From a bacterium (lineage in GTDB: Bacteria > Joyebacterota > Joyebacteria > Joyebacterales > Joyebacteraceae), in assembly GCA_025774545.1 (NCBI GenBank), contig JALGVU010000001.1:28573-92572 (forward strand): a stretch of DNA of 64,000 nt. Direction: 5' to 3'. The notes beneath the pieces are model-generated. The model searched no databases. It was not told where the DNA came from and saw only the letters and a program-made list of their open reading frames with translations. The position numbers were made by a program, and so were the translations under genes. Of this stretch, positions 1 to 64,000 are shown piece by piece. Position 1 is the first letter of the stretch. The number at the start of each line of letters is the position of its first letter.

Positions 1-932
<932 letters not shown>

Positions 933-1049
933 TCGCGCCCGCGGCCACGGGCACTCAAGGGGGGACGCCCGGTCGCGCGGGGCCAAGGCGCGACGGGGCT
1001 CGTGAGGCTCGCGAGCCCTCGAGGCTTCCGGACGGGAATCTGATCGCGA

Positions 1050-4000
1050 ATGCGACACCGCAGGTGGGTCGTGGTCCTCGCCGTCGTCCTGATCGGGGTC
1101 GTTCCTCTGATCTTCCTCGGACTCCGGGTCGCGTCGCGCCATCCCGCCGTGAAGCGCGCGGTTCTCTCCCGGATCGCACCTGAAATCCGAGGCCAGATGT
1201 CCGTGGGCGAGCTCGATATCGGGCTCGCCTCGCTCTCTTTCGGGGACGTGCTCATCGAGCTCGAGGGCGGCGGGTTCGCCTACGTTCCGTCTGCGGCCGT
1301 GAACCTGAGCTACCGGAAGCTGCTCACGACGGGCCTCAGGGCCGAGCGGTCGCTCGGAAACGTCATCGTGAGCGGACCGCGCGTCACGCTGGTCTACGGC
1401 GCCGAGCCGGACACGACCGCCGCCGCGTTCGATCTCGCCACGCTCGTCTCCGTTCTTCCCGACTACCTCGGTGTCTCGGACGCCACCCTCACGCTCGAGG
1501 ACGCCTCGACGGGACGCCGGATCGACGTCACCGGCGTCGATCTCCGACTGGAACGCCGGGAGGACGGGTCCATCGAGGGCGACGCCGTCGGCGGCTGCCT
1601 CGGGGGCGACGCGAACCTCCGAGCCGACCTTCTGTGGGACACGGCCTCGTCGACCCTTTCTGTTTCGGGCGAGCTCTCGGACGCTTCGCTCGCGCGGGCG
1701 CTTCCGTTCCCGCCGGGGCTGCCCGTCGAGCCCATCGAGGGGCGGGTGTGGGCGACCTTCGCCGGCGCCTACCCTTCAGGACGACCCGGCTCGATCGCCG
1801 TCGACTTCGGTTTCGAGGACGTCGGAGCGGAGTTCCCCGGCGTCGGCGAGCGGCTCGATCGCGTCGCGGGCGAGGGTCGGTTCGACGGCGACGTCGTCGC
1901 CTTCTCGCGGCTCGCGGGCGCGTGGCGCACATCCGAGTGGAGCGCCGCGGGGGCCTTCTGTCTCTCGGCGTGCGACCTCGAGGGCGTCACCGTGCAGGCG
2001 CGCGAAGTCCCGCTCGAGCCGCTCGTCGCGCTCGTCGGCGGCACGCCGTACGAGCTCGCGGGGACCGTCGATCTCGAGATCGGCGTGAGGGGACCGCTCG
2101 AGACCTCGGCCGTCGAGGTGACGGCGAGCCGGGGAGCGGCGAGCGTCGCCGGCGTGCCGGTGACCTCGCTCCGCGTCGACGGCGTTCTCACGGACGAGGC
2201 GATCGAGATCGCGGTCCTTCGCGCCGAGGCGCTCGGGGCATCGATCGCCGCCACGGGGCGCCTCGTGCGTGGTGCCGCGGGCGAGCCGTGGGAACTCGAT
2301 CTCGCGGCTGACGTGACCGGACTCGACCTGGAGGCGGTCTCGTCGCGGCTCGGTCTTGGAGTGGCCGAGGGGCGGCTCGATCTTCGTGGCGTCGAGGTGC
2401 GCGGGACGACGGAGCGCCTCTTCCTCGAGTCGATCATCGCCTGGCAGGAGGCGACCTTCGCGGGGCTCGATCTCGGGACCGGCGCCGGTGGCATGCTCCT
2501 GAGCGACGGGAACCTGAGCGCGACCTTCTCCCGCGCCGACGCCGGCTACGCGATCTCAGGGTTGGTGACCGACCTCTTCGGCGATCCCGCGATCGACGCC
2601 GAGTTCGAGCTCTCGCAGCTCGCGGTCTCCTCGCTCATCGGGGATCCGACGGGGGCGGCAGTCCGGGTCACTCTCGACGGCGCCGTCCACGTGGAGGGCC
2701 GCCCCGAGGATCTCGACGTGGCGGGCTCGCTCACCGCGGAGGCGGACGGAACGCTCGCGACGCTCGCGGTCGGCGGGAAGCTCGTGGGCGACGCGGCCGG
2801 GAGGACGCTCACCCTCTCGATCGACGCTCCGGACGCGACCGTGCGGGGCGTCGACCTTCCGTTCGAGGGTCTTCTCTCGCTCGACGCGAGCGAGGTCGAG
2901 TTCGTCTCTTCGGACGTCGCCGGCGTCGGGGAGCTCGAGATCCACATCGGACTCGACGACGAGCGGCCGCTCAGTGCGGGCCTCGTCGTCTCGGGAGCGA
3001 GGCTTCCGGACATCGCGGGCCTGGTCTCGGGGACTCCTTCTCCGGACGGGCTCGCGGGCCTCGTCTTCGCCTCGGTCTCCGTGCGGGGGACCCTCGCCAG
3101 GCCCGACGCCAGCGTCCAGCTCCACGCCGGGAACGTCGAAATCGCCGGGATCGGCGGGCTCGACGCGACCCTCGTGGCCCACGTCGAGGGGAGAGACGTT
3201 CGGCTCGACGAGTTCGTGGTGAGGCACCACGGCCGGGACGTCCTCTCGGCCGAGGGCTCGGGCAGCATCGACGGCGCGCTCGCGGTGCAGATCGCGGGCC
3301 GCGGCATCCCGGGTCCGCTTCTCGGAGGGGGTCCCGAGTCCCGATTCGACGTCAAGGCCGGCCTCGGTGGACTGACGAGGCGGCCGACGTTCGACTGTCG
3401 CGTCGAGTCGTCCGAGGGCGAGTTCATGGGGATCCCGTTCGATCGGTTCTCGGCGCGGCTGACCGGCGCGGCCGGCGTGCTGGACCTGAACCCGCTCGCC
3501 ATCGAGCGGGTCCAGAGCTACCGGCTCACCGCCACGGGACGCCTGCCGTACGCGCTCATCGCGGGACGCGAGGAACCGGGAGAGGGTTCGCTCACGATCG
3601 AGGTCGACGGAGACCCGCTGGCGCTCCTCGCGGAGCTGACCGGTCTCGTCGACAGCGCGACCGGGCAGGGCCGCATGGTCGCCCATCTCGTCGTCGACGG
3701 CCGCGACGTCTCGGTCGTCCGGGGGCAGCTCGACGCGAGCGCGACGAGCGTGCGGCCCGCGGGGATCTTCGAGGAGATCACCGACCTCACGGCCCGCGCG
3801 AGCGTGACCGACGGCGCCCTGATCACCGGTGAGATCGAAGGGCTCGTCGACGGCCGCCGGGTCTCGATCGCGAGCCGGCGCAACAGGACGGCGGGCGATC
3901 GGGAGCTCGCGCCGCTTCACCTCTACGGGCTGGACCTCGGGGTGCTCGGGCTCTCGACCGATCCGGCGGGCGTCGAGGCGAACGTGCCCGGCCTCATGCT

Positions 4001-5081
4001 CGAGGGCGACGTCGGCAGGGTCGCCGCGCGGGGCCGCGACGGCGCGCCGGAGTTCCTGATCGGCGGCCCGCTCGAGCGCCCGTTCCTCTGGGGCGAGCTC
4101 GAGTACTCGGACCTGTCCTTCACGTACCCGTGGTCGAGTTCGGGCGACGGCGACGGCGGCGGCGACCTGCTCTCGCGCGCCGAGTGGTCGATCTCCATGG
4201 TCGCGGGGAGGAACCTCTGGTACCGGCGCCCCGACGCGAACCTCAAAATCGAGCGGGGAGGCGCGCTCGATTTCGTGGGGACACCGGCCGACGGCGGGCT
4301 CTGCGTCGCCGGGCGCCTGGAGTCGAGCACCGGCACGGTCACCTACGCGAGCAACGACTTCGGCGTCAAGCTCGCGTCCGTCGATTTTCCGCCGTTCTGC
4401 GAGCCCCCGAGGTTCTACGTCGAGGCCGAGACGCGCGTCGACGACGGCACGACCGTCTCGCTCACGATCGACTCGATCGAGGCCGCCCTCACGCTCGACG
4501 CACCGGGCGCGACGCTCGACGAGACGACGCTCGTGCTCGCGTCGGACTCTCCGGACGACAACACGCGCGAGCGCATCCTCTCGAAGCTCCAGTACGGGAT
4601 GAGCTACGAGCTGCTCGAGGAGGAGGAACAGGCCGCGCTCGAGCGGAGGAGGGCCATCGGCGTTCTGGGGAGCGGCCTCTCCGGCTACGTGATGCGCCCG
4701 CTCTTGGCACCTGTCGAGGCACGAATCAGGCGGAGCCTCCGGCTCGACCTCGTCAGGCTCGAGGTCGACTTCCTCCAGCACTTCCTGGCCCAGATCGACC
4801 GGTGGAACGCGCAGGCCAGCACGTCGTCCTACGAGCCGTTCCTCTCGAAGTCGCGCGTGACCTTCGGCAAGTACGTGTCGAGGGACTGGCTCCTGTCGTA
4901 CGTCGGGTTCGCCGAGAGCTTCGAGGAGGACCTCGGCGACCAACGACTGGGCCTCCGAAGTGAGCTCGGGATTGAATACGAGGTGTCACGCAACACGTCT
5001 CTCTCTCTGAGGATGGTCTACGACCCGTCCTTCTCGGGCTGGGACCGGAAGATCGCGATCGAGAACCGGTACGAGTTCTAG
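1050..5081 (+). CDS. tamB: Translocation and assembly module protein TamB (AsmA-like, DUF490 C-terminus)
   Basis: 1343 aa with an N-terminal signal-anchor helix and a long beta-rich body. C-terminal DUF490-like region ends in YEF. Sits directly upstream of bamA. Confidence 0.7.
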   Translation: MRHRRWVVVLAVVLIGVVPLIFLGLRVASRHPAVKRAVLSRIAPEIRGQMSVGELDIGLASLSFGDVLIELEGGGFAYVPSAAVNLSYRKLLTTGLRAERSLGNVIVSGPRVTLVYGAEPDTTAAAFDLATLVSVLPDYLGVSDATLTLEDASTGRRIDVTGVDLRLERREDGSIEGDAVGGCLGGDANLRADLLWDTASSTLSVSGELSDASLARALPFPPGLPVEPIEGRVWATFAGAYPSGRPGSIAVDFGFEDVGAEFPGVGERLDRVAGEGRFDGDVVAFSRLAGAWRTSEWSAAGAFCLSACDLEGVTVQAREVPLEPLVALVGGTPYELAGTVDLEIGVRGPLETSAVEVTASRGAASVAGVPVTSLRVDGVLTDEAIEIAVLRAEALGASIAATGRLVRGAAGEPWELDLAADVTGLDLEAVSSRLGLGVAEGRLDLRGVEVRGTTERLFLESIIAWQEATFAGLDLGTGAGGMLLSDGNLSATFSRADAGYAISGLVTDLFGDPAIDAEFELSQLAVSSLIGDPTGAAVRVTLDGAVHVEGRPEDLDVAGSLTAEADGTLATLAVGGKLVGDAAGRTLTLSIDAPDATVRGVDLPFEGLLSLDASEVEFVSSDVAGVGELEIHIGLDDERPLSAGLVVSGARLPDIAGLVSGTPSPDGLAGLVFASVSVRGTLARPDASVQLHAGNVEIAGIGGLDATLVAHVEGRDVRLDEFVVRHHGRDVLSAEGSGSIDGALAVQIAGRGIPGPLLGGGPESRFDVKAGLGGLTRRPTFDCRVESSEGEFMGIPFDRFSARLTGAAGVLDLNPLAIERVQSYRLTATGRLPYALIAGREEPGEGSLTIEVDGDPLALLAELTGLVDSATGQGRMVAHLVVDGRDVSVVRGQLDASATSVRPAGIFEEITDLTARASVTDGALITGEIEGLVDGRRVSIASRRNRTAGDRELAPLHLYGLDLGVLGLSTDPAGVEANVPGLMLEGDVGRVAARGRDGAPEFLIGGPLERPFLWGELEYSDLSFTYPWSSSGDGDGGGDLLSRAEWSISMVAGRNLWYRRPDANLKIERGGALDFVGTPADGGLCVAGRLESSTGTVTYASNDFGVKLASVDFPPFCEPPRFYVEAETRVDDGTTVSLTIDSIEAALTLDAPGATLDETTLVLASDSPDDNTRERILSKLQYGMSYELLEEEEQAALERRRAIGVLGSGLSGYVMRPLLAPVEARIRRSLRLDLVRLEVDFLQHFLAQIDRWNAQASTSSYEPFLSKSRVTFGKYVSRDWLLSYVGFAESFEEDLGDQRLGLRSELGIEYEVSRNTSLSLRMVYDPSFSGWDRKIAIENRYEF

Positions 5082-5137
5082 GTCGTCGCGTACGGTAACT
5101 CGTTCGTCCAGCACGTCTTCCGAGGCCAAACTTTTCG

Positions 5138-5166
5138 TTTACACGGTCCGAGCACCATGCTACGAT
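5138..5166 (+). promoter_or_regulatory. Putative sigma70-like promoter for bamA (TTTACA-17-TACGAT)
   Basis: Hexamers seen in the 120-nt tamB-bamA gap, about 35 nt upstream of the bamA ATG. Confidence 0.25.
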
Positions 5167-5200
5167 GCCGCTTTGACGTACGGTATGGAGGTGTCTACCG

Positions 5201-7591
5201 ATGCGGAAGCGCGTTGCGTTCATGTCGTTTCTGGTAACGCTCGTCGTCCTCTGCCACGCTGCGGCGTTTGCGGAGGTCGTCGGGGAGATTTCGGTCGAGG
5301 GCAATCGCCACGTGAGCAGGGATCGCGTGCTCCTGACGTTCGGCGTCGTCATCGGCGAGGAACTCGAGCCGGAGGCCGTCCGTGAGGGCATACGGAGGCT
5401 CTACGGGCTCGGGAACTTCTCCGACGTGGGAGTCGAGGCGGAGCACCGCGACGACGGGAAGGTCCGTCTGATCGTGATCGTCGAGGAGCGGATGCGGGTT
5501 TCCGGCATCACGATCGTGGGCAGCGACAAGATCGGAGATGACGACATCCGGGATGTTCTCCGAATCGAGGAGAACTCCCCGTTCGACGAGAGCAAGCTCG
5601 ACGACTCGCGGGTTGCGGTCCTCGCGCTGTACGAGAGCAAGGGCTTCCCATATGCGACCATGGAGATCGGCGCCGAGGACGCGTCGGCCACCACGACCAA
5701 GATCACCGTCTCGATCAACGAAGGGATCCGCGTGACGGTCGAGGACATCGCGTTCGTGGGGAACGAGGCTCTCGACGAGGCCGATCTCAAGCGCGTCATG
5801 GAGACCAGGGAAGATCGCTGGTGGCGGACGGACGCGTTTCTCGACACCGGCGTTCTCGAGGATGATCTCGTGCAAATCGCGGAACGCTACCGCGAGGACG
5901 GGTACATCGACGCCAGGACGACCGGCTACGAGACCGAGTACGATGAGACCGGCGAGAAGGTCACGGTGACGATCACGGTGGAGGAGGGGCCGCTCTATCA
6001 CATTTCGGGGATCGAGTGGGTGGGAGCCTCGGAGTTCGCGGCCGAGCCTCTGAAGGACATCACGACGATCGCGATCGGAGACGTCTATCGTCCGGGCGAG
6101 GCCGAGGAGACGATCCGAGAGGCCTACGGCTGGTATGGTGAGCGCGGCTACATCCACTCGAGGATCTTCAGGGTGGAGGACGTTGAGTCGGGGAACGAGA
6201 TCGCGGTCAAGTTCCACGTCGACGAGGGAGAGCCCGCGAGGATCGGGCAGATCCACATCGCGGGCAACGAGCGCACGAGGGAGAAGGTGATCCGTCGCGA
6301 GCTCACCGTGAGGCCGGGCGACCTCTACCAGACCTCCGAGATCATCGCGAGCCAGCGCAAGGTCGCGAACCTCGGCTTCTTCAACGGCCCGTCCGTCGAG
6401 TTCTCGGAGAGCCGGGTCCCCTCGGACATCGACCTGACCTTCACGGTCGAGGAGCGTCAGACGGGCCGCGCCGGCGTCGGCATCTCGCACACGAGCGAGA
6501 AGGGCATCACCGGCTTCCTCGAGCTGACCGAGGGGAACCTGTTCGGCAGCGGCCGATTCCTCGATCTCAAGTGGGAGTTCGGCAAGAACAACACCGAGGT
6601 GGTTCTCGGCTTCACCGAACCGTGGTTCCTCGACAAGCGCCTCTCGGTTGGCTTCGACATCTACGACACCGACGACAAGCGAACCTACTCGTCGCTTCCG
6701 GACGAATTCTACGAGGACGCCTTCCCCGACACGATCCTGACGGACTGCGACGGGTGTTCGCGCCGATTCGTGGTCCGGCGGGAGCGGCGCGGCGCCGACG
6801 TCCGTATCGGCTGGCCGTTCATGGGCTCCAGGAACACGATGCTCTACACGAAGTACACGCTCGAGCAATACAAGCTGACCGAGTCGGCCGATCTCGTCGT
6901 CAGCATCACGGACACGAACGACGTCGTCGTCGACACCGAGAAGCGGACGTTCATGCGCCAGGACCCCGAGTGGGAGTGGCGGAGCGGCCTCACCGCGACG
7001 CTCGTGCGCAGAACGACCGACCGGCGCTTCCATCCTCATCTGGGAAGCTACACGCGGTTCACCGGCGACCTGTTCGGCTGGGCGTTCGGGGGCGACGTGG
7101 AATACCAGCGGTACGTTCTCGACACGCGGAAGTACGTGCCGGCCTTCTGGACGACGACCCTCATGCTCAGGGGACGGGTCGGCGTCGTCACGGGATACGG
7201 CGATCCGAGCAGCGTCCCGGACGACGCGCGCTTCGAGCTGGGCGGCGTGGGGCTGAACGGGATCCGCGGCTACTCCAATCGCGCGATCCTGCCCGCGGGG
7301 GCGGACCTCTACGGCGGACGCACGATGCTCCTCGGGAGCGCCGAGCTGAAGCTCCCGCTCACGAACGAGCGCGAGCAGATCCCCGTCTACGCGGTGGCGT
7401 TCATCGACGCCGGCAACACCTGGGAATCGGTTGAGGACAGCGAGCCGACCGACCTCTACTGGGGGACGGGCGCCGGTGTCCGCATCGAGGTCCCGGTTCT
7501 CGGCAACCTCGGCATCGACATGGGCTACGGCTTCGACGAGGAAGAGGGAGGCGAGTGGAGAGTACACTATCAGTTCGGCATGGATTTCTAA
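5201..7591 (+). CDS. bamA: Outer membrane protein assembly factor BamA
   Basis: Signal peptide, POTRA repeats and a C-terminal surface-antigen beta-barrel ending in F. SD GGAGGTG upstream. Confidence 0.9.
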   Translation: MRKRVAFMSFLVTLVVLCHAAAFAEVVGEISVEGNRHVSRDRVLLTFGVVIGEELEPEAVREGIRRLYGLGNFSDVGVEAEHRDDGKVRLIVIVEERMRVSGITIVGSDKIGDDDIRDVLRIEENSPFDESKLDDSRVAVLALYESKGFPYATMEIGAEDASATTTKITVSINEGIRVTVEDIAFVGNEALDEADLKRVMETREDRWWRTDAFLDTGVLEDDLVQIAERYREDGYIDARTTGYETEYDETGEKVTVTITVEEGPLYHISGIEWVGASEFAAEPLKDITTIAIGDVYRPGEAEETIREAYGWYGERGYIHSRIFRVEDVESGNEIAVKFHVDEGEPARIGQIHIAGNERTREKVIRRELTVRPGDLYQTSEIIASQRKVANLGFFNGPSVEFSESRVPSDIDLTFTVEERQTGRAGVGISHTSEKGITGFLELTEGNLFGSGRFLDLKWEFGKNNTEVVLGFTEPWFLDKRLSVGFDIYDTDDKRTYSSLPDEFYEDAFPDTILTDCDGCSRRFVVRRERRGADVRIGWPFMGSRNTMLYTKYTLEQYKLTESADLVVSITDTNDVVVDTEKRTFMRQDPEWEWRSGLTATLVRRTTDRRFHPHLGSYTRFTGDLFGWAFGGDVEYQRYVLDTRKYVPAFWTTTLMLRGRVGVVTGYGDPSSVPDDARFELGGVGLNGIRGYSNRAILPAGADLYGGRTMLLGSAELKLPLTNEREQIPVYAVAFIDAGNTWESVEDSEPTDLYWGTGAGVRIEVPVLGNLGIDMGYGFDEEEGGEWRVHYQFGMDF

Positions 7592-7639
7592 TCCTGCGCC
7601 TGTCCCTCGCGGGAGCGGGCGGTACCACGGAGGTTTGAC

Positions 7640-8170
7640 TTGAGAAGACATGTGACGATCGCGGCGGCGGCCCTGGCGCTCGTGCTCCTGGCTGCCTCGC
7701 TCGCGTTCGGGGCGGAGAAGTTCGGGTACATCAACTCGGATCGGGTTCTCTCCGAGCACAGCGGCGCGCGCGACATCGAGACCCAGCTCGAGGCGGCGGA
7801 GGCCGATTGGAGATCGCAGGCTCGCGAGAAGGAGGGCGAGATCGAGGGCCTCATCAACGAGCTTCAGAGCCAGCGCCTCCTCCTGTCCGACGACGCCGCC
7901 CGGGAGAAGGAGATGGCGATTCAGGAGAGACAGATCGCCTTCGACGGATTCCTGAACGAGGTGTGGGGTGTGGGAGGACTCGCCGTCCAGAAGAAGGCCG
8001 AGCTCCTTCAGCCCGTGTTCGACCGCGTCAACACCATCCTGAAGGAGATCGGGACCGAGGGCGACTACACGATGATCCTCGACTCCGCCCAGGGGGTCGT
8101 CGTCTACGCGGCTCCCGGCACCGAGCTCACCCAGGAGGTCATCGATCGACTGAACGGTCAGACGGAGTAG
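7640..8170 (+). CDS. skp: Periplasmic chaperone Skp/OmpH
   Basis: 176 aa with signal peptide and a coiled-coil rich body. Conserved position between bamA and lpxD. TTG start. Confidence 0.8.
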   Translation: MRRHVTIAAAALALVLLAASLAFGAEKFGYINSDRVLSEHSGARDIETQLEAAEADWRSQAREKEGEIEGLINELQSQRLLLSDDAAREKEMAIQERQIAFDGFLNEVWGVGGLAVQKKAELLQPVFDRVNTILKEIGTEGDYTMILDSAQGVVVYAAPGTELTQEVIDRLNGQTE

Positions 8171-8207
8171 GCGTGCCAACGGCGCCACGGGCCAAGAGGA
8201 TCCGCGG

Positions 8208-9248
8208 ATGAACCTGACCCTGAGAGAGGTCGCGAAGAACGTTGGCGGCACCGTCGTGGGCGACGGCTCCGTGGTCCTCTCCGGTGTGGCCGGCATCCGG
8301 GAGGCCGGCCCCGGCGAGCTGACCTTCCTCGCGAACCCCAAGTACGAGCGCTACCTCGCCGACACGGCGGCGGCCGCCGTCGTCGTCTCCGCGCAGTACC
8401 GCGCGGCGGCCGAGATGAACGGCAGGCCGCTCCTGGTGGCCGACGACGCCTACCGGACGTTCGCTCGAGTGATGGAGCTCTTTTCGAGCGCCGACACGTC
8501 GGTCGCGGTCGGCGTTCACGGGACGGCCGTCGTCGCCGAATCGGCGTCGATCGGGGAGGGCGCGGCCATCGGCGCCAACGCCGTCGTTCTGGAGGACGCC
8601 GTCGTGGGGGACCGTACGGTGATTCACCCAGGCGTCTACATCGGACGCGGCGCGCGCGTGGGCGCAGACACGATCGTCCACCCGAACGTCACGGTGAAGT
8701 GGGGCTGCGTCATCGGCGACCGCGTCATCGTGCATTCGGGGACCGTGATCGGCAGCGACGGTTTCGGGTTCGCCCCCGAGGGGGACGTCCAGAAGAAGGT
8801 GCCCCAGGTGGGGAACGTCGTGGTCGAGGACGACGTCGAGATCGGCGCCAACGTCTGCGTCGACCGGGCGACGGTCGGGACGACCCGCATGGGTCGAGGA
8901 ACGAAGATCGACAACCTCGTGCAGATCGGACACAACGTCGTCGTGGGCGAGGGGAGCATCATCGTCGCCCAGGTCGGGATCTCGGGGAGCACGCGCGTGG
9001 GCGATCGCGTCGTGCTCGCCGGTCAGTCCGGCATCGCCGGCCACATCGAGGTCGGCGACCGGGCGATGGTCGGCGCCCAGTCGGGCGTGACGAAGTCGGT
9101 GCCGCCGGGCGAGCGCGTCTCCGGCTACCCGGCCCAGAAACACTCACTTTCGAAGAGGTTGCACGCATGCCTGATGCAGCTACCGTCGCTCTTCAACAGG
9201 GTCAAGGATCTCGAGGCGAAGCTCCGCGATCTCGAGAGGAAAGACTGA
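8208..9248 (+). CDS. lpxD: UDP-3-O-acylglucosamine N-acyltransferase LpxD
   Basis: Left-handed beta-helix hexapeptide repeats plus an LpxD N-terminal domain. 346 aa. Confidence 0.9.
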
Positions 9249-10564
9249 TGTCGAGGAGCCACCAGCGGACGCTCGGGAGCAAGTGCTCCTACAAGGGGAT
9301 CGGTATCCACACCGGGAGACAGGCGACCGTCTCGTTCGGGCCGGCGCCCGTCGATTCGGGGATCGTCTTCGTCCGCGTCGACCTTCCCGGGTCGCCCTCG
9401 ATTCCGGCCTCGATCACGCACGTCAAGCAGGTCGCGTCCGGGGGAGACTACCCGCGGAGGACGACGCTCGCGCTGAACGACGTCGAGATCAACACGGTCG
9501 AGCACGTCCTCGCCGCGCTCGTGGGGCTGGGCATCGACAACGCCGTGGTCGAGGTCGATTCCGACGAGCCGGCGGAGCCGACCGACGGCAGCTGCAAGCC
9601 CTTCGTCGACATCCTCACCGAGGCCGGCGTCGTCGAGCAGGACGCGCCCGTGCAGCATCTCGAGATCGTCGAGCCGGTGACGTTCGACGAGGGCGAGGTC
9701 CACCTCTCGGCGTCCCCGCACGACGGGTTTCGTGTGAGCTTCACGATCGACTACGAGAACCCAACGATCGGTGCGCAGTTCGCGAGCTTCGAGCTGACGG
9801 AGAAGACCTTCCTCGAGGAGATCGCCCCCGCGAGGACGTTCGCGCTCAAGCGGGACGTCGAGGGCCTGAAGAAGAAGGGGCTGATCAAGGGCGGCAGCCT
9901 CGAGAACGCGATCCTGGTGGGGGAGGACGGCATCGTCAACAAGGGCGATCTCAGATTCCCGGACGAGTTCGTGCGCCACAAGATCCTCGATCTCCTGGGG
10001 GATCTGGCGCTCCTGGGCAAGCCGATCAGGGGACACGTCTACGCGTCGAAGTCGGGACACGCCTCGAACGTGAAGTTCGTCGAGCGCCTGCGCGATTCGA
10101 TCCGGGAGGGGAAGGTCAAGTTCGGGGAGACGACCAGCTGGGACATCAGTGCGATCGAACAGATCCTCCCGCACCGCTACCCGTTCCTTCTCGTGGATCG
10201 GATTCTCGAGCTGGACGACAGGCGGGTGGTCGGCATCAAGAACTTCACGGTGAACGAGTGGTTCTTCGTCGGTCACTTCCCGGGGCATCCGATCGTGCCG
10301 GCCGTGCTGATCATCGAGGCCATGGCCCAGGTCGGCGGGTTCCTCCTTCTCTCTCGCGTCGACGAGCGCGAGAAGAAGCTGGTCTACTTCATGGGCATCG
10401 ACGATGCGAGGTTCAGGAAGCCCGTCCGGCCCGGCGATTCGGTCCGGTTTGAGCTCGAGCTCCTCAAGCTGCGCCGCGGAACCTGCAAGATGCGCGGATC
10501 GGCCTACGTGCGCGGCGAGCTGGTCGCGGACGGCGAGCTCTGGTCCCAGGTCGTGGAGAAGTAA
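9248..10564 (+). CDS. lpxC/fabZ: Bifunctional UDP-3-O-acyl-GlcNAc deacetylase / 3-hydroxyacyl-ACP dehydratase (LpxC-FabZ fusion)
   Basis: ATG overlaps the lpxD stop (TGATG). The N-terminal ~300 aa is LpxC-like ([23 protein letters not shown]...). The C-terminal ~145 aa is a FabZ hot-dog fold ([19 protein letters not shown]). The N-terminal Arg-rich extension of track ORF 8699..10564 is in the lpxD region and was rejected. Confidence 0.88.
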
Positions 10565-10576
10565 CAGGAGGACCGG

Positions 10577-11350
10577 ATGTCGCAGATCGACCCGAGAGCT
10601 CTCGTCCATGAGACCGCGCGCCTGACCGACGGCGTTGTCGTGGAACCCTTCGCAATTATCGGACCCGGCGTCACGATCGGGCGAGGATCGCGCGTCTCCT
10701 CGATGGCGCTCATCGAGAAGGACACCGAGATCGGTGAGGAGTGCGTCATCGGGCACGCCGCCGTGCTGGGCACCGATCCGCAGGATCTCAAGTACGCGGG
10801 CGAGCCGACCTACCTCAAGGTCGGGAGCAGGACGACGATCCGCGAGTTCGCGACGATCAACAGGGCCACGGGCTCGGGTGAGGCGACCGTCGTCGGCGAC
10901 GACACGATGATCATGGCGTACGCCCACGTCGCCCACAACTGCGTGATCGGGGACCGCGTCGTGATCGTGAACGCCGTGAACCTCGCCGGTCACGTCGAGA
11001 TCGAGGACTACGCCATCATCGGCGGAATGACGGCGGTGCAGCAGTTCGTCAAGATCGGCGCGCACAGCTACGTCGGCGGCGCGTGCCGCGTCTCGAAGGA
11101 CGTGCCGCCGTACTTCAAGATCGGCGGCGTTCCGACGCGGCCGATCGAGGTGAACACGGTCGGCCTTCTTCGACGGGGCTTCTCTGAGGAGTCGCTCAAC
11201 CAGCTCAGGAAGGCGTACCGGCTTCTCTACCTCACCGATCTCAACACGACGCAGGCGATCGCGCGGATCCGCGAGGAGCTGCCGATGACCGACGAGGTCG
11301 TTTGCCTCGTGGCGTTCGTCGAAGCGTCGCAGCGCGGCATCATCAAGTAG
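10577..11350 (+). CDS. lpxA: Acyl-ACP--UDP-GlcNAc O-acyltransferase LpxA
   Basis: 257 aa of hexapeptide repeats plus the LpxA C-terminal helical domain. SD AGGAGG. Confidence 0.9.
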   Translation: MSQIDPRALVHETARLTDGVVVEPFAIIGPGVTIGRGSRVSSMALIEKDTEIGEECVIGHAAVLGTDPQDLKYAGEPTYLKVGSRTTIREFATINRATGSGEATVVGDDTMIMAYAHVAHNCVIGDRVVIVNAVNLAGHVEIEDYAIIGGMTAVQQFVKIGAHSYVGGACRVSKDVPPYFKIGGVPTRPIEVNTVGLLRRGFSEESLNQLRKAYRLLYLTDLNTTQAIARIREELPMTDEVVCLVAFVEASQRGIIK

Positions 11351-11415
11351 ACGGGGCGGAGGGTGAGCGGCGCGCGGCGGCTCCAGGGCCGAAGGCGCCC
11401 GCCGGACCCGGATCA

Positions 11416-11440
11416 GGAGGGCGCGCCCTCCTTTTTCGTG
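11416..11440 (+). terminator. Intrinsic terminator after lpxA
   Basis: Perfect 16-nt palindrome GGAGGGCGCGCCCTCC followed by TTTTTCGTGG. Confidence 0.6.
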
Positions 11441-11496
11441 GGGCCGCGGGACGGCCGGCCGGAGGGGCCGAGGCGTCAAGCGAGAAGGGAGGACGG

Positions 11497-12474
11497 GTGA
11501 TCAAGGTCGGGGTGATCGGCGTGGGACACCTCGGGCGGCTCCATGCCCGCGTGTACTCCGAGATAGAATCGTGCCTCCTTGTGGGCGTCCACGACATCGA
11601 TGGTGCGAGGGCCGCGCATGTGGCCGCGGAGTTCGGCACCGACCCTGTCGACGATCTGGCCGGCCTCATCGACCGCGTCGATGCGGTCAGCATCGCCGTC
11701 CCGACGAGCGTCCATCACGCCGTCGGGAGCGAGTGCCTCGCCCGAGGCGTCCACGCCCTCATCGAGAAGCCGATCGCGACGACGGTCGAGGAGGCGCGCG
11801 ACCTGGTGACCCGAGCGGCCGCGGCCGATCTCAGGCTCCAGATCGGTCACATCGAGCGTTTCAATCCCGCCATCCGGGCGGCGCTCACGGTGCTCCGCGA
11901 GCCGAAGTTCGTCGAGGCGCACAGGCTCGGCGTCTTCGTGCCGAGAGGGACCGACGTCGCCGTCGTTCTCGATCTCATGATTCACGACATCGACATGATC
12001 CTGTCGATCGTCGACTCCGAGGTCACGGCGATCGACGCCGTCGGCGTCTCGGTGCTCTCGCCGTCGATCGACATCGCGAACGCGAGGCTCCGCTTCGCGG
12101 ACGGCTGCGTCGCCAACGTGACGGCGAGCCGCGTCTCGCGGGAGAAGGTCAGGAAGATCAGGTTCTTCCAGCCCGACGCCTACGTCTCGGTCGACTGCCT
12201 CGCGCCGATCGCTCAGGTGTTTCGTAAGAAGGACGTCCCGGAGGAGACCCTGCTCAGGATCGCGTCGGGCGAGATCGAGGGCGGGCTGTCGGACATCGTC
12301 GAGTACGAACAGCTTCCGCTCGACACGTCGGAGCCTCTGAGGCTCGAGCTCGAGGCGTTCGTCGACTCCGTCGTGGGTGGCGGCACGCCCGTCGTCGACG
12401 GCGAGGACGGACTCAGGGCCCTCGATGTGGCGCTCGAGATCCTGAAGCAGATCGAGCCTCCGCGGTCCGCGTGA
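11497..12474 (+). CDS. Gfo/Idh/MocA-family NAD(P)-dependent oxidoreductase (candidate UDP-GlcNAc 3-dehydrogenase GnnA-like)
   Basis: GTG start preceded by GAAGGGAGGA. N-terminal Rossmann motif VIKVGVIGVGHLGRLHA. Lies between lpxA and lpxB. Confidence 0.6.
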   Translation: MIKVGVIGVGHLGRLHARVYSEIESCLLVGVHDIDGARAAHVAAEFGTDPVDDLAGLIDRVDAVSIAVPTSVHHAVGSECLARGVHALIEKPIATTVEEARDLVTRAAAADLRLQIGHIERFNPAIRAALTVLREPKFVEAHRLGVFVPRGTDVAVVLDLMIHDIDMILSIVDSEVTAIDAVGVSVLSPSIDIANARLRFADGCVANVTASRVSREKVRKIRFFQPDAYVSVDCLAPIAQVFRKKDVPEETLLRIASGEIEGGLSDIVEYEQLPLDTSEPLRLELEAFVDSVVGGGTPVVDGEDGLRALDVALEILKQIEPPRSA

Positions 12475-12536
12475 CGGGGGTGCTTGAGCACCGCTCCGGA
12501 ACGGCGAGCCCTCGCCGTCCGTGGGGGAACGCCAGC

Positions 12537-13676
12537 ATGTCCGATCGGAACGCCACCCTGCTCGTGGTCGCCGGGGAAGCATCCGGCGACCTCCACGGAT
12601 CGAAGCTCGTGGCGCGCTTCAGGAGCCTCGCGCCGAACGTCGCCGTCTACGGAGTGGGCGGCGAGCGTATGCGCGCAGCCGGCGTGGAGACCGTCTACGC
12701 GAGCGAGGATTTCGCGGTGGTCGGGTTCGTCGAGGTGCTGAGACACGTCCCTCGACTCAAGCGCGCGATGGACCACCTGACGCGACTCGTCCGCGAGCGC
12801 GGCACGCGCGTCGCCGTCCTGATCGACTACCCCGGATTCAATCTCGCGCTCGCGCGGCGTCTCAAGGCGCTGGGCGTGCGCGTGCTCTACTACGTGAGCC
12901 CCCAGGTCTGGGCGTGGGGCGAGGGGCGCGTCGCGAAGATTGCGCGCCGTGTCGATCGCATGGTCGTCGTGTTCGCGTTCGAGAAGGACTTCTACGAGGA
13001 ACGTGGCGTCGACTCCGTGTTCGTCGGCCACCCGCTCCTCGAGGAGCCCGGGCTCGTCGTCGCGCCGCCGCCCAAGGACGACATCGGTGACCCGCCGCGA
13101 CTCACGCTCCTCCCGGGCAGCAGGAGGCAGGAGGTCGCGCGCCATCTGCCGCCGATGCTCGGGGCCGTCGATCTGCTCCGCCGTGGCATCGACCGTCTCG
13201 ATGTCTCGCTCGTCTGCGCCGAGGGCATCGACCTGTCGGAGCTGGTCGGGATGGACGCGCTCGAAGCCGCGGGCGTCTCGGTCCGCGCGCCGGAGCTGCG
13301 TCACGACCTCATGCGCGACTCGAGCGCGCTTCTGGTGTCTTCCGGGACGGCGACGCTCGAGGCCGCGTGCCTCGGGACGCCCATGGTCGTTCTCTACCGG
13401 ATGTCGCCCCTGTCCTATCTCATCGCGAGGACGGTCGTGCGGATCCCGGACATCGCGCTCGTGAACGTGGTGGCCGGGAGGCGCATCGTCCCGGAGCTGG
13501 TGCAACGCGAGGTCACGCCCGAGAGGCTGGCGCGCGAGACGCTGCCGTACCTCACGGACCGCGAGCTCGTCCGGAACCTGTCTCGGCAGCTCCTCGAGGT
13601 TCGTGAGAGTCTCGGAGCCGCCGGCGCGAGCGAGCGCGTCGCGAGGATCGCGCTCGACATGATGGGCGGCGATTGA
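12537..13676 (+). CDS. lpxB: Lipid-A-disaccharide synthase LpxB
   Basis: N-terminus LLVVAGEASGDLHG and GT19 family fold, about 380 aa. The in-frame upstream extension from 12471 was rejected. Confidence 0.88.
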   Translation: MSDRNATLLVVAGEASGDLHGSKLVARFRSLAPNVAVYGVGGERMRAAGVETVYASEDFAVVGFVEVLRHVPRLKRAMDHLTRLVRERGTRVAVLIDYPGFNLALARRLKALGVRVLYYVSPQVWAWGEGRVAKIARRVDRMVVVFAFEKDFYEERGVDSVFVGHPLLEEPGLVVAPPPKDDIGDPPRLTLLPGSRRQEVARHLPPMLGAVDLLRRGIDRLDVSLVCAEGIDLSELVGMDALEAAGVSVRAPELRHDLMRDSSALLVSSGTATLEAACLGTPMVVLYRMSPLSYLIARTVVRIPDIALVNVVAGRRIVPELVQREVTPERLARETLPYLTDRELVRNLSRQLLEVRESLGAAGASERVARIALDMMGGD

Positions 13677-14428
13677 TGGACGCGGCGGAACAACGCCTTC
13701 CACTCCGCGACAGGCTGCTCGTGGGTCTCGCGGGCCACCTGGGGCCGATCGTGCTCCGCGCCCTCGGCGGCACGTGGCGCGTCGAGGTTCTGGGCGAAGA
13801 CAACGTCGGCCGCGCGAGGGGGACCGGCGGCCGCGCACTGATCTACGCGTTCTGGCACGGGCAGCTCCTCCCGCTCGAGTACATCCGCCGCGGATCGAAC
13901 ATCCACGTTCTCTCGTCGTGGCACCGCGACGGCGAGATCAGCGCGCGCCTGATGCGAGGGCTCGGGTACGGCGTGGTGAGAGGCTCGACCAGCCGCGGAT
14001 CGACGCGCGGACTTGTTCTCATGATCAGGAAATCGATCGAGGGACACGATCTGGCCGTCACGCCTGACGGGCCGAGGGGACCGGCGAGGACCGTCGAGCG
14101 CGGCATCTTCTACCTCGCGGAGAAGTCGGGAGCGACGATCGTTCCCGTGGCGGTCGCCGCGTCCCGGGCGAAGAGGCTCTCGAGCTGGGACCGCTTCATG
14201 ATCCCGCTCCCGTTCGCGCGCGTGGTGCTCGCGTACGGCGAGGCGTTCGCCACGCCGCCGCGGACGGAGTTCGACGAGGCGGCCGAGGCGCTCCGGGACG
14301 TGCTCGACCGGCTCACCGAGGTGGCCCAGGACCGGGCCTCGCGAGGGGCGCGGCCGCCGTCCGAGGCCGCCCGCGACCGAGCCCACGGCGGCGCCGAGAG
14401 AGGCGCCGCGTCCGAGTCCGATCGGTAG
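13676..14428 (+). CDS. DUF374 lysophospholipid-acyltransferase-like protein (waaA-associated)
   Basis: About 250 aa. DUF374 genes typically precede waaA/kdtA. Confidence 0.6.
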   Translation: MDAAEQRLPLRDRLLVGLAGHLGPIVLRALGGTWRVEVLGEDNVGRARGTGGRALIYAFWHGQLLPLEYIRRGSNIHVLSSWHRDGEISARLMRGLGYGVVRGSTSRGSTRGLVLMIRKSIEGHDLAVTPDGPRGPARTVERGIFYLAEKSGATIVPVAVAASRAKRLSSWDRFMIPLPFARVVLAYGEAFATPPRTEFDEAAEALRDVLDRLTEVAQDRASRGARPPSEAARDRAHGGAERGAASESDR

Positions 14429-14444
14429 ACGGGAGGTCGACCGA

Positions 14445-15710
14445 TTGTCGTACGCGCTCTACAGAACCGCGACCTGGGCCGTCTACGGGTTGGCGGCCCC
14501 CTGGTTCGCCTTCAAGCGGGCGTCGGGTGAGCCCGGCTGGGCCGAGCGCCTCGGACGAGCTCCCGAGATTCCCGCGGGGAGCTTCTGGATTCACGCCGCG
14601 TCGGTGGGGGAAGTGGCGGCGGCGGCGCCCCTCGTATCGGCGCTCGCATCGGCGGGGGAGCGGGTCTTCGTCACGACGGTCACGCCGACCGGAAAGGACG
14701 CGGCCCGAGGACGATTGGCCGGCGCCGAGGCGGTCTCCTTCGCGCCGCTCGATTTCGTGCCGTGCGTCTCGCGCTTCGTCGCGGGCATCGCGCCCAGGGC
14801 GCTCCTCCTCGTCGAGACGGAGCTCTGGCCGACCCTCGTCGTGGAGACGGCGCGGACCGGGGCGACGGTCGGTGTCGTGAACGGCAGGCTCTCGGCGGGG
14901 AGCGCGAGGTCGTACCGGTTGCCGGGATCGCCCATTCGCGAGATGGCGGATTCGGTCGCCTTCGTGGCGTGCCAGTCCGATGACGATCGCCGGCTCTTCG
15001 AGGGGCTGGGCTTCGCGGAATCGTCTGTCACGACCGTCGGCAGCACGAAGTTCGACGTGCTCGGCGAGCCGCCCTCCGGCGACGCGCGGGCGGCCGTCAG
15101 GCGCTCGCTCGGGCTGCCGGAGACGGCCGAGGTCGTCGTGTTCGGAAGCGTGCGGCCGCGCGAGGAGGAGGCCGTGATCGGGGCGATCGCGAGTGTCCTC
15201 CTCGCGCGGCCGGGTGCGGCGGCCGTCGTGGCTCCGCGCCACCTCGCGCGCGTCGGTCCGATCGAGGCGCGGCTCAGGGCGGCGGGCGTGTCCCCGACAC
15301 GGCGTTCGGCGATCGGTGCCCTCGGGGCCGTCCCCGGGCGGGCGATCGTCCTCGATTCGACGGGCGAGCTTCTCCGCGTCTACGGCGCGGCGGCGGTCGC
15401 CTTCGTCGGGGGGAGCCTCGAGCCCTACGGGGGACACAACGTGCTGGAGCCTGCGTCCCAGGGCGTCGCGACCGTCTTCGGTCCGCACACGGCGAGCTGC
15501 CGCGATTCGGCCGAGAGGCTGTCGGCGTCGGGCGGCGGCTTCATCGTGAGGAACGAAGGCGAGCTCCTCGCTCGCATCGTCGCTCTCTTGAGCGACCCGG
15601 ACGCGGCGGGCGCCGCGGGGAGACGCGCGCTCGCCGCCGTGAACGAGGGAAGGGGAGCGACCGACCGGACGATCGAGATTCTGAGATCGAGGGGGCTCAT
15701 CGGAGCGTGA
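14445..15710 (+). CDS. waaA: 3-deoxy-D-manno-octulosonic acid transferase WaaA/KdtA
   Basis: 421 aa with N-terminal membrane helix and GT30 fold (HAASVGE motif). TTG start with GGGAGG SD. Confidence 0.88.
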   Translation: MSYALYRTATWAVYGLAAPWFAFKRASGEPGWAERLGRAPEIPAGSFWIHAASVGEVAAAAPLVSALASAGERVFVTTVTPTGKDAARGRLAGAEAVSFAPLDFVPCVSRFVAGIAPRALLLVETELWPTLVVETARTGATVGVVNGRLSAGSARSYRLPGSPIREMADSVAFVACQSDDDRRLFEGLGFAESSVTTVGSTKFDVLGEPPSGDARAAVRRSLGLPETAEVVVFGSVRPREEEAVIGAIASVLLARPGAAAVVAPRHLARVGPIEARLRAAGVSPTRRSAIGALGAVPGRAIVLDSTGELLRVYGAAAVAFVGGSLEPYGGHNVLEPASQGVATVFGPHTASCRDSAERLSASGGGFIVRNEGELLARIVALLSDPDAAGAAGRRALAAVNEGRGATDRTIEILRSRGLIGA

Positions 15711-16852
15711 GCGAGCGGACGAACGAGAGGCGGGCCGGTGTGAAACGGCCGTGGACCGACCGGTGGAGGCGCATCGCGGGGGGCCGCGAGGCGCCGCGCG
15801 GCGCGGGCGTCGTGCTGCAGGCGGTGCTCGTGTTTCTCTCCCTCATCTACGGGATTCCGGCGATGCTGCTTCTCTGGCTGCGGGCCGCGAGGCGGGTCCG
15901 TCTTCCGGTCCCGGTCATCTCGGTCGGGAACCTCGTCGTCGGCGGCACTGGAAAGACCCCCTTCGTGATCTACCTGGCCCGGCGGCTCGCGAGGGAGGGG
16001 CGGCGGGTCGCGGTCGTGAGCAGGGGCTACGGCAGGAGAAGCCGAGGGATCGTCGTCGTCTCGCGGGGCGAGCGCCCCGTCGTCCGCTGGGAGGAGGCCG
16101 GCGACGAGCCCTATCTCGTCGCGCTCCTCACGAAGGGCGTGATCGTCGTCGTCGCGGAGCGTCGGGCCGACGGGGTCCGTTACGCCGTGGACCACCTCGG
16201 CGCAGATGCTATACTCTTGGATGACGCGTTCCAGCACGTCCAGCTCCGACGGGATCTCGACATCGTCGTGGCGGACGCGGAGTTCCCGGTCGGGAACGGA
16301 CATCTCCTTCCCGGCGGAATCCTGAGGGAGCATCCGCTCGGCATCGGGAGGGCGGACCTGATCGTCGCGACGCGCGCAGACGGACCCGCCGGCGCGCGCC
16401 GGGTCTCGAGAACGATCGGCGCGCTCGCGCCCGCGGCCGCCGTGATAGAGACGCGGATGAAGCCGGTCGAGCTCTGGGACGTGGGGAGTGGGAAGACAGT
16501 CAAGGCGTCCGAACTCCGGGAGGGGCGGATCCTGGCGGTCTCGAGCATCGCGAACCCGGAGTTCTTCGAGACGATGCTCGAGGAGCTGGGTTTCGACGTG
16601 GCGGTCCGTTCGTCGTTCCCCGACCACCACCGGTACGGCGCGCGCGACCTCGCCAGGCTCGAGGATGCGATCGAGGCGTCGGGCGCTGCCGCCGTCGTGA
16701 CGACGGAGAAGGACGCCGTGAGACTGGCGGAGTGGTGTCCGTCGGTCCCGCTCGTGGCGCTCGGGATCGAGCTCGAGGTCACGCGAGGAGAGGACTCTCT
16801 GGCGAGGGCGCTCGAGAGAACGATCATGGGGGACAAGGCGCATGGAGCTTGA
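15707..16852 (+). CDS. lpxK: Tetraacyldisaccharide 4'-kinase LpxK
   Basis: P-loop VGNLVVGGTGKTP and N-terminal membrane helix. GTG start overlaps the waaA stop. Confidence 0.88.
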   Translation: MSERTNERRAGVKRPWTDRWRRIAGGREAPRGAGVVLQAVLVFLSLIYGIPAMLLLWLRAARRVRLPVPVISVGNLVVGGTGKTPFVIYLARRLAREGRRVAVVSRGYGRRSRGIVVVSRGERPVVRWEEAGDEPYLVALLTKGVIVVVAERRADGVRYAVDHLGADAILLDDAFQHVQLRRDLDIVVADAEFPVGNGHLLPGGILREHPLGIGRADLIVATRADGPAGARRVSRTIGALAPAAAVIETRMKPVELWDVGSGKTVKASELREGRILAVSSIANPEFFETMLEELGFDVAVRSSFPDHHRYGARDLARLEDAIEASGAAAVVTTEKDAVRLAEWCPSVPLVALGIELEVTRGEDSLARALERTIMGDKAHGA

Positions 16853-17771
16853 GGAGTACGGGAGGCTCTCGACGGACGATCTGGTCGCCAGGCTCGATCG
16901 GCTCAAGTGCGAGAAGGACGCCGTCGTTCTGGGACACAACTACCAGGTCGAGGCCGTTCAGCTGGTCTCGGACCACCTCGGCGATTCACTCAGGCTCGCG
17001 CAGCTCGCGACCTCGACCGAGGCGAACGTCATCGTTCTCTGCGGCGTCGACTTCATGGCCGAGAGCGCGAAGATCCTGAACCCCGAAAAGACGGTCCTCC
17101 TTCCGCACGAGGCGGCGACGTGCCCGATGGCGGCGATGGTCACCGCCCCCGCGCTCGAGGCCTTCAAGGCGGAGCATCCGCGCGCCGCCGTCGTCTGTTA
17201 CGTGAACACGACGGCCGAGGTGAAGGCCGTGAGCGACGTCTGCTGCACGTCGTCGAACGCCGTCGACATAGTCCGGGCTCTCGACACCGACGAGATCATC
17301 TTCGTGCCGGACAGGAATCTCGCCGCGTACGTGGCGACGAAGACCGACAAAACGATCATCCCGTGGGAGGGACACTGCTACGTGCACGACAACTTCGTCG
17401 CGGAGGACATCGCCTTAGCTAAGGGCGAGCATCCCGGCGTGCCGGTCGTCGTGCACCCGGAGTGCCCGCCTGAGGTGATCGCCGAGGCCGACCACGTCGC
17501 GTCGACCGGCGGGATGGTCGGTCTCGCCGCCGAGCACGAGGAGCTGATCGTCGGGACGGAGATCGGTCTCATCCAGAGGATGAACCGCGAGTTCCCGGAA
17601 CGACGCTTCTACCCGCTCTCGTCGTTCGCGGTCTGCCGCACGATGAAGCTGACGGATCTCCCTCGTCTCGTGTGGGCGCTCGATAACGGCGTCCACGAGA
17701 TCGTGATTCCGGAGCCTGTTCGGGCTCGGGCCGAGGGATCGCTCACCAGGATGCTCGAGCTCTCGAAGTAG
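16842..17771 (+). CDS. nadA: Quinolinate synthase NadA
   Basis: 309 aa, full-length NadA fold with conserved Cys positions. Overlaps the lpxK 3' end by 11 nt. Confidence 0.88.
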   Translation: MELEEYGRLSTDDLVARLDRLKCEKDAVVLGHNYQVEAVQLVSDHLGDSLRLAQLATSTEANVIVLCGVDFMAESAKILNPEKTVLLPHEAATCPMAAMVTAPALEAFKAEHPRAAVVCYVNTTAEVKAVSDVCCTSSNAVDIVRALDTDEIIFVPDRNLAAYVATKTDKTIIPWEGHCYVHDNFVAEDIALAKGEHPGVPVVVHPECPPEVIAEADHVASTGGMVGLAAEHEELIVGTEIGLIQRMNREFPERRFYPLSSFAVCRTMKLTDLPRLVWALDNGVHEIVIPEPVRARAEGSLTRMLELSK

Positions 17772-17885
17772 CCGCGGACGTGGCCGGCGCACATGCCGCG
17801 GGCTCCGTGACGATCGTCTTCGCCGGCGTGGCCGGGCGCGGCCGGCGTTCGGGGGCATCGTCATCATCTGACGCAGGGAGGGTCC

Positions 17886-19484
17886 ATGGAATCGGCCGAC
17901 TTCGTGGTGGTGGGCAGCGGGATCGCGGGTCTCACGTTCGCGCTCACGGTGGCGGGACGGGGGCGCGTGATCGTCATCACGAAGAAGGACGACGCGGAGT
18001 CCGCGACGAACATGGCCCAGGGCGGCATCGCAGCCGTGACGCGGGACCCCGACTCGTTCGAGAAGCACATCGAGGACACCCTCACGGCGGGCGTCGGGCT
18101 CTGCAATCGAGAGGCGGTCGGGATCGCCGTCCGGAGCGGACCTGCGGCCGTCGAGCGTCTGATGGAGTGGGGCACGCGATTCTCGAGAACCGAGAGTTCC
18201 GACGGATCGATCGCGTTCGACCTCGGGCGCGAGGGCGGCCACTCGGACCGGCGGATCGTGCACGCCTCCGACATGACCGGAAGGGAGATCGAGACCGCCC
18301 TCCTCAGAGCGCTGGGGCGCCACCCGAACGTCGAGATGTGGGAGGACCACGTCGCGATCGACCTGGTCGTTCGAGACACGCCTGCCGGCCGGGCGTGCGG
18401 TGGGGTCCGCGTTCTCGATGTCGAGCGGGATCGCGTCGTGACCGTGGCCGCGTCCGTGACGGTCCTGGCGACCGGAGGCGCCGGGAAGGTCTACCTCTAC
18501 ACGACGAACCCCGACATCGCGAGCGGCGACGGGGTCGCCATGGCCTACCGGGCGGGCGTGCCGATCAGGAACATGGAGTTCATCCAGTTCCATCCGACGT
18601 GCCTCTACCATCCGACCGTCAAGTCGTTCCTCATCTCAGAGGCCGTGCGCGGCGAGGGCGCCGTGCTCCGGGGCCTGTCGGGCCGGCGCATCATGGAGGG
18701 CCAGCACCCGCGCGAGGACCTGGCGCCTCGCGACGTCGTCGCCCGGGCGATCGACAAGACGATGAAGACGACGGGCGACAAGCACGCGTACCTCGACATC
18801 TCGCACGTCGACGCCGCCCGCGTCCGCGAGCGGTTCCCGAACATCGTAACGCGCCTCGCCGAGCTCGGCATCGACATGACGTCGGAGCCGATTCCGGTCG
18901 TGCCGGCCGCGCACTACCTGTGCGGCGGCATCGAGGTCGACCTCGAGTGCAGGACGACCCTGCCGGGGCTCTACGCGGTGGGGGAGACGGCCCACACGGG
19001 CATGCACGGGGCCAACCGCCTCGCGTCGAACTCGCTCCTCGAGGCCGTGGTCTTCAGCCGGCGGGCGGCCGGTTCGGCGATCGCGGAGCTCGACGATCGC
19101 CGTGCCGCGCTCGGGCCGGCGCCCGATCCCGCGTGGCACGGGAACGAGGCGGGTTCCGTTCCCGAGGGCGTGCTGCTCGACTACAACTGGGACGTTGTCC
19201 GCAGGCTGATGTGGGACTATGTTGGTATCGTGAGAAACGAACGGAGGCTCGTGCTCGCTGGGGCCCGCATGGCCGGGATAGCTGAGGAGGTCGACGACCT
19301 GTTCTCGCGCTACCCCGTGAGCGGCGACCTCCTCGAGCTCAGGAACATCTGCCTCGTCGGGGATCTCATCATTAGAAGCGCCCTCGAGAGGAAGGAGTCG
19401 AGAGGGCTCCACTTCATGGAGGACTTCCCCGAGCGCGACGATGAGCATTTCCTCAGCGACACCGTCGTCGTCAGGAACGCGTGA
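17886..19484 (+). CDS. nadB: L-aspartate oxidase NadB
   Basis: FAD-binding GSGIAGL N-terminus. Succinate-dehydrogenase/fumarate-reductase flavoprotein family, 532 aa. Confidence 0.88.
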   Translation: MESADFVVVGSGIAGLTFALTVAGRGRVIVITKKDDAESATNMAQGGIAAVTRDPDSFEKHIEDTLTAGVGLCNREAVGIAVRSGPAAVERLMEWGTRFSRTESSDGSIAFDLGREGGHSDRRIVHASDMTGREIETALLRALGRHPNVEMWEDHVAIDLVVRDTPAGRACGGVRVLDVERDRVVTVAASVTVLATGGAGKVYLYTTNPDIASGDGVAMAYRAGVPIRNMEFIQFHPTCLYHPTVKSFLISEAVRGEGAVLRGLSGRRIMEGQHPREDLAPRDVVARAIDKTMKTTGDKHAYLDISHVDAARVRERFPNIVTRLAELGIDMTSEPIPVVPAAHYLCGGIEVDLECRTTLPGLYAVGETAHTGMHGANRLASNSLLEAVVFSRRAAGSAIAELDDRRAALGPAPDPAWHGNEAGSVPEGVLLDYNWDVVRRLMWDYVGIVRNERRLVLAGARMAGIAEEVDDLFSRYPVSGDLLELRNICLVGDLIIRSALERKESRGLHFMEDFPERDDEHFLSDTVVVRNA

Positions 19485-19486
19485 CC

Positions 19487-21073
19487 ATGAAATCGATCAG
19501 GACATTCAGTCTCTTGGCCCTCGTGGCTCTCCTGGCGAGCCTCGTGCCGGGGTGTGCCGAAGGAGGCGATGAGCAGGTGATGAACGATGCGAAAGGTACG
19601 GGCGACGTTCGCCGCCCGGTCGTGGCCGGGGCCTTCTATCCCGGCGATGCCGCCACGCTCGCCCGCGACGTCGACGGGTATTTGGCTTCCGCCGGCGCCT
19701 CCACGGTCACGGGCGACGTCGTGGCGATCGTCTCGCCCCACGCGGGGTACGTCTACTCGGGACCCGTGGCGGCACACTCGTACGCCGCGCTCGCGGGCCG
19801 GCGATTCGACACGGTGATCGTCGTCGCGCCGTCCCACCGCGTGGCCTTCCCCGGAGCCTCGGTCTTCGGGGGCCACGGGTACGCCACGCCGCTCGGCGTC
19901 GTTCCGGTCGACCGCGAGCTCGCGGACGCGATCCGGGACGCCGACGGTTCCTTCGTCTACGAGCCGCGGGCGCACGAGGCCGAGCACTCGCTCGAGGTGC
20001 AGGTGCCGTTTCTCCAGCGGACCCTCGGGGAGTTCGAGATCGTGCCGATCGTCATGGGCGATCAGGCGGCCCCCGCGGCCCGCGCCCTCGCGGCCGGGAT
20101 CGCGGCGGCCGTCGAGCGGGCGGGCGCCACGAAGCGCGTGCTCCTCGTGGCGAGCACCGACCTTTCACACTTCCACGACGACGAGACGGCGCGCCGCATC
20201 GACGCGCGCGTGCTCGAGGCGGTCGGCGACTTGGATCCCGAGGGGCTTCTGCGCTCGCTCGCGAGCGGCGAGTGCGAGGCGTGCGGCGGGGGGCCGACCG
20301 CGACCGTGATGATGGCGGCGCGCGAGCTCGGCGCGGACTCGGCGGAGGTCGTGAGCTACGGCACGTCGGGCGACACGTCCGGCGACAAGAGCCGAGTGGT
20401 CGGGTACATGGCCGCCGTGCTGACGCGGACGACGCTGGATGGAGACGCGGGCGGAGGCGCCCGCGCGGAGGGAGAGCGCGGCGCTGGCACCGAGGCTCCT
20501 GTGCCGTACGAGGGGCTCTCGCACGACGAGAAAGTGGAGCTCCTCAGGCTCGCGCGACTGGCGATCGAGCGGGCCATCGCCGGGGAACCGCCCCCGACGT
20601 CCGAGCTTCCGTCGTCGGCGCTCGACACGCCGTGCGGGGCCTTCGTGACGCTCAACAAGCAGGGGCGGCTCCGCGGCTGCATCGGACACATCGTGGGTGA
20701 CGTCCCGCTCCGCCGAACCGTCGGGGGGATGGCGGTCGAGGCCGCGCTGCGCGACCCGCGTTTCCCGCCGGTCTCGGCCGAGGAGATCGGGGAGATCGAA
20801 CTCGAGATCTCCGTCCTCTCGCCGCTCATCGAGGTGACCGACGTCTCCGAGATCGAGGTGGGGCGCGACGGCCTGATCATCCAGGAGGGCGCGAGGCGCG
20901 GCCTGCTCCTACCCCAGGTCGCGACCGAATACGGTTGGGATCGTGAGTCCTTTCTCGACCACACGTGCAGGAAGGCCGGTCTCCCCGCTGGGCGCTGGCG
21001 GGAGCCGGGAGTTCACATCGCCAGGTTCACGGCGGAGGTGTTCGGCGAGCGCGACGTCGGGGTCGGAGGCTAG
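19487..21073 (+). CDS. AmmeMemoRadiSam system fusion: Memo-like protein B (N-terminal) plus AMMECR1-like protein A (C-terminal), with lipoprotein-type signal peptide
   Basis: N-terminus MKSIRTFSLLALVALLASLVPGC. Memo domain (VVAGAFYPGD ... SHFH). G/A/E-rich linker. AMMECR1 domain (CGAFVTLNKQGRLRGCIG). Confidence 0.75.
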   Translation: MKSIRTFSLLALVALLASLVPGCAEGGDEQVMNDAKGTGDVRRPVVAGAFYPGDAATLARDVDGYLASAGASTVTGDVVAIVSPHAGYVYSGPVAAHSYAALAGRRFDTVIVVAPSHRVAFPGASVFGGHGYATPLGVVPVDRELADAIRDADGSFVYEPRAHEAEHSLEVQVPFLQRTLGEFEIVPIVMGDQAAPAARALAAGIAAAVERAGATKRVLLVASTDLSHFHDDETARRIDARVLEAVGDLDPEGLLRSLASGECEACGGGPTATVMMAARELGADSAEVVSYGTSGDTSGDKSRVVGYMAAVLTRTTLDGDAGGGARAEGERGAGTEAPVPYEGLSHDEKVELLRLARLAIERAIAGEPPPTSELPSSALDTPCGAFVTLNKQGRLRGCIGHIVGDVPLRRTVGGMAVEAALRDPRFPPVSAEEIGEIELEISVLSPLIEVTDVSEIEVGRDGLIIQEGARRGLLLPQVATEYGWDRESFLDHTCRKAGLPAGRWREPGVHIARFTAEVFGERDVGVGG

Positions 21074-21161
21074 CGCGTCGCGGTGCCGCGGCGATGCCGC
21101 CGACGGGACCGCCCGCGACTCGGCGCCGCGGAGCCAGAGCGGGCATCGGGGAGCAGCGACG

Positions 21162-22295
21162 ATGGGGTACGGAAGGAGCAGGGCGGCAGGCGTGGTTCTC
21201 GTGGCCGCGGGGCTCGTTGTCCTCGCGCTCGGGATCGTCGGGATCGCCTCGGGTCGAAGGGCCGGAGGGGGATTCGGCTTCGTCGAGCCGAGGGAGGCGA
21301 GCCACTGGGAGAGTCTCGAGGACGACTGGGTGAAGTGCGGGCTCTGTCCGAGGCGCTGCGTGGTGCCCCCCGGCGGCCGGGGGTACTGCGAGGTTCGCGA
21401 GAATCGGGACGGGATCTACTACACCCTGACCTACGGGAACCCGTGCGCGGTTCACGTCGACCCGATCGAGAAGAAGCCGTTCTACCACTTCCTGCCGACG
21501 ACACGCTCGTTCTCGATCGCGACGGCCGGCTGCAATCTCGAGTGCAAGTTCTGCCAGAACTGGCAGATCTCGCAGGCGAGGCCCGAGGAGCTCTCCAACG
21601 AGTACCTTCCGCCTTCGGCGGTCGTCGAGTCGGCGATCGCGAACGGTTGCGCGACGATCGCGTACACCTACTCGGAACCGACCATCTTCTTCGAGTACAT
21701 GCTCGACACGGCGAAGCTCGCCCACGAGCGTGGCGTCCGGAACGTCTACCACTCGAACGGGTTCATCAACCCTGGACCGCTTCGCGAGCTGACGCAGTAC
21801 CTCGACGCGGCCAACATCGATCTGAAGGGTTTCAGCGAGGAGTACTACGCCGACATGAGCGACGCGTCGCTCGCGCCCGTGCTTCGCTCGCTCAAGATCC
21901 TGGTCGAAGACGGTGTGCACCTCGAGCTCACGACGCTCCTCGTGCCGGGCGGGAACGACGATCCCGAGATGATCGCCGAGATGTGCGAGTGGATTCGCGA
22001 GAACCTCGGGGCCTCGGTGCCGCTCCACTTCTCCCGTTTTCACCCGCAGTATCGTCTCAGAGACCTACCCCCCACGCCGGTCGAGCGTCTGGAGACGGCC
22101 CGGCGGATCGCGCTCGACGCCGGTCTCAAGCACGTCTACATCGGGAACGTCCCGGGGCACGACGCCAACAGCACGTACTGCCCGCAGTGCGGCCGGAGGC
22201 TGATCTACCGGATCGGCTACGACGTCGACCCCTCAGGGCTCGATTCGGGCGCGTGCCCGGTCTGCGGCACGGCGATCGAGGGCGTCTGGGAGTAA
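21162..22295 (+). CDS. AmmeMemoRadiSam system radical SAM enzyme, with N-terminal membrane anchor
   Basis: N-terminal hydrophobic helix AAGVVLVAAGLVVLALGIVGIA. CxxC pair then radical SAM CNLECKFC motif. C-terminal CPQCG...CPVCG zinc-ribbon-like pairs. Immediately downstream of the Memo-AMMECR1 gene. Confidence 0.75.
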   Translation: MGYGRSRAAGVVLVAAGLVVLALGIVGIASGRRAGGGFGFVEPREASHWESLEDDWVKCGLCPRRCVVPPGGRGYCEVRENRDGIYYTLTYGNPCAVHVDPIEKKPFYHFLPTTRSFSIATAGCNLECKFCQNWQISQARPEELSNEYLPPSAVVESAIANGCATIAYTYSEPTIFFEYMLDTAKLAHERGVRNVYHSNGFINPGPLRELTQYLDAANIDLKGFSEEYYADMSDASLAPVLRSLKILVEDGVHLELTTLLVPGGNDDPEMIAEMCEWIRENLGASVPLHFSRFHPQYRLRDLPPTPVERLETARRIALDAGLKHVYIGNVPGHDANSTYCPQCGRRLIYRIGYDVDPSGLDSGACPVCGTAIEGVWE

Positions 22296-22306
22296 CAATG
22301 ACGGTG

Positions 22307-22336
22307 TTGACAGCCGGCGCCCCCATCGTCTAGAGT
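22307..22336 (+). promoter_or_regulatory. Putative sigma70-like promoter (TTGACA-18-TAGAGT) for the beta-helix gene
   Basis: Consensus -35 and a 4/6 -10 in the 115-nt gap. SD GAAGGAGG follows. Confidence 0.35.
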
Positions 22337-22409
22337 CTTACCAAGCAGGCGGTTCCGGCGGAACGGCCGGCGACTTCACCCCTTTGCGAGACTCACGAAG
22401 GAGGCACAG

Positions 22410-23423
22410 ATGCGTCTTTCTTTGGTGGCCATCTTGATCGGCCTCACGGCGGCCACCGCAGGTGCGGAGGTCATCAACGTCCCCGATCCCGACGAGAGCA
22501 TCCGGAGCATTCAGCAGGGACTGCTCCGGGCCGACCCGGGTGACACCGTGCTCCTGTCGTCGGGCGTCTTCGACAGCGTCAGCACCTTCCTGACGCCCTG
22601 GGGCCTGAAGACGGCGATCGCGAGCATTCCGGACGGCGTTATCCTCATGGGCGTCGACCGCAGGGACTCGAGGATCGACTACACGAACGCCGAGTACGGC
22701 ATTCTCTGCATGGACGTCGGGGAGGAGACCCGGATCGAGAACCTCAGCATCGGGGGCGGCATCGGCCGGGACCAGGGGCGTGCGGACGACGCCGACGTGA
22801 GGACCCTCGTGGCTGGCATCACCTGCCTGAAGAACGCGAGTCCCACGATCAGGGATCTCTCGATCCAGGAAGGCGCGACCGGGATCATCGTCAATGAGAA
22901 CTCGGCGCCGATCATCGAGACCTCCGTCATCGCGCGAGGCAGCCACCACGGCGTGTACGTCTACATGAACGGCGCCACGCCGGCCGTCATCGATCACGTT
23001 TCGCTCGTGCAGAATTTCGACATGGGCGTCTACGTCTTCAACGGCTCGGTGAGCGTGAGGAACTGCTCGATCACTCACAACGGCAAGCACGGCGTGAAGT
23101 CGTACCTCTCGGACCCGATCCTCGAGTACAACAACGTCTACTGGAACGATCGAATCGACCCCGACTCGCAGACCGGCCCTCTCAACTACGGCGGGCTCGA
23201 CGATCTCACCGGCGTCGACGGGAACATCTCCGTTGAGCCGTTCTACTGCGACTTCTTCGGATCCGCAGGCTACGACTACCACGTCTGCTTCGAGGAGTCG
23301 CCGAACTTGGAGGCCGACGAGTTCGGCGCGTTCGTGGGCGTCTACGGAGGTGGCTGCGACAACTGCGTGTCGTCGCCCGTCGAGCCGACGACGTGGGGAG
23401 CGATCAAGGCCCTCTACCGCTAG
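22410..23423 (+). CDS. Secreted right-handed parallel beta-helix repeat protein (pectin-lyase-fold, NosD-like), Cys-rich C-terminus
   Basis: Signal peptide MRLSLVAILIGLTAATAGA. Repeated N/G/V-rich beta-helix turns. Five Cys in the last 60 aa. Confidence 0.6.
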   Translation: MRLSLVAILIGLTAATAGAEVINVPDPDESIRSIQQGLLRADPGDTVLLSSGVFDSVSTFLTPWGLKTAIASIPDGVILMGVDRRDSRIDYTNAEYGILCMDVGEETRIENLSIGGGIGRDQGRADDADVRTLVAGITCLKNASPTIRDLSIQEGATGIIVNENSAPIIETSVIARGSHHGVYVYMNGATPAVIDHVSLVQNFDMGVYVFNGSVSVRNCSITHNGKHGVKSYLSDPILEYNNVYWNDRIDPDSQTGPLNYGGLDDLTGVDGNISVEPFYCDFFGSAGYDYHVCFEESPNLEADEFGAFVGVYGGGCDNCVSSPVEPTTWGAIKALYR

Positions 23424-23479
23424 ACGAGGGAAGACGGCCGCGCCGGGGCGCAATCGGACGGCCGACACGACGCGACAAT

Positions 23480-23511
23480 GCGGCGCCCCGCCTCTCGAGG
23501 CGGGGCGCCGC
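23480..23511. terminator. Bidirectional palindromic terminator between convergent genes
   Basis: GCGGCGCCCCGCC-TCTCGA-GGCGGGGCGCCGC, a perfect 13-bp stem, in the 123-nt convergent gap. Confidence 0.5.
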
Positions 23512-23546
23512 TCTGTCGGTGCGCCGCCACCGTCGTTCTCGGACCT

Positions 23547-25916
23547 CTACGCGGCGCGCCCGAGCCGCACGATCGGGACGACGAGCCCGACGAGCACGGC
23601 GGCGTTCAGGAGGGAGAGGGCGCCCATCGTCCCGGGGATTCCCATGACGGGAAGGAGGATGACGCCCGCGAAGACCGCGCCGACGGCGGATCCGGCGAGA
23701 TCGGTGCCGTAGAGCCTGCCGCCCGCCGTCGACGGGACCGCCGCGTCGGTCGCGAAGAGGCGCGCGGCGAGCGGGAACTGCGCGCCCGCGAGCACGGCAG
23801 ACCCGACGACGATCAGCGGGAAGAGCCCCGCCCAGACGGCCAACGCGTCGGGGGGGAGCCCCGCGAGGCCTGTGAGCGTCGCGGCGAGCCCGAGCGGAAC
23901 GCAGGCGATCGCGAGCTCGAGGAGCGCGAACGCACGCGGTCCGGCGCCCCTCGCCGCCGCGCGCGCCCCGAGCCAGCCGCCCGCCGCGAGTCCGGCCATG
24001 AAGGCCGCGACGATGAGCGCAAGGCGATGGTACACGTAGCCGTAGAGGCTCTGGAAGGCGATGAGCGCCGCGATCTCGAGGCTGATCTCGGTCAGTCCGA
24101 CGACGAAGACGGCCACCAGGACATTGCGTCTGAGCGTCGAGCGGGCGGCCTTCCGGACGAGCGCCGGGGCACAGAGCGCGACCGCGAGCACCACGGCCAC
24201 GATGAGCGCGTTCCCGAGCGTGAGGAACCGCGGCGCCGCGCGCACGAAGGCAGGCGAGCGCGAGAACTGGCGGTTCCACAGCACGGTCGAAAGGTAGACT
24301 CCGGCAGGTGACAGGTCGGTGTTGAGCGGCGAGTCCACGTCCTCGATCGCCCGGTCGAGAGCGGCGACCCTCTCGCTCGAGAACCGGTCCGCGAGGTAGT
24401 AGCCCCGCGTGTGGATGACGTCGAGCCGTCTCTCGGCCACCCTCTCGATGAGGAGATCGACGTCGCGCGCGGACGTGGCGCCGGGCCCGGCGATGAAGTG
24501 GCACGGGTCGCCGGGGAAGATCGCGACCTCCTCGAACGCGGAGGCGAGCGTCGTCCGGACGCACGCGAGGAAGCGGGCGAGGTCGGGACCGATGTAGTTC
24601 TCGGCCGACGAGACCGCCAGACCCAGGAGGCCTCCGGACGCGAGAACTCGCTCGGCCTCGCTGAAGAAGCCGGCCGTGTAGAACCGGTTGAGCTGGGCGG
24701 TGGTGGGATCCGGGACGTTGACGATCACGACGTCGTACGTTGCGTGGGCACGCTTGACGAAGAAGCGGGCGTCGACGTAGTGCACCGTGACGCGCCCGTC
24801 GGCGTGCCCGCCGACCATCGCGTCACCGAACTCGCTCGCCGCCGTGCGAACGAGTGCGGGATCGAGCTCCACGAAATCGACCGACGTCACGGTCGGGTGC
24901 TTGAGGATCTCGTCGATCGTCCCGGCGAGCCCGCCTCCCAGGAGCAGCACGCGCGAGGGGCCGGGGTGGGAGAGGAGCGGGAGGTGGACGGCCTCCTCGG
25001 CCGCCAGACGGTCGGGCGCCGACGCGACGAGGACGCCGCTCTCGTAGATGCTCTTCTGGGTGCCGGCCTGTGTCGCGACGATCCGCCCGTAGACGGAGTT
25101 GGTCTGGGATCGGAACCCGAGGTCCTTCCACGCGATCCCGACGGTCGCGTCGTCGACCGCGGGGGAGAGGGCAAGGAGCACGATCGAGCCTAGGGCGACC
25201 GCCACCGCGGCGGCTCGGACGCGCGCCGGGGACGTGCCGGGGACGGCCGAAGGGGGATGAGCGATCGCGAACGCCGCGGCGGCCGTGAGGAAGGCCATGA
25301 ACGAGGCGATCCTCACGGGATCCCAGTGAGGGAGGAGGACGAAGCTGACGAGGATTCCCCCGACCGCCGCGCCCGCGGCCTCGAGGATGTAGACCGTCCC
25401 GATCGCCGACGGTGCCCGTTCTCGGGACAGCGCCGCGACGCCCACGGCGAACAGGAAGCCGGCGACGAGGGTGAAGGGTGCCAAGGCGATGATCGAGGCG
25501 AGGAAGAGCGTCCCGGGGCCGGCCAGCTCTCCGGCGCCGACGCCCACGGTGTCTCGCGCGAGGCGGGCGACCACGAGGGCGACGGGCGCCAGTACCGAGA
25601 GCGCGAGAAGGCCGCGGGCGAAGGCGAGTCGAGGTGAGCCGATCCGACCCGCGAGTGGCCCGACCAGCGCGCTCCCGGCGCCCGTGAAGGTCAGCCAGAC
25701 GGCGAGCGCGAGCCCGAACGACAGCTCGTTGCCCCTCCAGGCGACCATCAGCTCCCTGAGGAGCAGGACCTGAACGGTGAGGGATGTCGTGCCGGCGAGC
25801 GCGAAGGCGGTCCGGAGGGCGGCACGCGGCGCGCCCGCGGGCGTCCCTATGTCGGTTCTCGGTGTGGGCATCCTCACCGTCAGTCTAGCAGACGCCGCGC
25901 GGCGCGGTCGAACCAT
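23547..25916 (-). CDS. Fused MFS-like membrane domain / spermidine synthase (polyamine aminopropyltransferase family)
   Basis: 789 aa with multiple TM helices at both ends flanking a central SpeE-like domain (VLLLGGGLAGT ... VDLDP ... VIVNVPDP). The only convincing minus-strand gene. Start codon uncertain. Confidence 0.7.
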   Translation of the reverse strand: MVRPRRAASARLTVRMPTPRTDIGTPAGAPRAALRTAFALAGTTSLTVQVLLLRELMVAWRGNELSFGLALAVWLTFTGAGSALVGPLAGRIGSPRLAFARGLLALSVLAPVALVVARLARDTVGVGAGELAGPGTLFLASIIALAPFTLVAGFLFAVGVAALSRERAPSAIGTVYILEAAGAAVGGILVSFVLLPHWDPVRIASFMAFLTAAAAFAIAHPPSAVPGTSPARVRAAAVAVALGSIVLLALSPAVDDATVGIAWKDLGFRSQTNSVYGRIVATQAGTQKSIYESGVLVASAPDRLAAEEAVHLPLLSHPGPSRVLLLGGGLAGTIDEILKHPTVTSVDFVELDPALVRTAASEFGDAMVGGHADGRVTVHYVDARFFVKRAHATYDVVIVNVPDPTTAQLNRFYTAGFFSEAERVLASGGLLGLAVSSAENYIGPDLARFLACVRTTLASAFEEVAIFPGDPCHFIAGPGATSARDVDLLIERVAERRLDVIHTRGYYLADRFSSERVAALDRAIEDVDSPLNTDLSPAGVYLSTVLWNRQFSRSPAFVRAAPRFLTLGNALIVAVVLAVALCAPALVRKAARSTLRRNVLVAVFVVGLTEISLEIAALIAFQSLYGYVYHRLALIVAAFMAGLAAGGWLGARAAARGAGPRAFALLELAIACVPLGLAATLTGLAGLPPDALAVWAGLFPLIVVGSAVLAGAQFPLAARLFATDAAVPSTAGGRLYGTDLAGSAVGAVFAGVILLPVMGIPGTMGALSLLNAAVLVGLVVPIVRLGRAA

Positions 25917-26123
25917 TCCTCACGGGAACTTCCGACGCGGTCTGCGGTTAGCCAAACAGAAAACGGTTGACACTCCCGAGAATCGTCTGCTAGCCTTCGT
26001 CGCGGAAGGAGTCCCGCCGCCGCGGCTCCTGGCATTGCACAGAGCGCCGCCAGTGGGGAACTACGCCCCGCCGACGCACCCGTGTCTCTGCCGCCGTCCG
26101 GGCCGCCGAACGCGCGGGAGTGA

Positions 26124-27260
26124 GTGATGGCAGGTAACGTCAGCCGAGAGGCCAGCCGGCAGACGCCCCGCGGCGCGAACTGCGCCCCGGGGCCGCCGTC
26201 GGCGCTCGCGCGGATGATCGGTTGGTACCTCGAGCGCTTCAAGCGGCCGGAACCCATCTCTTTCGGGGACGCCTTCAGGAGCGTCGAGAAAGTCCTCGTC
26301 ATCCCCGAGCCGGGGGTCGCGGGGGCTCTCTTCGCGATGCCCACGCTGCGGGCGATGCGGCGCGGGTGTCCGAAGGGGAAGATCGCGGTCCTCGCCCGCG
26401 ATGAGGACCGAGAGCTCCTGGAGGGCTGCCGCGAGATCGACCGCGTGATCGCCTACTCGCTACCGAGCGGCGTCCGCCGCTACTCCGCCTATCTCTGGCT
26501 CGGCCGCAAGATCCGCGGCTACGGGTTCGACATCGCCATCATCCTCGATCGCCAGTTCGACGTCGAGCGCATGTTCCTGTGCTACCTCTCCGGCGCGACC
26601 GTCCGCGCGGGTCTCCAGAGCCCAGAGAGCCACTCGTTCCTAAACCTCGAGGTCAGCACGAACGTGCCGGGGAAGGCGCGGACGCAGCCAGGACTCGAGA
26701 TCGCGCGCGTAATGGGGATCGACGTGTCGGGACTCGATCTCACTTGGGACGTGCCCGAGCGGGAGCGGCGGCTGGCCGAGCAGCTCGTCCACTTCCGCAA
26801 GCCCCGCGAGGACGAGCTCCTCGTCGGGTTCGATCCAGGGCCCGGACGCGGCGGGACCTCGATCACGGTCGCGCAGCAGGCGCGGCTCCTCGACAAGCTC
26901 TGCTCCGACTACCGCGCGAGGGCCATCCTCCTCACGGCTCCCGAGCACCACGGGCTCGTCAAGACGCTCGAGTCGATGCTGTCGCGCGAGCCGATCGTCG
27001 TGCAGCAGCGGAAGATGCGCGATGTCGTCGGCCTCCTGGGCCAGTGTGACCTGTTCGTCGCGGGCAACACGGACCTCGTCTACTTCGCGGTGGCGATGGG
27101 TATCCCGACCGTGTCGCTCATGACGCCTCTCGAGATGGCCGAGGCCGCGCTCCTCGACTCGACCTTCCTGCAGGTGGTCGAGCTGACCCCCGGCGAGCGA
27201 TTCCCGATCGCGGAGTTCATCGAGAGGACGCAGGCCGTGCTCCTGGCCAGCAGCACCTGA
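26124..27260 (+). CDS. Glycosyltransferase family 9 (heptosyltransferase-like), divergent
   Basis: 378 aa with GT9-like C-terminal half. The N-terminus may start at the internal M (MIGWYLERF). Confidence 0.6.
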   Translation: MMAGNVSREASRQTPRGANCAPGPPSALARMIGWYLERFKRPEPISFGDAFRSVEKVLVIPEPGVAGALFAMPTLRAMRRGCPKGKIAVLARDEDRELLEGCREIDRVIAYSLPSGVRRYSAYLWLGRKIRGYGFDIAIILDRQFDVERMFLCYLSGATVRAGLQSPESHSFLNLEVSTNVPGKARTQPGLEIARVMGIDVSGLDLTWDVPERERRLAEQLVHFRKPREDELLVGFDPGPGRGGTSITVAQQARLLDKLCSDYRARAILLTAPEHHGLVKTLESMLSREPIVVQQRKMRDVVGLLGQCDLFVAGNTDLVYFAVAMGIPTVSLMTPLEMAEAALLDSTFLQVVELTPGERFPIAEFIERTQAVLLASST

Positions 27261-27274
27261 CAGCGCGAGGTACG

Positions 27275-29281
27275 ATGAGGCTCTTCCTGAGGCTCCTGGG
27301 CTACGTGAGACCGTACTGGCGCCGCCTTCTGGCGGCGTTGGCTTGCATGGCCGTCTTTGCGGTCGTCTCGACGGTCTCGCTCGGCATGATCCTGCCGTTC
27401 GTCAACATGCTCTTCGAGCCCGACGCGCTCATGGAGGAGACGGGAGGAGGGAGCGCCGGCGGCCTCGCGGCGGCCGACGGGGAGGGCGGTCTCGCGGCGG
27501 CCGATGCGGAGGGGGGGCCTGCGACGACCGATGCGGGCGGCGCTCGCAGCGCGGTCGTCGGGAACGCGGGACCTTCCGATCCGCTCTCGGCGGTGACGGG
27601 GGGGGGCGCGGCGCCGATCGAGGGGTTCAAGGAGACCGTGCGGGTCCGCGTTCTCGCGTTCTTCGCGAGCGACTCGCCGGACAAGGCGATCGGGAAGATC
27701 TGCCTCGTGCTTCTCGTCGTGTTCCTCATCAAGAACCTCTTCGGGTATCTGCAGACGTTCCTCATGATCACCGTCGAGCAGGGCGTGATCCGCGACATCA
27801 GGAACGTGCTCTTCTCGCACCTGTCCGTGCTCTCGCTCTCGTTCTTCCACGGCAAGCGCACCGGGCAACTCATCTCGCGGATCACGAACGACGTCGGGCT
27901 GGTGAAGCGGGCTCTCGTCGCCACGTTCGCGAATCTCTTCCGGGAGTCTCTCCTCGTTGTGTTCTACCTGGGCATCTCCTTCTGGATCAGCTGGCGGCTT
28001 GCGCTCATCACCTTCGTCGTGATGCCGCCGTTCTTCCTTCTGGTCGCCAGGATCGGCCGGAGGCTGCGCAAGCGGAGCGCGAGGATCCAGGAGCGAATGG
28101 CCGACATCACGTCGACCCTGCAGGAGTCGATCTCCGGGATCAGGGTCGTGAAGGCGTTCGGGATGGAGGAGTACGAGCAGAAGCGGTTCTTCAAGAACAC
28201 GTGGGACTTCTTCCGCGCGACGATCCGCATGGAGCTTCTGGGAGCCCTCGCGGCGCCGCTGGTCGAGTACCTAGGTGTGATCGGCATCGTGCTCGTGCTG
28301 TGGTACGGCGCGAGGCAGGTCCTCCTCGAAGGCGGCATCGGTCCCGACTGGTTCCTCATCTTCCTCGCTTCGACGCTCTCCACGATGCAGCCGCTCCGGA
28401 AGATCTCACGCGCGAACAACGAGCTCCAGGTCGGTCTGGCGGCGGCCAAACGGATCTTCGACGTCGTCGACACACCTTCGTCGATCGTCTCGAGGCCCGG
28501 GGCGCAGGTGGTCGCGGGATTCGACGATCGTGTCCGCTACGAGGATGTCTCGTTTCGGTACGACACTGGCGACGACGTCCTCCGATCGATCGACCTCGAG
28601 ATCAAGCGGGGCGAGATCGTCGCCATCGTCGGGCCGAGCGGCGCCGGTAAGTCGACGCTCCTCGATCTCCTGCCGCGGTTCTACGATCCGACGGCGGGGC
28701 GGATCACGATCGACGGGCGGGATCTCAAGGACGTCGACCTCGCGTCGCTGAGGCGGCTCATGGGGATCGTGACGCAGGAGACGATCCTCTTCAACGACAC
28801 GGTCAGGAACAACATCGCGTACGGCCTCGAGGGCGCCGGGATCGAGGAGATCGTCGCCGCGGCCCACGCGGCCAACGCCCACCGTTTCATCGAGGGCATG
28901 CCGAACGGGTACGACACCGTGATCGGCGAGCGGGGCGCCATGGTCTCCGGCGGCGAGCGGCAGCGCATTGCCATCGCCCGCGCGATCCTCAAGAACCCGC
29001 CCGTGCTCATCTTCGACGAGGCGACGTCGTCCCTCGACACGGAGTCGGAGCGGCTCGTGCAGGAGGCCATCGAACATCTGCTCTCGGGCAGGACGGTGCT
29101 CCTGATCGCGCACAGGCTCTCGACCATCAGGAACGCCGACCGGATCGTCGTGATGGACGGCGGGAGGGTCAGGGAGACCGGCACGCACCAGGAGCTCATG
29201 GACTCGGGGGGGCTCTATCGGCACCTCTACGACATGCAATTCAGGGACGAGCCGATCGGTCCGCGCTCGAGAGCCGGATAG
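27275..29281 (+). CDS. msbA: Lipid A export ABC transporter permease/ATPase MsbA, with ~75-aa low-complexity insertion in the first extracytoplasmic loop
   Basis: Six-helix TMD. Walker A GPSGAGKST, signature LSGGERQRIAIARA, Walker B ILIFDEATS. The G/A/D/E-rich insert (GGLAAADGEGGLAAADAEGG) lies between TM1 and TM2. Confidence 0.88.
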   Translation: MRLFLRLLGYVRPYWRRLLAALACMAVFAVVSTVSLGMILPFVNMLFEPDALMEETGGGSAGGLAAADGEGGLAAADAEGGPATTDAGGARSAVVGNAGPSDPLSAVTGGGAAPIEGFKETVRVRVLAFFASDSPDKAIGKICLVLLVVFLIKNLFGYLQTFLMITVEQGVIRDIRNVLFSHLSVLSLSFFHGKRTGQLISRITNDVGLVKRALVATFANLFRESLLVVFYLGISFWISWRLALITFVVMPPFFLLVARIGRRLRKRSARIQERMADITSTLQESISGIRVVKAFGMEEYEQKRFFKNTWDFFRATIRMELLGALAAPLVEYLGVIGIVLVLWYGARQVLLEGGIGPDWFLIFLASTLSTMQPLRKISRANNELQVGLAAAKRIFDVVDTPSSIVSRPGAQVVAGFDDRVRYEDVSFRYDTGDDVLRSIDLEIKRGEIVAIVGPSGAGKSTLLDLLPRFYDPTAGRITIDGRDLKDVDLASLRRLMGIVTQETILFNDTVRNNIAYGLEGAGIEEIVAAAHAANAHRFIEGMPNGYDTVIGERGAMVSGGERQRIAIARAILKNPPVLIFDEATSSLDTESERLVQEAIEHLLSGRTVLLIAHRLSTIRNADRIVVMDGGRVRETGTHQELMDSGGLYRHLYDMQFRDEPIGPRSRAG

Positions 29282-29306
29282 GACCGCGGGCCGGGCCGCG
29301 CTCGAA

Positions 29307-30320
29307 CGGATTCTCATCGTTCGAACGAGCTCGATCGGTGACGTCGTACTGACCGAGCCCGTGATCGCGCTCCTCCGTGAGGCGTACCCGGCCGCCGAGA
29401 TCGGTTTCGTCGTCAAGAAAGCGTACGGGGATCTCGTCGCGCACAACCGTGACCTGACGCGCGTCCACCTCCTCGAGGGGAGCTCGCTCGGTGACCTCCT
29501 CTCGCTCGCTCGCTCGATCCGTGCGCAGCGGTACGACGCCGTCATCGATCTTCACAGGAACGTGCGGAGCGCGGCGATCGCGCGACGCTCGGGAGCGGGG
29601 ATCGTCTCTGCGTACGAGAAACGCGAGCGCGCGGTCGCCGTTCGGGTCCGATTCGCCCGGGGCAGCTTCCGGGCGTCGCGTCGGCTCGTCGACCGCTACC
29701 TCGGAGCCCTGGCACCCCTCGGCGTGGTTCCCGAGTACCGAAGACCTCGCTTCCACCTGGGCGCGGACGACCGAGCCGCCGCGGGTGATCTCCTCGCGGG
29801 CGCCGGACTCGCCGGCGCCCCGTACGCGGCCGTCGTCCCCGGCTCGGTCTGGGCCACGAAGCGCTGGCCCGCCGAACGGTACGCCGTGCTGACGCGCCGT
29901 CTCGCTGAGGAGACGGGTTTGAGTGTGCTCCTCCTGGGTTCCGCCGGCGAACGGACGCTCTGCGAGGCCGTCCGCGCCGGGTTCCCGGACGCCGTCGTCG
30001 CTGCCGGAACGACCTCGCTCGGGGTCATGGCAGCGCTCATCTCTCTCTCTCGCCTCTACGTCGGAAACGACAGCGGCCCGACTCACGTGGCTATGGCGCT
30101 CGACGTTCCCACGGTGGCGATCTTCGGGCCGACCGATCCCGGGCAGTTCGACTTCCGCGACCACGCTCTCGTGTACGCAGATCTCCCGTGCAGCGCGTGC
30201 TCGTTCTACGGGGGCGAGCGATGCCGGCTTCGCCACTGGGACTGCATGGAGACGATCGCCGCCGACGACGTGCTCACCGCGGCCGTCGGTCTTCTCGAGT
30301 CGAGAGGGGGGAGTCCTTGA
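29307..30320 (+). CDS. ADP-heptose--LPS heptosyltransferase (GT9); start codon non-canonical or unresolved
   Basis: Conserved GT9 N-terminus RILIVRTSSIGDVVLTEP is in-frame upstream of the first canonical start (GTG 29361). No ATG/GTG/TTG/CTG in frame between stop TGA 29151-53 and 29361. Possible ATT at 29307. Confidence 0.7.
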   Translation, partial: RILIVRTSSIGDVVLTEPVIALLREAYPAAEIGFVVKKAYGDLVAHNRDLTRVHLLEGSSLGDLLSLARSIRAQRYDAVIDLHRNVRSAAIARRSGAGIVSAYEKRERAVAVRVRFARGSFRASRRLVDRYLGALAPLGVVPEYRRPRFHLGADDRAAAGDLLAGAGLAGAPYAAVVPGSVWATKRWPAERYAVLTRRLAEETGLSVLLLGSAGERTLCEAVRAGFPDAVVAAGTTSLGVMAALISLSRLYVGNDSGPTHVAMALDVPTVAIFGPTDPGQFDFRDHALVYADLPCSACSFYGGERCRLRHWDCMETIAADDVLTAAVGLLESRGGSP

Positions 30321-31345
30321 GGTGTCTCGTCGTCCAGACCGCGTTCCTCGGAGACGCCATCCTGACGCTCCCGCTCGCGCGGCTCGTCCGCGGCCTCGAG
30401 GGCGTCACGTGGGTGGGCGTCGTCGCGGCACCGGCGGGGGCCGAGTTCCTGAGGACCCAGCGCGGTCTCGACGAGGTCCTCGTCTACGACAAGCACGGGG
30501 CGGACGGCGGAGCGCGCGGCGTGCGCAGGATCACCGGGACGCTCCGCTCGCGCGGGGTCGACGTGGCGTTCGTCCCGCACCGGTCGTTCCGGAGCGCGCT
30601 CGTGACGGCGCTCGCACGGATCCCGCGCCGCGTCGGCTTCGACGAGAGCGGAGGGCGCCTTCTTCTGACCGACCGCGTGTCGTACCGCGCGTACCCGCAC
30701 GAGATCGAACGGACTTCGAGCCTGATTCGGATCGTCGGAGGGACGCTGCCCCGCGGTCGGGTTCCGTTCGAGATCGACGTGCCGGCGAACGGTGCCGAGG
30801 TCGTCGACGAGGCGCTCGGCGGGCTCGGGGTGCCGCGCGACGCGGCGGTCGTCGGAATCGCTCCCGGCAGCCGGTGGCCGACCAAACGCTGGGATCCCGT
30901 GAGGTTCGCGAGCGTCGCCGACGCGCTCGTCGATGAGACGGGCGCCGCGGTCGTGCTCGTCGGAGGCGCGGGCGACGAGGAGGCGGGGGAGGCCGTCGCC
31001 GAGAGCATGCGGGTCGCGCCCGTGAACCTGATCGGGCGGACGTCGATCGCGGCGTGGCTCGGGCTGATCGCCCGGGTCCAGGTCCTGGTCTCGAACGACT
31101 CCGCCGCGGCGCACGCCGCCGCCGGCCTCAGGACACCGGTCGTCGCCGTCTTCGGCCCGACGGTGCCCGAGCAGGGCTACGCGCCCTACTCCGACGTGGC
31201 CCGGGTCGTCGGCGGTGACGTCGACTGCAGGCCGTGCGGTCGGCACGGGGGCGAGCGCTGTCGGCTGGGGACGATGGTTTGCATGGCGGAGATCGGCGTC
31301 GACGATGTTCTCGCTCCCGCGAGGGAGCTCTTGGGGAGGGCGTGA
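30317..31345 (+). CDS. ADP-heptose--LPS heptosyltransferase (GT9)
   Basis: TTG start overlaps the upstream stop (TTGA). N-terminus LRCLVVQTAFLGDAILTLP, GT9 fold. The 30188 extension of the track ORF was rejected. Confidence 0.75.
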   Translation: MRCLVVQTAFLGDAILTLPLARLVRGLEGVTWVGVVAAPAGAEFLRTQRGLDEVLVYDKHGADGGARGVRRITGTLRSRGVDVAFVPHRSFRSALVTALARIPRRVGFDESGGRLLLTDRVSYRAYPHEIERTSSLIRIVGGTLPRGRVPFEIDVPANGAEVVDEALGGLGVPRDAAVVGIAPGSRWPTKRWDPVRFASVADALVDETGAAVVLVGGAGDEEAGEAVAESMRVAPVNLIGRTSIAAWLGLIARVQVLVSNDSAAAHAAAGLRTPVVAVFGPTVPEQGYAPYSDVARVVGGDVDCRPCGRHGGERCRLGTMVCMAEIGVDDVLAPARELLGRA

Positions 31346-31348
31346 CGC

Positions 31349-32464
31349 ATGCGCCGCTCGCTCGTGATCACCGACTCGCGCGTGTGGAACGCGGAGACGG
31401 AATACGCCCTCTCCGTCGCCCGCGCGGAGGCCGAGATCGGGGTCACGGTCGAGGTCGCGGCTGCGCCGGGGAGTCCCGCCGCCGTCCGGATCGCGGACCC
31501 CATCGGGCTCGTCGAGCTCCCGGGCCCCGCCCCGTCGCGGTCGCCGGCGGACTTCCTTGCGAACGTCCGGACCATCTCGGAGGCGGTCGGCAGGCTCGCC
31601 GTCGACGTCGTGCACTCGTCGAGCTCGACGGCGCATCTCGTGGCCGCGCTTGCCGCAGGCTCGCGCGCGCGGGTCGTGCATCTGAGAGGGAGCGCGGCGG
31701 AACCCTCTGGGCGCGCTCTGAACCGGTACCTCTACCGCAGAATGACCGACGCCGTCGTCGTCTCCTCGTCGCGCGTCGAGGACTGGGTGGTCGAGCGCCT
31801 GGGCGTTCGGCCGGATCGCGTGAGACGCATTCTCGCGCCCGTGCCGGACGTATTCTTCAAGGTCGGCGAGGGAGACGACGCGCTCCGCGCTGAACTCGGG
31901 CTCGGCGCCGGCGTTCCCATCGTGCTGAACGTCGCGAGGCTCGCCCCCGTCAAGGGGCACGACGTGCTCCTCGAGGCCATGCGCGGTGTCCTCGAGGAGG
32001 TTCCCGACGCGGTCCTCATGCTCGTCGGCGAGCCCTGGTCGGGGCAGCCTGCCGCGCTTGAGGCCCGGGCGCGCGAACTCGGCATGGAACGCTCGGTCGT
32101 CTTCGCTGGTCGCCGCGAGGACGTTCCGAGGTTGCTCGCCGCGTCGACGGTCTGCGTTTCGTCCTCGATCGGAAGCGAGGAGAACTCCCGCGCGGTCGGG
32201 GAGTACATGGCCTCGGGCCGTCCTGTCGTCGCGACACGCGTCGGGGTGATCCCGGAGCTCGTCATCGACGGCCTGACCGGGGTTCTCGTTCCGCCGTCCG
32301 ATCCCGAGGCGATGGCGCGAGGTATCAGGACGGTCCTCACGGACCGGGCGATCGCGCGACGGATGGGCGTCGAGGGGAAACGCGTGGCCGAGGAGCGGTT
32401 CTCGCTCTCGGCGTTTCGGCGCGGCCTCCTCTCCGTGATCGAAGGAGTGGAGGGAGACCGATGA
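31349..32464 (+). CDS. Glycosyltransferase family 4
   Basis: GT-B fold with EX7E-type C-terminal motif region. 371 aa. Confidence 0.75.
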   Translation: MRRSLVITDSRVWNAETEYALSVARAEAEIGVTVEVAAAPGSPAAVRIADPIGLVELPGPAPSRSPADFLANVRTISEAVGRLAVDVVHSSSSTAHLVAALAAGSRARVVHLRGSAAEPSGRALNRYLYRRMTDAVVVSSSRVEDWVVERLGVRPDRVRRILAPVPDVFFKVGEGDDALRAELGLGAGVPIVLNVARLAPVKGHDVLLEAMRGVLEEVPDAVLMLVGEPWSGQPAALEARARELGMERSVVFAGRREDVPRLLAASTVCVSSSIGSEENSRAVGEYMASGRPVVATRVGVIPELVIDGLTGVLVPPSDPEAMARGIRTVLTDRAIARRMGVEGKRVAEERFSLSAFRRGLLSVIEGVEGDR

Positions 32465-32510
32465 GGACCGCGCGCGACGGATCGGAGCACGCGGGACTTG
32501 AGGGAGACCG

Positions 32511-33620
32511 ATGAGGATCGCGTTCGTCAATTCGATGCGCTCGCTCGGCGGTGGCGAACGATGGATCGTCGAGGCCGCCCGGGGACTCGCCGACCGCGGC
32601 CACGAGATCGCTGTCGCGGCGCGATCGGGGAGCGAGCTCGCGCGTCGGAGCAGGGCCTCGGGCCACGCGACGATCGAGCTGCCGATGAGTGGCGACGGCG
32701 ATCTCGGTTCCGTCGTCCGGCTCTCGAGCTGGTTCGCGCGGAGGCGATCCCAGATTGTGTGCGCGAGCGTCCAACGGGCCGTCCGCATCGGTTCCCTCGC
32801 CGCGAGGCTCGCCAGGGTCGCCGCCGTGGTCGAACGGCGCGGCCTCTCGTTTCCTCCGAAGATCTCCGCTCTGAACCGTTTCACCTACGGGCGCCTCGTG
32901 AGCCGGGTCATCGCGAACTGCGCCGCGATCAGCGACGGCCTCCTCGAGACCGGTCTCCTGCCCGCCTCGCGCATCGTCGTGATTCCGAACGGGATCGATC
33001 CGGACCGGGTCCCGACGGGCGGGGGCGAGGCGGTGCGCGAGGAGCTCGGCGTCGCTCCCGACGCGCCGCTCGTGGCGATCGTCGGGCGCCTGGTGCGGGA
33101 CAAGGGGCACGCGGACGCCTTCGCCGCCTTCGCGTCGGTCGTTCGGGAGCTGCCGCGGGCGAGGCTCCTCGTCGTGGGCGACGGGAAGCTGCGGGACGAG
33201 CTCCGCCACCTCGCTTCCGGCATCGAGCCCGCCGGCTCGATCATCTTCGCCGGGCACAGGCCCGACGTCCCGGCGATCCTCGACGCTGCCGACGTCGTGG
33301 CGGTGACGAGCCTGCGCGAGGGCATGCCCCACGTGATCCTCGAGGCCATGACCGCCGGCACGCCCGTCGCGGCGACTACCGTCGCGGGCATCCCGGAGAT
33401 GATCGAGGGCGGGCGCGACGGGATCCTCGTTCTGCCGGACTCACCCGAGGAGATGGCGCGGGCCCTTCTCACGATCCTCACGGACGGGGAGCGTGCCGCA
33501 CGGTTCGCCGAGGCGGCGAGGCGCCGCGTCGAGACGGAGTTCTCGCTCACGGGGATGATCGACCGAGTCGAGCGCTGCTTCGCCGAGGAGATAGAAGCGG
33601 TGGCGCGGGGGGAGCGATAG
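32511..33620 (+). CDS. Glycosyltransferase family 4
   Basis: GT4 fold (MRIAFVNS..., GMPHVILEAMTAGTPVAAT). 369 aa. Confidence 0.8.
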   Translation: MRIAFVNSMRSLGGGERWIVEAARGLADRGHEIAVAARSGSELARRSRASGHATIELPMSGDGDLGSVVRLSSWFARRRSQIVCASVQRAVRIGSLAARLARVAAVVERRGLSFPPKISALNRFTYGRLVSRVIANCAAISDGLLETGLLPASRIVVIPNGIDPDRVPTGGGEAVREELGVAPDAPLVAIVGRLVRDKGHADAFAAFASVVRELPRARLLVVGDGKLRDELRHLASGIEPAGSIIFAGHRPDVPAILDAADVVAVTSLREGMPHVILEAMTAGTPVAATTVAGIPEMIEGGRDGILVLPDSPEEMARALLTILTDGERAARFAEAARRRVETEFSLTGMIDRVERCFAEEIEAVARGER

Positions 33621-33624
33621 GCGC

Positions 33625-34722
33625 ATGGGGAAGAGGGCGTTCCATCCGGCCGACGTTCGCGCGATCCTCGTCGTCAGGCTCTACTTCGTGGGCGACGTTC
33701 TGCTCGCGACGCCGGTCCTGGAGGCCCTCAGGGCGACGTTTCCCGATGCTGGCATCACGACGCTCATCAAGCGGAGGGCGCGCGACGTGCTTCTGGAGAA
33801 CCCTCACGTGGACGAGGTCCTCGAGTACGACGCCGTGCCGCACTACCACAGCCCGCGGTGGCTCTGGCGGCTCGCCCAGACCTTGAGGCGCCGGCGGTTC
33901 GACCTCGCCGTCGATCTCACAGGCGACATGAGAAGCTCCTGGCTCCTGTTCGCCGCCGACCCGGCCTTCCGCGTGGGGGTGAACCACGCCGGGGCCGGTT
34001 TCCTCCTGGACAGGAGGAGGCCCTACCGCTCGCCGGGACACGTCGTCGACCACCTCGTCTCGGTGGTCGAGACGGTCGGCGCGGGCGTCACGGGGGAACC
34101 GTCCCCCAGGATCTACCTCACGCTCGACGAGATTTCGAGGGCGGGCGCGCTCCTGGCTGAGGGCGGTCTCGGCGACGGCTCACCGTTCGTCCTGATGTCG
34201 CCGGGCGCCAATTGGGCGTACCGCCGGTGGCCGGCCGATCGGTTCGGGCGGCTGGCGGCGCGTGTCCTCGAGCGGACGGGCCTCCGGAGCGTCGTCGCGG
34301 GGACGGCGGAGGACGCCCCGCTCGCTGAGAGCGTGGTCGCGGCGTCCTCGGGCGCGGCGGTCAGCGTCGCGGGCCGGACGGGGCTCCGAGAGCTCGCGGG
34401 CCTCGCGGGCCTCGCGCGCGCGTTCGTCGGGAACGACAGCGGCCCGATGCACGTCGCGGCGTCCCAGGGCACGCCGGTCGTGGCGCTCTTCGGTCCGAAC
34501 ACGCCCACGCGGTTCGCCCCGCGGGGCGCGCCGTCTCGCGTCATCTGGCCGGACTACCCATGCAGTCCGTGCAGCCAGAAGCGGTGCGTGCGCCGCGAGG
34601 ACCCGTGCATGGAGTCGATCGAGGTCGGAGCGGTGCTCGAGGCGCTCGAGGAGCTCCTCGACGGACGGCGAGGCCGTCCGCGGGCGCCGGTCGGCGACGA
34701 GCGGAGGAGCGAACCTCGGTGA
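33625..34722 (+). CDS. ADP-heptose--LPS heptosyltransferase (GT9)
   Basis: N-terminus ILVVRLYFVGDVLLATP and C-terminal GNDSGPMHVAAS motif. Confidence 0.8.
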   Translation: MGKRAFHPADVRAILVVRLYFVGDVLLATPVLEALRATFPDAGITTLIKRRARDVLLENPHVDEVLEYDAVPHYHSPRWLWRLAQTLRRRRFDLAVDLTGDMRSSWLLFAADPAFRVGVNHAGAGFLLDRRRPYRSPGHVVDHLVSVVETVGAGVTGEPSPRIYLTLDEISRAGALLAEGGLGDGSPFVLMSPGANWAYRRWPADRFGRLAARVLERTGLRSVVAGTAEDAPLAESVVAASSGAAVSVAGRTGLRELAGLAGLARAFVGNDSGPMHVAASQGTPVVALFGPNTPTRFAPRGAPSRVIWPDYPCSPCSQKRCVRREDPCMESIEVGAVLEALEELLDGRRGRPRAPVGDERRSEPR

Positions 34723-35930
34723 ACGTGCGCGCGCGCGACGTCGTCTTTCTCTCGACGAATCACTGGACGGGACTCCCGACCAGCAAGCAGCATCTCGCGG
34801 CGGTCCTCGCGCGATCGCGGCGCGTCCTGTACGTCGACCCGCCGATCGACGTCTTCTCGACCCTCGGGCGTCCCAGACGCTGGAGGAAGCTCAGGGGGCT
34901 CGCGCGGGTCGACGAACGGCTCTGGGTCCTTTCGCCGGTCGCGCTCGCGACGAGCCGGGACCCCGAATCGAGACTCGCCTTCCACCGGCGCTATGCCCCG
35001 CGCGTGCGGCGGGCCGCTCGCGCGCTCGGCTTCGTCGCGCCGATCGCGTGGTCGTTCGCCCCGGAGCATCTGGGATACGCCGGGGCAATCGACGAGTCGC
35101 TCCTGATCTACCACGCGGCCGACGAACCCGCGGCGACGAGCCCCGATCCTACCGCGACCGGCGCCATCGAGCGCGATCACATGGAGGCCGCCGACGTCGT
35201 TCTCGTGGCTTCCCGGGCGCTCCTCGATGCCAGGGCCTGGACCGGGAAGGCGCACCGTCTTCCGAACGCGGCCGACGTGAGGCACTTCGCGCGCGTGCTG
35301 GCGGGCGACCCGGAGGCGCCGGCCGAGCGGCTCGCGGCAGCCATCCTGCGCCTGCGGCAGCGGGCGGCGCGGGTGGGTCGCGTGACCGGGAGGCCCTCGA
35401 TCCTCTTCGGCGGCGCCGCGTACGAGTGGTTCGACGAGACGCTCTTTCTGGGGGCCGCCCGCGCCCGTCCCGATTGGGACTTCACCGCGGCCGGCCCGGT
35501 CGGCCGGGCGCTCGCGCGGGCGAGGCTCCCGCCGAACGTGACGCTCCTCGGGCGGCGGCCGTACAACGAGTTCCCGGAGCACGTCGCGCTCTGCGACGTC
35601 GCCGTGATCCCTCTGAGGGAGGGTGAGCAGGCGCGGAATTGCGACCCGATCGTGATGTACGAGTACCTTCTCTGTGGAAAACCGGTGGTGGCAACGCCGT
35701 TCCCGGCAGCGCTCGAGCGCCGGCCGCTCGTGAGGACGGCTCGCGGACTCGACGGGTTCGTGCGCGAGATCGAGGAGGCTCTCGAGGAGATCGACGACGC
35801 GCCTGCTGCCCGGGAGCGCATGGCGTTCGGCTACGCGAACACGTGGGAGGACCGAGCCGAGACCGCTCTCGGGCTCATCGCCGAGGCGGCAGGGGCGTCC
35901 GAGGATGCGACGGGCGGGGGTGCGGCATGA
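34719..35930 (+). CDS. Glycosyltransferase (GT1/GT4-like GT-B fold)
   Basis: GTG start overlaps the upstream stop. Begins VNVRARDVVFLSTNHW. C-terminal half has GT-B nucleotide-binding features. The 34560 extension was rejected. Confidence 0.55.
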   Translation: MNVRARDVVFLSTNHWTGLPTSKQHLAAVLARSRRVLYVDPPIDVFSTLGRPRRWRKLRGLARVDERLWVLSPVALATSRDPESRLAFHRRYAPRVRRAARALGFVAPIAWSFAPEHLGYAGAIDESLLIYHAADEPAATSPDPTATGAIERDHMEAADVVLVASRALLDARAWTGKAHRLPNAADVRHFARVLAGDPEAPAERLAAAILRLRQRAARVGRVTGRPSILFGGAAYEWFDETLFLGAARARPDWDFTAAGPVGRALARARLPPNVTLLGRRPYNEFPEHVALCDVAVIPLREGEQARNCDPIVMYEYLLCGKPVVATPFPAALERRPLVRTARGLDGFVREIEEALEEIDDAPAARERMAFGYANTWEDRAETALGLIAEAAGASEDATGGGAA

Positions 35931-36080
35931 CACGCGGGGAGACGCCATGACGCGCGGGTGCGGCATGACACGGGGGTGCGGCATGACACGCGGGGAGACG
36001 CCATGACACGGGGGTGCGGCATGACGCCCGGCTGCGGCGTGACACGCGGGTGCGGCGTGACGCCCGGGGAGGCGGCATGA
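35923..36080 (+). repeat. Tandem array of nine 18/20-nt units (consensus GGGTGCGGCATGACACGC / GGGGAGACGCCATGACACGC), each an SD-like tract plus ATG/GTG; encodes ATGA-overlapping micro-ORFs
   Basis: ATG/GTG at 35927, 35947, 35965, 35983, 36003, 36021, 36039, 36057, 36077. Spacing follows 20,18,18,20,18,18,18,20 (56-nt super-period). Micro-ORFs are MTRGETP*, MTRGCGMTRGCGMTRGETP* and MTRGCGMTPGCGVTRGCGVTPGEAA*. Each stop overlaps the next start as ATGA. Confidence 0.85.
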
Positions 36081-37237
36081 GGAGGGCCGCGGGCTTCTTC
36101 GACGGCGTGCAGGCGTTCGGGTTCGGGGCCGTGCTCCTCGCGCTCCCGATCTCCGAGGCCGCGAAGTCGATCGGTCTCGGTCTCGCCGTCGTCGGCTTCG
36201 TGGGGAAGCTCCTCGCCGGTCACCGGCCGAAGCTCGGGAGCCGGTCGGCCCACGCGGTGCTCGCTCTCTACCTCGCGCTGGCGGCGCTCTCGGTCGCGTT
36301 CGCGGACGGCCAGTTCCGGAGACCCGAGGAGCTGGTCACGCTTGCGTCGACGCTCGTTCTTTTTCCGCTCGCGCTCGACGCGTGCCGCGCTCGTCCGAGC
36401 CGCCGCGTGCTGTTCGTCGGGCTCATCATCGCTGGCGCGACCGTGGCGGCTCTTCTGGGATACGCGCAGGCCATGATCGAGGGGAGGCTCAGGCTCAATC
36501 TCCCGTCGGTCGAGAACCCGATCCCCGCTGCGGAGTACCTGGGCGCCGCCCTCGCCGCCGGCGTGGGGCTCGGGTTCTTCGAGCTTCGCGCGGCGATCGT
36601 GGGGCCGCTCATCGGGTTCTCGTGCGGAACGTACGTCCTGGCGCTCCTCATGACGAAGTCGCGAGGACCGCTCGTCGGCGCCGTCGTCGGAACGGCCGCC
36701 GCGGTGGCCGCAAACATGAGACGCCGGTACGCGCTTCTCCTGGTTGCCCTCGCCATCGTCGCGCTCGCGTGCTTCGCGCGCCTGAACCCGGAGTCGCGCT
36801 TCGTCGGATACCGCGTCACGGGCGACATCCGGGTCTGGACGTGGAGCCAGACGATCGACCGCATCCGGGAGCGACCGTTGCTGGGGCACGGGCTCGGGAG
36901 CTTCTCGCGTCTCGGGATTGTCTACCGGGACGAGGCCATCGTGGAGCCTCAGGTCAACGCGCACAACGTCTGGCTGAACGCCGCCGCGGAGACGGGCATT
37001 CTCGGATGTGGCGCGCTCTCGCTGTTTCTGGTAATAGGTATACGTGACGTCGTTCGCGCGATCCGGCGCGCACGCGGGGGGCGGCTCGCCCGGGCGGTGG
37101 GCGTCGCCGCGCTCGCGGCGTCGCTCGCGCTCGTCGCGTCCGGGCTCTTCTCGGTATCGACCGACGCTGAGCCGGGGATGCTGCTCTTCGCGCTTCTCGC
37201 CATCGGAGCGGCAGGAGGCTCCGGGAGACAGACCTGA
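36077..37237 (+). CDS. O-antigen ligase family membrane protein (WaaL/Wzy_C-like)
   Basis: About 10 TM helices. Wzy_C region (TKSRGPLVGAVVG ... GHGLGSF). ATG preceded by GGGAGG. The track ORF from 36014 begins inside the repeat array. Confidence 0.75.
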   Translation: MRRAAGFFDGVQAFGFGAVLLALPISEAAKSIGLGLAVVGFVGKLLAGHRPKLGSRSAHAVLALYLALAALSVAFADGQFRRPEELVTLASTLVLFPLALDACRARPSRRVLFVGLIIAGATVAALLGYAQAMIEGRLRLNLPSVENPIPAAEYLGAALAAGVGLGFFELRAAIVGPLIGFSCGTYVLALLMTKSRGPLVGAVVGTAAAVAANMRRRYALLLVALAIVALACFARLNPESRFVGYRVTGDIRVWTWSQTIDRIRERPLLGHGLGSFSRLGIVYRDEAIVEPQVNAHNVWLNAAAETGILGCGALSLFLVIGIRDVVRAIRRARGGRLARAVGVAALAASLALVASGLFSVSTDAEPGMLLFALLAIGAAGGSGRQT

Positions 37238-37836
37238 TGGGCACAAGACGACTGGCCGTCTTCCTTGACAGGGACGGGACGATCAACGTCGAGCGCGGCT
37301 ACGTGACTCGGCCCGAGGACCTCGGGTTGATCGATGGCGCCGGGGGCGCGATCCGTGCGCTGAACGACGCGGGTCTCCTCGCCGTCGTGGTCAGCAACCA
37401 GTCGGGCGTCGCGCGCGGGCTCATGAGCGAGGATGACCTTGCTCGAGTGCACGAGGCGCTCGAGCGGCTCCTCGAACGGGAGGGCGCGCGGCTCGACGGC
37501 GCCTACTACTGTCCGAATTACCCCGAGGGCGTCGACGTCCGATTCACGCGGGACTTGTCGTGCCGCAAGCCGAACACCGGGATGCTCGAACTCGCGGAGC
37601 GCGAGCTCGACGTCGACCTCGCCCGGAGCGTCATGGTCGGCGACTTCGCGACCGACATCGAGCTGGCCAACCGCGCCGGGATGCCGGGCGTCCTCGTGCT
37701 GACGGGGAAGGGAACCGAAACGCTCGAGCGAGCGGCCGAGCTGGGGCTCGAGATCGCCGCCGCGGTTCCGGACATCGGCGCGGCGGTTGCGTGGATCCTC
37801 GAACGGGGGCGCGCGGACGAAGGAGACGGACGATGA
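37237..37836 (+). CDS. gmhB: D-glycero-D-manno-heptose 1,7-bisphosphate phosphatase GmhB (HAD-IIIA)
   Basis: FLDRDGTIN motif I, CxC/zinc region CPNYPEGVD...CRKP, motif GDFATD. ATG overlaps the upstream stop. Confidence 0.88.
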   Translation: MGTRRLAVFLDRDGTINVERGYVTRPEDLGLIDGAGGAIRALNDAGLLAVVVSNQSGVARGLMSEDDLARVHEALERLLEREGARLDGAYYCPNYPEGVDVRFTRDLSCRKPNTGMLELAERELDVDLARSVMVGDFATDIELANRAGMPGVLVLTGKGTETLERAAELGLEIAAAVPDIGAAVAWILERGRADEGDGR

Positions 37837-37867
37837 CCGCACGTGACCCATTGTGCCTGAAGCGGGG

Positions 37868-37932
37868 GTCGCCCGACATCGGTCCGGGCGCCCCGGGACC
37901 GCCCGAGGGCGCCCGGACCGATGTCGGACGAC
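37868..37932 (+). repeat. 25-bp inverted repeat (one mismatch) with 15-nt loop
   Basis: Left arm GTCGCCCGACATCGGTCCGGGCGCC; right arm GGCGCCCGGACCGATGTCGGACGAC. Located just after the gmhB stop. Confidence 0.8.
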
Positions 37933-37952
37933 CCGGTGTCGGTCGGCACCGG

Positions 37953-38786
37953 GTGCGGCGCGCGGGCCTCGGGCGGTCCCGGGCCCGACGCGCCGCGCTC
38001 GGGCCGACGAGCGTCCGTCGGCTCGCGCTCGTCGTCTGCGCTGCCGTCCTCGTCCTCGCGTCGGCGACGCCTGCGGGCATCCCGGCGCTCGGGCCCGCGG
38101 GGGACTCGGTCGTCCCGCCGTTCGGCGTCGGCGAACGTCTCGAGTTCGACATCAAGTACGGCTTCGTCGGCGCCGGGACGGCCATCATGAGCATCCCCGA
38201 GCTCGTCCGCGAGCGCGGCTACCTCTGCTACCGCATCGTCTCGTCGGCGGAGTCGAACGCGTTCTTCTCGGTCTTCTTCACCGTGCGGGACGTCGCCGAG
38301 TCGTACCTCGACGTGCGGGACCTCGTCTCCCGCCGCTTCGAGAAACGGCTCCGCGAGGGCGATTTCCGATCGCACGACGTCGTGCTCCTCGATCACGATC
38401 GGAACGTCGCGATCTACCCCAAGAAGAAGGACCGCGTGATTCCGCTCGCTCTCGACGCGCAGGACATCCTGTCGTCGCTCTACTACGTACGGATGATGGA
38501 CCTCGAGGTCGGGAAGTCGATCTACATCGAAAACCACGCCGACAGGAAGAACTACCCGCTCGAAATCAGGGTCATCAAGAAGGAACGCATCAAGGTCCCT
38601 GCGGGGACGTTCGACTGCCTGGTCATCGAGCCGATCATGCGCGCGTCGGGGCTCTTCCGGCACGAGGGGAAACTCACGGTCTGGCTCTCGGACGACGCGC
38701 GCAAGATCCCGGTTCTCATGAAGAGCAAGGTCGTGATCGGATCCGTCTCGGCCGTCCTCACGGACGTGAAGTACGCGCGCGACTGA
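37953..38786 (+). CDS. DUF3108-domain secreted protein
   Basis: Proposed GTG start gives a signal peptide (RRAGLGRSRARRAALGPTSVRRLALVVCAAVLVLASA). The body matches DUF3108 (beta-rich, FDIKYGFVGAGTAIM...). The alternative ATG 37833 would add 40 aa spanning the inverted repeat. Confidence 0.55.
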   Translation: MRRAGLGRSRARRAALGPTSVRRLALVVCAAVLVLASATPAGIPALGPAGDSVVPPFGVGERLEFDIKYGFVGAGTAIMSIPELVRERGYLCYRIVSSAESNAFFSVFFTVRDVAESYLDVRDLVSRRFEKRLREGDFRSHDVVLLDHDRNVAIYPKKKDRVIPLALDAQDILSSLYYVRMMDLEVGKSIYIENHADRKNYPLEIRVIKKERIKVPAGTFDCLVIEPIMRASGLFRHEGKLTVWLSDDARKIPVLMKSKVVIGSVSAVLTDVKYARD

Positions 38787-38811
38787 TCGGATTCGCGACC
38801 GAGGAGGTCAC

Positions 38812-39780
38812 ATGCCGTCACAGTTTCCGGAGGCCGATCTCAAGAGGCTGTCTAGGGTGTCGATCCACGAGCGGGGAGGGAAGGTCCGCGTCGAGGACCT
38901 GGTCGACCCGTACGATCCCGGACCCGAGTTCGACCGGTTCCTTGCGACCGTGCCGCGCCTCTTCGCGGGCGCCGACCTCGCGTCGGCCGTCGACGCCGTC
39001 GCGCGCGCCGCGAGGGGCGGCAGGGCGGTCGTGGTGATGTACGGTGCGCACTTCGTGAAGTGCGGTCTGTCGCGTCTACTGATCGATCTCATGGAGAGGC
39101 GCGTCGTCACGGCGCTGGCCACGAACGGCGCGGGGGCCATCCACGACTTCGAGCTAGCGGCGTGGGGAACGACTTCCGAAGACGTCGCTGCCGGGCTCGA
39201 GGACGGGAGCTTCGGCATGTGCAGCGACACGGCGGACGCGATGAACGCGGCGGCGGCGGCGGGGCGACGGGACGGCCAGGGACTCGGCGAGGCCCTCGGA
39301 AGGAAACTCGAGGAGATGGAGGCACCGCATCGCTCATCGAGCATCGTGGCGCGCGCGCACGCCCTCGGCGTCCCGCACACGATCCACGTGGCGTTGGGGA
39401 CCGACATCATCCATCAGCACGCGACGGCGAGCGGAACCGATCTCGGCGAGACCAGCCTCAGGGACTTCCGAATCCTGGCGGCTGTCATCGGTGATCTCGA
39501 GGGAGGGGCCGTTCTCAACATCGGGTCGGCCGTGATCCTGCCGGAGGTTTTCCTGAAGGCGCTCACCGTGGCGAGGAACCTGGGCGGAAGCGCGGCGGGC
39601 TTCGCGGCGATCGGCATGGACATGAACGAGCCCTACCGCGCCGCTGTCAACGTTGTCGGCAGGCCGACCGCGCAATCCGGCATGGGGGTTGCACTTAGGG
39701 GGCGGCACGAGTTCCTCTTCCCGCTCTTCTGGGCGGCCGTTCGCCGGGCGCTCGACGCGGGCCGCGTCCCGGAAAGATAG
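38812..39780 (+). CDS. Deoxyhypusine-synthase-like (DHS-like NAD-binding fold) protein
   Basis: ATNGAGAIHDFE resembles the DHS TTAGGVEEDL motif. 322 aa. Strong SD GAGGAGG. Confidence 0.45.
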   Translation: MPSQFPEADLKRLSRVSIHERGGKVRVEDLVDPYDPGPEFDRFLATVPRLFAGADLASAVDAVARAARGGRAVVVMYGAHFVKCGLSRLLIDLMERRVVTALATNGAGAIHDFELAAWGTTSEDVAAGLEDGSFGMCSDTADAMNAAAAAGRRDGQGLGEALGRKLEEMEAPHRSSSIVARAHALGVPHTIHVALGTDIIHQHATASGTDLGETSLRDFRILAAVIGDLEGGAVLNIGSAVILPEVFLKALTVARNLGGSAAGFAAIGMDMNEPYRAAVNVVGRPTAQSGMGVALRGRHEFLFPLFWAAVRRALDAGRVPER

Positions 39781-39809
39781 TTGACACAATCGGAAGTCTG
39801 TGATACACT
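39781..39809 (+). promoter_or_regulatory. Sigma70-like promoter TTGACA-17-TACACT
   Basis: Perfect -35 and a 4/6 -10 at the start of an AT-richer non-coding region. Confidence 0.45.
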
Positions 39810-39816
39810 TCAATTA

Positions 39817-40046
39817 ACCCTGCGAGCGACCAGACGACGAGATCTGGCATAGAAAGGACTCGTATCGCCCCACTGCTAAGGGTATGCCTCGAATCCTAGA
39901 AGTGCCTTGAAACGGCATGCGAGGGACGCGCCGGGAGTGCCCGGAGAGCGTCTCAATGCATTCGAGTCAGGCCACCCTTGGCAGAAGTCGTGAGCGAAGA
40001 AGCAATGCCGGGTGCGACCTGAAGTCGACGCCCGGCTTTTTCTTTG
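39817..40046 (+). ncRNA. Putative structured 5' leader / small RNA (~230 nt) upstream of the polysaccharide priming transferase
   Basis: About 300 nt with no plausible ORF and GC visibly lower than flanks. Nested hairpin GACGCgCCGGGagugCCCGGagaGCGUC. Ends in a terminator hairpin. Confidence 0.4.
40007..40045 (+). terminator. Intrinsic terminator / attenuator hairpin
   Basis: GCCGGGTGCGAC-CTGAA-GTCGACGCCCGGC followed by TTTTTCTTTGG. Lies 40 nt before the next start codon. Confidence 0.55.
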
Positions 40047-40085
40047 GCATCACGACCGGACAGCGAAGAGAGGGGCACCTGAGCC

Positions 40086-40778
40086 GTGTATTTCGTCGAC
40101 GAGAGATTCGGGTACGGTGTGGTCGAGGAGTACGCTCGGGGATCCGAGGAGCGGGAAGGGCTACTGAGGGGAGCGTTCTATCGCAGGTACGTCAAGCGAC
40201 CGTTCGACGTCGCTGCAAGTGCGCTCGGCGTGGCAGTGCTCTCACCCTTCTTTCTCGTACTCTCGATCCTGATCAAGCTGGACTCACCGGGTCCAGTGCT
40301 TTTCAAGCAGCTCAGGGTGGGGAAGGACGGGAGGCAGTTCTGGTTCTACAAGTTCAGGTCGATGGTAGTGAACGCGGAGGAGATGAAGAACAAGCTCATG
40401 CACCTGAACGAGCTCGAGGGCCCCGTGTTCAAGATCAGCGACGACCCCCGCATCACGAAGGTCGGCCGCTTCCTCAGAAGGACGAGCCTCGACGAGTTGC
40501 CGCAGCTTCTTAACGTGCTCCGCGGCGACATGAGCCTCGTCGGACCGAGGCCGCCGCTTCCCGGGGAGGTGGAGAACTACGAGAGCTGGCAGAAGGAACG
40601 GCTCTCCGTCTGTCCAGGGCTGACGTGCCTGTGGCAGGTGAGTGGACGCAATCACATCGGGTTTACGGAGTGGGTCCGGCTCGACCTCGAGTACATCCGT
40701 CGCCAGTCGTTCGGACTCGACGCGAAGATCCTCGCCAGGACACTTCCTGCCGTGATCTCGCGAAAGGGGGCGTACTAG
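40086..40778 (+). CDS. Undecaprenyl-phosphate sugar phosphotransferase (small PglC/WbaP-C type bacterial sugar transferase)
   Basis: Single TM helix then the Bac_transf domain ([16 protein letters not shown]). GTG start. Confidence 0.85.
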
Positions 40779-41012
40779 GCCCAGTGCTCACGAGGACCGC
40801 GGCCGTCGCTCGCGGCGCACATGAAGCAGAACCGGATCCGGCAGCGGGTGCGCGGTACTGGACCCTCACTCACACCGCAGCGCTGCCGGATTTTCATGAG
40901 CCCGAAGCCCCCTTTCGTTTGACAGCCTGCCGGGCTTTCTCTAGGCTGACGGGACGTTCCGCGGTCGAGAGGGTCAGCCCCGGCTGGAAGGAGATCGAGC
41001 AGGCCTCGCACG

Positions 41013-42644
41013 GTGAGTCAACCAGACGCCAGAGCAGACGCCCCTGACGGATCCCCGAGCGAAGAAGCGGCCCGCGCCCGCTCCCGGACGCGATGGCTCC
41101 TCCTTCTGATCGTGGCGCTCGCCGCCGTTCTGAGGTTCTACCGCCTCGGGTTCCAGAGCTTCTGGATCGATGAGCTCCTGACCATCCAGGCCGCAAACAT
41201 CGGTGAGCGGCTCGGCTTCCTCGAGATCTTCTGGAACATCCAGGGTCCGATCCACGCGCTTCTCGTGCACGCGATCGGCGGCCTCACGCTCGCCGAGGCC
41301 CCGCTCAGGAGCGTCTCCGCCGTCTTCGGTGTGGCGACGGTGCCCGTCGTCTATCTCCTCGGGACGGCGCTCGCCGACCGCCGCGCGGGGCTCGCGGCGG
41401 CTCTCCTGCTCGCCGTCTCGCCGTTCGCGGTGTGGTACTCCCAGGAGCTCCGGAACTACTCGATGCTGATCTTCTTCGCGAGCGTTTCAACGCTCGCGGC
41501 CTGGAGGATCCTGGAGGAGAGGGCCGGCGGATGGGTGCTCTACGTCGCGGGCACCGTCCTCGGGGTCCTCTCGAACCTGGCCGCGGCGTTCCTCGCGATC
41601 GCGCACAACGTGTTCGCGGCGCGGAGGCTCCTCGGGAGCCGCCGCCTGCTCGGACGCTGGGCGCTCGCACACCTGGTGATCCTGCTGCTCTTCGTTCCCA
41701 CGGGGCTCGGGCTTCTGCGCTGGGTGCGCGTCGACCGGGTGGGAGAGCGGGTGACGCTCGCTTCCACGGCGGAAGACGCGGAGCTCCTGCGGGGGGCGAC
41801 GACCTTCACACCCGCGGCGCTCCCGTACGCGTTCTTTGCGATGAGCTACGGGTACTCCCTCGGCCCCAGCATGCGCGAGCTTCACGTGGAGTCCCCGGCC
41901 CGGGCGTTCGCGCGGAACGCGCCGCTCGTGGTTCCAGCGGGCCTCGCGATGGCGGCCGCGTGCCTCCTCGGCCTCCGTAGGCTCTGGCGGACGCGGCGAG
42001 GGCTCGAGCTGGCGCTCGCCGTCGCCGTCGTGCCCCTCGCCGGGGCGGTGGCGCTTGCGCTCGCGAACGTCAAGCCCTTCAATCCGCGCTACGCCTCGGT
42101 GGCCCTGCCGGTCCTCGTCGTCGTGGCCGGATGCGGGATCACCTCGCTCAGGAGGCGCTGGGCGAGCTTGCTTTGCGTGGTCATCGTACTATTCTGTATG
42201 GTGTCGCTTGGGAACTACTTCTTCCGAGGCGACTATCGGAGGGAGGACGTGCGCTCCGCCGCCGCGTTCATCGAGGAGGCCGAGCGCCCCGGCGACATCG
42301 TCCTCGCGCCCGTCGTGGGGGAGCTGTTCCAGCTCTACTTCGAGGGGGACGCCGAGGTCTTCCTCATCTACCCGGGGCAGGCCGCGTCGGACGCCCTCGT
42401 CGCGGAGCGGATCGAGGATCGAATCCCGGGCCACGATCGGCTGTGGTTCGTCGAGTCGCGGCTCTGGGCGACGGATCCCGAGAGGCGCATCCCCTCGTAC
42501 TTGACGGAGCGGTTCTCGGTCATCGAGGAGCGACGGTTCGACGGGGTCCGCCTGTCGTTGCACGACCTCGGCCGACGAGGCCGGCAGCTCGATCGAGGCG
42601 ACGGGCAGGAGGAAGGGGCGCCTGCCGATTCAGCCGGCGAATGA
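41013..42644 (+). CDS. ArnT/PMT-family membrane glycosyltransferase (GT39/GT83-like)
   Basis: About 12 TM helices with N-terminal FYRLGFQSFWIDE motif region and a C-terminal soluble domain. Confidence 0.65.
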   Translation: MSQPDARADAPDGSPSEEAARARSRTRWLLLLIVALAAVLRFYRLGFQSFWIDELLTIQAANIGERLGFLEIFWNIQGPIHALLVHAIGGLTLAEAPLRSVSAVFGVATVPVVYLLGTALADRRAGLAAALLLAVSPFAVWYSQELRNYSMLIFFASVSTLAAWRILEERAGGWVLYVAGTVLGVLSNLAAAFLAIAHNVFAARRLLGSRRLLGRWALAHLVILLLFVPTGLGLLRWVRVDRVGERVTLASTAEDAELLRGATTFTPAALPYAFFAMSYGYSLGPSMRELHVESPARAFARNAPLVVPAGLAMAAACLLGLRRLWRTRRGLELALAVAVVPLAGAVALALANVKPFNPRYASVALPVLVVVAGCGITSLRRRWASLLCVVIVLFCMVSLGNYFFRGDYRREDVRSAAAFIEEAERPGDIVLAPVVGELFQLYFEGDAEVFLIYPGQAASDALVAERIEDRIPGHDRLWFVESRLWATDPERRIPSYLTERFSVIEERRFDGVRLSLHDLGRRGRQLDRGDGQEEGAPADSAGE

Positions 42645-42821
42645 GCGTCGGTTCAGCCGAGGAGATCCGCGGGAGCCCGGCGAGGAGCCTCCCGTCGGAC
42701 GACGGATCACGCGAGAGGGCCGAGGCCCCATAACGGTGGCACGAGTTATGCTTTAGATCCTCTCGTCGAGCGCGCCCGCAGTGAGCGGGATGCGCCCTCT
42801 TGGTGGATGGGGGACACGGAC

Positions 42822-43565
42822 ATGACACGGAGAACGACGAGGCTGGGCTTCGCCCTCGCCGGTTTGGCCCTCTGTCTCGTTGGGACGGGGTGCGGCTCGA
42901 GAGGCATCCCGAGTGGGCAGGAGGTCGTCGCCGCGGCGGAGAGGCCGGCGGGAGTGCCCACGTACCGGCTTCGCTTCGGCGACGAGATCAACATCTACTT
43001 CCTCACGGCCACTGACATGAACTACGGCACGCCGATCACGCCGAACGGCACGGTCGTGCTTCCCATGGGAGGCGAGGTCCTCGCCGCGGGCAGGACCGTC
43101 AAGGAACTGTCGACGTCGATCGAGGAACACATGGCCGCGTATCTTCTCGACCCGTCGACGTCGGTCTCGCTCCGTGAGATCGCAGACGTCTACGTCTACG
43201 TCATCGGCGAGGTCGAGAAGCCGGGCCGGTACGCGAGCCAGGGCGGGCTGACGGTGACGGCGGCGCTCGCGCAGGCGGGCGGAGTCGAGGCGTCCGGGAG
43301 GCAGAGCAGCGTGATGGTCGTCCGGACGAGCGGCGTCGACGAGCCGATCGCGTTCCGGGTCGACGTCACGAAGGTGCTGTCGGGACGAGACCTCCTGGAG
43401 GACGTGGCGCTCATGCCCGAGGACGTCGTCTACGTGCCGAAGTCGGTGATCGGCCACGTCGGTCAGTTCGTCGATCTCTTCTTCACGAAGATAGCGCCGG
43501 CGCAGCTGTTCTACCTCCGTCAGTGGGAGATCAACCGGCGCGCCGGCATCAAGTGGGTGGAGTAG
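42822..43565 (+). CDS. wza: Polysaccharide export outer-membrane lipoprotein Wza (Poly_export + SLBB)
   Basis: Lipobox LVGTGC. PES motif region (GDEINIY) and SLBB domain (VYVIGEVEKPGRY). Confidence 0.8.
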   Translation: MTRRTTRLGFALAGLALCLVGTGCGSRGIPSGQEVVAAAERPAGVPTYRLRFGDEINIYFLTATDMNYGTPITPNGTVVLPMGGEVLAAGRTVKELSTSIEEHMAAYLLDPSTSVSLREIADVYVYVIGEVEKPGRYASQGGLTVTAALAQAGGVEASGRQSSVMVVRTSGVDEPIAFRVDVTKVLSGRDLLEDVALMPEDVVYVPKSVIGHVGQFVDLFFTKIAPAQLFYLRQWEINRRAGIKWVE

Positions 43566-43600
43566 GGACGGCCACCCGGGGTCACCCGAGGGGACGAAGC

Positions 43601-44962
43601 TTGGACGGAAGACCGGAATACGCCAGCGAGACCACTCTGCTCCGCGACATCGTCTACGTCGTGTGCAAGCGGTGGCTCGTTCTGCTGGTGCTCGCGATCG
43701 TCGGCGTCACGATCGTCATGCACGGAACGATGACGTCGGTGGCGTCGTACCAGGCCAAGGCGAGAGTGCTCGTGAAGCGGGTGCCGCAGGCCTACACGAT
43801 GCCCACGGAGTCGCGCGCGATCCTGAGGCGGTCGGAGGTCGTGAACTCCGAGCTTCAGATCATCATGAGCTCGGCGGTGGCCGAGGCGGTCGTCGACCGA
43901 CTGGGCCTCGCCACCGGGGACGACCGGGCGATCGCGATCTACCGGCTCGAGCGACGGATCCGCGCCAAGGCGCTGCCCGAGTCTGACATCATCGACATCA
44001 GCTACCGACACCGTGATCCGGAGATGGCGGCGCTCATCGCGAACACGGCGCTCGACGCCTATCTCGACATTCGGAAGAACGTGGCCATCAACTACGACGC
44101 GGTCATCTACCTCGACGTGCAGTCCAATCGCCTGCGGGCCGCGAGGGACTCGATCGCCATGCAGATCGCCGACTTCGGCGGGAACCGGGGCCAGCTCTCG
44201 AAGGGCATCCTCTCTCAGCAGCAAATGGGGCTCACCAATCGATTCCTGAACGATCTTCTCTCGGTCGAGCAGAGGATCGAAACGAGGGAGGTGCAGCTCG
44301 AGCTCCTGGACGAGTGGCTCGAGTCTGAGTCCGACGCGTCGCAGGTGCCGACGCCCGAGCTCTACGCGATCGCCACCGTGCGCGAGGGGAAGATGCGACT
44401 CGTCGGTCTGGGTACGCAGCTCGCCGACGCGCGGGCCCGCTACGCGCCCGACCACCCGGAGGTGCTGGCGCTCGAGCGCGAGATGGACGAGACCGCGCAC
44501 TTCCTCCGGGCAGAGGTCGAACAGGCGGTGATGCGCCAGCGCGTCGAGCTTGACGCCTGGCGGGCCGAGAAGAGCACCATCGAGGGTGTGCTCGCGAAGC
44601 TGCACGCCGACGACGAGGCCGTCTTCGAGGACCAGATCGTCATCCGGATGCTCGAGCACGAACTCTCGATCCGGGCCGATCTCTATGCGATCGTGATGGA
44701 CCGCCGCGAGCAGTTCAAGATCACCGCCGCGACCGATCCTAATCTCCTGAACATCGGCATCGTGTCGCGCGCTCAGGTCCCCGCGCGTCCCACGGAACAG
44801 CCGATCAACATGAAGGTCGTCGTCGGGGTGTTCACGCTGCTCTTCGGCGTCATGCTGGTCTTCGGTCTCGAGAAGACCGACCACTCGCTGGAGCGCCGCG
44901 AGGACGTCCAGCGCTTCCTGGGACTCAAGGTGCTCGCGTCGATCCCCGACCGCAGATCATAG
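43601..44962 (+). CDS. wzz: Polysaccharide chain-length determinant (Wzz/GumC-type PCP lacking kinase domain)
   Basis: TTG start. N-terminal TM, long coiled-coil periplasmic domain, C-terminal TM (VVVGVFTLLFGVMLVFGL). Confidence 0.75.
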   Translation: MDGRPEYASETTLLRDIVYVVCKRWLVLLVLAIVGVTIVMHGTMTSVASYQAKARVLVKRVPQAYTMPTESRAILRRSEVVNSELQIIMSSAVAEAVVDRLGLATGDDRAIAIYRLERRIRAKALPESDIIDISYRHRDPEMAALIANTALDAYLDIRKNVAINYDAVIYLDVQSNRLRAARDSIAMQIADFGGNRGQLSKGILSQQQMGLTNRFLNDLLSVEQRIETREVQLELLDEWLESESDASQVPTPELYAIATVREGKMRLVGLGTQLADARARYAPDHPEVLALEREMDETAHFLRAEVEQAVMRQRVELDAWRAEKSTIEGVLAKLHADDEAVFEDQIVIRMLEHELSIRADLYAIVMDRREQFKITAATDPNLLNIGIVSRAQVPARPTEQPINMKVVVGVFTLLFGVMLVFGLEKTDHSLERREDVQRFLGLKVLASIPDRRS

Positions 44963-44978
44963 AGCGGAGGGCCGTTCG

Positions 44979-46901
44979 TTGTACGTCGATTTCTATCACC
45001 TCGTCGAGAAGCCGTTCGAGCTGGGTCCGGATCTCCGGTACCTCTACCTCTCCGCCCATCACCGCGAGGCGCTGGCGCACCTGACCTACGGCGTGAAGGA
45101 GCGGAAGAACTTCGTTCAGCTCACCGGCGAGGTCGGCATGGGCAAGACGACGATGCTCGACGCGCTCGTCGACGGGCTCGACGTGACGACGAAGGTGGCC
45201 AGGCTCTCGTACACGACCATCGGGGAGAGGGACCTCCTGCTCGAGCTCTCGCGGGAACTCGGGGTCGAACCGCCGGGGGACTCGAAGATCGAGATCCGCC
45301 GCGGGATCGAGGAGTTCCTCGACGGCTGGACGAGGGAGGGCAGGAACACTGTCTTCATCATCGACGAGTCGCAGAATCTCAAACTCGAGGTCCTCGAGGA
45401 GGTGCGGCTCCTCTCGAACCTGCGCTCAATGGGGCTCGCGGGCCTCCAGATCGTCCTGGCGGGACAGCCGGAGCTTCGGGACAAGCTCGAACTCAGGGAG
45501 CTCCGGCAGCTCCGCCAGCGGATCGGCATCCGATACCACCTCGTGCCGCTCTCCCGCGCGGAGACTGCCGAGTACATCGCACACCGCCTGACGGTCGCGG
45601 GCGCCTCGGACGTCCGTCTCTTCGACGGGGCGGCGCTGGACGCGATCTTCCGCTACTCTGAGGGCGTCCCGCGCGTCATCAACATCGTCTGCGACGCGGC
45701 GCTCCTGGCCGGCTATGCCGAGAACAGGAGGCGCGTCGGCAAGAAGCTCATCCTCGAGTCGATCGAATCGATCGAGGGGCGGCGGATTCCCGAGCGGCCG
45801 ACCCAGGACGACGAGCGGGCCGACGAGCACCGGGCCGTCGCGCGGATGGTGTCTCGCGTCAACGGCGGAGGCCGGAAGGAGCGAGCGCGATTCGCCGACG
45901 CGAGGGCCGAGAGGCCGCCCGATCCCGGTGGTCCCGTCGTGGACGCGATCGCGGCCCCGCCGGCAGGAGCGGACGTCGGAACGCCACCCGAGCCGAGCCG
46001 TGCCGCGGAACTCCCGCCGGCCGAGAGGGCGCCCGACGATGTTCTGAGCTGGAGCCGAGCCGAGCCGCGGCGGCGGAGGCTGACGATCCCCGTCGGCGGT
46101 CTCATCGTGGCGGTCTTAGCTGCGGCCGGCTATCTCTACTTCGATCAGGACGTCCGGCCCGCGGCGCTTCTCTCGTCGTGGGCGGAGCGCGACAACGCCC
46201 GCATCGCCGAGCAGCCGTCTGGGCTCGGGCGGGCCCACGCCAACGCGGAGACCGGTGTCCTCGGAGCGATCCAGGAGGCTGGCGTGTCGGCTCACGAGCG
46301 TTCCGCGTCCGGCGACGCCGGCGAGAGGAACGGCGAGGCCGCGCAGGTCCCCGCTGGCGAGGAGCGGCCGACGAACGGAGGCCGCACGGGCGCCGAACCC
46401 GCGAGCCCTTCGGAGGCCGGTTCCGGTCCGGCGAGCGGCGATCCCGATGGCTCCGAGCTGGGAGACCCGGCGCCGGCGAACGTCGGGGCGGGGAGTGCCG
46501 GATCGAGAGTCGCGTCGCCCGAGCGTGCGGGGGCCGCGAGCCCGGCGCCCGAGGGGACCCGGGAGGATCGGCGGCCGGTGCGCCCCCCGGCTCCCGCGCA
46601 GACGGAGCGTTCGGACGACGGAGCCAAGGCCTGGATCGACAGCGGTCCGGTGGTCGGACCCGGAGGCGCCTACGCCGTGATCGCGAGATCGGTGAACACC
46701 GAGGCGGGGGCCCGCGCGGAGGCAGCCCGACTCGAGGAGAAGAGCTTCGGTGTTGAGATCGCGGAGGCCGACCTCGACGAGAAGGGGATCTGGTACCGCG
46801 TGATCATCCGGGGCGGCTTCCCGACGTTCGAGGCGGCCCAGGAAATCCGCGCGATGCTCGGAAGCTCCGGGTACGGTGGGGCTTGGATCATCAAGCGCTA
46901 G
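44979..46901 (+). CDS. ExeA/GspA-like AAA ATPase fused to C-terminal SPOR peptidoglycan-binding domain (polysaccharide-locus secretion ATPase family)
   Basis: Walker A GEVGMGKTT and Walker B IIDESQ. About 250 aa P/A/G/E-rich linker. SPOR-like terminal 80 aa (YAVIARSVNTEAGARAEAARL...WYRVIIRGGF). Confidence 0.7.
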   Translation: MYVDFYHLVEKPFELGPDLRYLYLSAHHREALAHLTYGVKERKNFVQLTGEVGMGKTTMLDALVDGLDVTTKVARLSYTTIGERDLLLELSRELGVEPPGDSKIEIRRGIEEFLDGWTREGRNTVFIIDESQNLKLEVLEEVRLLSNLRSMGLAGLQIVLAGQPELRDKLELRELRQLRQRIGIRYHLVPLSRAETAEYIAHRLTVAGASDVRLFDGAALDAIFRYSEGVPRVINIVCDAALLAGYAENRRRVGKKLILESIESIEGRRIPERPTQDDERADEHRAVARMVSRVNGGGRKERARFADARAERPPDPGGPVVDAIAAPPAGADVGTPPEPSRAAELPPAERAPDDVLSWSRAEPRRRRLTIPVGGLIVAVLAAAGYLYFDQDVRPAALLSSWAERDNARIAEQPSGLGRAHANAETGVLGAIQEAGVSAHERSASGDAGERNGEAAQVPAGEERPTNGGRTGAEPASPSEAGSGPASGDPDGSELGDPAPANVGAGSAGSRVASPERAGAASPAPEGTREDRRPVRPPAPAQTERSDDGAKAWIDSGPVVGPGGAYAVIARSVNTEAGARAEAARLEEKSFGVEIAEADLDEKGIWYRVIIRGGFPTFEAAQEIRAMLGSSGYGGAWIIKR

Positions 46902-46942
46902 GGACGGTAGGATCCGTTCGGCGCGCATCCAGTGAGGGAACG

Positions 46943-47692
46943 ATGAGCAAGATCTCGAAGGCGATGGACAGGTCGCGGCAGGAACACGCCAGGCGCGACG
47001 GGAGCCCGCCGGTGCTTCCGGATGAGCGGGCTCGCGCGCGGCGGCTTGGGTCCGGCCGGCTCGCCCTCTCGTCCTCGGAGGAGTACCAGACGCTCGCGTC
47101 CGAGATCTTCCTCGCGCTCCCTCAGGCGGAATGCAGGACGGTGATGTTCGTTGCCTCGGTCTCGGGCGAGGGTACGAGTCTCGTCGCGCGGGAGTTCGCC
47201 GCGTCGTTGGCCGCTCAGGGCGAGGTGGAGACGCTCCTCGTCGACGCGAATCTCCGGAAGCCGTCGCTGCACGACTTCTTCAGGACGCCCCGTGATCCGG
47301 GGCTCGCCGACCACATTCTCGGGAACGCCCCTCTGTCCGATTGCCTGAAGGGGATCGGTGTGCCGCGCCTGACGCTCCTGACGGCCGGTCGGCCCGTGGT
47401 GTCGCCGCCGCGCGTTCTCGGCCATCCGCGGATGGAGGGGATGCTGACGGAGCTCCGTAGGCGGTTCTCCTGCGTCGTGTTCGACGTTCCATCGGTCCTC
47501 TCGTATTCCGAGGGCGTCTCGCTCTCGCGGGGCGTCGACGGCGTGGTGGTCGTGATACGCTCCGGCAGGACCAAGCGCGAGCTGATCCAGCACGCGCTCC
47601 ACCTTCTCGACGGTGCGGGGGCGAAGGTGCTCGGGACGGTGCTCAATCGCAGGCGGTTCTACATCCCACGGTTTCTCTACGAGCGAATCTAG
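46943..47692 (+). CDS. BY-kinase (CpsD/CapB, MinD-like) homolog with degenerate Walker A and no Tyr cluster
   Basis: Walker A position reads SGEGTS (Lys replaced by Thr). Walker A' is VDANLRKP and Walker B is VVFDVPS. C-terminus has only two Tyr. Confidence 0.65.
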   Translation: MSKISKAMDRSRQEHARRDGSPPVLPDERARARRLGSGRLALSSSEEYQTLASEIFLALPQAECRTVMFVASVSGEGTSLVAREFAASLAAQGEVETLLVDANLRKPSLHDFFRTPRDPGLADHILGNAPLSDCLKGIGVPRLTLLTAGRPVVSPPRVLGHPRMEGMLTELRRRFSCVVFDVPSVLSYSEGVSLSRGVDGVVVVIRSGRTKRELIQHALHLLDGAGAKVLGTVLNRRRFYIPRFLYERI

Positions 47693-47803
47693 CCTCCCGA
47701 GACGCCGTGTCGGCCGTCCTGCCGCAGCGGGAGGCGTGTTCGCGAGGCGTGGATGCGCGGCGGCCGTGCTCTAGCCGCCGCGACCTGTTTTCGGGAGATC
47801 CGG

Positions 47804-49393
47804 ATGAACGGGATCGGTGAAACGCTGCACCGGCTCTACGAGCGGTCGGAGGACTACCTCGGACGCTCGTGGCCCGCCTGGTTGGTCGCCATCCTGTTCT
47901 ACGCCGCGGCCTCCAACGTCCTCATGACGCGCGCGAGCTTCAAGACGCCGCTCCACTTCGTCGTCTTCGTGATGGCATTCACGATCCTCGTTCTCACGCT
48001 CATCAAGGTCGAGTGGGCGATTCTCGGGCTCGTTGCCATGATCGCCTTCACCCGTCCTGGCTTCAGTATCGGTCCCATGAGGACCTTCCACGTGAGCGGC
48101 TTCAACGTCGCGCTGGTCGGCGTGTGGATCGTCTACCTGGCTCGCTACTCGATCGACCGCGAGATGGCCTCGCTGGGACCGATCGTCAGGAAGACCGCCG
48201 TCGACAAGATCGCCATCGCCTACGTCTGCCTCGTCACGATCTCGGCGCTTCTCGGAATCAACAAGAACGTCGATCCCGTTCGATTCGGCGACGTCATTTC
48301 GAACGCCGATCCACAGATGAGGGTGCTCCTCTACTACAAAGAGCAGATCCTCTACTTCGCGTGGTTCTATCTGGTCATAACGCTGACGCGCAAGCCAAGA
48401 GATCTGAGACGCCTGGCGGTCGTCTTCGCGATCGGGGGGCTTCTGGTGGCCTTGGTCGGCCTCTACAACCGGTTCACGGGGAGCATGCAGTTGGCGGGGG
48501 CCGACGCGCAGGCCGAGGCCGGAATCGTCGGCGGCCGCTTGAAGTCGGTCGGCTTCCTCGGCGTCGGGCATCCCAACTTCTTCGGCGCGCTGCTCCTCAT
48601 GACGTTGCCCATGTGGTTCTTCATCGTCGACCACGTCAAGGGTTTCTTCCGGAGGCTCTTCTGTAACCTGGCGATCCTCTCGGGTTTCTTGGCGCTCCTC
48701 TTCACGTTCTCGAGGAGCGCCTGGATCGGGATGCTCGCGGGGCTCGCGATGCTCGGTATCACCGACAGGCGCGCTCTCGTGAGGATCGTGTTCTTCCTGA
48801 TGCTCTTCATGGTCGTCGCGCAGGGGCTCTCGCTGACGATCGCCGACATGGGTGTCATCGATCTCATCGGCGGCCGTTTCAGCCAGCTCAGCCGGAGCGG
48901 CTACTCCGAGCGTCCCGAGATCTTCAAGAGCGCCTTCACGCTCATCAGGAGGAACCCCATGACGGGCGTCGGGCCGGGGGCCTATCCGTGGCACGCCGAC
49001 ACGGACTGGCGAGGCGGGGGCCGGCCCGTCCTCCAGGCGCACAACGTCTTCCTGACGATCGCCGCCGAGATCGGTCTTCCGGCGCTCATCGCCTGGGCGG
49101 CGCTCCTGATCGCGATCTTCGTCATGGCGATCAAGAACCTGAGGGTCCTCTCGCGCGTTCCCGGATACGGGTTCATCGCGCAGGGCGCCTACGCGGCGCT
49201 CTTCGCTACGACCGCGCAGAGCTTCTTCGTGCACCTCTTCACGGACAGAAACGTCGGGTACGCCTACTTCACGATGATCGCCATCATCGTCGTCCTCAAT
49301 CGGTTCGTGCGGGAGGGACGATTGACGGCGTCGGGTGAGGTGCTTCCCGAGGGCACTCCTCCGCAGCCGCGTTCGACGGTCTGGGTCGAGTGA
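47804..49393 (+). CDS. wzy: O-antigen polymerase / ligase-like membrane protein (Wzy)
   Basis: About 12 TM helices. Wzy_C motif region (FTFSRSAWIGMLAGL ... GVGPGAY). Visibly lower GC than neighbours. Confidence 0.7.
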   Translation: MNGIGETLHRLYERSEDYLGRSWPAWLVAILFYAAASNVLMTRASFKTPLHFVVFVMAFTILVLTLIKVEWAILGLVAMIAFTRPGFSIGPMRTFHVSGFNVALVGVWIVYLARYSIDREMASLGPIVRKTAVDKIAIAYVCLVTISALLGINKNVDPVRFGDVISNADPQMRVLLYYKEQILYFAWFYLVITLTRKPRDLRRLAVVFAIGGLLVALVGLYNRFTGSMQLAGADAQAEAGIVGGRLKSVGFLGVGHPNFFGALLLMTLPMWFFIVDHVKGFFRRLFCNLAILSGFLALLFTFSRSAWIGMLAGLAMLGITDRRALVRIVFFLMLFMVVAQGLSLTIADMGVIDLIGGRFSQLSRSGYSERPEIFKSAFTLIRRNPMTGVGPGAYPWHADTDWRGGGRPVLQAHNVFLTIAAEIGLPALIAWAALLIAIFVMAIKNLRVLSRVPGYGFIAQGAYAALFATTAQSFFVHLFTDRNVGYAYFTMIAIIVVLNRFVREGRLTASGEVLPEGTPPQPRSTVWVE

Positions 49394-50568
49394 TGGGAGC
49401 CAAACCGCGCGTCCCTGAGGCGCTTCCGAGCGAGATAGCGTTTGTGACCGACGCGCGCGCGTGGGGCGGCGCCGAGGTCTACCTGACGCAGCTCCTCGTC
49501 GGGTTCCGGCGGCTCGGCATCCGCACCAAACTCTACTGCGCCGATCGTCGGGTCATCGACGATTGGGCCGACGATCTCAAGAGCCAGGGCATCGAGGTCG
49601 CCTTCTTCCGGCCGACGAAGGAGTTCAACCCCCTCGGCGTCTTCGTTGCCTGGCGGTGCCTGCGAGGCTACGAGTTCGTTCACGTCAACAAGACGCAGAC
49701 CAGGAACTCCCTCCCGGCGATCATCGGCGCGCGCCTCGCGGGTGCTGCGACCGTCGTCACGACGGAACACCTCGCCATCCCGATCGAGTCCCACTACCCG
49801 TTCGGCAGGGCGATCATCACGACGCTCGCCCGAATCACGAACCGGCTCGTCGATCGCGTGATCGCGGTCTCGGAGCTCTCCCGCACGATGCTGATCGAGA
49901 ACTACTCCCTCGATCCGTCGACGATCGTCACCGTCAGGAACGGAATCGACCTGGCGCGGTTCCGGGGGGAGTTCGACTCGGCTCCTTTGCGCCGCGAGCT
50001 CGGCCTCGCTGAGGACGATCTCGTGGCGATCTTCGTCGGGAGGCTGACGCCCCGGAAGGGGCACGCCTACGCTCTCGAAGCGGCGCCCTCGGTTCTCGCC
50101 GCGATTCCGGGCTTCAAGCTCCTCTTCGTGGGGGACGGGGAGCTCGAGACGGAGCTGCGCCGGCGGGCGCGGACACTCGGGATCGAGGGCTCCGTCGTCT
50201 TCGCCGGCTTCCGCCGCGACATCGCGGAGCTTCTCGCCGCGTCGGATCTCCTGATCCTCCCGTCCGAGAGCGAGTGCCTTCCGCTCACGATCCTGGAGGC
50301 GATGGCCTCGGGACTCCCGGTCGTCGCGGGCGACGTCGGCGGCGTGAGCGAGGAGGTCGAGGACGCCGTGACGGGCCTGCTCGTTCAGCCGCGGGACGCC
50401 GACGGGCTCGCCGAGGCGATCGTCGCGATTCTCGGCGCGCCGGATCACGGCGCAGGTCTGGGCGCCGCCGGCAGGGAGAAGGTGGAGGCCGAATTCAGCC
50501 TCGACGCCTGCATCAGCGGCGTCCTTCGCGTCTACGACGAGCTTCTGAATGAGGTGGCGCGACGATGA
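49390..50568 (+). CDS. Glycosyltransferase family 4
   Basis: GT4 fold (GGAEVY ..., LEAMASGLPVVAGDVGG). Confidence 0.8.
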   Translation: MMGAKPRVPEALPSEIAFVTDARAWGGAEVYLTQLLVGFRRLGIRTKLYCADRRVIDDWADDLKSQGIEVAFFRPTKEFNPLGVFVAWRCLRGYEFVHVNKTQTRNSLPAIIGARLAGAATVVTTEHLAIPIESHYPFGRAIITTLARITNRLVDRVIAVSELSRTMLIENYSLDPSTIVTVRNGIDLARFRGEFDSAPLRRELGLAEDDLVAIFVGRLTPRKGHAYALEAAPSVLAAIPGFKLLFVGDGELETELRRRARTLGIEGSVVFAGFRRDIAELLAASDLLILPSESECLPLTILEAMASGLPVVAGDVGGVSEEVEDAVTGLLVQPRDADGLAEAIVAILGAPDHGAGLGAAGREKVEAEFSLDACISGVLRVYDELLNEVARR

Positions 50569-51809
50569 GCGACACACGGACGCTCAGGATCCTCAGCGTC
50601 AATCAGTGGTTCTACCCGGACAGCTTCGGGGGCATCGAGCGCGTCTCATACGAGACCGCGAGGCGGCTGGCCGCCCGCGGCCACGTGATCGACCTCGTGG
50701 GGGAGAGGCGGAGGGCGGACACGCCCGACGTCGAGGAGCTGTACGGCGTGACGGTGCATCGCTACGGCAGCTGCGAGCAGAGCCGCCGATTCGGCGGCCG
50801 GACGATCGGGGCGCTCTACCGCTCGCGCCCGGTCATCGCGGGCCTCCTCGCCGAGAACCGGTACGACCTCGTGCTGGGGCAGCATCAGCTGCCGATGTAC
50901 GCCTACCTGAGAACTGCCCGCCGCAAGACCGTCCCGGAGGTTCAGATCTTCCATGCTTCGTACTGGCGCGAGCTTCGCCTCGAGGGAGCGGAGCGGAACA
51001 TCGGCAAGCCGCTCGAGACGCTCCTCTACGGGACGCTCGTCAAGCGGGCGGAGGCGGCGGGACTCAGGCGCGCCGACCGCGTCGTCATTCTGTCGGACTT
51101 CTCCAGAGAACAGCTCCTCGCGTATCACCCGTTCGTCGACGGCAAGATCGTCAAGATCGCGGGCGGTGTCGATCTCGAACGCTTCCGCCCCGCCGCCGAT
51201 CGCGCGGCTCTCAGACGCGAGTTGGGTCTCCCGGCGGATCGGCAGATCCTCTTCACCGCCCGCCGACTCGTGCCCCGGATGGGGCTCGAGAACCTGATCG
51301 TGGGGTTCGCGGAGGCGCGCGGCGGCTTCCCGAGCGCTCTTCTCGTCATCGCCGGGCGCGGTCGCCTCGAGGACGACCTCCGAAGGCTCGTGGCCGCTCA
51401 CGGGCTCACGGATGCGGTCTCGTTTGTCGGGTTCGTCCACGACGACGAGCTCGTGAAGCACTACCAGGTGGCCGATCTCTTTGTGCTGCCCTCCCTCGCG
51501 TTCGAGGGGTTCGGCATGGTGACCCTCGAGGCCCTCTCCTGCGGCACGCCGGTGATCGGAACGCCGATCGGGGCGACCCCGGAGCTTCTCCGACCACTCT
51601 CCCCGCAGCTCCTCCTCTCCGGCACGGAACCGCCGGCGATCCGTCGAGGCATCCACATCCTGCTCGAGTGGCTCTCCGACGCGAAGGCGGCGGAAGAGCT
51701 GAGAGCGCGGTGCCGCGCCTACGTCGAGGAGCGGTACGGCTGGGATCGGGCGGTCGACGCGCTCGAGGAGCTGTTCCTCGCGCTCGTCGCGGGCGGAGCA
51801 GGATCGTGA
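50565..51809 (+). CDS. Glycosyltransferase family 4
   Basis: GT4 fold (FGGIERV..., LEALSCGTPVIGT). Confidence 0.8.
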   Translation: MSDTRTLRILSVNQWFYPDSFGGIERVSYETARRLAARGHVIDLVGERRRADTPDVEELYGVTVHRYGSCEQSRRFGGRTIGALYRSRPVIAGLLAENRYDLVLGQHQLPMYAYLRTARRKTVPEVQIFHASYWRELRLEGAERNIGKPLETLLYGTLVKRAEAAGLRRADRVVILSDFSREQLLAYHPFVDGKIVKIAGGVDLERFRPAADRAALRRELGLPADRQILFTARRLVPRMGLENLIVGFAEARGGFPSALLVIAGRGRLEDDLRRLVAAHGLTDAVSFVGFVHDDELVKHYQVADLFVLPSLAFEGFGMVTLEALSCGTPVIGTPIGATPELLRPLSPQLLLSGTEPPAIRRGIHILLEWLSDAKAAEELRARCRAYVEERYGWDRAVDALEELFLALVAGGAGS

Positions 51810-51823
51810 GCCGGAACTCACGC

Positions 51824-54109
51824 ATGCGCTGGTTGATCGCGAGGGCGCGGGCGATGACGCCCGCGGAGCTCACGCTCCGCGGGTCGCGCGCGGCCAGGGA
51901 GGCGGTGCGCCGCCGCTCCCGTGGGCGACGCGGCGAGGCGCTGCCGTCCCTCCGCGATCTCCTCGACCCTCGAACCGTCGACCTCGATGCCGCGACGGCC
52001 GAGACGCTCGTGTCGTCGATCCGTGGCCGCGCGCTCGCGGTCGGGGATCCGGTCGAGACGGAGCGCGCTCTCGGCGCGATCGGCGGTTCTCGGGACGCTG
52101 TCGTCCGGGCGGCGGACGAGGTGCTCGCTGGGGCGATCGCGGCGTTCGGCCACGGGACCCTCGACATCGGGACGTCGCCGGATTGGCTGCGCGACCCGGT
52201 CAGCGGCCGGAGCTGGCCGCTCGTCTTCTGGCCGGACGTCGACTACCGGTTCGACGACTCGGTGGGCGACCCGCGATACGTCTGGGAGGTCAACCGCCAC
52301 CACCACCTCGCCACGCTCGGCAGGGCGTTCCATCTGTCGGGGGAGCCGCGATTTGCGACGGCGGTCTGGTCCCACATCCTGTCATGGATCGACCGGAACC
52401 CGCCGTATCGTGGAATCAACTGGTCAAGCGCACTCGAGATGGCCATCCGCCTGATTTCATGGGGGATGGCGCTCGACCTCGTCGGGTGCGAGGGAGCGCC
52501 CGAGGGTGCGGCCGAGAGGGTGCTCACGAGCGTGTCATTGCAGGCTCACCACCTGTGTGATAATCTTTCCGTTTATGCCTCGTCGAAGAACAACCACCTG
52601 ATTGGCGAAGCAGTGGGGCTTCTGGCCGCCGGGACCCTCTTTCCGGAGCTCCTCAAGGCCGGCGCCTGGGCGAGGAAGGGGCGGACGCTCCTGGAACGCG
52701 AGATCCGGGCACAGGTGAGCCCGGACGGCGTCAGTCGGGAACAGACGTTGCACTACCAGGTCTTCGTGCTCGAGTTCTGCCTGGTTGCGGCGGCGCTCGC
52801 TCGCACATCGGGGCGGCCTCTCTCTCCGGCCTTCTTGACGACTGTCGAAGAGATGGGGGTCTTCCTCGAGCGGACGGCAGGCCTCGCCGGCTCGCCGCCC
52901 TCCGTGGGCGACGAGGACGGCGGCCGCGTCTACGAGCTCGCCGACGAGACCGAACGGCAGGCGGCACGGGCCGCGGCTTGCGCCGCGTTTGCGGCCGGGC
53001 GGCCCCCGCGCGCGCCACTGAGGGAGCGCGATCTCGAGCCGGCCGTGTGGCTCTTCGGGCCTTCCGACGTGGGGGCGTGGCTCTCGTCTCGGACGGGCGA
53101 GCCGCGTGGCAGCGCGACCGAGTCGGCCGCCTACACGCTCGGCGGCTACTTCGTCCCCTCATCGGGAAGTCAGCACGGCGTGATCGACTGCGGTCCCCTC
53201 GGACTCGGGTCGATCGCGGCGCACGGACACGCGGACTGCCTGTCGCTCTCGATCGCGGATCGCGGCAGGTGGCTCGTGGTCGATCCCGGGACCTACTGCT
53301 ACCACCGCGAGCGGGTTCTGCGCGATCACTTCCGTGGCACGGCGGCGCACAACACCGTGTGCGTCGACGGGCGCGATCAGTCGGAGATCCTGGGTCCCTT
53401 TCTGTGGGGACGTCGCGCGCGCCACGAGCAGCTTGCGTGGGCGTCGGGTGACGGCTTCGACTTCTTCGACGGCGCGCACGACGGGTACGAGAGAACGTCC
53501 GGCGTGCGACACCGCCGGAGAGTCGTGTTCGGGAAGAGAGGGTACTGGATCGTCGTCGACAGCCTCGAGGGCACCGGCCGACACACGATCGGGGCGACGT
53601 TTCAGCTCGCGCCGGGCCTCGAACCCACCGCGGACGGCGGGCTCGAGTTCCGGCACGCCGACGGGTTCGGCGTCGCGTTTCGCGCGTGGCTGCCGGCGGG
53701 GCTTCGCATCGACGTTCTCGAAGGGCGGGAAGACCCGCCGGCGGGATGGGTCTCTCCCGCGTTCGGCGTCAAGCTTGCCGCTCCGGCCGTGAGGGCCACG
53801 GGGGAGATCGATCTTCCGGCGACGCTCGTCTTTGCGGTCGTCCCCTTCGAGGGGGAGCCCGAGATCGACGTCGAGTGCCTGACGGGGGCCTGGAGGGACG
53901 GCGCGGTGTTCGAGGCGACCTTCCCGGAGGGGCGAGACCGGTGCTTCCTCGGCCGTCCGCCGGCGTCGCCCGGGACCGGCACCTTCGACGGGGCGTTCGG
54001 GTTCACCGCCCACCGCGGGGCGGAGCGACGGGCGTACGGGTTTGAGATCAGAGACTGGAAGGACGGCGACGCGGCCGTCCCCCACGAGGAGATCCGCTGC
54101 GCGCTCTAG
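51824..54109 (+). CDS. Heparinase II/III-family protein (polysaccharide lyase/epimerase-like fold)
   Basis: N-terminal alpha/alpha toroid region (WEVNRHHHL, NHL) and C-terminal Hepar_II_III beta-sandwich (HGHADCLS). Start codon uncertain: the in-frame GTG at 51806 overlaps the upstream stop, the ATG at 51824 was chosen. The 50549 N-terminal extension of the track ORF was rejected. Confidence 0.65.
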   Translation: MRWLIARARAMTPAELTLRGSRAAREAVRRRSRGRRGEALPSLRDLLDPRTVDLDAATAETLVSSIRGRALAVGDPVETERALGAIGGSRDAVVRAADEVLAGAIAAFGHGTLDIGTSPDWLRDPVSGRSWPLVFWPDVDYRFDDSVGDPRYVWEVNRHHHLATLGRAFHLSGEPRFATAVWSHILSWIDRNPPYRGINWSSALEMAIRLISWGMALDLVGCEGAPEGAAERVLTSVSLQAHHLCDNLSVYASSKNNHLIGEAVGLLAAGTLFPELLKAGAWARKGRTLLEREIRAQVSPDGVSREQTLHYQVFVLEFCLVAAALARTSGRPLSPAFLTTVEEMGVFLERTAGLAGSPPSVGDEDGGRVYELADETERQAARAAACAAFAAGRPPRAPLRERDLEPAVWLFGPSDVGAWLSSRTGEPRGSATESAAYTLGGYFVPSSGSQHGVIDCGPLGLGSIAAHGHADCLSLSIADRGRWLVVDPGTYCYHRERVLRDHFRGTAAHNTVCVDGRDQSEILGPFLWGRRARHEQLAWASGDGFDFFDGAHDGYERTSGVRHRRRVVFGKRGYWIVVDSLEGTGRHTIGATFQLAPGLEPTADGGLEFRHADGFGVAFRAWLPAGLRIDVLEGREDPPAGWVSPAFGVKLAAPAVRATGEIDLPATLVFAVVPFEGEPEIDVECLTGAWRDGAVFEATFPEGRDRCFLGRPPASPGTGTFDGAFGFTAHRGAERRAYGFEIRDWKDGDAAVPHEEIRCAL

Positions 54110-54143
54110 CGGACCCACGCGAGAGAGGAGCACGAGAAGTCAC

Positions 54144-55469
54144 ATGCGAGTCAGCGTTCTCGGCCTAGGCTACGTGGGGTGCGTATCGGCGGCGTGTCTG
54201 TCCAATCTCGGCCACACCGTCGTGGGCCTCGACGTCAACCCGAAGAAGCTCGAGCCGATCAACGACGGCAAGAGCCCGATCGTGGAGCCCGGCCTTCAGG
54301 AGCTGGTGGGGAGGGGCGTGGCGGAGGGGAGGCTCTCGGCGACCGACGACTACGAGACCGCCGTGACGGACACGGAGATCTCGCTGGTCTGCGTCGGCAC
54401 GCCGTCGATGGAGGACGGGCGCCCGAATCTGAAGTACACGAAGCGCGTGTGTCAGCAGCTCGCCGACGTGTTCGCGAAGAAGGACGAGTTCCACACGGTC
54501 ATCTTCCGCAGCACGATCCCCCCCGGCACGGTGGAGAACGAGCTGATCCCGGTTCTCGAGCAGGGATCGGGCAAGAAGGAGGGGGAGGGGTTCGGCGTCT
54601 GCTTCAACCCGGAGTTCCTGCGCGAGGCGTCCGCCGTTCAGGACTTCCATCACCCGCCGAAGATCGTGATCGGGGAGACGAGTCCCGGGAGCCGCGCGGG
54701 CGACGCGCTCGTGGAGCTGTACGCCTCGATCGAGGCTCCGCTCGTCAGAACCAACCTCAAGGTCGCGGAGATGGTCAAGTACGCCGACAACTGCTTCCAC
54801 GCGATCAAGGTCTGTTTCGCGAACGAGATCGGGAACCTCTGCAAGGGGCTCGGCGTCGACGACAGCCACAAGGTCATGGAGATCTTCTGCCTCGACACGC
54901 AGCTCAATCTTTCGCCCTACTATCTGAAGCCGGGGTTCGCGTTCGGCGGCTCGTGTCTTCCGAAGGACCTCAGGGCCATCGTGGGGATGAGCCGCGATCT
55001 CGGGATCGAGTGCCCCGTGCTCAGGGCGGTGACTCCGTCCAACAGGCTCCAGATCGAGCGGGCGATCGACTCGGTCCGCAACACGGGGAAGAGGAGGGTC
55101 GGCGTGCTCGGCATGAGTTTCAAGGCGGGGACGGACGATCTGAGGGAGAGCCCGATCGTCGAGGTCGTCGGGACACTCATCGGCAAGGGCTACGAGCTGT
55201 CGATCTACGACAGGAACATCTCGTGGGAGGCGCTCCTGGGATCCAACCTCGGGTTCCTCGAGCACGAGCTCCCGTACGCTCAGCGGCTCAAGGCACAGAC
55301 GGTCGACGAGGTCATCGAGCGGTCGGACGTGCTGGTCGTGGCGAACTCCTCCGATGAGTTCAAGCACGTCCCGGAGAAGATGCGCGACGACCAGATCCTG
55401 ATCGACCTCGTCCGGATCGTCGACGATCCCTCGAAGGTGAACGGGAAGTACGTCGGGATCGCCTGGTAA
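54144..55469 (+). CDS. algD: GDP-mannose 6-dehydrogenase (AlgD-like nucleotide-sugar dehydrogenase)
   Basis: N-terminus MRVSVLGLGYVGCVSAACLSNLGHTVVGLDV...GKSPIVEPGL is collinear with AlgD. Catalytic Cys region GFAFGGSCLPKD. SD GAGAGGAG. Confidence 0.75.
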   Translation: MRVSVLGLGYVGCVSAACLSNLGHTVVGLDVNPKKLEPINDGKSPIVEPGLQELVGRGVAEGRLSATDDYETAVTDTEISLVCVGTPSMEDGRPNLKYTKRVCQQLADVFAKKDEFHTVIFRSTIPPGTVENELIPVLEQGSGKKEGEGFGVCFNPEFLREASAVQDFHHPPKIVIGETSPGSRAGDALVELYASIEAPLVRTNLKVAEMVKYADNCFHAIKVCFANEIGNLCKGLGVDDSHKVMEIFCLDTQLNLSPYYLKPGFAFGGSCLPKDLRAIVGMSRDLGIECPVLRAVTPSNRLQIERAIDSVRNTGKRRVGVLGMSFKAGTDDLRESPIVEVVGTLIGKGYELSIYDRNISWEALLGSNLGFLEHELPYAQRLKAQTVDEVIERSDVLVVANSSDEFKHVPEKMRDDQILIDLVRIVDDPSKVNGKYVGIAW

Positions 55470-55515
55470 CGCGCGAGAGCCCCTGACGTTCAGGGGCGCG
55501 CATCGGAGAGTCCCT

Positions 55516-56742
55516 TTGAAGGGCAAGAGGCACATCGTCATCATCGTCGAGAACCTGCCGGTCCCGTTCGATCGACGCGTCTGGCTCGAGTCGACGACGC
55601 TCAAGGCCGCCGGATACGACGTCAGCGTGATCTGTCCGCAGGGCAGCGGCGGGGCCTACAGCGAGCCGCACGAGGAGATCGACGGGATACACATCTATCG
55701 GTACAAGCACCCTCCGCCCACGACGACGAAGATCTCCTACGCGTGGGAGTTCCCGTACTGCTGGTTCAACAGCCTCAGGCTGGCGCTCGGGATTGCGAGG
55801 AGGGAGGGCTTTGACGCGATTCACGCGTGCAACCCGCCGGACACGTTCTTCCTGATCGGTGTCATCTTCAAGCTCCTCAGACGCTCGAAGTTCGTCTACG
55901 ACCAGCACGATCTCTGCCCCGAGCTCTACCTGTCCCGGTTCGGCGGGAGGAGGGCGCTCTACTTCTGGCTCCTGCGGTTGCTCGAGTGGGTCACCTACCG
56001 CTCGGCCGACATGGTGCTCGCGACGAACGAGTCGTACAAGGGACACGCCGTCGAGACGGGGAAGGTCCCGGCCGACGACGTCTACGTCGTCAGGAGCGGT
56101 CCACGCCTCACGCACTTCAACCCGGTGCCTCCCGAGCCCGAGCTCAAGAGGGGACGGAAGAACCTCGTGTGCTACCTCGGCGTGATGGCGCCGCAGGACG
56201 GCCTCGACTACCTGCTCCGCGCGGCGAGGCACGTCATCGACGTCGTCAACCGCCGCGACGTGCACTTCGTCCTGATCGGGAGCGGGGACTCGTTCGAAGC
56301 GGTCAAGAGCCTGAGGGACGACCTCGGCCTGGCCGACTACGTTGAGATGACCGGCCGCATCCCCGACGCGGACGTGCAGCGCTACCTCTCCACGGCGGAC
56401 CTCTGTGTCTGCCCGGATCCGAGGAACCCCCTGAACGACGTCTCGACCATGAACAAGGTCCTCGAGTACATGACCTTCTCCAAGGCCATGGTCTCGTTCG
56501 ATCTGATCGAGAGCCGGTTCTCGGCGCGGGACGGAGCGCTCTACGCGAGCCCGAACGACGAGATCGAGTTCGGCGAACGGATCATCCAGCTCCTGGACGA
56601 CGACGAGCTTCGGGAGGAGATGGGGGCGCGGAACCGGAAGCGGATCGAGGACGAGCTCTCGTGGGAGCACACGAGCAAGGAGCTCCTCAGGGCCTACGGC
56701 GTGCTGTTCGGAGGGAGCGAGGGAGCGGAAGGGAAGGGATGA
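55516..56742 (+). CDS. Glycosyltransferase family 4
   Basis: TTG start. GT4 fold (HACNPPDTF ... E-rich C-terminal motif). Confidence 0.75.
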   Translation: MKGKRHIVIIVENLPVPFDRRVWLESTTLKAAGYDVSVICPQGSGGAYSEPHEEIDGIHIYRYKHPPPTTTKISYAWEFPYCWFNSLRLALGIARREGFDAIHACNPPDTFFLIGVIFKLLRRSKFVYDQHDLCPELYLSRFGGRRALYFWLLRLLEWVTYRSADMVLATNESYKGHAVETGKVPADDVYVVRSGPRLTHFNPVPPEPELKRGRKNLVCYLGVMAPQDGLDYLLRAARHVIDVVNRRDVHFVLIGSGDSFEAVKSLRDDLGLADYVEMTGRIPDADVQRYLSTADLCVCPDPRNPLNDVSTMNKVLEYMTFSKAMVSFDLIESRFSARDGALYASPNDEIEFGERIIQLLDDDELREEMGARNRKRIEDELSWEHTSKELLRAYGVLFGGSEGAEGKG

Positions 56743-57722
56743 TGGGTCCCCTGGGGTGCGTCGTCGCGGTCACGTACCGGTGCGACGCCAGATGCACGAT
56801 GTGCGACATCTGGAAGCAGGAGGTCGACCGGGAGACGGAGCTTGCGGCTTCCGACTACGCCTGGCTTCCCGCGTCGCTCCGATCGATCAACGTCAGCGGG
56901 GGCGAGCCGTTTCTCCGAGACGATCTCGTCGAGATCGTCTCGGTGATGCGGCGGGCGTGCCCGAAGGCGAGGATCGTCATCTCGACGAACGGGCTGGCGC
57001 CCTCGCGGATCGAGCGCATGGTCGGCGAGATGGGGGACGTCGCGGTCAGGGTGTCGGTCGACGCTGCGGGGTCCCTGCACGATGAGATCCGGGGCGTCGA
57101 CGGCGCGTACGAGCGCGCGATCGAGACCGCTCTCAGGCTCCGGGCCGCGGGCGTCAGCGACCTCGGGCTCGCCGCGACCTCAACGGAGGGGAACCCCGGC
57201 GAGCTCAGGGGAGTGAAGGAGGTCGCCGACGGTTTCGGCATGGAGTTCGCCGCGAGCGCTGCCCACAGCTCGCCGATCTTCTTCGGCGAGCACGAGAGCG
57301 AGCGGCCCCACTCGGACCGTGCGGTCGCGGAGATCGCCGGGATCATGAGGGAGTGGCTCAGGTCGCCGAGGCCGCGTGACTGGGCGAAGGCATACTACAT
57401 GCGCGGCCTCATCGACTACGTGCAGGGCAAGCCCAGGCGCCTCGCGTGCCGGGCCGGTCTGGACCTCTTCTTCCTCGATCCGAAGGGTCTCGTCTACCCC
57501 TGCAACATCTCGGGGACCCTCATGGGGAACGTGAGGGACGGGAGCTTCGAGGACTTGAGGCGGGCGACCCGAACGGAAGTGCGCCGCAAGGTGGCGGAGT
57601 GCCCGCACCAGTGCTGGATGATCTGCACGGTCTCGCCTCCCATGTGGAGGAGGCCCTTGGGTCCTCTCGCGTGGATGGCCGGAGCCAAGCTTCTGAAGCT
57701 TGACAGCCGCGCGGGTCAATGA
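56739..57722 (+). CDS. Radical SAM domain protein (CxxxCxxC; SPASM/twitch-like C-terminal Cys)
   Basis: YRCDARCTMCD motif 10 aa from the start and C-terminal CPHQCWMIC. ATG overlaps the upstream stop. Confidence 0.7.
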   Translation: MMGPLGCVVAVTYRCDARCTMCDIWKQEVDRETELAASDYAWLPASLRSINVSGGEPFLRDDLVEIVSVMRRACPKARIVISTNGLAPSRIERMVGEMGDVAVRVSVDAAGSLHDEIRGVDGAYERAIETALRLRAAGVSDLGLAATSTEGNPGELRGVKEVADGFGMEFAASAAHSSPIFFGEHESERPHSDRAVAEIAGIMREWLRSPRPRDWAKAYYMRGLIDYVQGKPRRLACRAGLDLFFLDPKGLVYPCNISGTLMGNVRDGSFEDLRRATRTEVRRKVAECPHQCWMICTVSPPMWRRPLGPLAWMAGAKLLKLDSRAGQ

Positions 57723-57756
57723 GAGTCTCATGATCTCAAGGCGAACGGACGGACCG

Positions 57757-58977
57757 ATGAAGGTGCTCGCCGCGAACAAGTATTACTTCGTCAAGGGCGG
57801 GGCCGAGCGCTACTTCTTCGAGCTCGCGCGCATTCTCGAGGAGCGCGGGCACAGCGTTGTTCCGTTCGCGATGCGGCACGAGCAGAACGAGGAGTCGCCG
57901 CACGCCGATCTCTTCGTCTCGCACGAGTCGTTCGACGGCGGTGCGGGGCCACTCGACCGGGTGAGGGCGGCGGCACGCGTCATCTACTCGCTCGAGGCGC
58001 GCAGGAAGATCGCCGCGCTCGTCGACCGGACGAGGCCGGACGTCGCGCACCTGCACAACATCGCGCATCAGCTCTCGCCGTCGATCCTGGTCGTGCTCCG
58101 GGCGAAGGGCGTCCCGGTCGTTCAGACGTTGCACGATTACAAGCTCGTGTGCCCGAACTACCAGATGTTCGTTCACGGGAAGACGTGCGAGCGCTGCCGC
58201 CGCTGGCGCTACTATCGGGCGTGCGTCCACCGCTGCATGCGCGGCTCGCTCGCGCAGAGCGCGCTCGTCTGTGCCGAGGCGTACATCCACAAGCTCCTCG
58301 GCACCTACTCGAAGAACGTCGACCTCTTCATCGCGCCGAGCCAGCAGCTCAGGGAACGCATGGTGAGGCACGGGGTCGACCCCGACCAGATCGTGCACCT
58401 GCCGTACTCGATCGCGCTCGACGGGTACGAGCCGCGGTACGATTCCGACGGGTACGCGATCTACGTCGGCCGCCTGTCGATCGGGAAGGGGCTCGAGACG
58501 CTCCTCTCGGCGCTCGGGAGGGCGCGAGACGTCCGCTTCAAGGTCATCGGGAGCGGGCCCTTGGCGGACGACCTCGAGGCGCGCGCCGCGCGCGAGGGGC
58601 TCACGAACGTCGAGTTCGTCGGGTACCGGACCGGGGCCGATCTGAAATCGATCGTCGCCGGTGCGCGATTCGTCGTCGTTCCGTCGGAGTGCTTCGAGAA
58701 CTCGCCGCTGACGGTCTACGAGGCGTTCGCGATGGGGAAACCCGTCGTCGGGTCTACGATCGGCGGCATACCCGAGCTCGTCCCGGAAGGAGAGGCGGGT
58801 CTCCTCTTCGAGCCCGGCGACGACGAGGCGTTGGCAGCGAGGCTCGTCGAACTCTGGAACGATCCGGACCGCTCGCGGGAGATGGGCCGGGCGGGACGGA
58901 AGAGGGTCGAGAGCGAATACGGACCGGAGCGGCACTACGAGAGGATCCGGTCCATCTACGAGAGGGTCACTCGGTGA
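57757..58977 (+). CDS. Glycosyltransferase family 4
   Basis: MKVLAANKYYF ... GGIPELV motifs. Start chosen at the ATG nearest the conserved N-terminus. Confidence 0.75.
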   Translation: MKVLAANKYYFVKGGAERYFFELARILEERGHSVVPFAMRHEQNEESPHADLFVSHESFDGGAGPLDRVRAAARVIYSLEARRKIAALVDRTRPDVAHLHNIAHQLSPSILVVLRAKGVPVVQTLHDYKLVCPNYQMFVHGKTCERCRRWRYYRACVHRCMRGSLAQSALVCAEAYIHKLLGTYSKNVDLFIAPSQQLRERMVRHGVDPDQIVHLPYSIALDGYEPRYDSDGYAIYVGRLSIGKGLETLLSALGRARDVRFKVIGSGPLADDLEARAAREGLTNVEFVGYRTGADLKSIVAGARFVVVPSECFENSPLTVYEAFAMGKPVVGSTIGGIPELVPEGEAGLLFEPGDDEALAARLVELWNDPDRSREMGRAGRKRVESEYGPERHYERIRSIYERVTR

Positions 58978-60071
58978 AGATCGCGATGCTCGGACAGAAG
59001 GGAATCCCCGCCACGTACGGTGGCATCGAGCGCCACGTGGAGGAGCTGGCGACGCGGCTGGTCGAGCGCGGGCACGAGGTCACCGTCTACTGCCGGCCGT
59101 ACTACACGAAGCAGACGGGCGAGTATCGCGGTGTGAAGCTGGCTCACGTCCCGAGCGTGCGCACGAAGCACCTCGACACGGCCACGCACTGCGCGTTCGC
59201 GATCCCGCACATCATGTTGCAGGACTTCGACGTCGTTCACTTCCACGCGCTCGGTCCCTCGCTCTTCGCGAGCCTCCCGCGCTTCAGAGGGATGAAGACC
59301 GTCGTCACGGTCCACGGGCTCGATTGGCAGAGGGAGAAGTGGGGCGTGGTGGCGACGTGGATCCTCAAGCGGTGCGAGTACACGGCGATCGTCTATCCGA
59401 GCAGGACCATCGTCGTCTCGAAAGCGCTCCGCGAGTACTTCCACGAGCAGCGCGAGGTGACCGTCACGTACATTCCGAACGGGACCGTCCTGCCGAACGT
59501 GCGGGAGGCGTCGAAGATTCGGGAGATGGGTATCGAGCCCGGGAGCTACATCCTTTTCGTCGGACGGCTCGTTCCCGAGAAGGGGTGTCACTACTTGCTC
59601 GACGCCTACCGGAAGGTCGACACGGACGCGGAGCTGATCATCGCCGGCGGCACGAGCTTCTCGAGCGACTACGTCGACAGGCTGCACCGGGCGGGCGGTG
59701 AGCGCACGCGCTTCCTGGGATACGTCTACGGCGACGTGCTCGACGAGCTGTACTCGAACGCGAGGATCTTCGTGCTTCCGTCCGACATCGAGGGGCTGCC
59801 GATAGCGCTTCTCGAGGCGATGAGCTTCGGAAACTGCTGTCTGACGAGCGACATCCCGGAGAACCTCGAGGTCATCGGTGACTGCGGCGTCACGTTCAAG
59901 AAGAGCGACCCCGACGACATGGCGGCGAAGCTCCAGCAGCTCCTCGCCGTGCCCGAGAGATGCCGCGCCATGGGCGACCGCGCCAGGCGTCACGTCCTCG
60001 AGACGTACGACTGGGACGGCGTGACCCTTCACACCGAGGCGATCTACTACACCATGTTGAGGGGCTTCTAG
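58974..60071 (+). CDS. Glycosyltransferase family 4
   Basis: GTG overlapping the upstream stop. GT4 fold (GGIERHV ..., LEAMSFGNCCL). Confidence 0.75.
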   Translation: MKIAMLGQKGIPATYGGIERHVEELATRLVERGHEVTVYCRPYYTKQTGEYRGVKLAHVPSVRTKHLDTATHCAFAIPHIMLQDFDVVHFHALGPSLFASLPRFRGMKTVVTVHGLDWQREKWGVVATWILKRCEYTAIVYPSRTIVVSKALREYFHEQREVTVTYIPNGTVLPNVREASKIREMGIEPGSYILFVGRLVPEKGCHYLLDAYRKVDTDAELIIAGGTSFSSDYVDRLHRAGGERTRFLGYVYGDVLDELYSNARIFVLPSDIEGLPIALLEAMSFGNCCLTSDIPENLEVIGDCGVTFKKSDPDDMAAKLQQLLAVPERCRAMGDRARRHVLETYDWDGVTLHTEAIYYTMLRGF

Positions 60072-60149
60072 GGGGCGTGGCGCTCGAGGATCGAGAGCCC
60101 CGGGGTGCCCGGAGGCGTCGCGCGATCCGCCCGAGTCGAGGGAGGAGGT

Positions 60150-61046
60150 TTGAGACCCTTGGACATCGCGTGCCTGCTCGAGGAGGAACGCGCGACGGTC
60201 GAGGAGGCGCTCGATCGCTTCCTCCCCGCCGAGGGGGAGTATCCCGCGCGCATCCACGAGGCCATCCGCTACTCGACGCTCGCCGGTGGAAAGAGGCTCC
60301 GGCCGATCATCGCGCTCGTGGCGACGCGGGCCCTGGGCCACGACGCCGGCAGGATCATCAAGTCGGCGTGCGCTCTCGAGTACGTCCACTCGTGCTCCCT
60401 CGTGCTCGACGATCTTCCCTCGATGGACGACGCGGAGTACCGGCGTGGCCGCCCCACGACGCACCGCGTCTTCGGCGTTGCGACCGGCATCCTCGCGGCC
60501 GACGCCCTTCTGATGCACGCCTTCAAGCTCGTGGCGGACAACGGAGTGGAATCGGACGCGGACGGTCCCCGGATCGCGGGAGCGATTCGGGAGCTCGCGA
60601 CGGCCGTGGGATCGTTCGGCATGGTCGGCGGGCAGCACGTCGACCTCGAGGTCGCGGGCCGGGGAACGATCGACCCCGAGACGCTCGAGTACATCCTGAG
60701 CAGGAAGACCGGCGCCCTCTTCGTGGTCTCCGCTCGTATCGGGGGCGTGCTTCTGGGCGCGTCGGAGGAGGACCTCGGGTCCCTCTCGATCTACGCACGC
60801 AATCTGGGCCTCGCGTACCAGATCGTCGACGACCTGCTCGACGTCGAGGGAGATCCCGACGTGATCGGCAAGGACGTCGGGAAGGACGCGGGCAAGAACA
60901 CGTTTGTGACCGTGCACGGTGTCGAGGCGGCGAGGGAGACGGCGAGGGCGCTCGTTCACGAGGCCAAGAGCGCGCTCGATCGCCTCGACGCCACGACCGC
61001 GCAGCTCCGCGAAATCGCGGACTACTGCCTGACGAGATCGCTCTGA
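60150..61046 (+). CDS. Polyprenyl diphosphate synthase (IspA/GGPPS family)
   Basis: First DDxxD-type motif LVLDDLPSMDD and second motif QIVDDLLD. TTG start preceded by GAGGGAGGAGG. Confidence 0.8.
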   Translation: MRPLDIACLLEEERATVEEALDRFLPAEGEYPARIHEAIRYSTLAGGKRLRPIIALVATRALGHDAGRIIKSACALEYVHSCSLVLDDLPSMDDAEYRRGRPTTHRVFGVATGILAADALLMHAFKLVADNGVESDADGPRIAGAIRELATAVGSFGMVGGQHVDLEVAGRGTIDPETLEYILSRKTGALFVVSARIGGVLLGASEEDLGSLSIYARNLGLAYQIVDDLLDVEGDPDVIGKDVGKDAGKNTFVTVHGVEAARETARALVHEAKSALDRLDATTAQLREIADYCLTRSL

Positions 61047-61065
61047 GAGAAGGCCCGGAGGTGTC

Positions 61066-62124
61066 GTGCGGCACGCCGTGATACTCGCGGGAGGATGGGG
61101 CGAACGGCTCTGGCCGATGAGCACGAGGGCGCGCCCGAAGCAGCTCCTCGCGCTCGCGGGGGAGGAGTCGCTCATCCGAGCGACCCTCGCGCGGGTGGCG
61201 CCGCTGGTCGACGGCGAGAGCACCCTCGTGATGACGGGGGAGAGGCTCGCCGGCCGCGTGGCGGAGGAGCTTCCGGACGTGCCCCGCGAGCGGGTGATCG
61301 GCGAGCCCGTGGGCAGGAACACGGCGCCGGCCATCGCGCTCGCGGCGCGCCTGCTCGTGCGGCGCGATCCCGAGGCCGTCATGGTCGTGCTTCCCGCCGA
61401 CCACGTCATCGCCGACGGCGCGGCCTTCAGGGACGTGCTGTCGCTCGCGTTCGAGGCCGCCCTGGCCGAGGGCGCGCTCGTGACGCTCGGGATCCGTCCC
61501 GGGCGGCCCGAGACCGAGTACGGGTACATCAAGGCAGGTTCGCCCGCCCGAACGGCGGGCGTGCTCGCAGTCGAGCGGTTCGTGGAGAAGCCCGACCGGG
61601 AGACGGCCGCGCGCTACCTCGCGGACGGGACGTACCTCTGGAACAGCGGCATCTTCATCTGGCGCGCCGACCGTTTCCTCGAGGAGGTCGGTAGGCTTCT
61701 CCCTGCGGTCGCTCGCGCCCTCGTCGGGGTCGAGGCCGGGCTCTCGTCGGCGAGCTTCGAGGGCGAGATGGCGAGGTACTACGAGGCGGTCCCGAGCATC
61801 TCGGTCGACTACGGGATCATGGAGAAGTCGGACGACGTCGTGGTCGTTCCGTGCGACGTCGGGTGGGACGACGTGGGCGCCTGGTCGGCGCTCGAGCGCG
61901 TGTGGACCGTCGATGCCGACGGAAACGCCGTGCGCGGCGAGTCCGTTGTTGTCGACTCGACCGGCTGCGTCGTCTACTCCGAGGCGGGCGTCACGGCCGT
62001 CGTCGGACTCAGGGACATCGTCGTTGCGAGGACGTCCGAGGGGACGCTCGTCGTACCGAAGGAGCGGGCCCGCGACGTTCGGAAGATCGTGGAGGAGTTG
62101 AAGCGCAGGGGGACGATCGGGTGA
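61066..62124 (+). CDS. manC: Mannose-1-phosphate guanylyltransferase (ManC/GMPP)
   Basis: N-terminus AVILAGGWGERLWP and a nucleotidyltransferase fold. 352 aa. Confidence 0.8.
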   Translation: MRHAVILAGGWGERLWPMSTRARPKQLLALAGEESLIRATLARVAPLVDGESTLVMTGERLAGRVAEELPDVPRERVIGEPVGRNTAPAIALAARLLVRRDPEAVMVVLPADHVIADGAAFRDVLSLAFEAALAEGALVTLGIRPGRPETEYGYIKAGSPARTAGVLAVERFVEKPDRETAARYLADGTYLWNSGIFIWRADRFLEEVGRLLPAVARALVGVEAGLSSASFEGEMARYYEAVPSISVDYGIMEKSDDVVVVPCDVGWDDVGAWSALERVWTVDADGNAVRGESVVVDSTGCVVYSEAGVTAVVGLRDIVVARTSEGTLVVPKERARDVRKIVEELKRRGTIG

Positions 62125-62339
62125 GGCGCCCAAGCTGCTGTCCGGGAGCGCGCGGCCGAAGACACCGCGCCCCCTCGGCCCCGCCGACCGTCCTGCGCCC
62201 AAGATGAGACGTGTCAAGATGGTCTCGCGGATCGACCGCCTGCGCCGTCTTGACTCCGATGGTCGATTCTGCTAGTCATTGGGACTCCGCGAGCGTGCGA
62301 GTCGGACGCTTGGTCTCAAGGGACTCACCAGGAGAAGGC

Positions 62340-63359
62340 ATGCCGCAGCTCAGGAAGGATCCGGTTCTCGGTCGCTGGGTCATCATCTCGACGGAGCGAG
62401 GGAAGCGACCGACGGACTTCGCGCACGCCCCGGAGGAGAAGAAGGGCGGCTTCTGCCCGTTCGACTACGGCAACGAGGACAAGACGCCGCCTGAGGTCAT
62501 GGCCTACCGCGAGAACGGGAGCAGCCCGGACAGCCCGGGATGGCAGGTCAGGGTCGTGCCCAACAAGTTCCCCGCGCTCGCGATCGAGGGCGAGGTCGAC
62601 CGCGCGGGCGAGGGAATGTACGACAAGATGAACGGGATCGGGGCGCACGAGGTGATCATCGAGACACCGGATCACGACGTCAGCTTCGCGGATCTGCCGC
62701 TTCCGCACATCGCTCTCGTGATCAAGGCCGCGCAGCAGCGGATGATCGATCTCCAGGGAGACACGCGCTTCAGGTACATCCAGCTGTTCCGGAATCGGGG
62801 ACAGGCCGCGGGCGCCTCACTCGAGCATCCGCACTCGCAGCTCATCGCGCTCCCCATTCTCCCGAAGCGGCTGACGGAGGAGCTCGGCGGCAGCAAGAAG
62901 TACTACGGCTACAAGGAGCGCTGCGTCTTCTGCGACATCATCGCGCAGGAGACGTGGACGAGGACGAGGGTCGTGTGCGAGAACGAGCAGTTCCTGACGA
63001 TCGTCCCGTTCGCGGCGCGGTTCCCCTTCGAGACCTGGATCCTGCCGAAGAAGCACTTCTCGTCGTTCGAGGTGATGGGTGACGACATGCGGCTCGCCTT
63101 CGCGCAGATCCTCAAGGAATCGCTCACGAGGATCAACATCGCGCTCGACGACGCGCCGTACAACTTCATCCTCCACACGTCACCGACCGGCGAGCGCGAC
63201 CTCAAGTACTACCACTGGCACATGGAGATCATGCCGAAGCTCACGAAGGTCGCGGGATTCGAGTGGGGATCCGGTTTCTACATCAACCCGACGCCGCCCG
63301 AGGAGGCGGCGAAGTACCTGCGGGACGTCGAGATCCCGCGAGAGGAGACGTGCGCTTGA
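62340..63359 (+). CDS. GalT-like HIT-family hexose-1-phosphate nucleotidyltransferase (galactose-1-P uridylyltransferase / ADP-glucose phosphorylase-like)
   Basis: CPFDYG Zn motif and HPHSQLIALP (HxHxQ) active site. SD AGGAGAAGG. Confidence 0.7.
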   Translation: MPQLRKDPVLGRWVIISTERGKRPTDFAHAPEEKKGGFCPFDYGNEDKTPPEVMAYRENGSSPDSPGWQVRVVPNKFPALAIEGEVDRAGEGMYDKMNGIGAHEVIIETPDHDVSFADLPLPHIALVIKAAQQRMIDLQGDTRFRYIQLFRNRGQAAGASLEHPHSQLIALPILPKRLTEELGGSKKYYGYKERCVFCDIIAQETWTRTRVVCENEQFLTIVPFAARFPFETWILPKKHFSSFEVMGDDMRLAFAQILKESLTRINIALDDAPYNFILHTSPTGERDLKYYHWHMEIMPKLTKVAGFEWGSGFYINPTPPEEAAKYLRDVEIPREETCA

Positions 63360-64000
63360 GAATCCTGCTTGCATCAGCCGAGGTGGCGCCGTTCGCGAGG
63401 GTCGGAGGACTCTCCGACGTCGTCGGCGCGCTCGCGAAGGACATGGCGGCGGCCGGACACGAGGTCTCGGTCTTCCTTCCCAGATACGCAGCGATCGACG
63501 GGGAGAAGTTCGGGATCGAGAGGGTCGCCGAGATCGGGTCGCTGGCCGTCCGCATGGGCGATCGCGACGAGACGGTCGAGATCCATCGTTCGGAGATGCC
63601 CGGGGGGGCCGGCGTCTCCGTCTACTACGTGTGGCACGAGGGCTACTTCGGCCGCGACGGAATCTACGTCGACCCGGAGACGGGGGAGGGTTACCCCGAT
63701 GAGGTCTCTCGCTACGCCCTCTTCTCTCGCGCCCTCATACTCGCGGCGCGTGAGCTCAAGCTCAGGCCCGACGTGATCCACCTGAACGATCACCACACGG
63801 CGCTCGCCGCCGCCTATCTCCGCGAGTACCACAGGGACGACCCCGATCTCGGGACGCCCGGGATCGTCTTCAGCATCCACAACCTCGGTTATCAGGGCAT
63901 CTTCGACAAGGGTCTGCTTCCCGAACTCGGCATCCCCGCTGAGCTCGCCGCTCCCGGAGGCCCGCTCGAGTTCCACGGGCAGGCAAGCGCCATGAAGCTC
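63356..64000 (+). CDS. glgA: Glycogen synthase GlgA, N-terminal part; continues past window end
   Basis: TTG start overlaps the upstream stop. N-terminus LRILLASAEVAPFARVGGLSDVVGAL (KxGGL-type motif) and HLNDHHTAL. Confidence 0.8.
   Translation, partial: MRILLASAEVAPFARVGGLSDVVGALAKDMAAAGHEVSVFLPRYAAIDGEKFGIERVAEIGSLAVRMGDRDETVEIHRSEMPGGAGVSVYYVWHEGYFGRDGIYVDPETGEGYPDEVSRYALFSRALILAARELKLRPDVIHLNDHHTALAAAYLREYHRDDPDLGTPGIVFSIHNLGYQGIFDKGLLPELGIPAELAAPGGPLEFHGQASAMKL

Follow-up and report, generated by a model that had tools for sequence, protein, structure and literature searches.

The stretch of DNA analysed here, a window of 64,000 nucleotides from a diderm bacterium resembling Candidatus Eisenbacteria, carries a Wzy/PCP/OPX-type exopolysaccharide (EPS) locus at 40.1–62.1 kb, of which positions 51824–62124 are the sugar-supply and assembly half. 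Genes were called from third-position GC framing and a listing of open reading frames, by which every gene named in the original prediction was found again at the same coordinates; these genes, and all others described below between 40086 and 64000, are on the + strand. The locus begins with a small polyprenyl-phosphate hexose-1-phosphate (priming) transferase (40086–40778; Bac_transf 226 bits; TIGR03025 EPS_sugtrans 298 bits, above the cut-off of 295.6) and a PMT_2/GT-C-like integral membrane protein (41013–42644; PMT_2 38 bits, and a weak Agl23 match of 37 bits, below cut-off), orthologues of which come after the priming enzyme in related loci L001, L002, L005, L007, and L009. There follow the outer-membrane polysaccharide export protein Wza/OPX (42807–43565; Poly_export and SLBB), an EpsF-like polysaccharide co-polymerase, Wzz/PCP (43523–44962; Wzz 25 bits, with EpsF and pepcterm_ChnLen below cut-off), an ExeA-like AAA ATPase with a C-terminal SPOR domain (44979–46901; AAA_22 and SPOR; TIGR03015 pepcterm_ATPase 274 bits against a cut-off of 324.5), a BY-kinase, the tyrosine autokinase partner of the PCP (46883–47692; pepcterm_TyrKin 124 bits, eps_fam 107 bits), and a Wzy_C-domain membrane protein that is the candidate polymerase (47753–49393; Wzy_C 73 bits).

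Two GT4 glycosyltransferases, a (49390–50568; Glycos_transf_1 141 bits) and b (50565–51809; stp3 105 bits and other GT4 models), lead into the second half, which comprises a heparinase-III-like (PL12-like) protein, a candidate uronate C5 epimerase or lyase (51824–54109; Hepar_II_III_N 87 bits, Hepar_II_III_C 159 bits); an AlgD-type GDP-mannose 6-dehydrogenase (54144–55469; three-domain UDPG_MGDP_dh); GT4 c, a candidate mannuronosyltransferase (55516–56742; GT4 domains); a radical SAM enzyme with a twitch/partial-SPASM C-terminal domain (56739–57722; Radical_SAM 55 bits, SPASM 21 bits); GT4 d (57700–58977; Glycos_transf_1 108 bits); GT4 e, with a DUF1972-type N-terminus (58974–60071; Glycos_transf_1 112 bits, DUF1972 36 bits); a short-chain trans-prenyl diphosphate synthase of the FPP/GGPP type (60105–61046; polyprenyl_synt 177 bits); and the mannose-1-phosphate guanylyltransferase ManC (61066–62124; NTP_transferase 147 bits, ManC_GMP_beta-helix 66 bits; GMP_PMI 335 bits over the GMP part). 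Beyond ManC lie the galactose-1-phosphate uridylyltransferase GalT (62211–63359; GalP_UDP_transf and GalP_UDP_tr_C; galT_1 133 bits, above the cut-off of 102), translation of which probably begins at Met44 (62340), and the 5′ part of a GlgA-like glycogen/starch synthase that continues past the window edge (63356–64000; 66% identity to the gene after GalT in L001); both appear to be housekeeping neighbours of the EPS locus. The gene order recurs gene for gene in relatives at 47–62% identity, which argues that it is no chance arrangement.

The EPS block holds five GT4 genes (starting at 49390, 50565, 55516, 57700, and 58974) rather than the six first counted, and together with the small priming transferase these supply the enzymes for assembling a repeat unit on its lipid carrier. 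Two further GT4 genes lie in a separate LPS-core block at 31–34 kb. Of the proposed Wzx/Wzy-type pathway, the Wzy/PCP/OPX character stands, with Wzy_C, Wzz/PCP, Wza, priming transferase, and BY-kinase genes present; we concur that none of the 64 kb encodes a MOP/Wzx-type protein. For the ATPase, BY-kinase, PCP, Wza, and several GT4 proteins the best scores are against pepcterm/stp models, a likeness to the exosortase-associated XrtA/PEP-CTERM EPS loci, but every such score falls short of its curated cut-off, and the window has neither an exosortase nor an EpsI gene. One distant homologue of the heparinase-like protein adjoins EpsH/EpsI. The suggestion that the prenyl synthase makes a dedicated lipid carrier does not hold up, because the enzyme is of the short-chain trans type (FARM motif DDLPSMDD; FPPsyn subfamily 292 bits, cut-off 275) and not a cis-prenyltransferase, and L001, L085, L087, and L088 have no such gene at this position; it is probably a housekeeping gene outside the core cluster.

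By sequence, the product of 54144–55469 is a GDP-mannose 6-dehydrogenase and not a UDP-glucose dehydrogenase. It matches AlgD (1MFZ) over its full length at 465 bits, where the best UDP-glucose dehydrogenase scores 268 bits, and is 48.8% identical to Pseudomonas aeruginosa AlgD, again at full length. Its R122, H219, A266, and C271 match AlgD Arg122, His217, Ala263, and the catalytic Cys268, the first three of which are GMD-specific residues (PMC4794789). The dehydrogenase thus does not group with UDP-glucose dehydrogenases, the outcome that the original prediction had set against itself, and its expectation of a mannuronate-containing polymer from manC and an AlgD-like gene is borne out. Together, ManC and the dehydrogenase supply the route from mannose-1-phosphate to GDP-mannuronate. 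This two-step supply, with the same substrate-contact residues in the dehydrogenase, resembles that of the P. aeruginosa alginate pathway (AlgA/ManC, AlgD), but ManC here has no PMI domain, the locus contains no Alg8, Alg44, AlgK, AlgE, AlgX, AlgG, or AlgL, and assembly is instead by the priming transferase, five GT4 enzymes, Wzy_C, PCP/BY-kinase, and Wza. GT4 c has orthologues in 39 related loci (45–56% identical, or 73–77% in Eisenbacteria-type loci), nearly all of which also have the dehydrogenase, usually directly before it. From gene order we infer that GT4 c would use GDP-mannuronate as donor and add mannuronate to the lipid-linked repeat unit.

The heparinase-like protein (761 aa, not 762 as first given) is, as judged by profile comparison, a distant relative of heparinase III (PL12), with an E-value of 6e-49 to that family, whose members are also its closest solved proteins by sequence; its AF2 model has a pLDDT of 89.8. 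The database copy (P0001) begins at Met11. Across 89 sequences, residues N256, N257, H258, Y311, H467, H469, D471, D487, Y493, and H509 are at least 97% conserved. N257/H258, Y311, and H467 correspond in the alignment to Asn216/His217, Tyr270, and His400 of the heparinase III chain, residues that we take to be Asn240/His241, Tyr294, and His424 of the published numbering (chain residue plus 24). The protein therefore retains the Asn–His, Tyr, and His that serve in C5-proton abstraction; a loss of catalytic residues, which had been named as a weak point of the original prediction, is not seen. The (α/α)-toroid plus β-sandwich fold and these aligned residues are common to heparinase III and to the PL17, PL39, and PL15 alginate lyases, but identity to these lyases is only ∼16–21%, and an HGHAD motif stands at the catalytic His in place of the heparinase III sequence. 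Also unlike them, the family has a conserved basic N-terminal helix (R7, M11, E15, and R19 in at least 97% of the 89 sequences) and lacks a signal peptide: none was found in this protein or in 27 of 27 aligned homologues, nor was a membrane anchor in any of the 28, the highest 15-residue hydropathy within the first 70 aa being at most 1.53 in 28/28. Non-classical export may nonetheless occur. Whereas the lyases are enzymes of catabolic loci, the heparinase-like protein is a product of biosynthetic clusters, its gene lying beside that of a sugar-nucleotide dehydrogenase.

This family is widespread, and part of it is tightly linked to the dehydrogenase and the next GT4 gene. Among 81 related loci, 42 have an AlgD-type dehydrogenase within 10 kb of the heparinase-like gene; 35 of them have it as the very next gene downstream, and the GT4 c orthologue usually comes after it. 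The linked loci belong to Eisenbacteria, Latescibacteria-type, Chloroflexota, Omnitrophota, Caldithrix, Armatimonadota, and beta/gammaproteobacterial genomes, and in a rough neighbour-joining tree their heparinase-like proteins cluster together, apart from the unlinked clades. About half of the 81 loci have no uronate-forming dehydrogenase within 10 kb, so the substrate of the family may be broader than mannuronate.

Our best explanation of the whole, which we put forward tentatively, is that GT4 c transfers mannuronate and that this residue, once on the lipid-linked repeat unit, is the cytoplasmic substrate of the heparinase-like protein, which would most plausibly be a C5 epimerase. The conserved Asn–His, Tyr, and His would neutralise the mannuronate carboxylate and abstract the C5 proton, and re-protonation from the opposite face would convert D-mannuronate to L-guluronate, the alternative outcome being β-elimination. 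A precedent for C5 epimerisation with this fold is human dermatan sulfate epimerase 1 (DS-epi1; PDB 6HZN), which has catalytic residues and a metal site in common with heparinase II, and small active-site changes can make a lyase an epimerase (PMC8006597). DS-epi1 nevertheless has a DUF4962 rather than a Hepar_II_III_N type N-terminal domain, shows no detectable sequence similarity to the heparinase-like protein, and acts on glucuronate in the polymer, whereas the putative epimerase here would act on mannuronate on a lipid-linked intermediate. The mannuronan C5 epimerases AlgG and AlgE carry out the reaction proposed here, but they are unrelated right-handed β-helix proteins that act outside the cytoplasm on finished polymer. 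The sole β-helix protein in the window (22410–23423) lies at a distance of 29 kb, and its sequence matches no solved structure.

It is possible, though somewhat unlikely, that the protein is instead a true, AlgL-like lyase that trims or clears mannuronate polymer or stalled lipid-linked intermediates by β-elimination, whether to control quality or chain length or to recycle the carrier. Its close relatives of solved structure are all lyases (PL12, PL17, PL39, PL15, and PL21), the full lyase-type residue set is conserved, there is a weak match to Alginate_lyase (PF05426; 23 bits), and EPS operons often include a degradative enzyme (AlgL, PslG, BcsZ). Yet such operon-encoded enzymes act outside the cytoplasm, whereas none of the 28 aligned sequences has a signal peptide or membrane anchor; Wzy-type polymer forms in the periplasm; and with HepC equivalog models the protein scores far short of the cut-off (81 versus 700). 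Moreover, the Janthinobacterium and Massilia clusters encode beside this protein a second heparinase-fold protein (DUF4962 plus Hepar_II_III_C) with a classic signal peptide, so that the role of exported lyase is already filled there. Of the two functions originally offered, lyase or editing enzyme, editing is accordingly the better reading. Catalytic residues common to lyases and the epimerase do not discriminate between these activities; it is localisation and gene context, as read from sequence, that favour the epimerase, and our literature search found no paper on this heparinase-like family.

The mannuronate C5 might instead be modified by the radical SAM enzyme, through radical epimerisation or decarboxylation, with the heparinase-like protein acting on another substrate or as a non-catalytic scaffold. 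This 327-aa CX3CX2C protein is of the twitch/SPASM type and lacks a cobalamin-binding domain, which makes the C-methylation first suggested for it unlikely. In its alignment C22 is invariant, C15 and C19 are at least 90% conserved, and the auxiliary cysteines C237, C255, C288, C292, and C296 are invariant; the AF2 model (pLDDT 88.7) is closest in fold to SkfB and BlsE, which likewise have CX3CX2C and auxiliary cysteines. BlsE (cytosylglucuronate decarboxylase), a radical SAM enzyme that decarboxylates a glucuronate moiety, is the second-best solved-structure match and the best of equal size (TM 0.66/0.66; sequence E 7e-6), and radical SAM epimerases (EpeE) are among the fold matches. The gene occurs only in Eisenbacteria and Latescibacteria-type loci, in 10 of 10 cases together with the AlgD-type dehydrogenase, and always after the GT4 gene that follows the dehydrogenase. 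We consider a C5 role improbable, however, since likeness to BlsE is at the fold level only (∼18% identity, as for SkfB) and is matched by the likeness to SkfB and other peptide maturases, the near-invariant catalytic-type residues of the heparinase-like family argue for an active enzyme, and the gene is missing from every dehydrogenase-linked locus outside these two groups and so cannot explain the wider module. The radical SAM enzyme may rather perform a lineage-specific extra step on a repeat-unit sugar. Highly improbable, and largely refuted, is a dehydrogenase not specific for GDP-mannose and a polymer with another uronic acid (e.g. glucuronate or ManNAcA): in NCBIfam the protein passes the cut-off only of a general NDP-sugar dehydrogenase model, with UDP-glucose dehydrogenase equivalogs as best named matches, but all of these fall far below cut-off, and the AlgD match, the GMD-specific residues, and ManC in the same conserved cluster contradict it.

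We therefore favour, short of proof, a cytoplasmic modifying role for the heparinase-like protein over that of a secreted lyase, with C5 epimerisation of mannuronate as its most likely activity. Because the family has no export signal and adjoins the dehydrogenase in several bacterial phyla, the enzyme may modify the sugar while the polymer is being made, and not break down the completed product.

The gene cluster as such is of a known kind, a Wzy-type exopolysaccharide (EPS) locus, here fed by GDP-mannuronate; its unusual part is a three-gene module, conserved across phyla, of a signal-less heparinase-fold protein, an AlgD-type dehydrogenase, and a GT4 glycosyltransferase. Reading frames in the window (G+C ∼68%) were chosen by third-position GC and ORF listing, and every gene between 26 and 64 kb lies on the plus strand. 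The ORFs together with domain searches recover all the genes named in the original prediction, and its count of six GT4 genes in the EPS block is lowered to five. The domain searches assign, in order on the plus strand, a small priming transferase (40086–40778), a 543-aa PMT_2-like membrane protein (41013–42644), Wza (42807–43565), a Wzz/PCP protein (43523–44962), an ExeA-like ATPase with a SPOR domain (44979–46901), a BY-kinase (46883–47692), a Wzy_C protein (47753–49393), two GT4 glycosyltransferases (49390–50568 and 50565–51809), the 761-aa heparinase-like protein with Hepar_II_III_N and Hepar_II_III_C domains (51824–54109), a three-domain nucleotide-sugar dehydrogenase (54144–55469), a further GT4 enzyme that we call GT4 c (55516–56742), a radical SAM protein (56739–57722), two more GT4 enzymes (57700–58977 and 58974–60071), a polyprenyl synthase (60105–61046), and a ManC without the PMI domain (61066–62124).

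The priming transferase, five GT4 enzymes, Wzy_C protein, PCP/BY-kinase, and Wza make up a line for assembly and export of the Wzy type, the Wzx/Wzy-pathway parts present being a priming phosphoglycosyl transferase, a Wzy-type polymerase, a PCP with BY-kinase, and an OPX exporter. As first stated, no MOP-family Wzx flippase appears in domain searches of the genes called in the 64-kb window, nor is there one in the 22-kb syntenic loci of two relatives (L001 and L002); Wzx may be encoded elsewhere in the genome. To reach DNA outside the window, the database copy of the heparinase-like protein and GalT were looked up by exact sequence, and neither matched a record. The PMT_2/GT-C-like protein at 41013–42644 is kept after the priming transferase in relatives and gives a weak match, below cut-off, to the archaeal flippase-associated Agl23; periplasmic glycosyl transfer and a flipping aid are candidate roles worth testing for it, the cluster being without Wzx. 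The ATPase at 44979–46901 is an ExeA-like AAA protein, kin of the XrtA/PEP-CTERM-associated ATPase, fused to a C-terminal peptidoglycan-binding SPOR domain. Its counterpart in L002 is short and has no SPOR domain, and three more distant relatives (L085, L087, and L088) have a small separate SPOR protein downstream of ManC.

The dehydrogenase has the UDPG_MGDP_dh architecture, with PF03721, PF00984, and PF03720 all above cut-off, and its C271, in a GGSCLPKD motif, aligns with the catalytic Cys268 of AlgD. Its best match among solved structures is the Pseudomonas aeruginosa GDP-mannose 6-dehydrogenase (1MFZ, 465 bits, end to end; 48.8% identity to AlgD by BLASTP), followed by a UDP-glucose dehydrogenase at 268 bits (3VTF) and a UDP-ManNAcA dehydrogenase at 146 bits (4R16). 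Group-entropy analysis of the superfamily has picked out His217, Arg122, and Ala263 as distinguishing GDP-mannose dehydrogenases (GMDs), His217 touching the mannose 2''-OH where UDP-glucose dehydrogenases have Leu and UDP-ManNAc dehydrogenases have Arg (PMC4794789). All three GMD-specific residues are present here, as H219, R122, and A266, and the enzyme departs at two less conserved GMD positions (Leu126 to Pro and Cys213 to Asp). The predicted GDP-mannose specificity, as opposed to that of a UDP-glucose dehydrogenase, is borne out by these scores and residues. Given the GMD-type match and residues, and a ManC encoded in the same conserved cluster, the enzyme is expected to yield GDP-mannuronate, and ManC and the dehydrogenase together make up a predicted GDP-mannuronate supply. 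The cluster is not a canonical alginate operon: domains of the alginate machinery (Alg8/Alg44, AlgK, AlgE, AlgX, AlgG, and AlgL) are all absent from the window. Nor is it a confirmed XrtA/PEP-CTERM locus, the scores falling below cut-off with no exosortase found.

Among solved proteins, the heparinase-like protein is nearest in sequence to PL12 heparinases III (E = 1e-20 when searched alone and 6e-49 as a 28-sequence profile), and it falls far short of the curated HepC equivalog models, with 81 bits where the cut-off is 700 and 61 where it is 600. With its alignment-based AlphaFold model (pLDDT 89.8, pTM 0.92), Foldseek places PL12 at the top of its matches, ahead of alginate lyases of PL17, PL39, and PL15; another significant match is human dermatan sulfate epimerase 1 (DS-epi1), which has the fold in common. 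HMMER pairs N257/H258, Y311, and H467 with N216/H217, Y270, and H400 of the heparinase III chain, which an offset of 24 residues (mature chain) turns into Asn240/His241, Tyr294, and His424, which we take to be the published heparinase III active-site residues. Across 89 members of the family, conservation reaches at least 97% at N257/H258, Y311, H467, H469, D471, D487, Y493, and H509. With the Asn-His, Tyr, and His both aligned and conserved, the protein has kept the catalytic residues needed by the lyase or editing enzyme that had been suggested. For heparinase II and DS-epi1, a catalytic His, a metal-ligand His, an acidic ligand, and a second Tyr have been described, the metal site of DS-epi1 comprising His452, Glu470, and Asn481 (PMC8006597). 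H258, Y311, H467, and Y493, together with the H469/D487 spacing, fit the DS-epi1 pattern, a fit of sequence pattern alone to residues also found in lyases, and the N-terminal domain is Hepar_II_III_N, not DUF4962 as in DS-epi1. The protein thus shares with PL12 heparinase III a toroid plus beta-sandwich fold and the Asn-His, Tyr, and His, but whereas the PL12 enzyme is exported and catabolic, this one has no signal peptide and a biosynthetic gene context.

Neither a signal peptide nor a membrane anchor is found in any of 28 aligned sequences of the family, and over their first 70 residues no 15-residue Kyte–Doolittle mean exceeds 1.53, the maximum for most of them being <1; instead, they share a basic N-terminal helix, whose R7, M11, E15, and R19 occur in ≥97% of sequences. 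The start codon is secure, because any in-frame extension upstream would overlap the preceding GT4 gene, and the composition of that stretch by codon position is wrong. The family is found in biosynthetic rather than catabolic clusters. To count linkage, we retrieved 80 genome and 8 metagenome loci, used the 81 that extend ≥2 kb downstream, and called a dehydrogenase AlgD-type at ≥40% identity to AlgD over ≥70% of its length. Such a gene lies within 10 kb of the heparinase-like gene in 42 of the 81 loci and is the gene directly after it in 35, while a GT4 c orthologue is present in 39 (45–56% identical, and 73–77% in Eisenbacteria-type loci). Linked loci span Eisenbacteria, Latescibacteria-type contigs, Chloroflexota, Omnitrophota, Caldithrix, Armatimonadota, and beta- and gammaproteobacteria, and include cultured Janthinobacterium and an Accumulibacter genome. 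A rough neighbour-joining tree mostly separates the linked from the unlinked proteins by clade; alignment columns dividing the two groups were sought and none was found. In an Accumulibacter sp. metagenome-assembled genome (L069), the three-gene module occupies 9878–14479, which may have a bearing on reports of alginate-like exopolymers in granular sludge.

Candidatus Eisenbacteria metagenome-assembled genomes encode the nearest homologues of both the heparinase-like protein and the radical SAM protein. Relatives keep the order Wza ... Wzy, GT4s, heparinase-like gene, dehydrogenase, GT4, radical SAM, GT4, GT4, (prenyl synthase), ManC, GalT, GlgA. Heparinase-like proteins in the relatives sharing this order are just 47–62% identical, and recurrence of the order at such identity indicates that the arrangement is held by selection. 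In two Latescibacteria-type loci (L087:1–5470 and L088:1–5452), a DegT aminotransferase gene lies upstream of the heparinase-like gene, and genes for a GFO_IDH_MocA oxidoreductase and a 296-aa protein without a Pfam match separate the latter from the AlgD-type dehydrogenase; these three additions suggest an amino-uronic acid variant of the pathway.

We propose that mannuronate would be placed on the lipid-linked repeat unit by GT4 c, the glycosyltransferase that accompanies the dehydrogenase, and that the heparinase-like protein would act on that mannuronate at the cytoplasmic face. Its Asn-His would neutralize the carboxylate and its Tyr/His would abstract H5; from the resulting enolate, departure of the O4 substituent would make the enzyme a lyase, and re-protonation of C5 from the other face would make it an epimerase yielding L-guluronate. 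We tentatively favor an epimerase, because of the location of the protein, its tight coupling to precursor supply, and the coexistence of an exported paralogue. DS-epi1 is proof that a heparinase-type fold can carry out C5 epimerization (PMC8006597). A lyase we regard as somewhat improbable: the close solved relatives are all lyases, and the active-site residues do not tell the two reactions apart, but clusters from Janthinobacterium (L017:2620–4890) and Massilia (L055:2783–5119) have a second heparinase-fold gene, located a few genes upstream from the PL12-like gene that lacks a signal (L017:9851–11857 in Janthinobacterium). Its product, of about 760–780 aa, bears a typical Sec signal peptide and joins Hepar_II_III_C to DUF4962, the type of N-terminal domain that dermatan sulfate epimerase has. 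Since exported and non-exported heparinase-fold proteins coexist in these clusters, the non-exported one is unlikely to be simply the cluster's lyase there. As for an AlgG-like epimerase, we rejected the one candidate, a 337-aa right-handed beta-helix protein with a signal peptide (22410–23423; MRLSLVAILIGLTAATAGA), which lies 29 kb from the cluster and has no sequence match to any solved structure.

The 327-aa radical SAM protein has a CX3CX2C cluster motif (C15, C19, and C22) and auxiliary cysteines arranged as C237-x12-G-x4-C255 and C288-x3-C292-x3-C296; all of the 23 sequences compared have C22 and the five auxiliary cysteines, and C15 and C19 are at least 90% conserved. From this cysteine pattern, its C-terminal region is a twitch or partial SPASM domain. 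The domains found are Radical_SAM, SPASM, and Fer4_12 only, and a protein of this size with no cobalamin-binding domain does not fit the C-methylation once proposed for it, which leads us to reject class-B (cobalamin-dependent) methylation. The best folds for its structure model (pLDDT 88.7) are SkfB, BlsE (of equal size, TM 0.66), CteB, MoaA, and anSME; BlsE is a radical SAM enzyme that decarboxylates a glucuronate moiety, and the likeness to it we treat as a lead, not evidence. A radical reaction on one of the repeat-unit sugars (oxidation, epimerization, or decarboxylation) is plausible. The gene is limited to Eisenbacteria and Latescibacteria-type loci, where it invariably follows the GT4 gene that succeeds the dehydrogenase, and is a lineage-specific addition.

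The prenyl synthase has the bacterial first motif DDxxxxD, with Cys at position -5, and a DDxxD motif; it scores 292 bits with FPPsyn, above the cut-off of 275, and 282 bits with CrtE, below the cut-off of that model, and from these features its product could be C15 or C20. It is absent from this position in L001 and in the more distant L085, L087, and L088. We therefore abandon the idea of a dedicated lipid-carrier synthase: the enzyme is a short-chain trans-type polyprenyl_synt protein best modelled as an FPP synthase, not a cis-prenyltransferase, and its presence varies among relatives. In all relatives ManC is succeeded by GalT and then by a GlgA-like gene (start at 63356 in the window), which look like genes of general sugar-nucleotide and glycogen metabolism.

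Elsewhere in the window are genes of outer-membrane biogenesis and lipid A synthesis (TamB, BamA, Skp, LpxD, LpxA, LpxB, KdtA, and LpxK) and of NAD synthesis. The diderm envelope set, at 1050–16852 and 26124–37836, is complete-looking and includes DUF374 beside the TamB/BamA/Skp/Lpx/KdtA genes; an LPS-core block has three GT9 heptosyltransferases, MsbA, two GT4 enzymes, a WaaL-like Wzy_C protein, and a GmhB-like HAD phosphatase. This envelope gene set suggests that the Eisenbacteria-like source organism makes an LPS with a heptose-containing core. Between the LPS-core and EPS blocks lies a gene for a GSU2086-family protein (38812–39780; 372 bits, above cut-off). An AmmeMemoRadiSam set (19481–22295), consisting of a fused Memo-AMMECR1 protein and then a radical SAM protein, has no relation to the EPS cluster. 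The sole sizeable minus-strand gene (23547–25919) encodes a 789-aa protein with a central spermidine synthase domain and long unannotated flanks.

Our literature search, of incomplete coverage and hence weak as evidence, found no published function or description of the three-gene module, and nothing relevant on heparinase-fold proteins that are cytoplasmic or act in biosynthesis, or on a connection between such a protein and GDP-mannose dehydrogenase; searching under the Pfam name of the heparinase-like domain gave degradative-lyase papers only. GDP-mannuronate is mostly discussed in the context of alginate alone; here it would enter a Wzy-type heteropolysaccharide, in a candidate phylum that to our knowledge has no cultured members. 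Should the heparinase-like protein prove to be an epimerase, it would open a new enzymatic route to sugars of the guluronate type, and bacteria would offer a case in which biosynthesis has taken over a lyase fold; should it prove to be a lyase, its place in the cytoplasm and in a Wzy-type cluster would itself call for explanation. The presence of the module in cultured Janthinobacterium strains makes the question directly testable. We also put forward, as a doubtful but broader proposition, that the cytoplasmic heparinase-III-like family is a new class of bacterial uronate C5 epimerases, the biosynthetic prokaryotic counterpart of dermatan sulfate epimerase, turning D-mannuronate residues of lipid-linked repeat units into L-guluronate ahead of export. 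Such a class would explain guluronate-type residues in non-alginate heteropolysaccharides of the Wzy or exosortase type, and could hint at the genes behind the “alginate-like” uronic exopolymers reported from environmental and wastewater bacteria such as Accumulibacter, one genome of which (L069) has the module.
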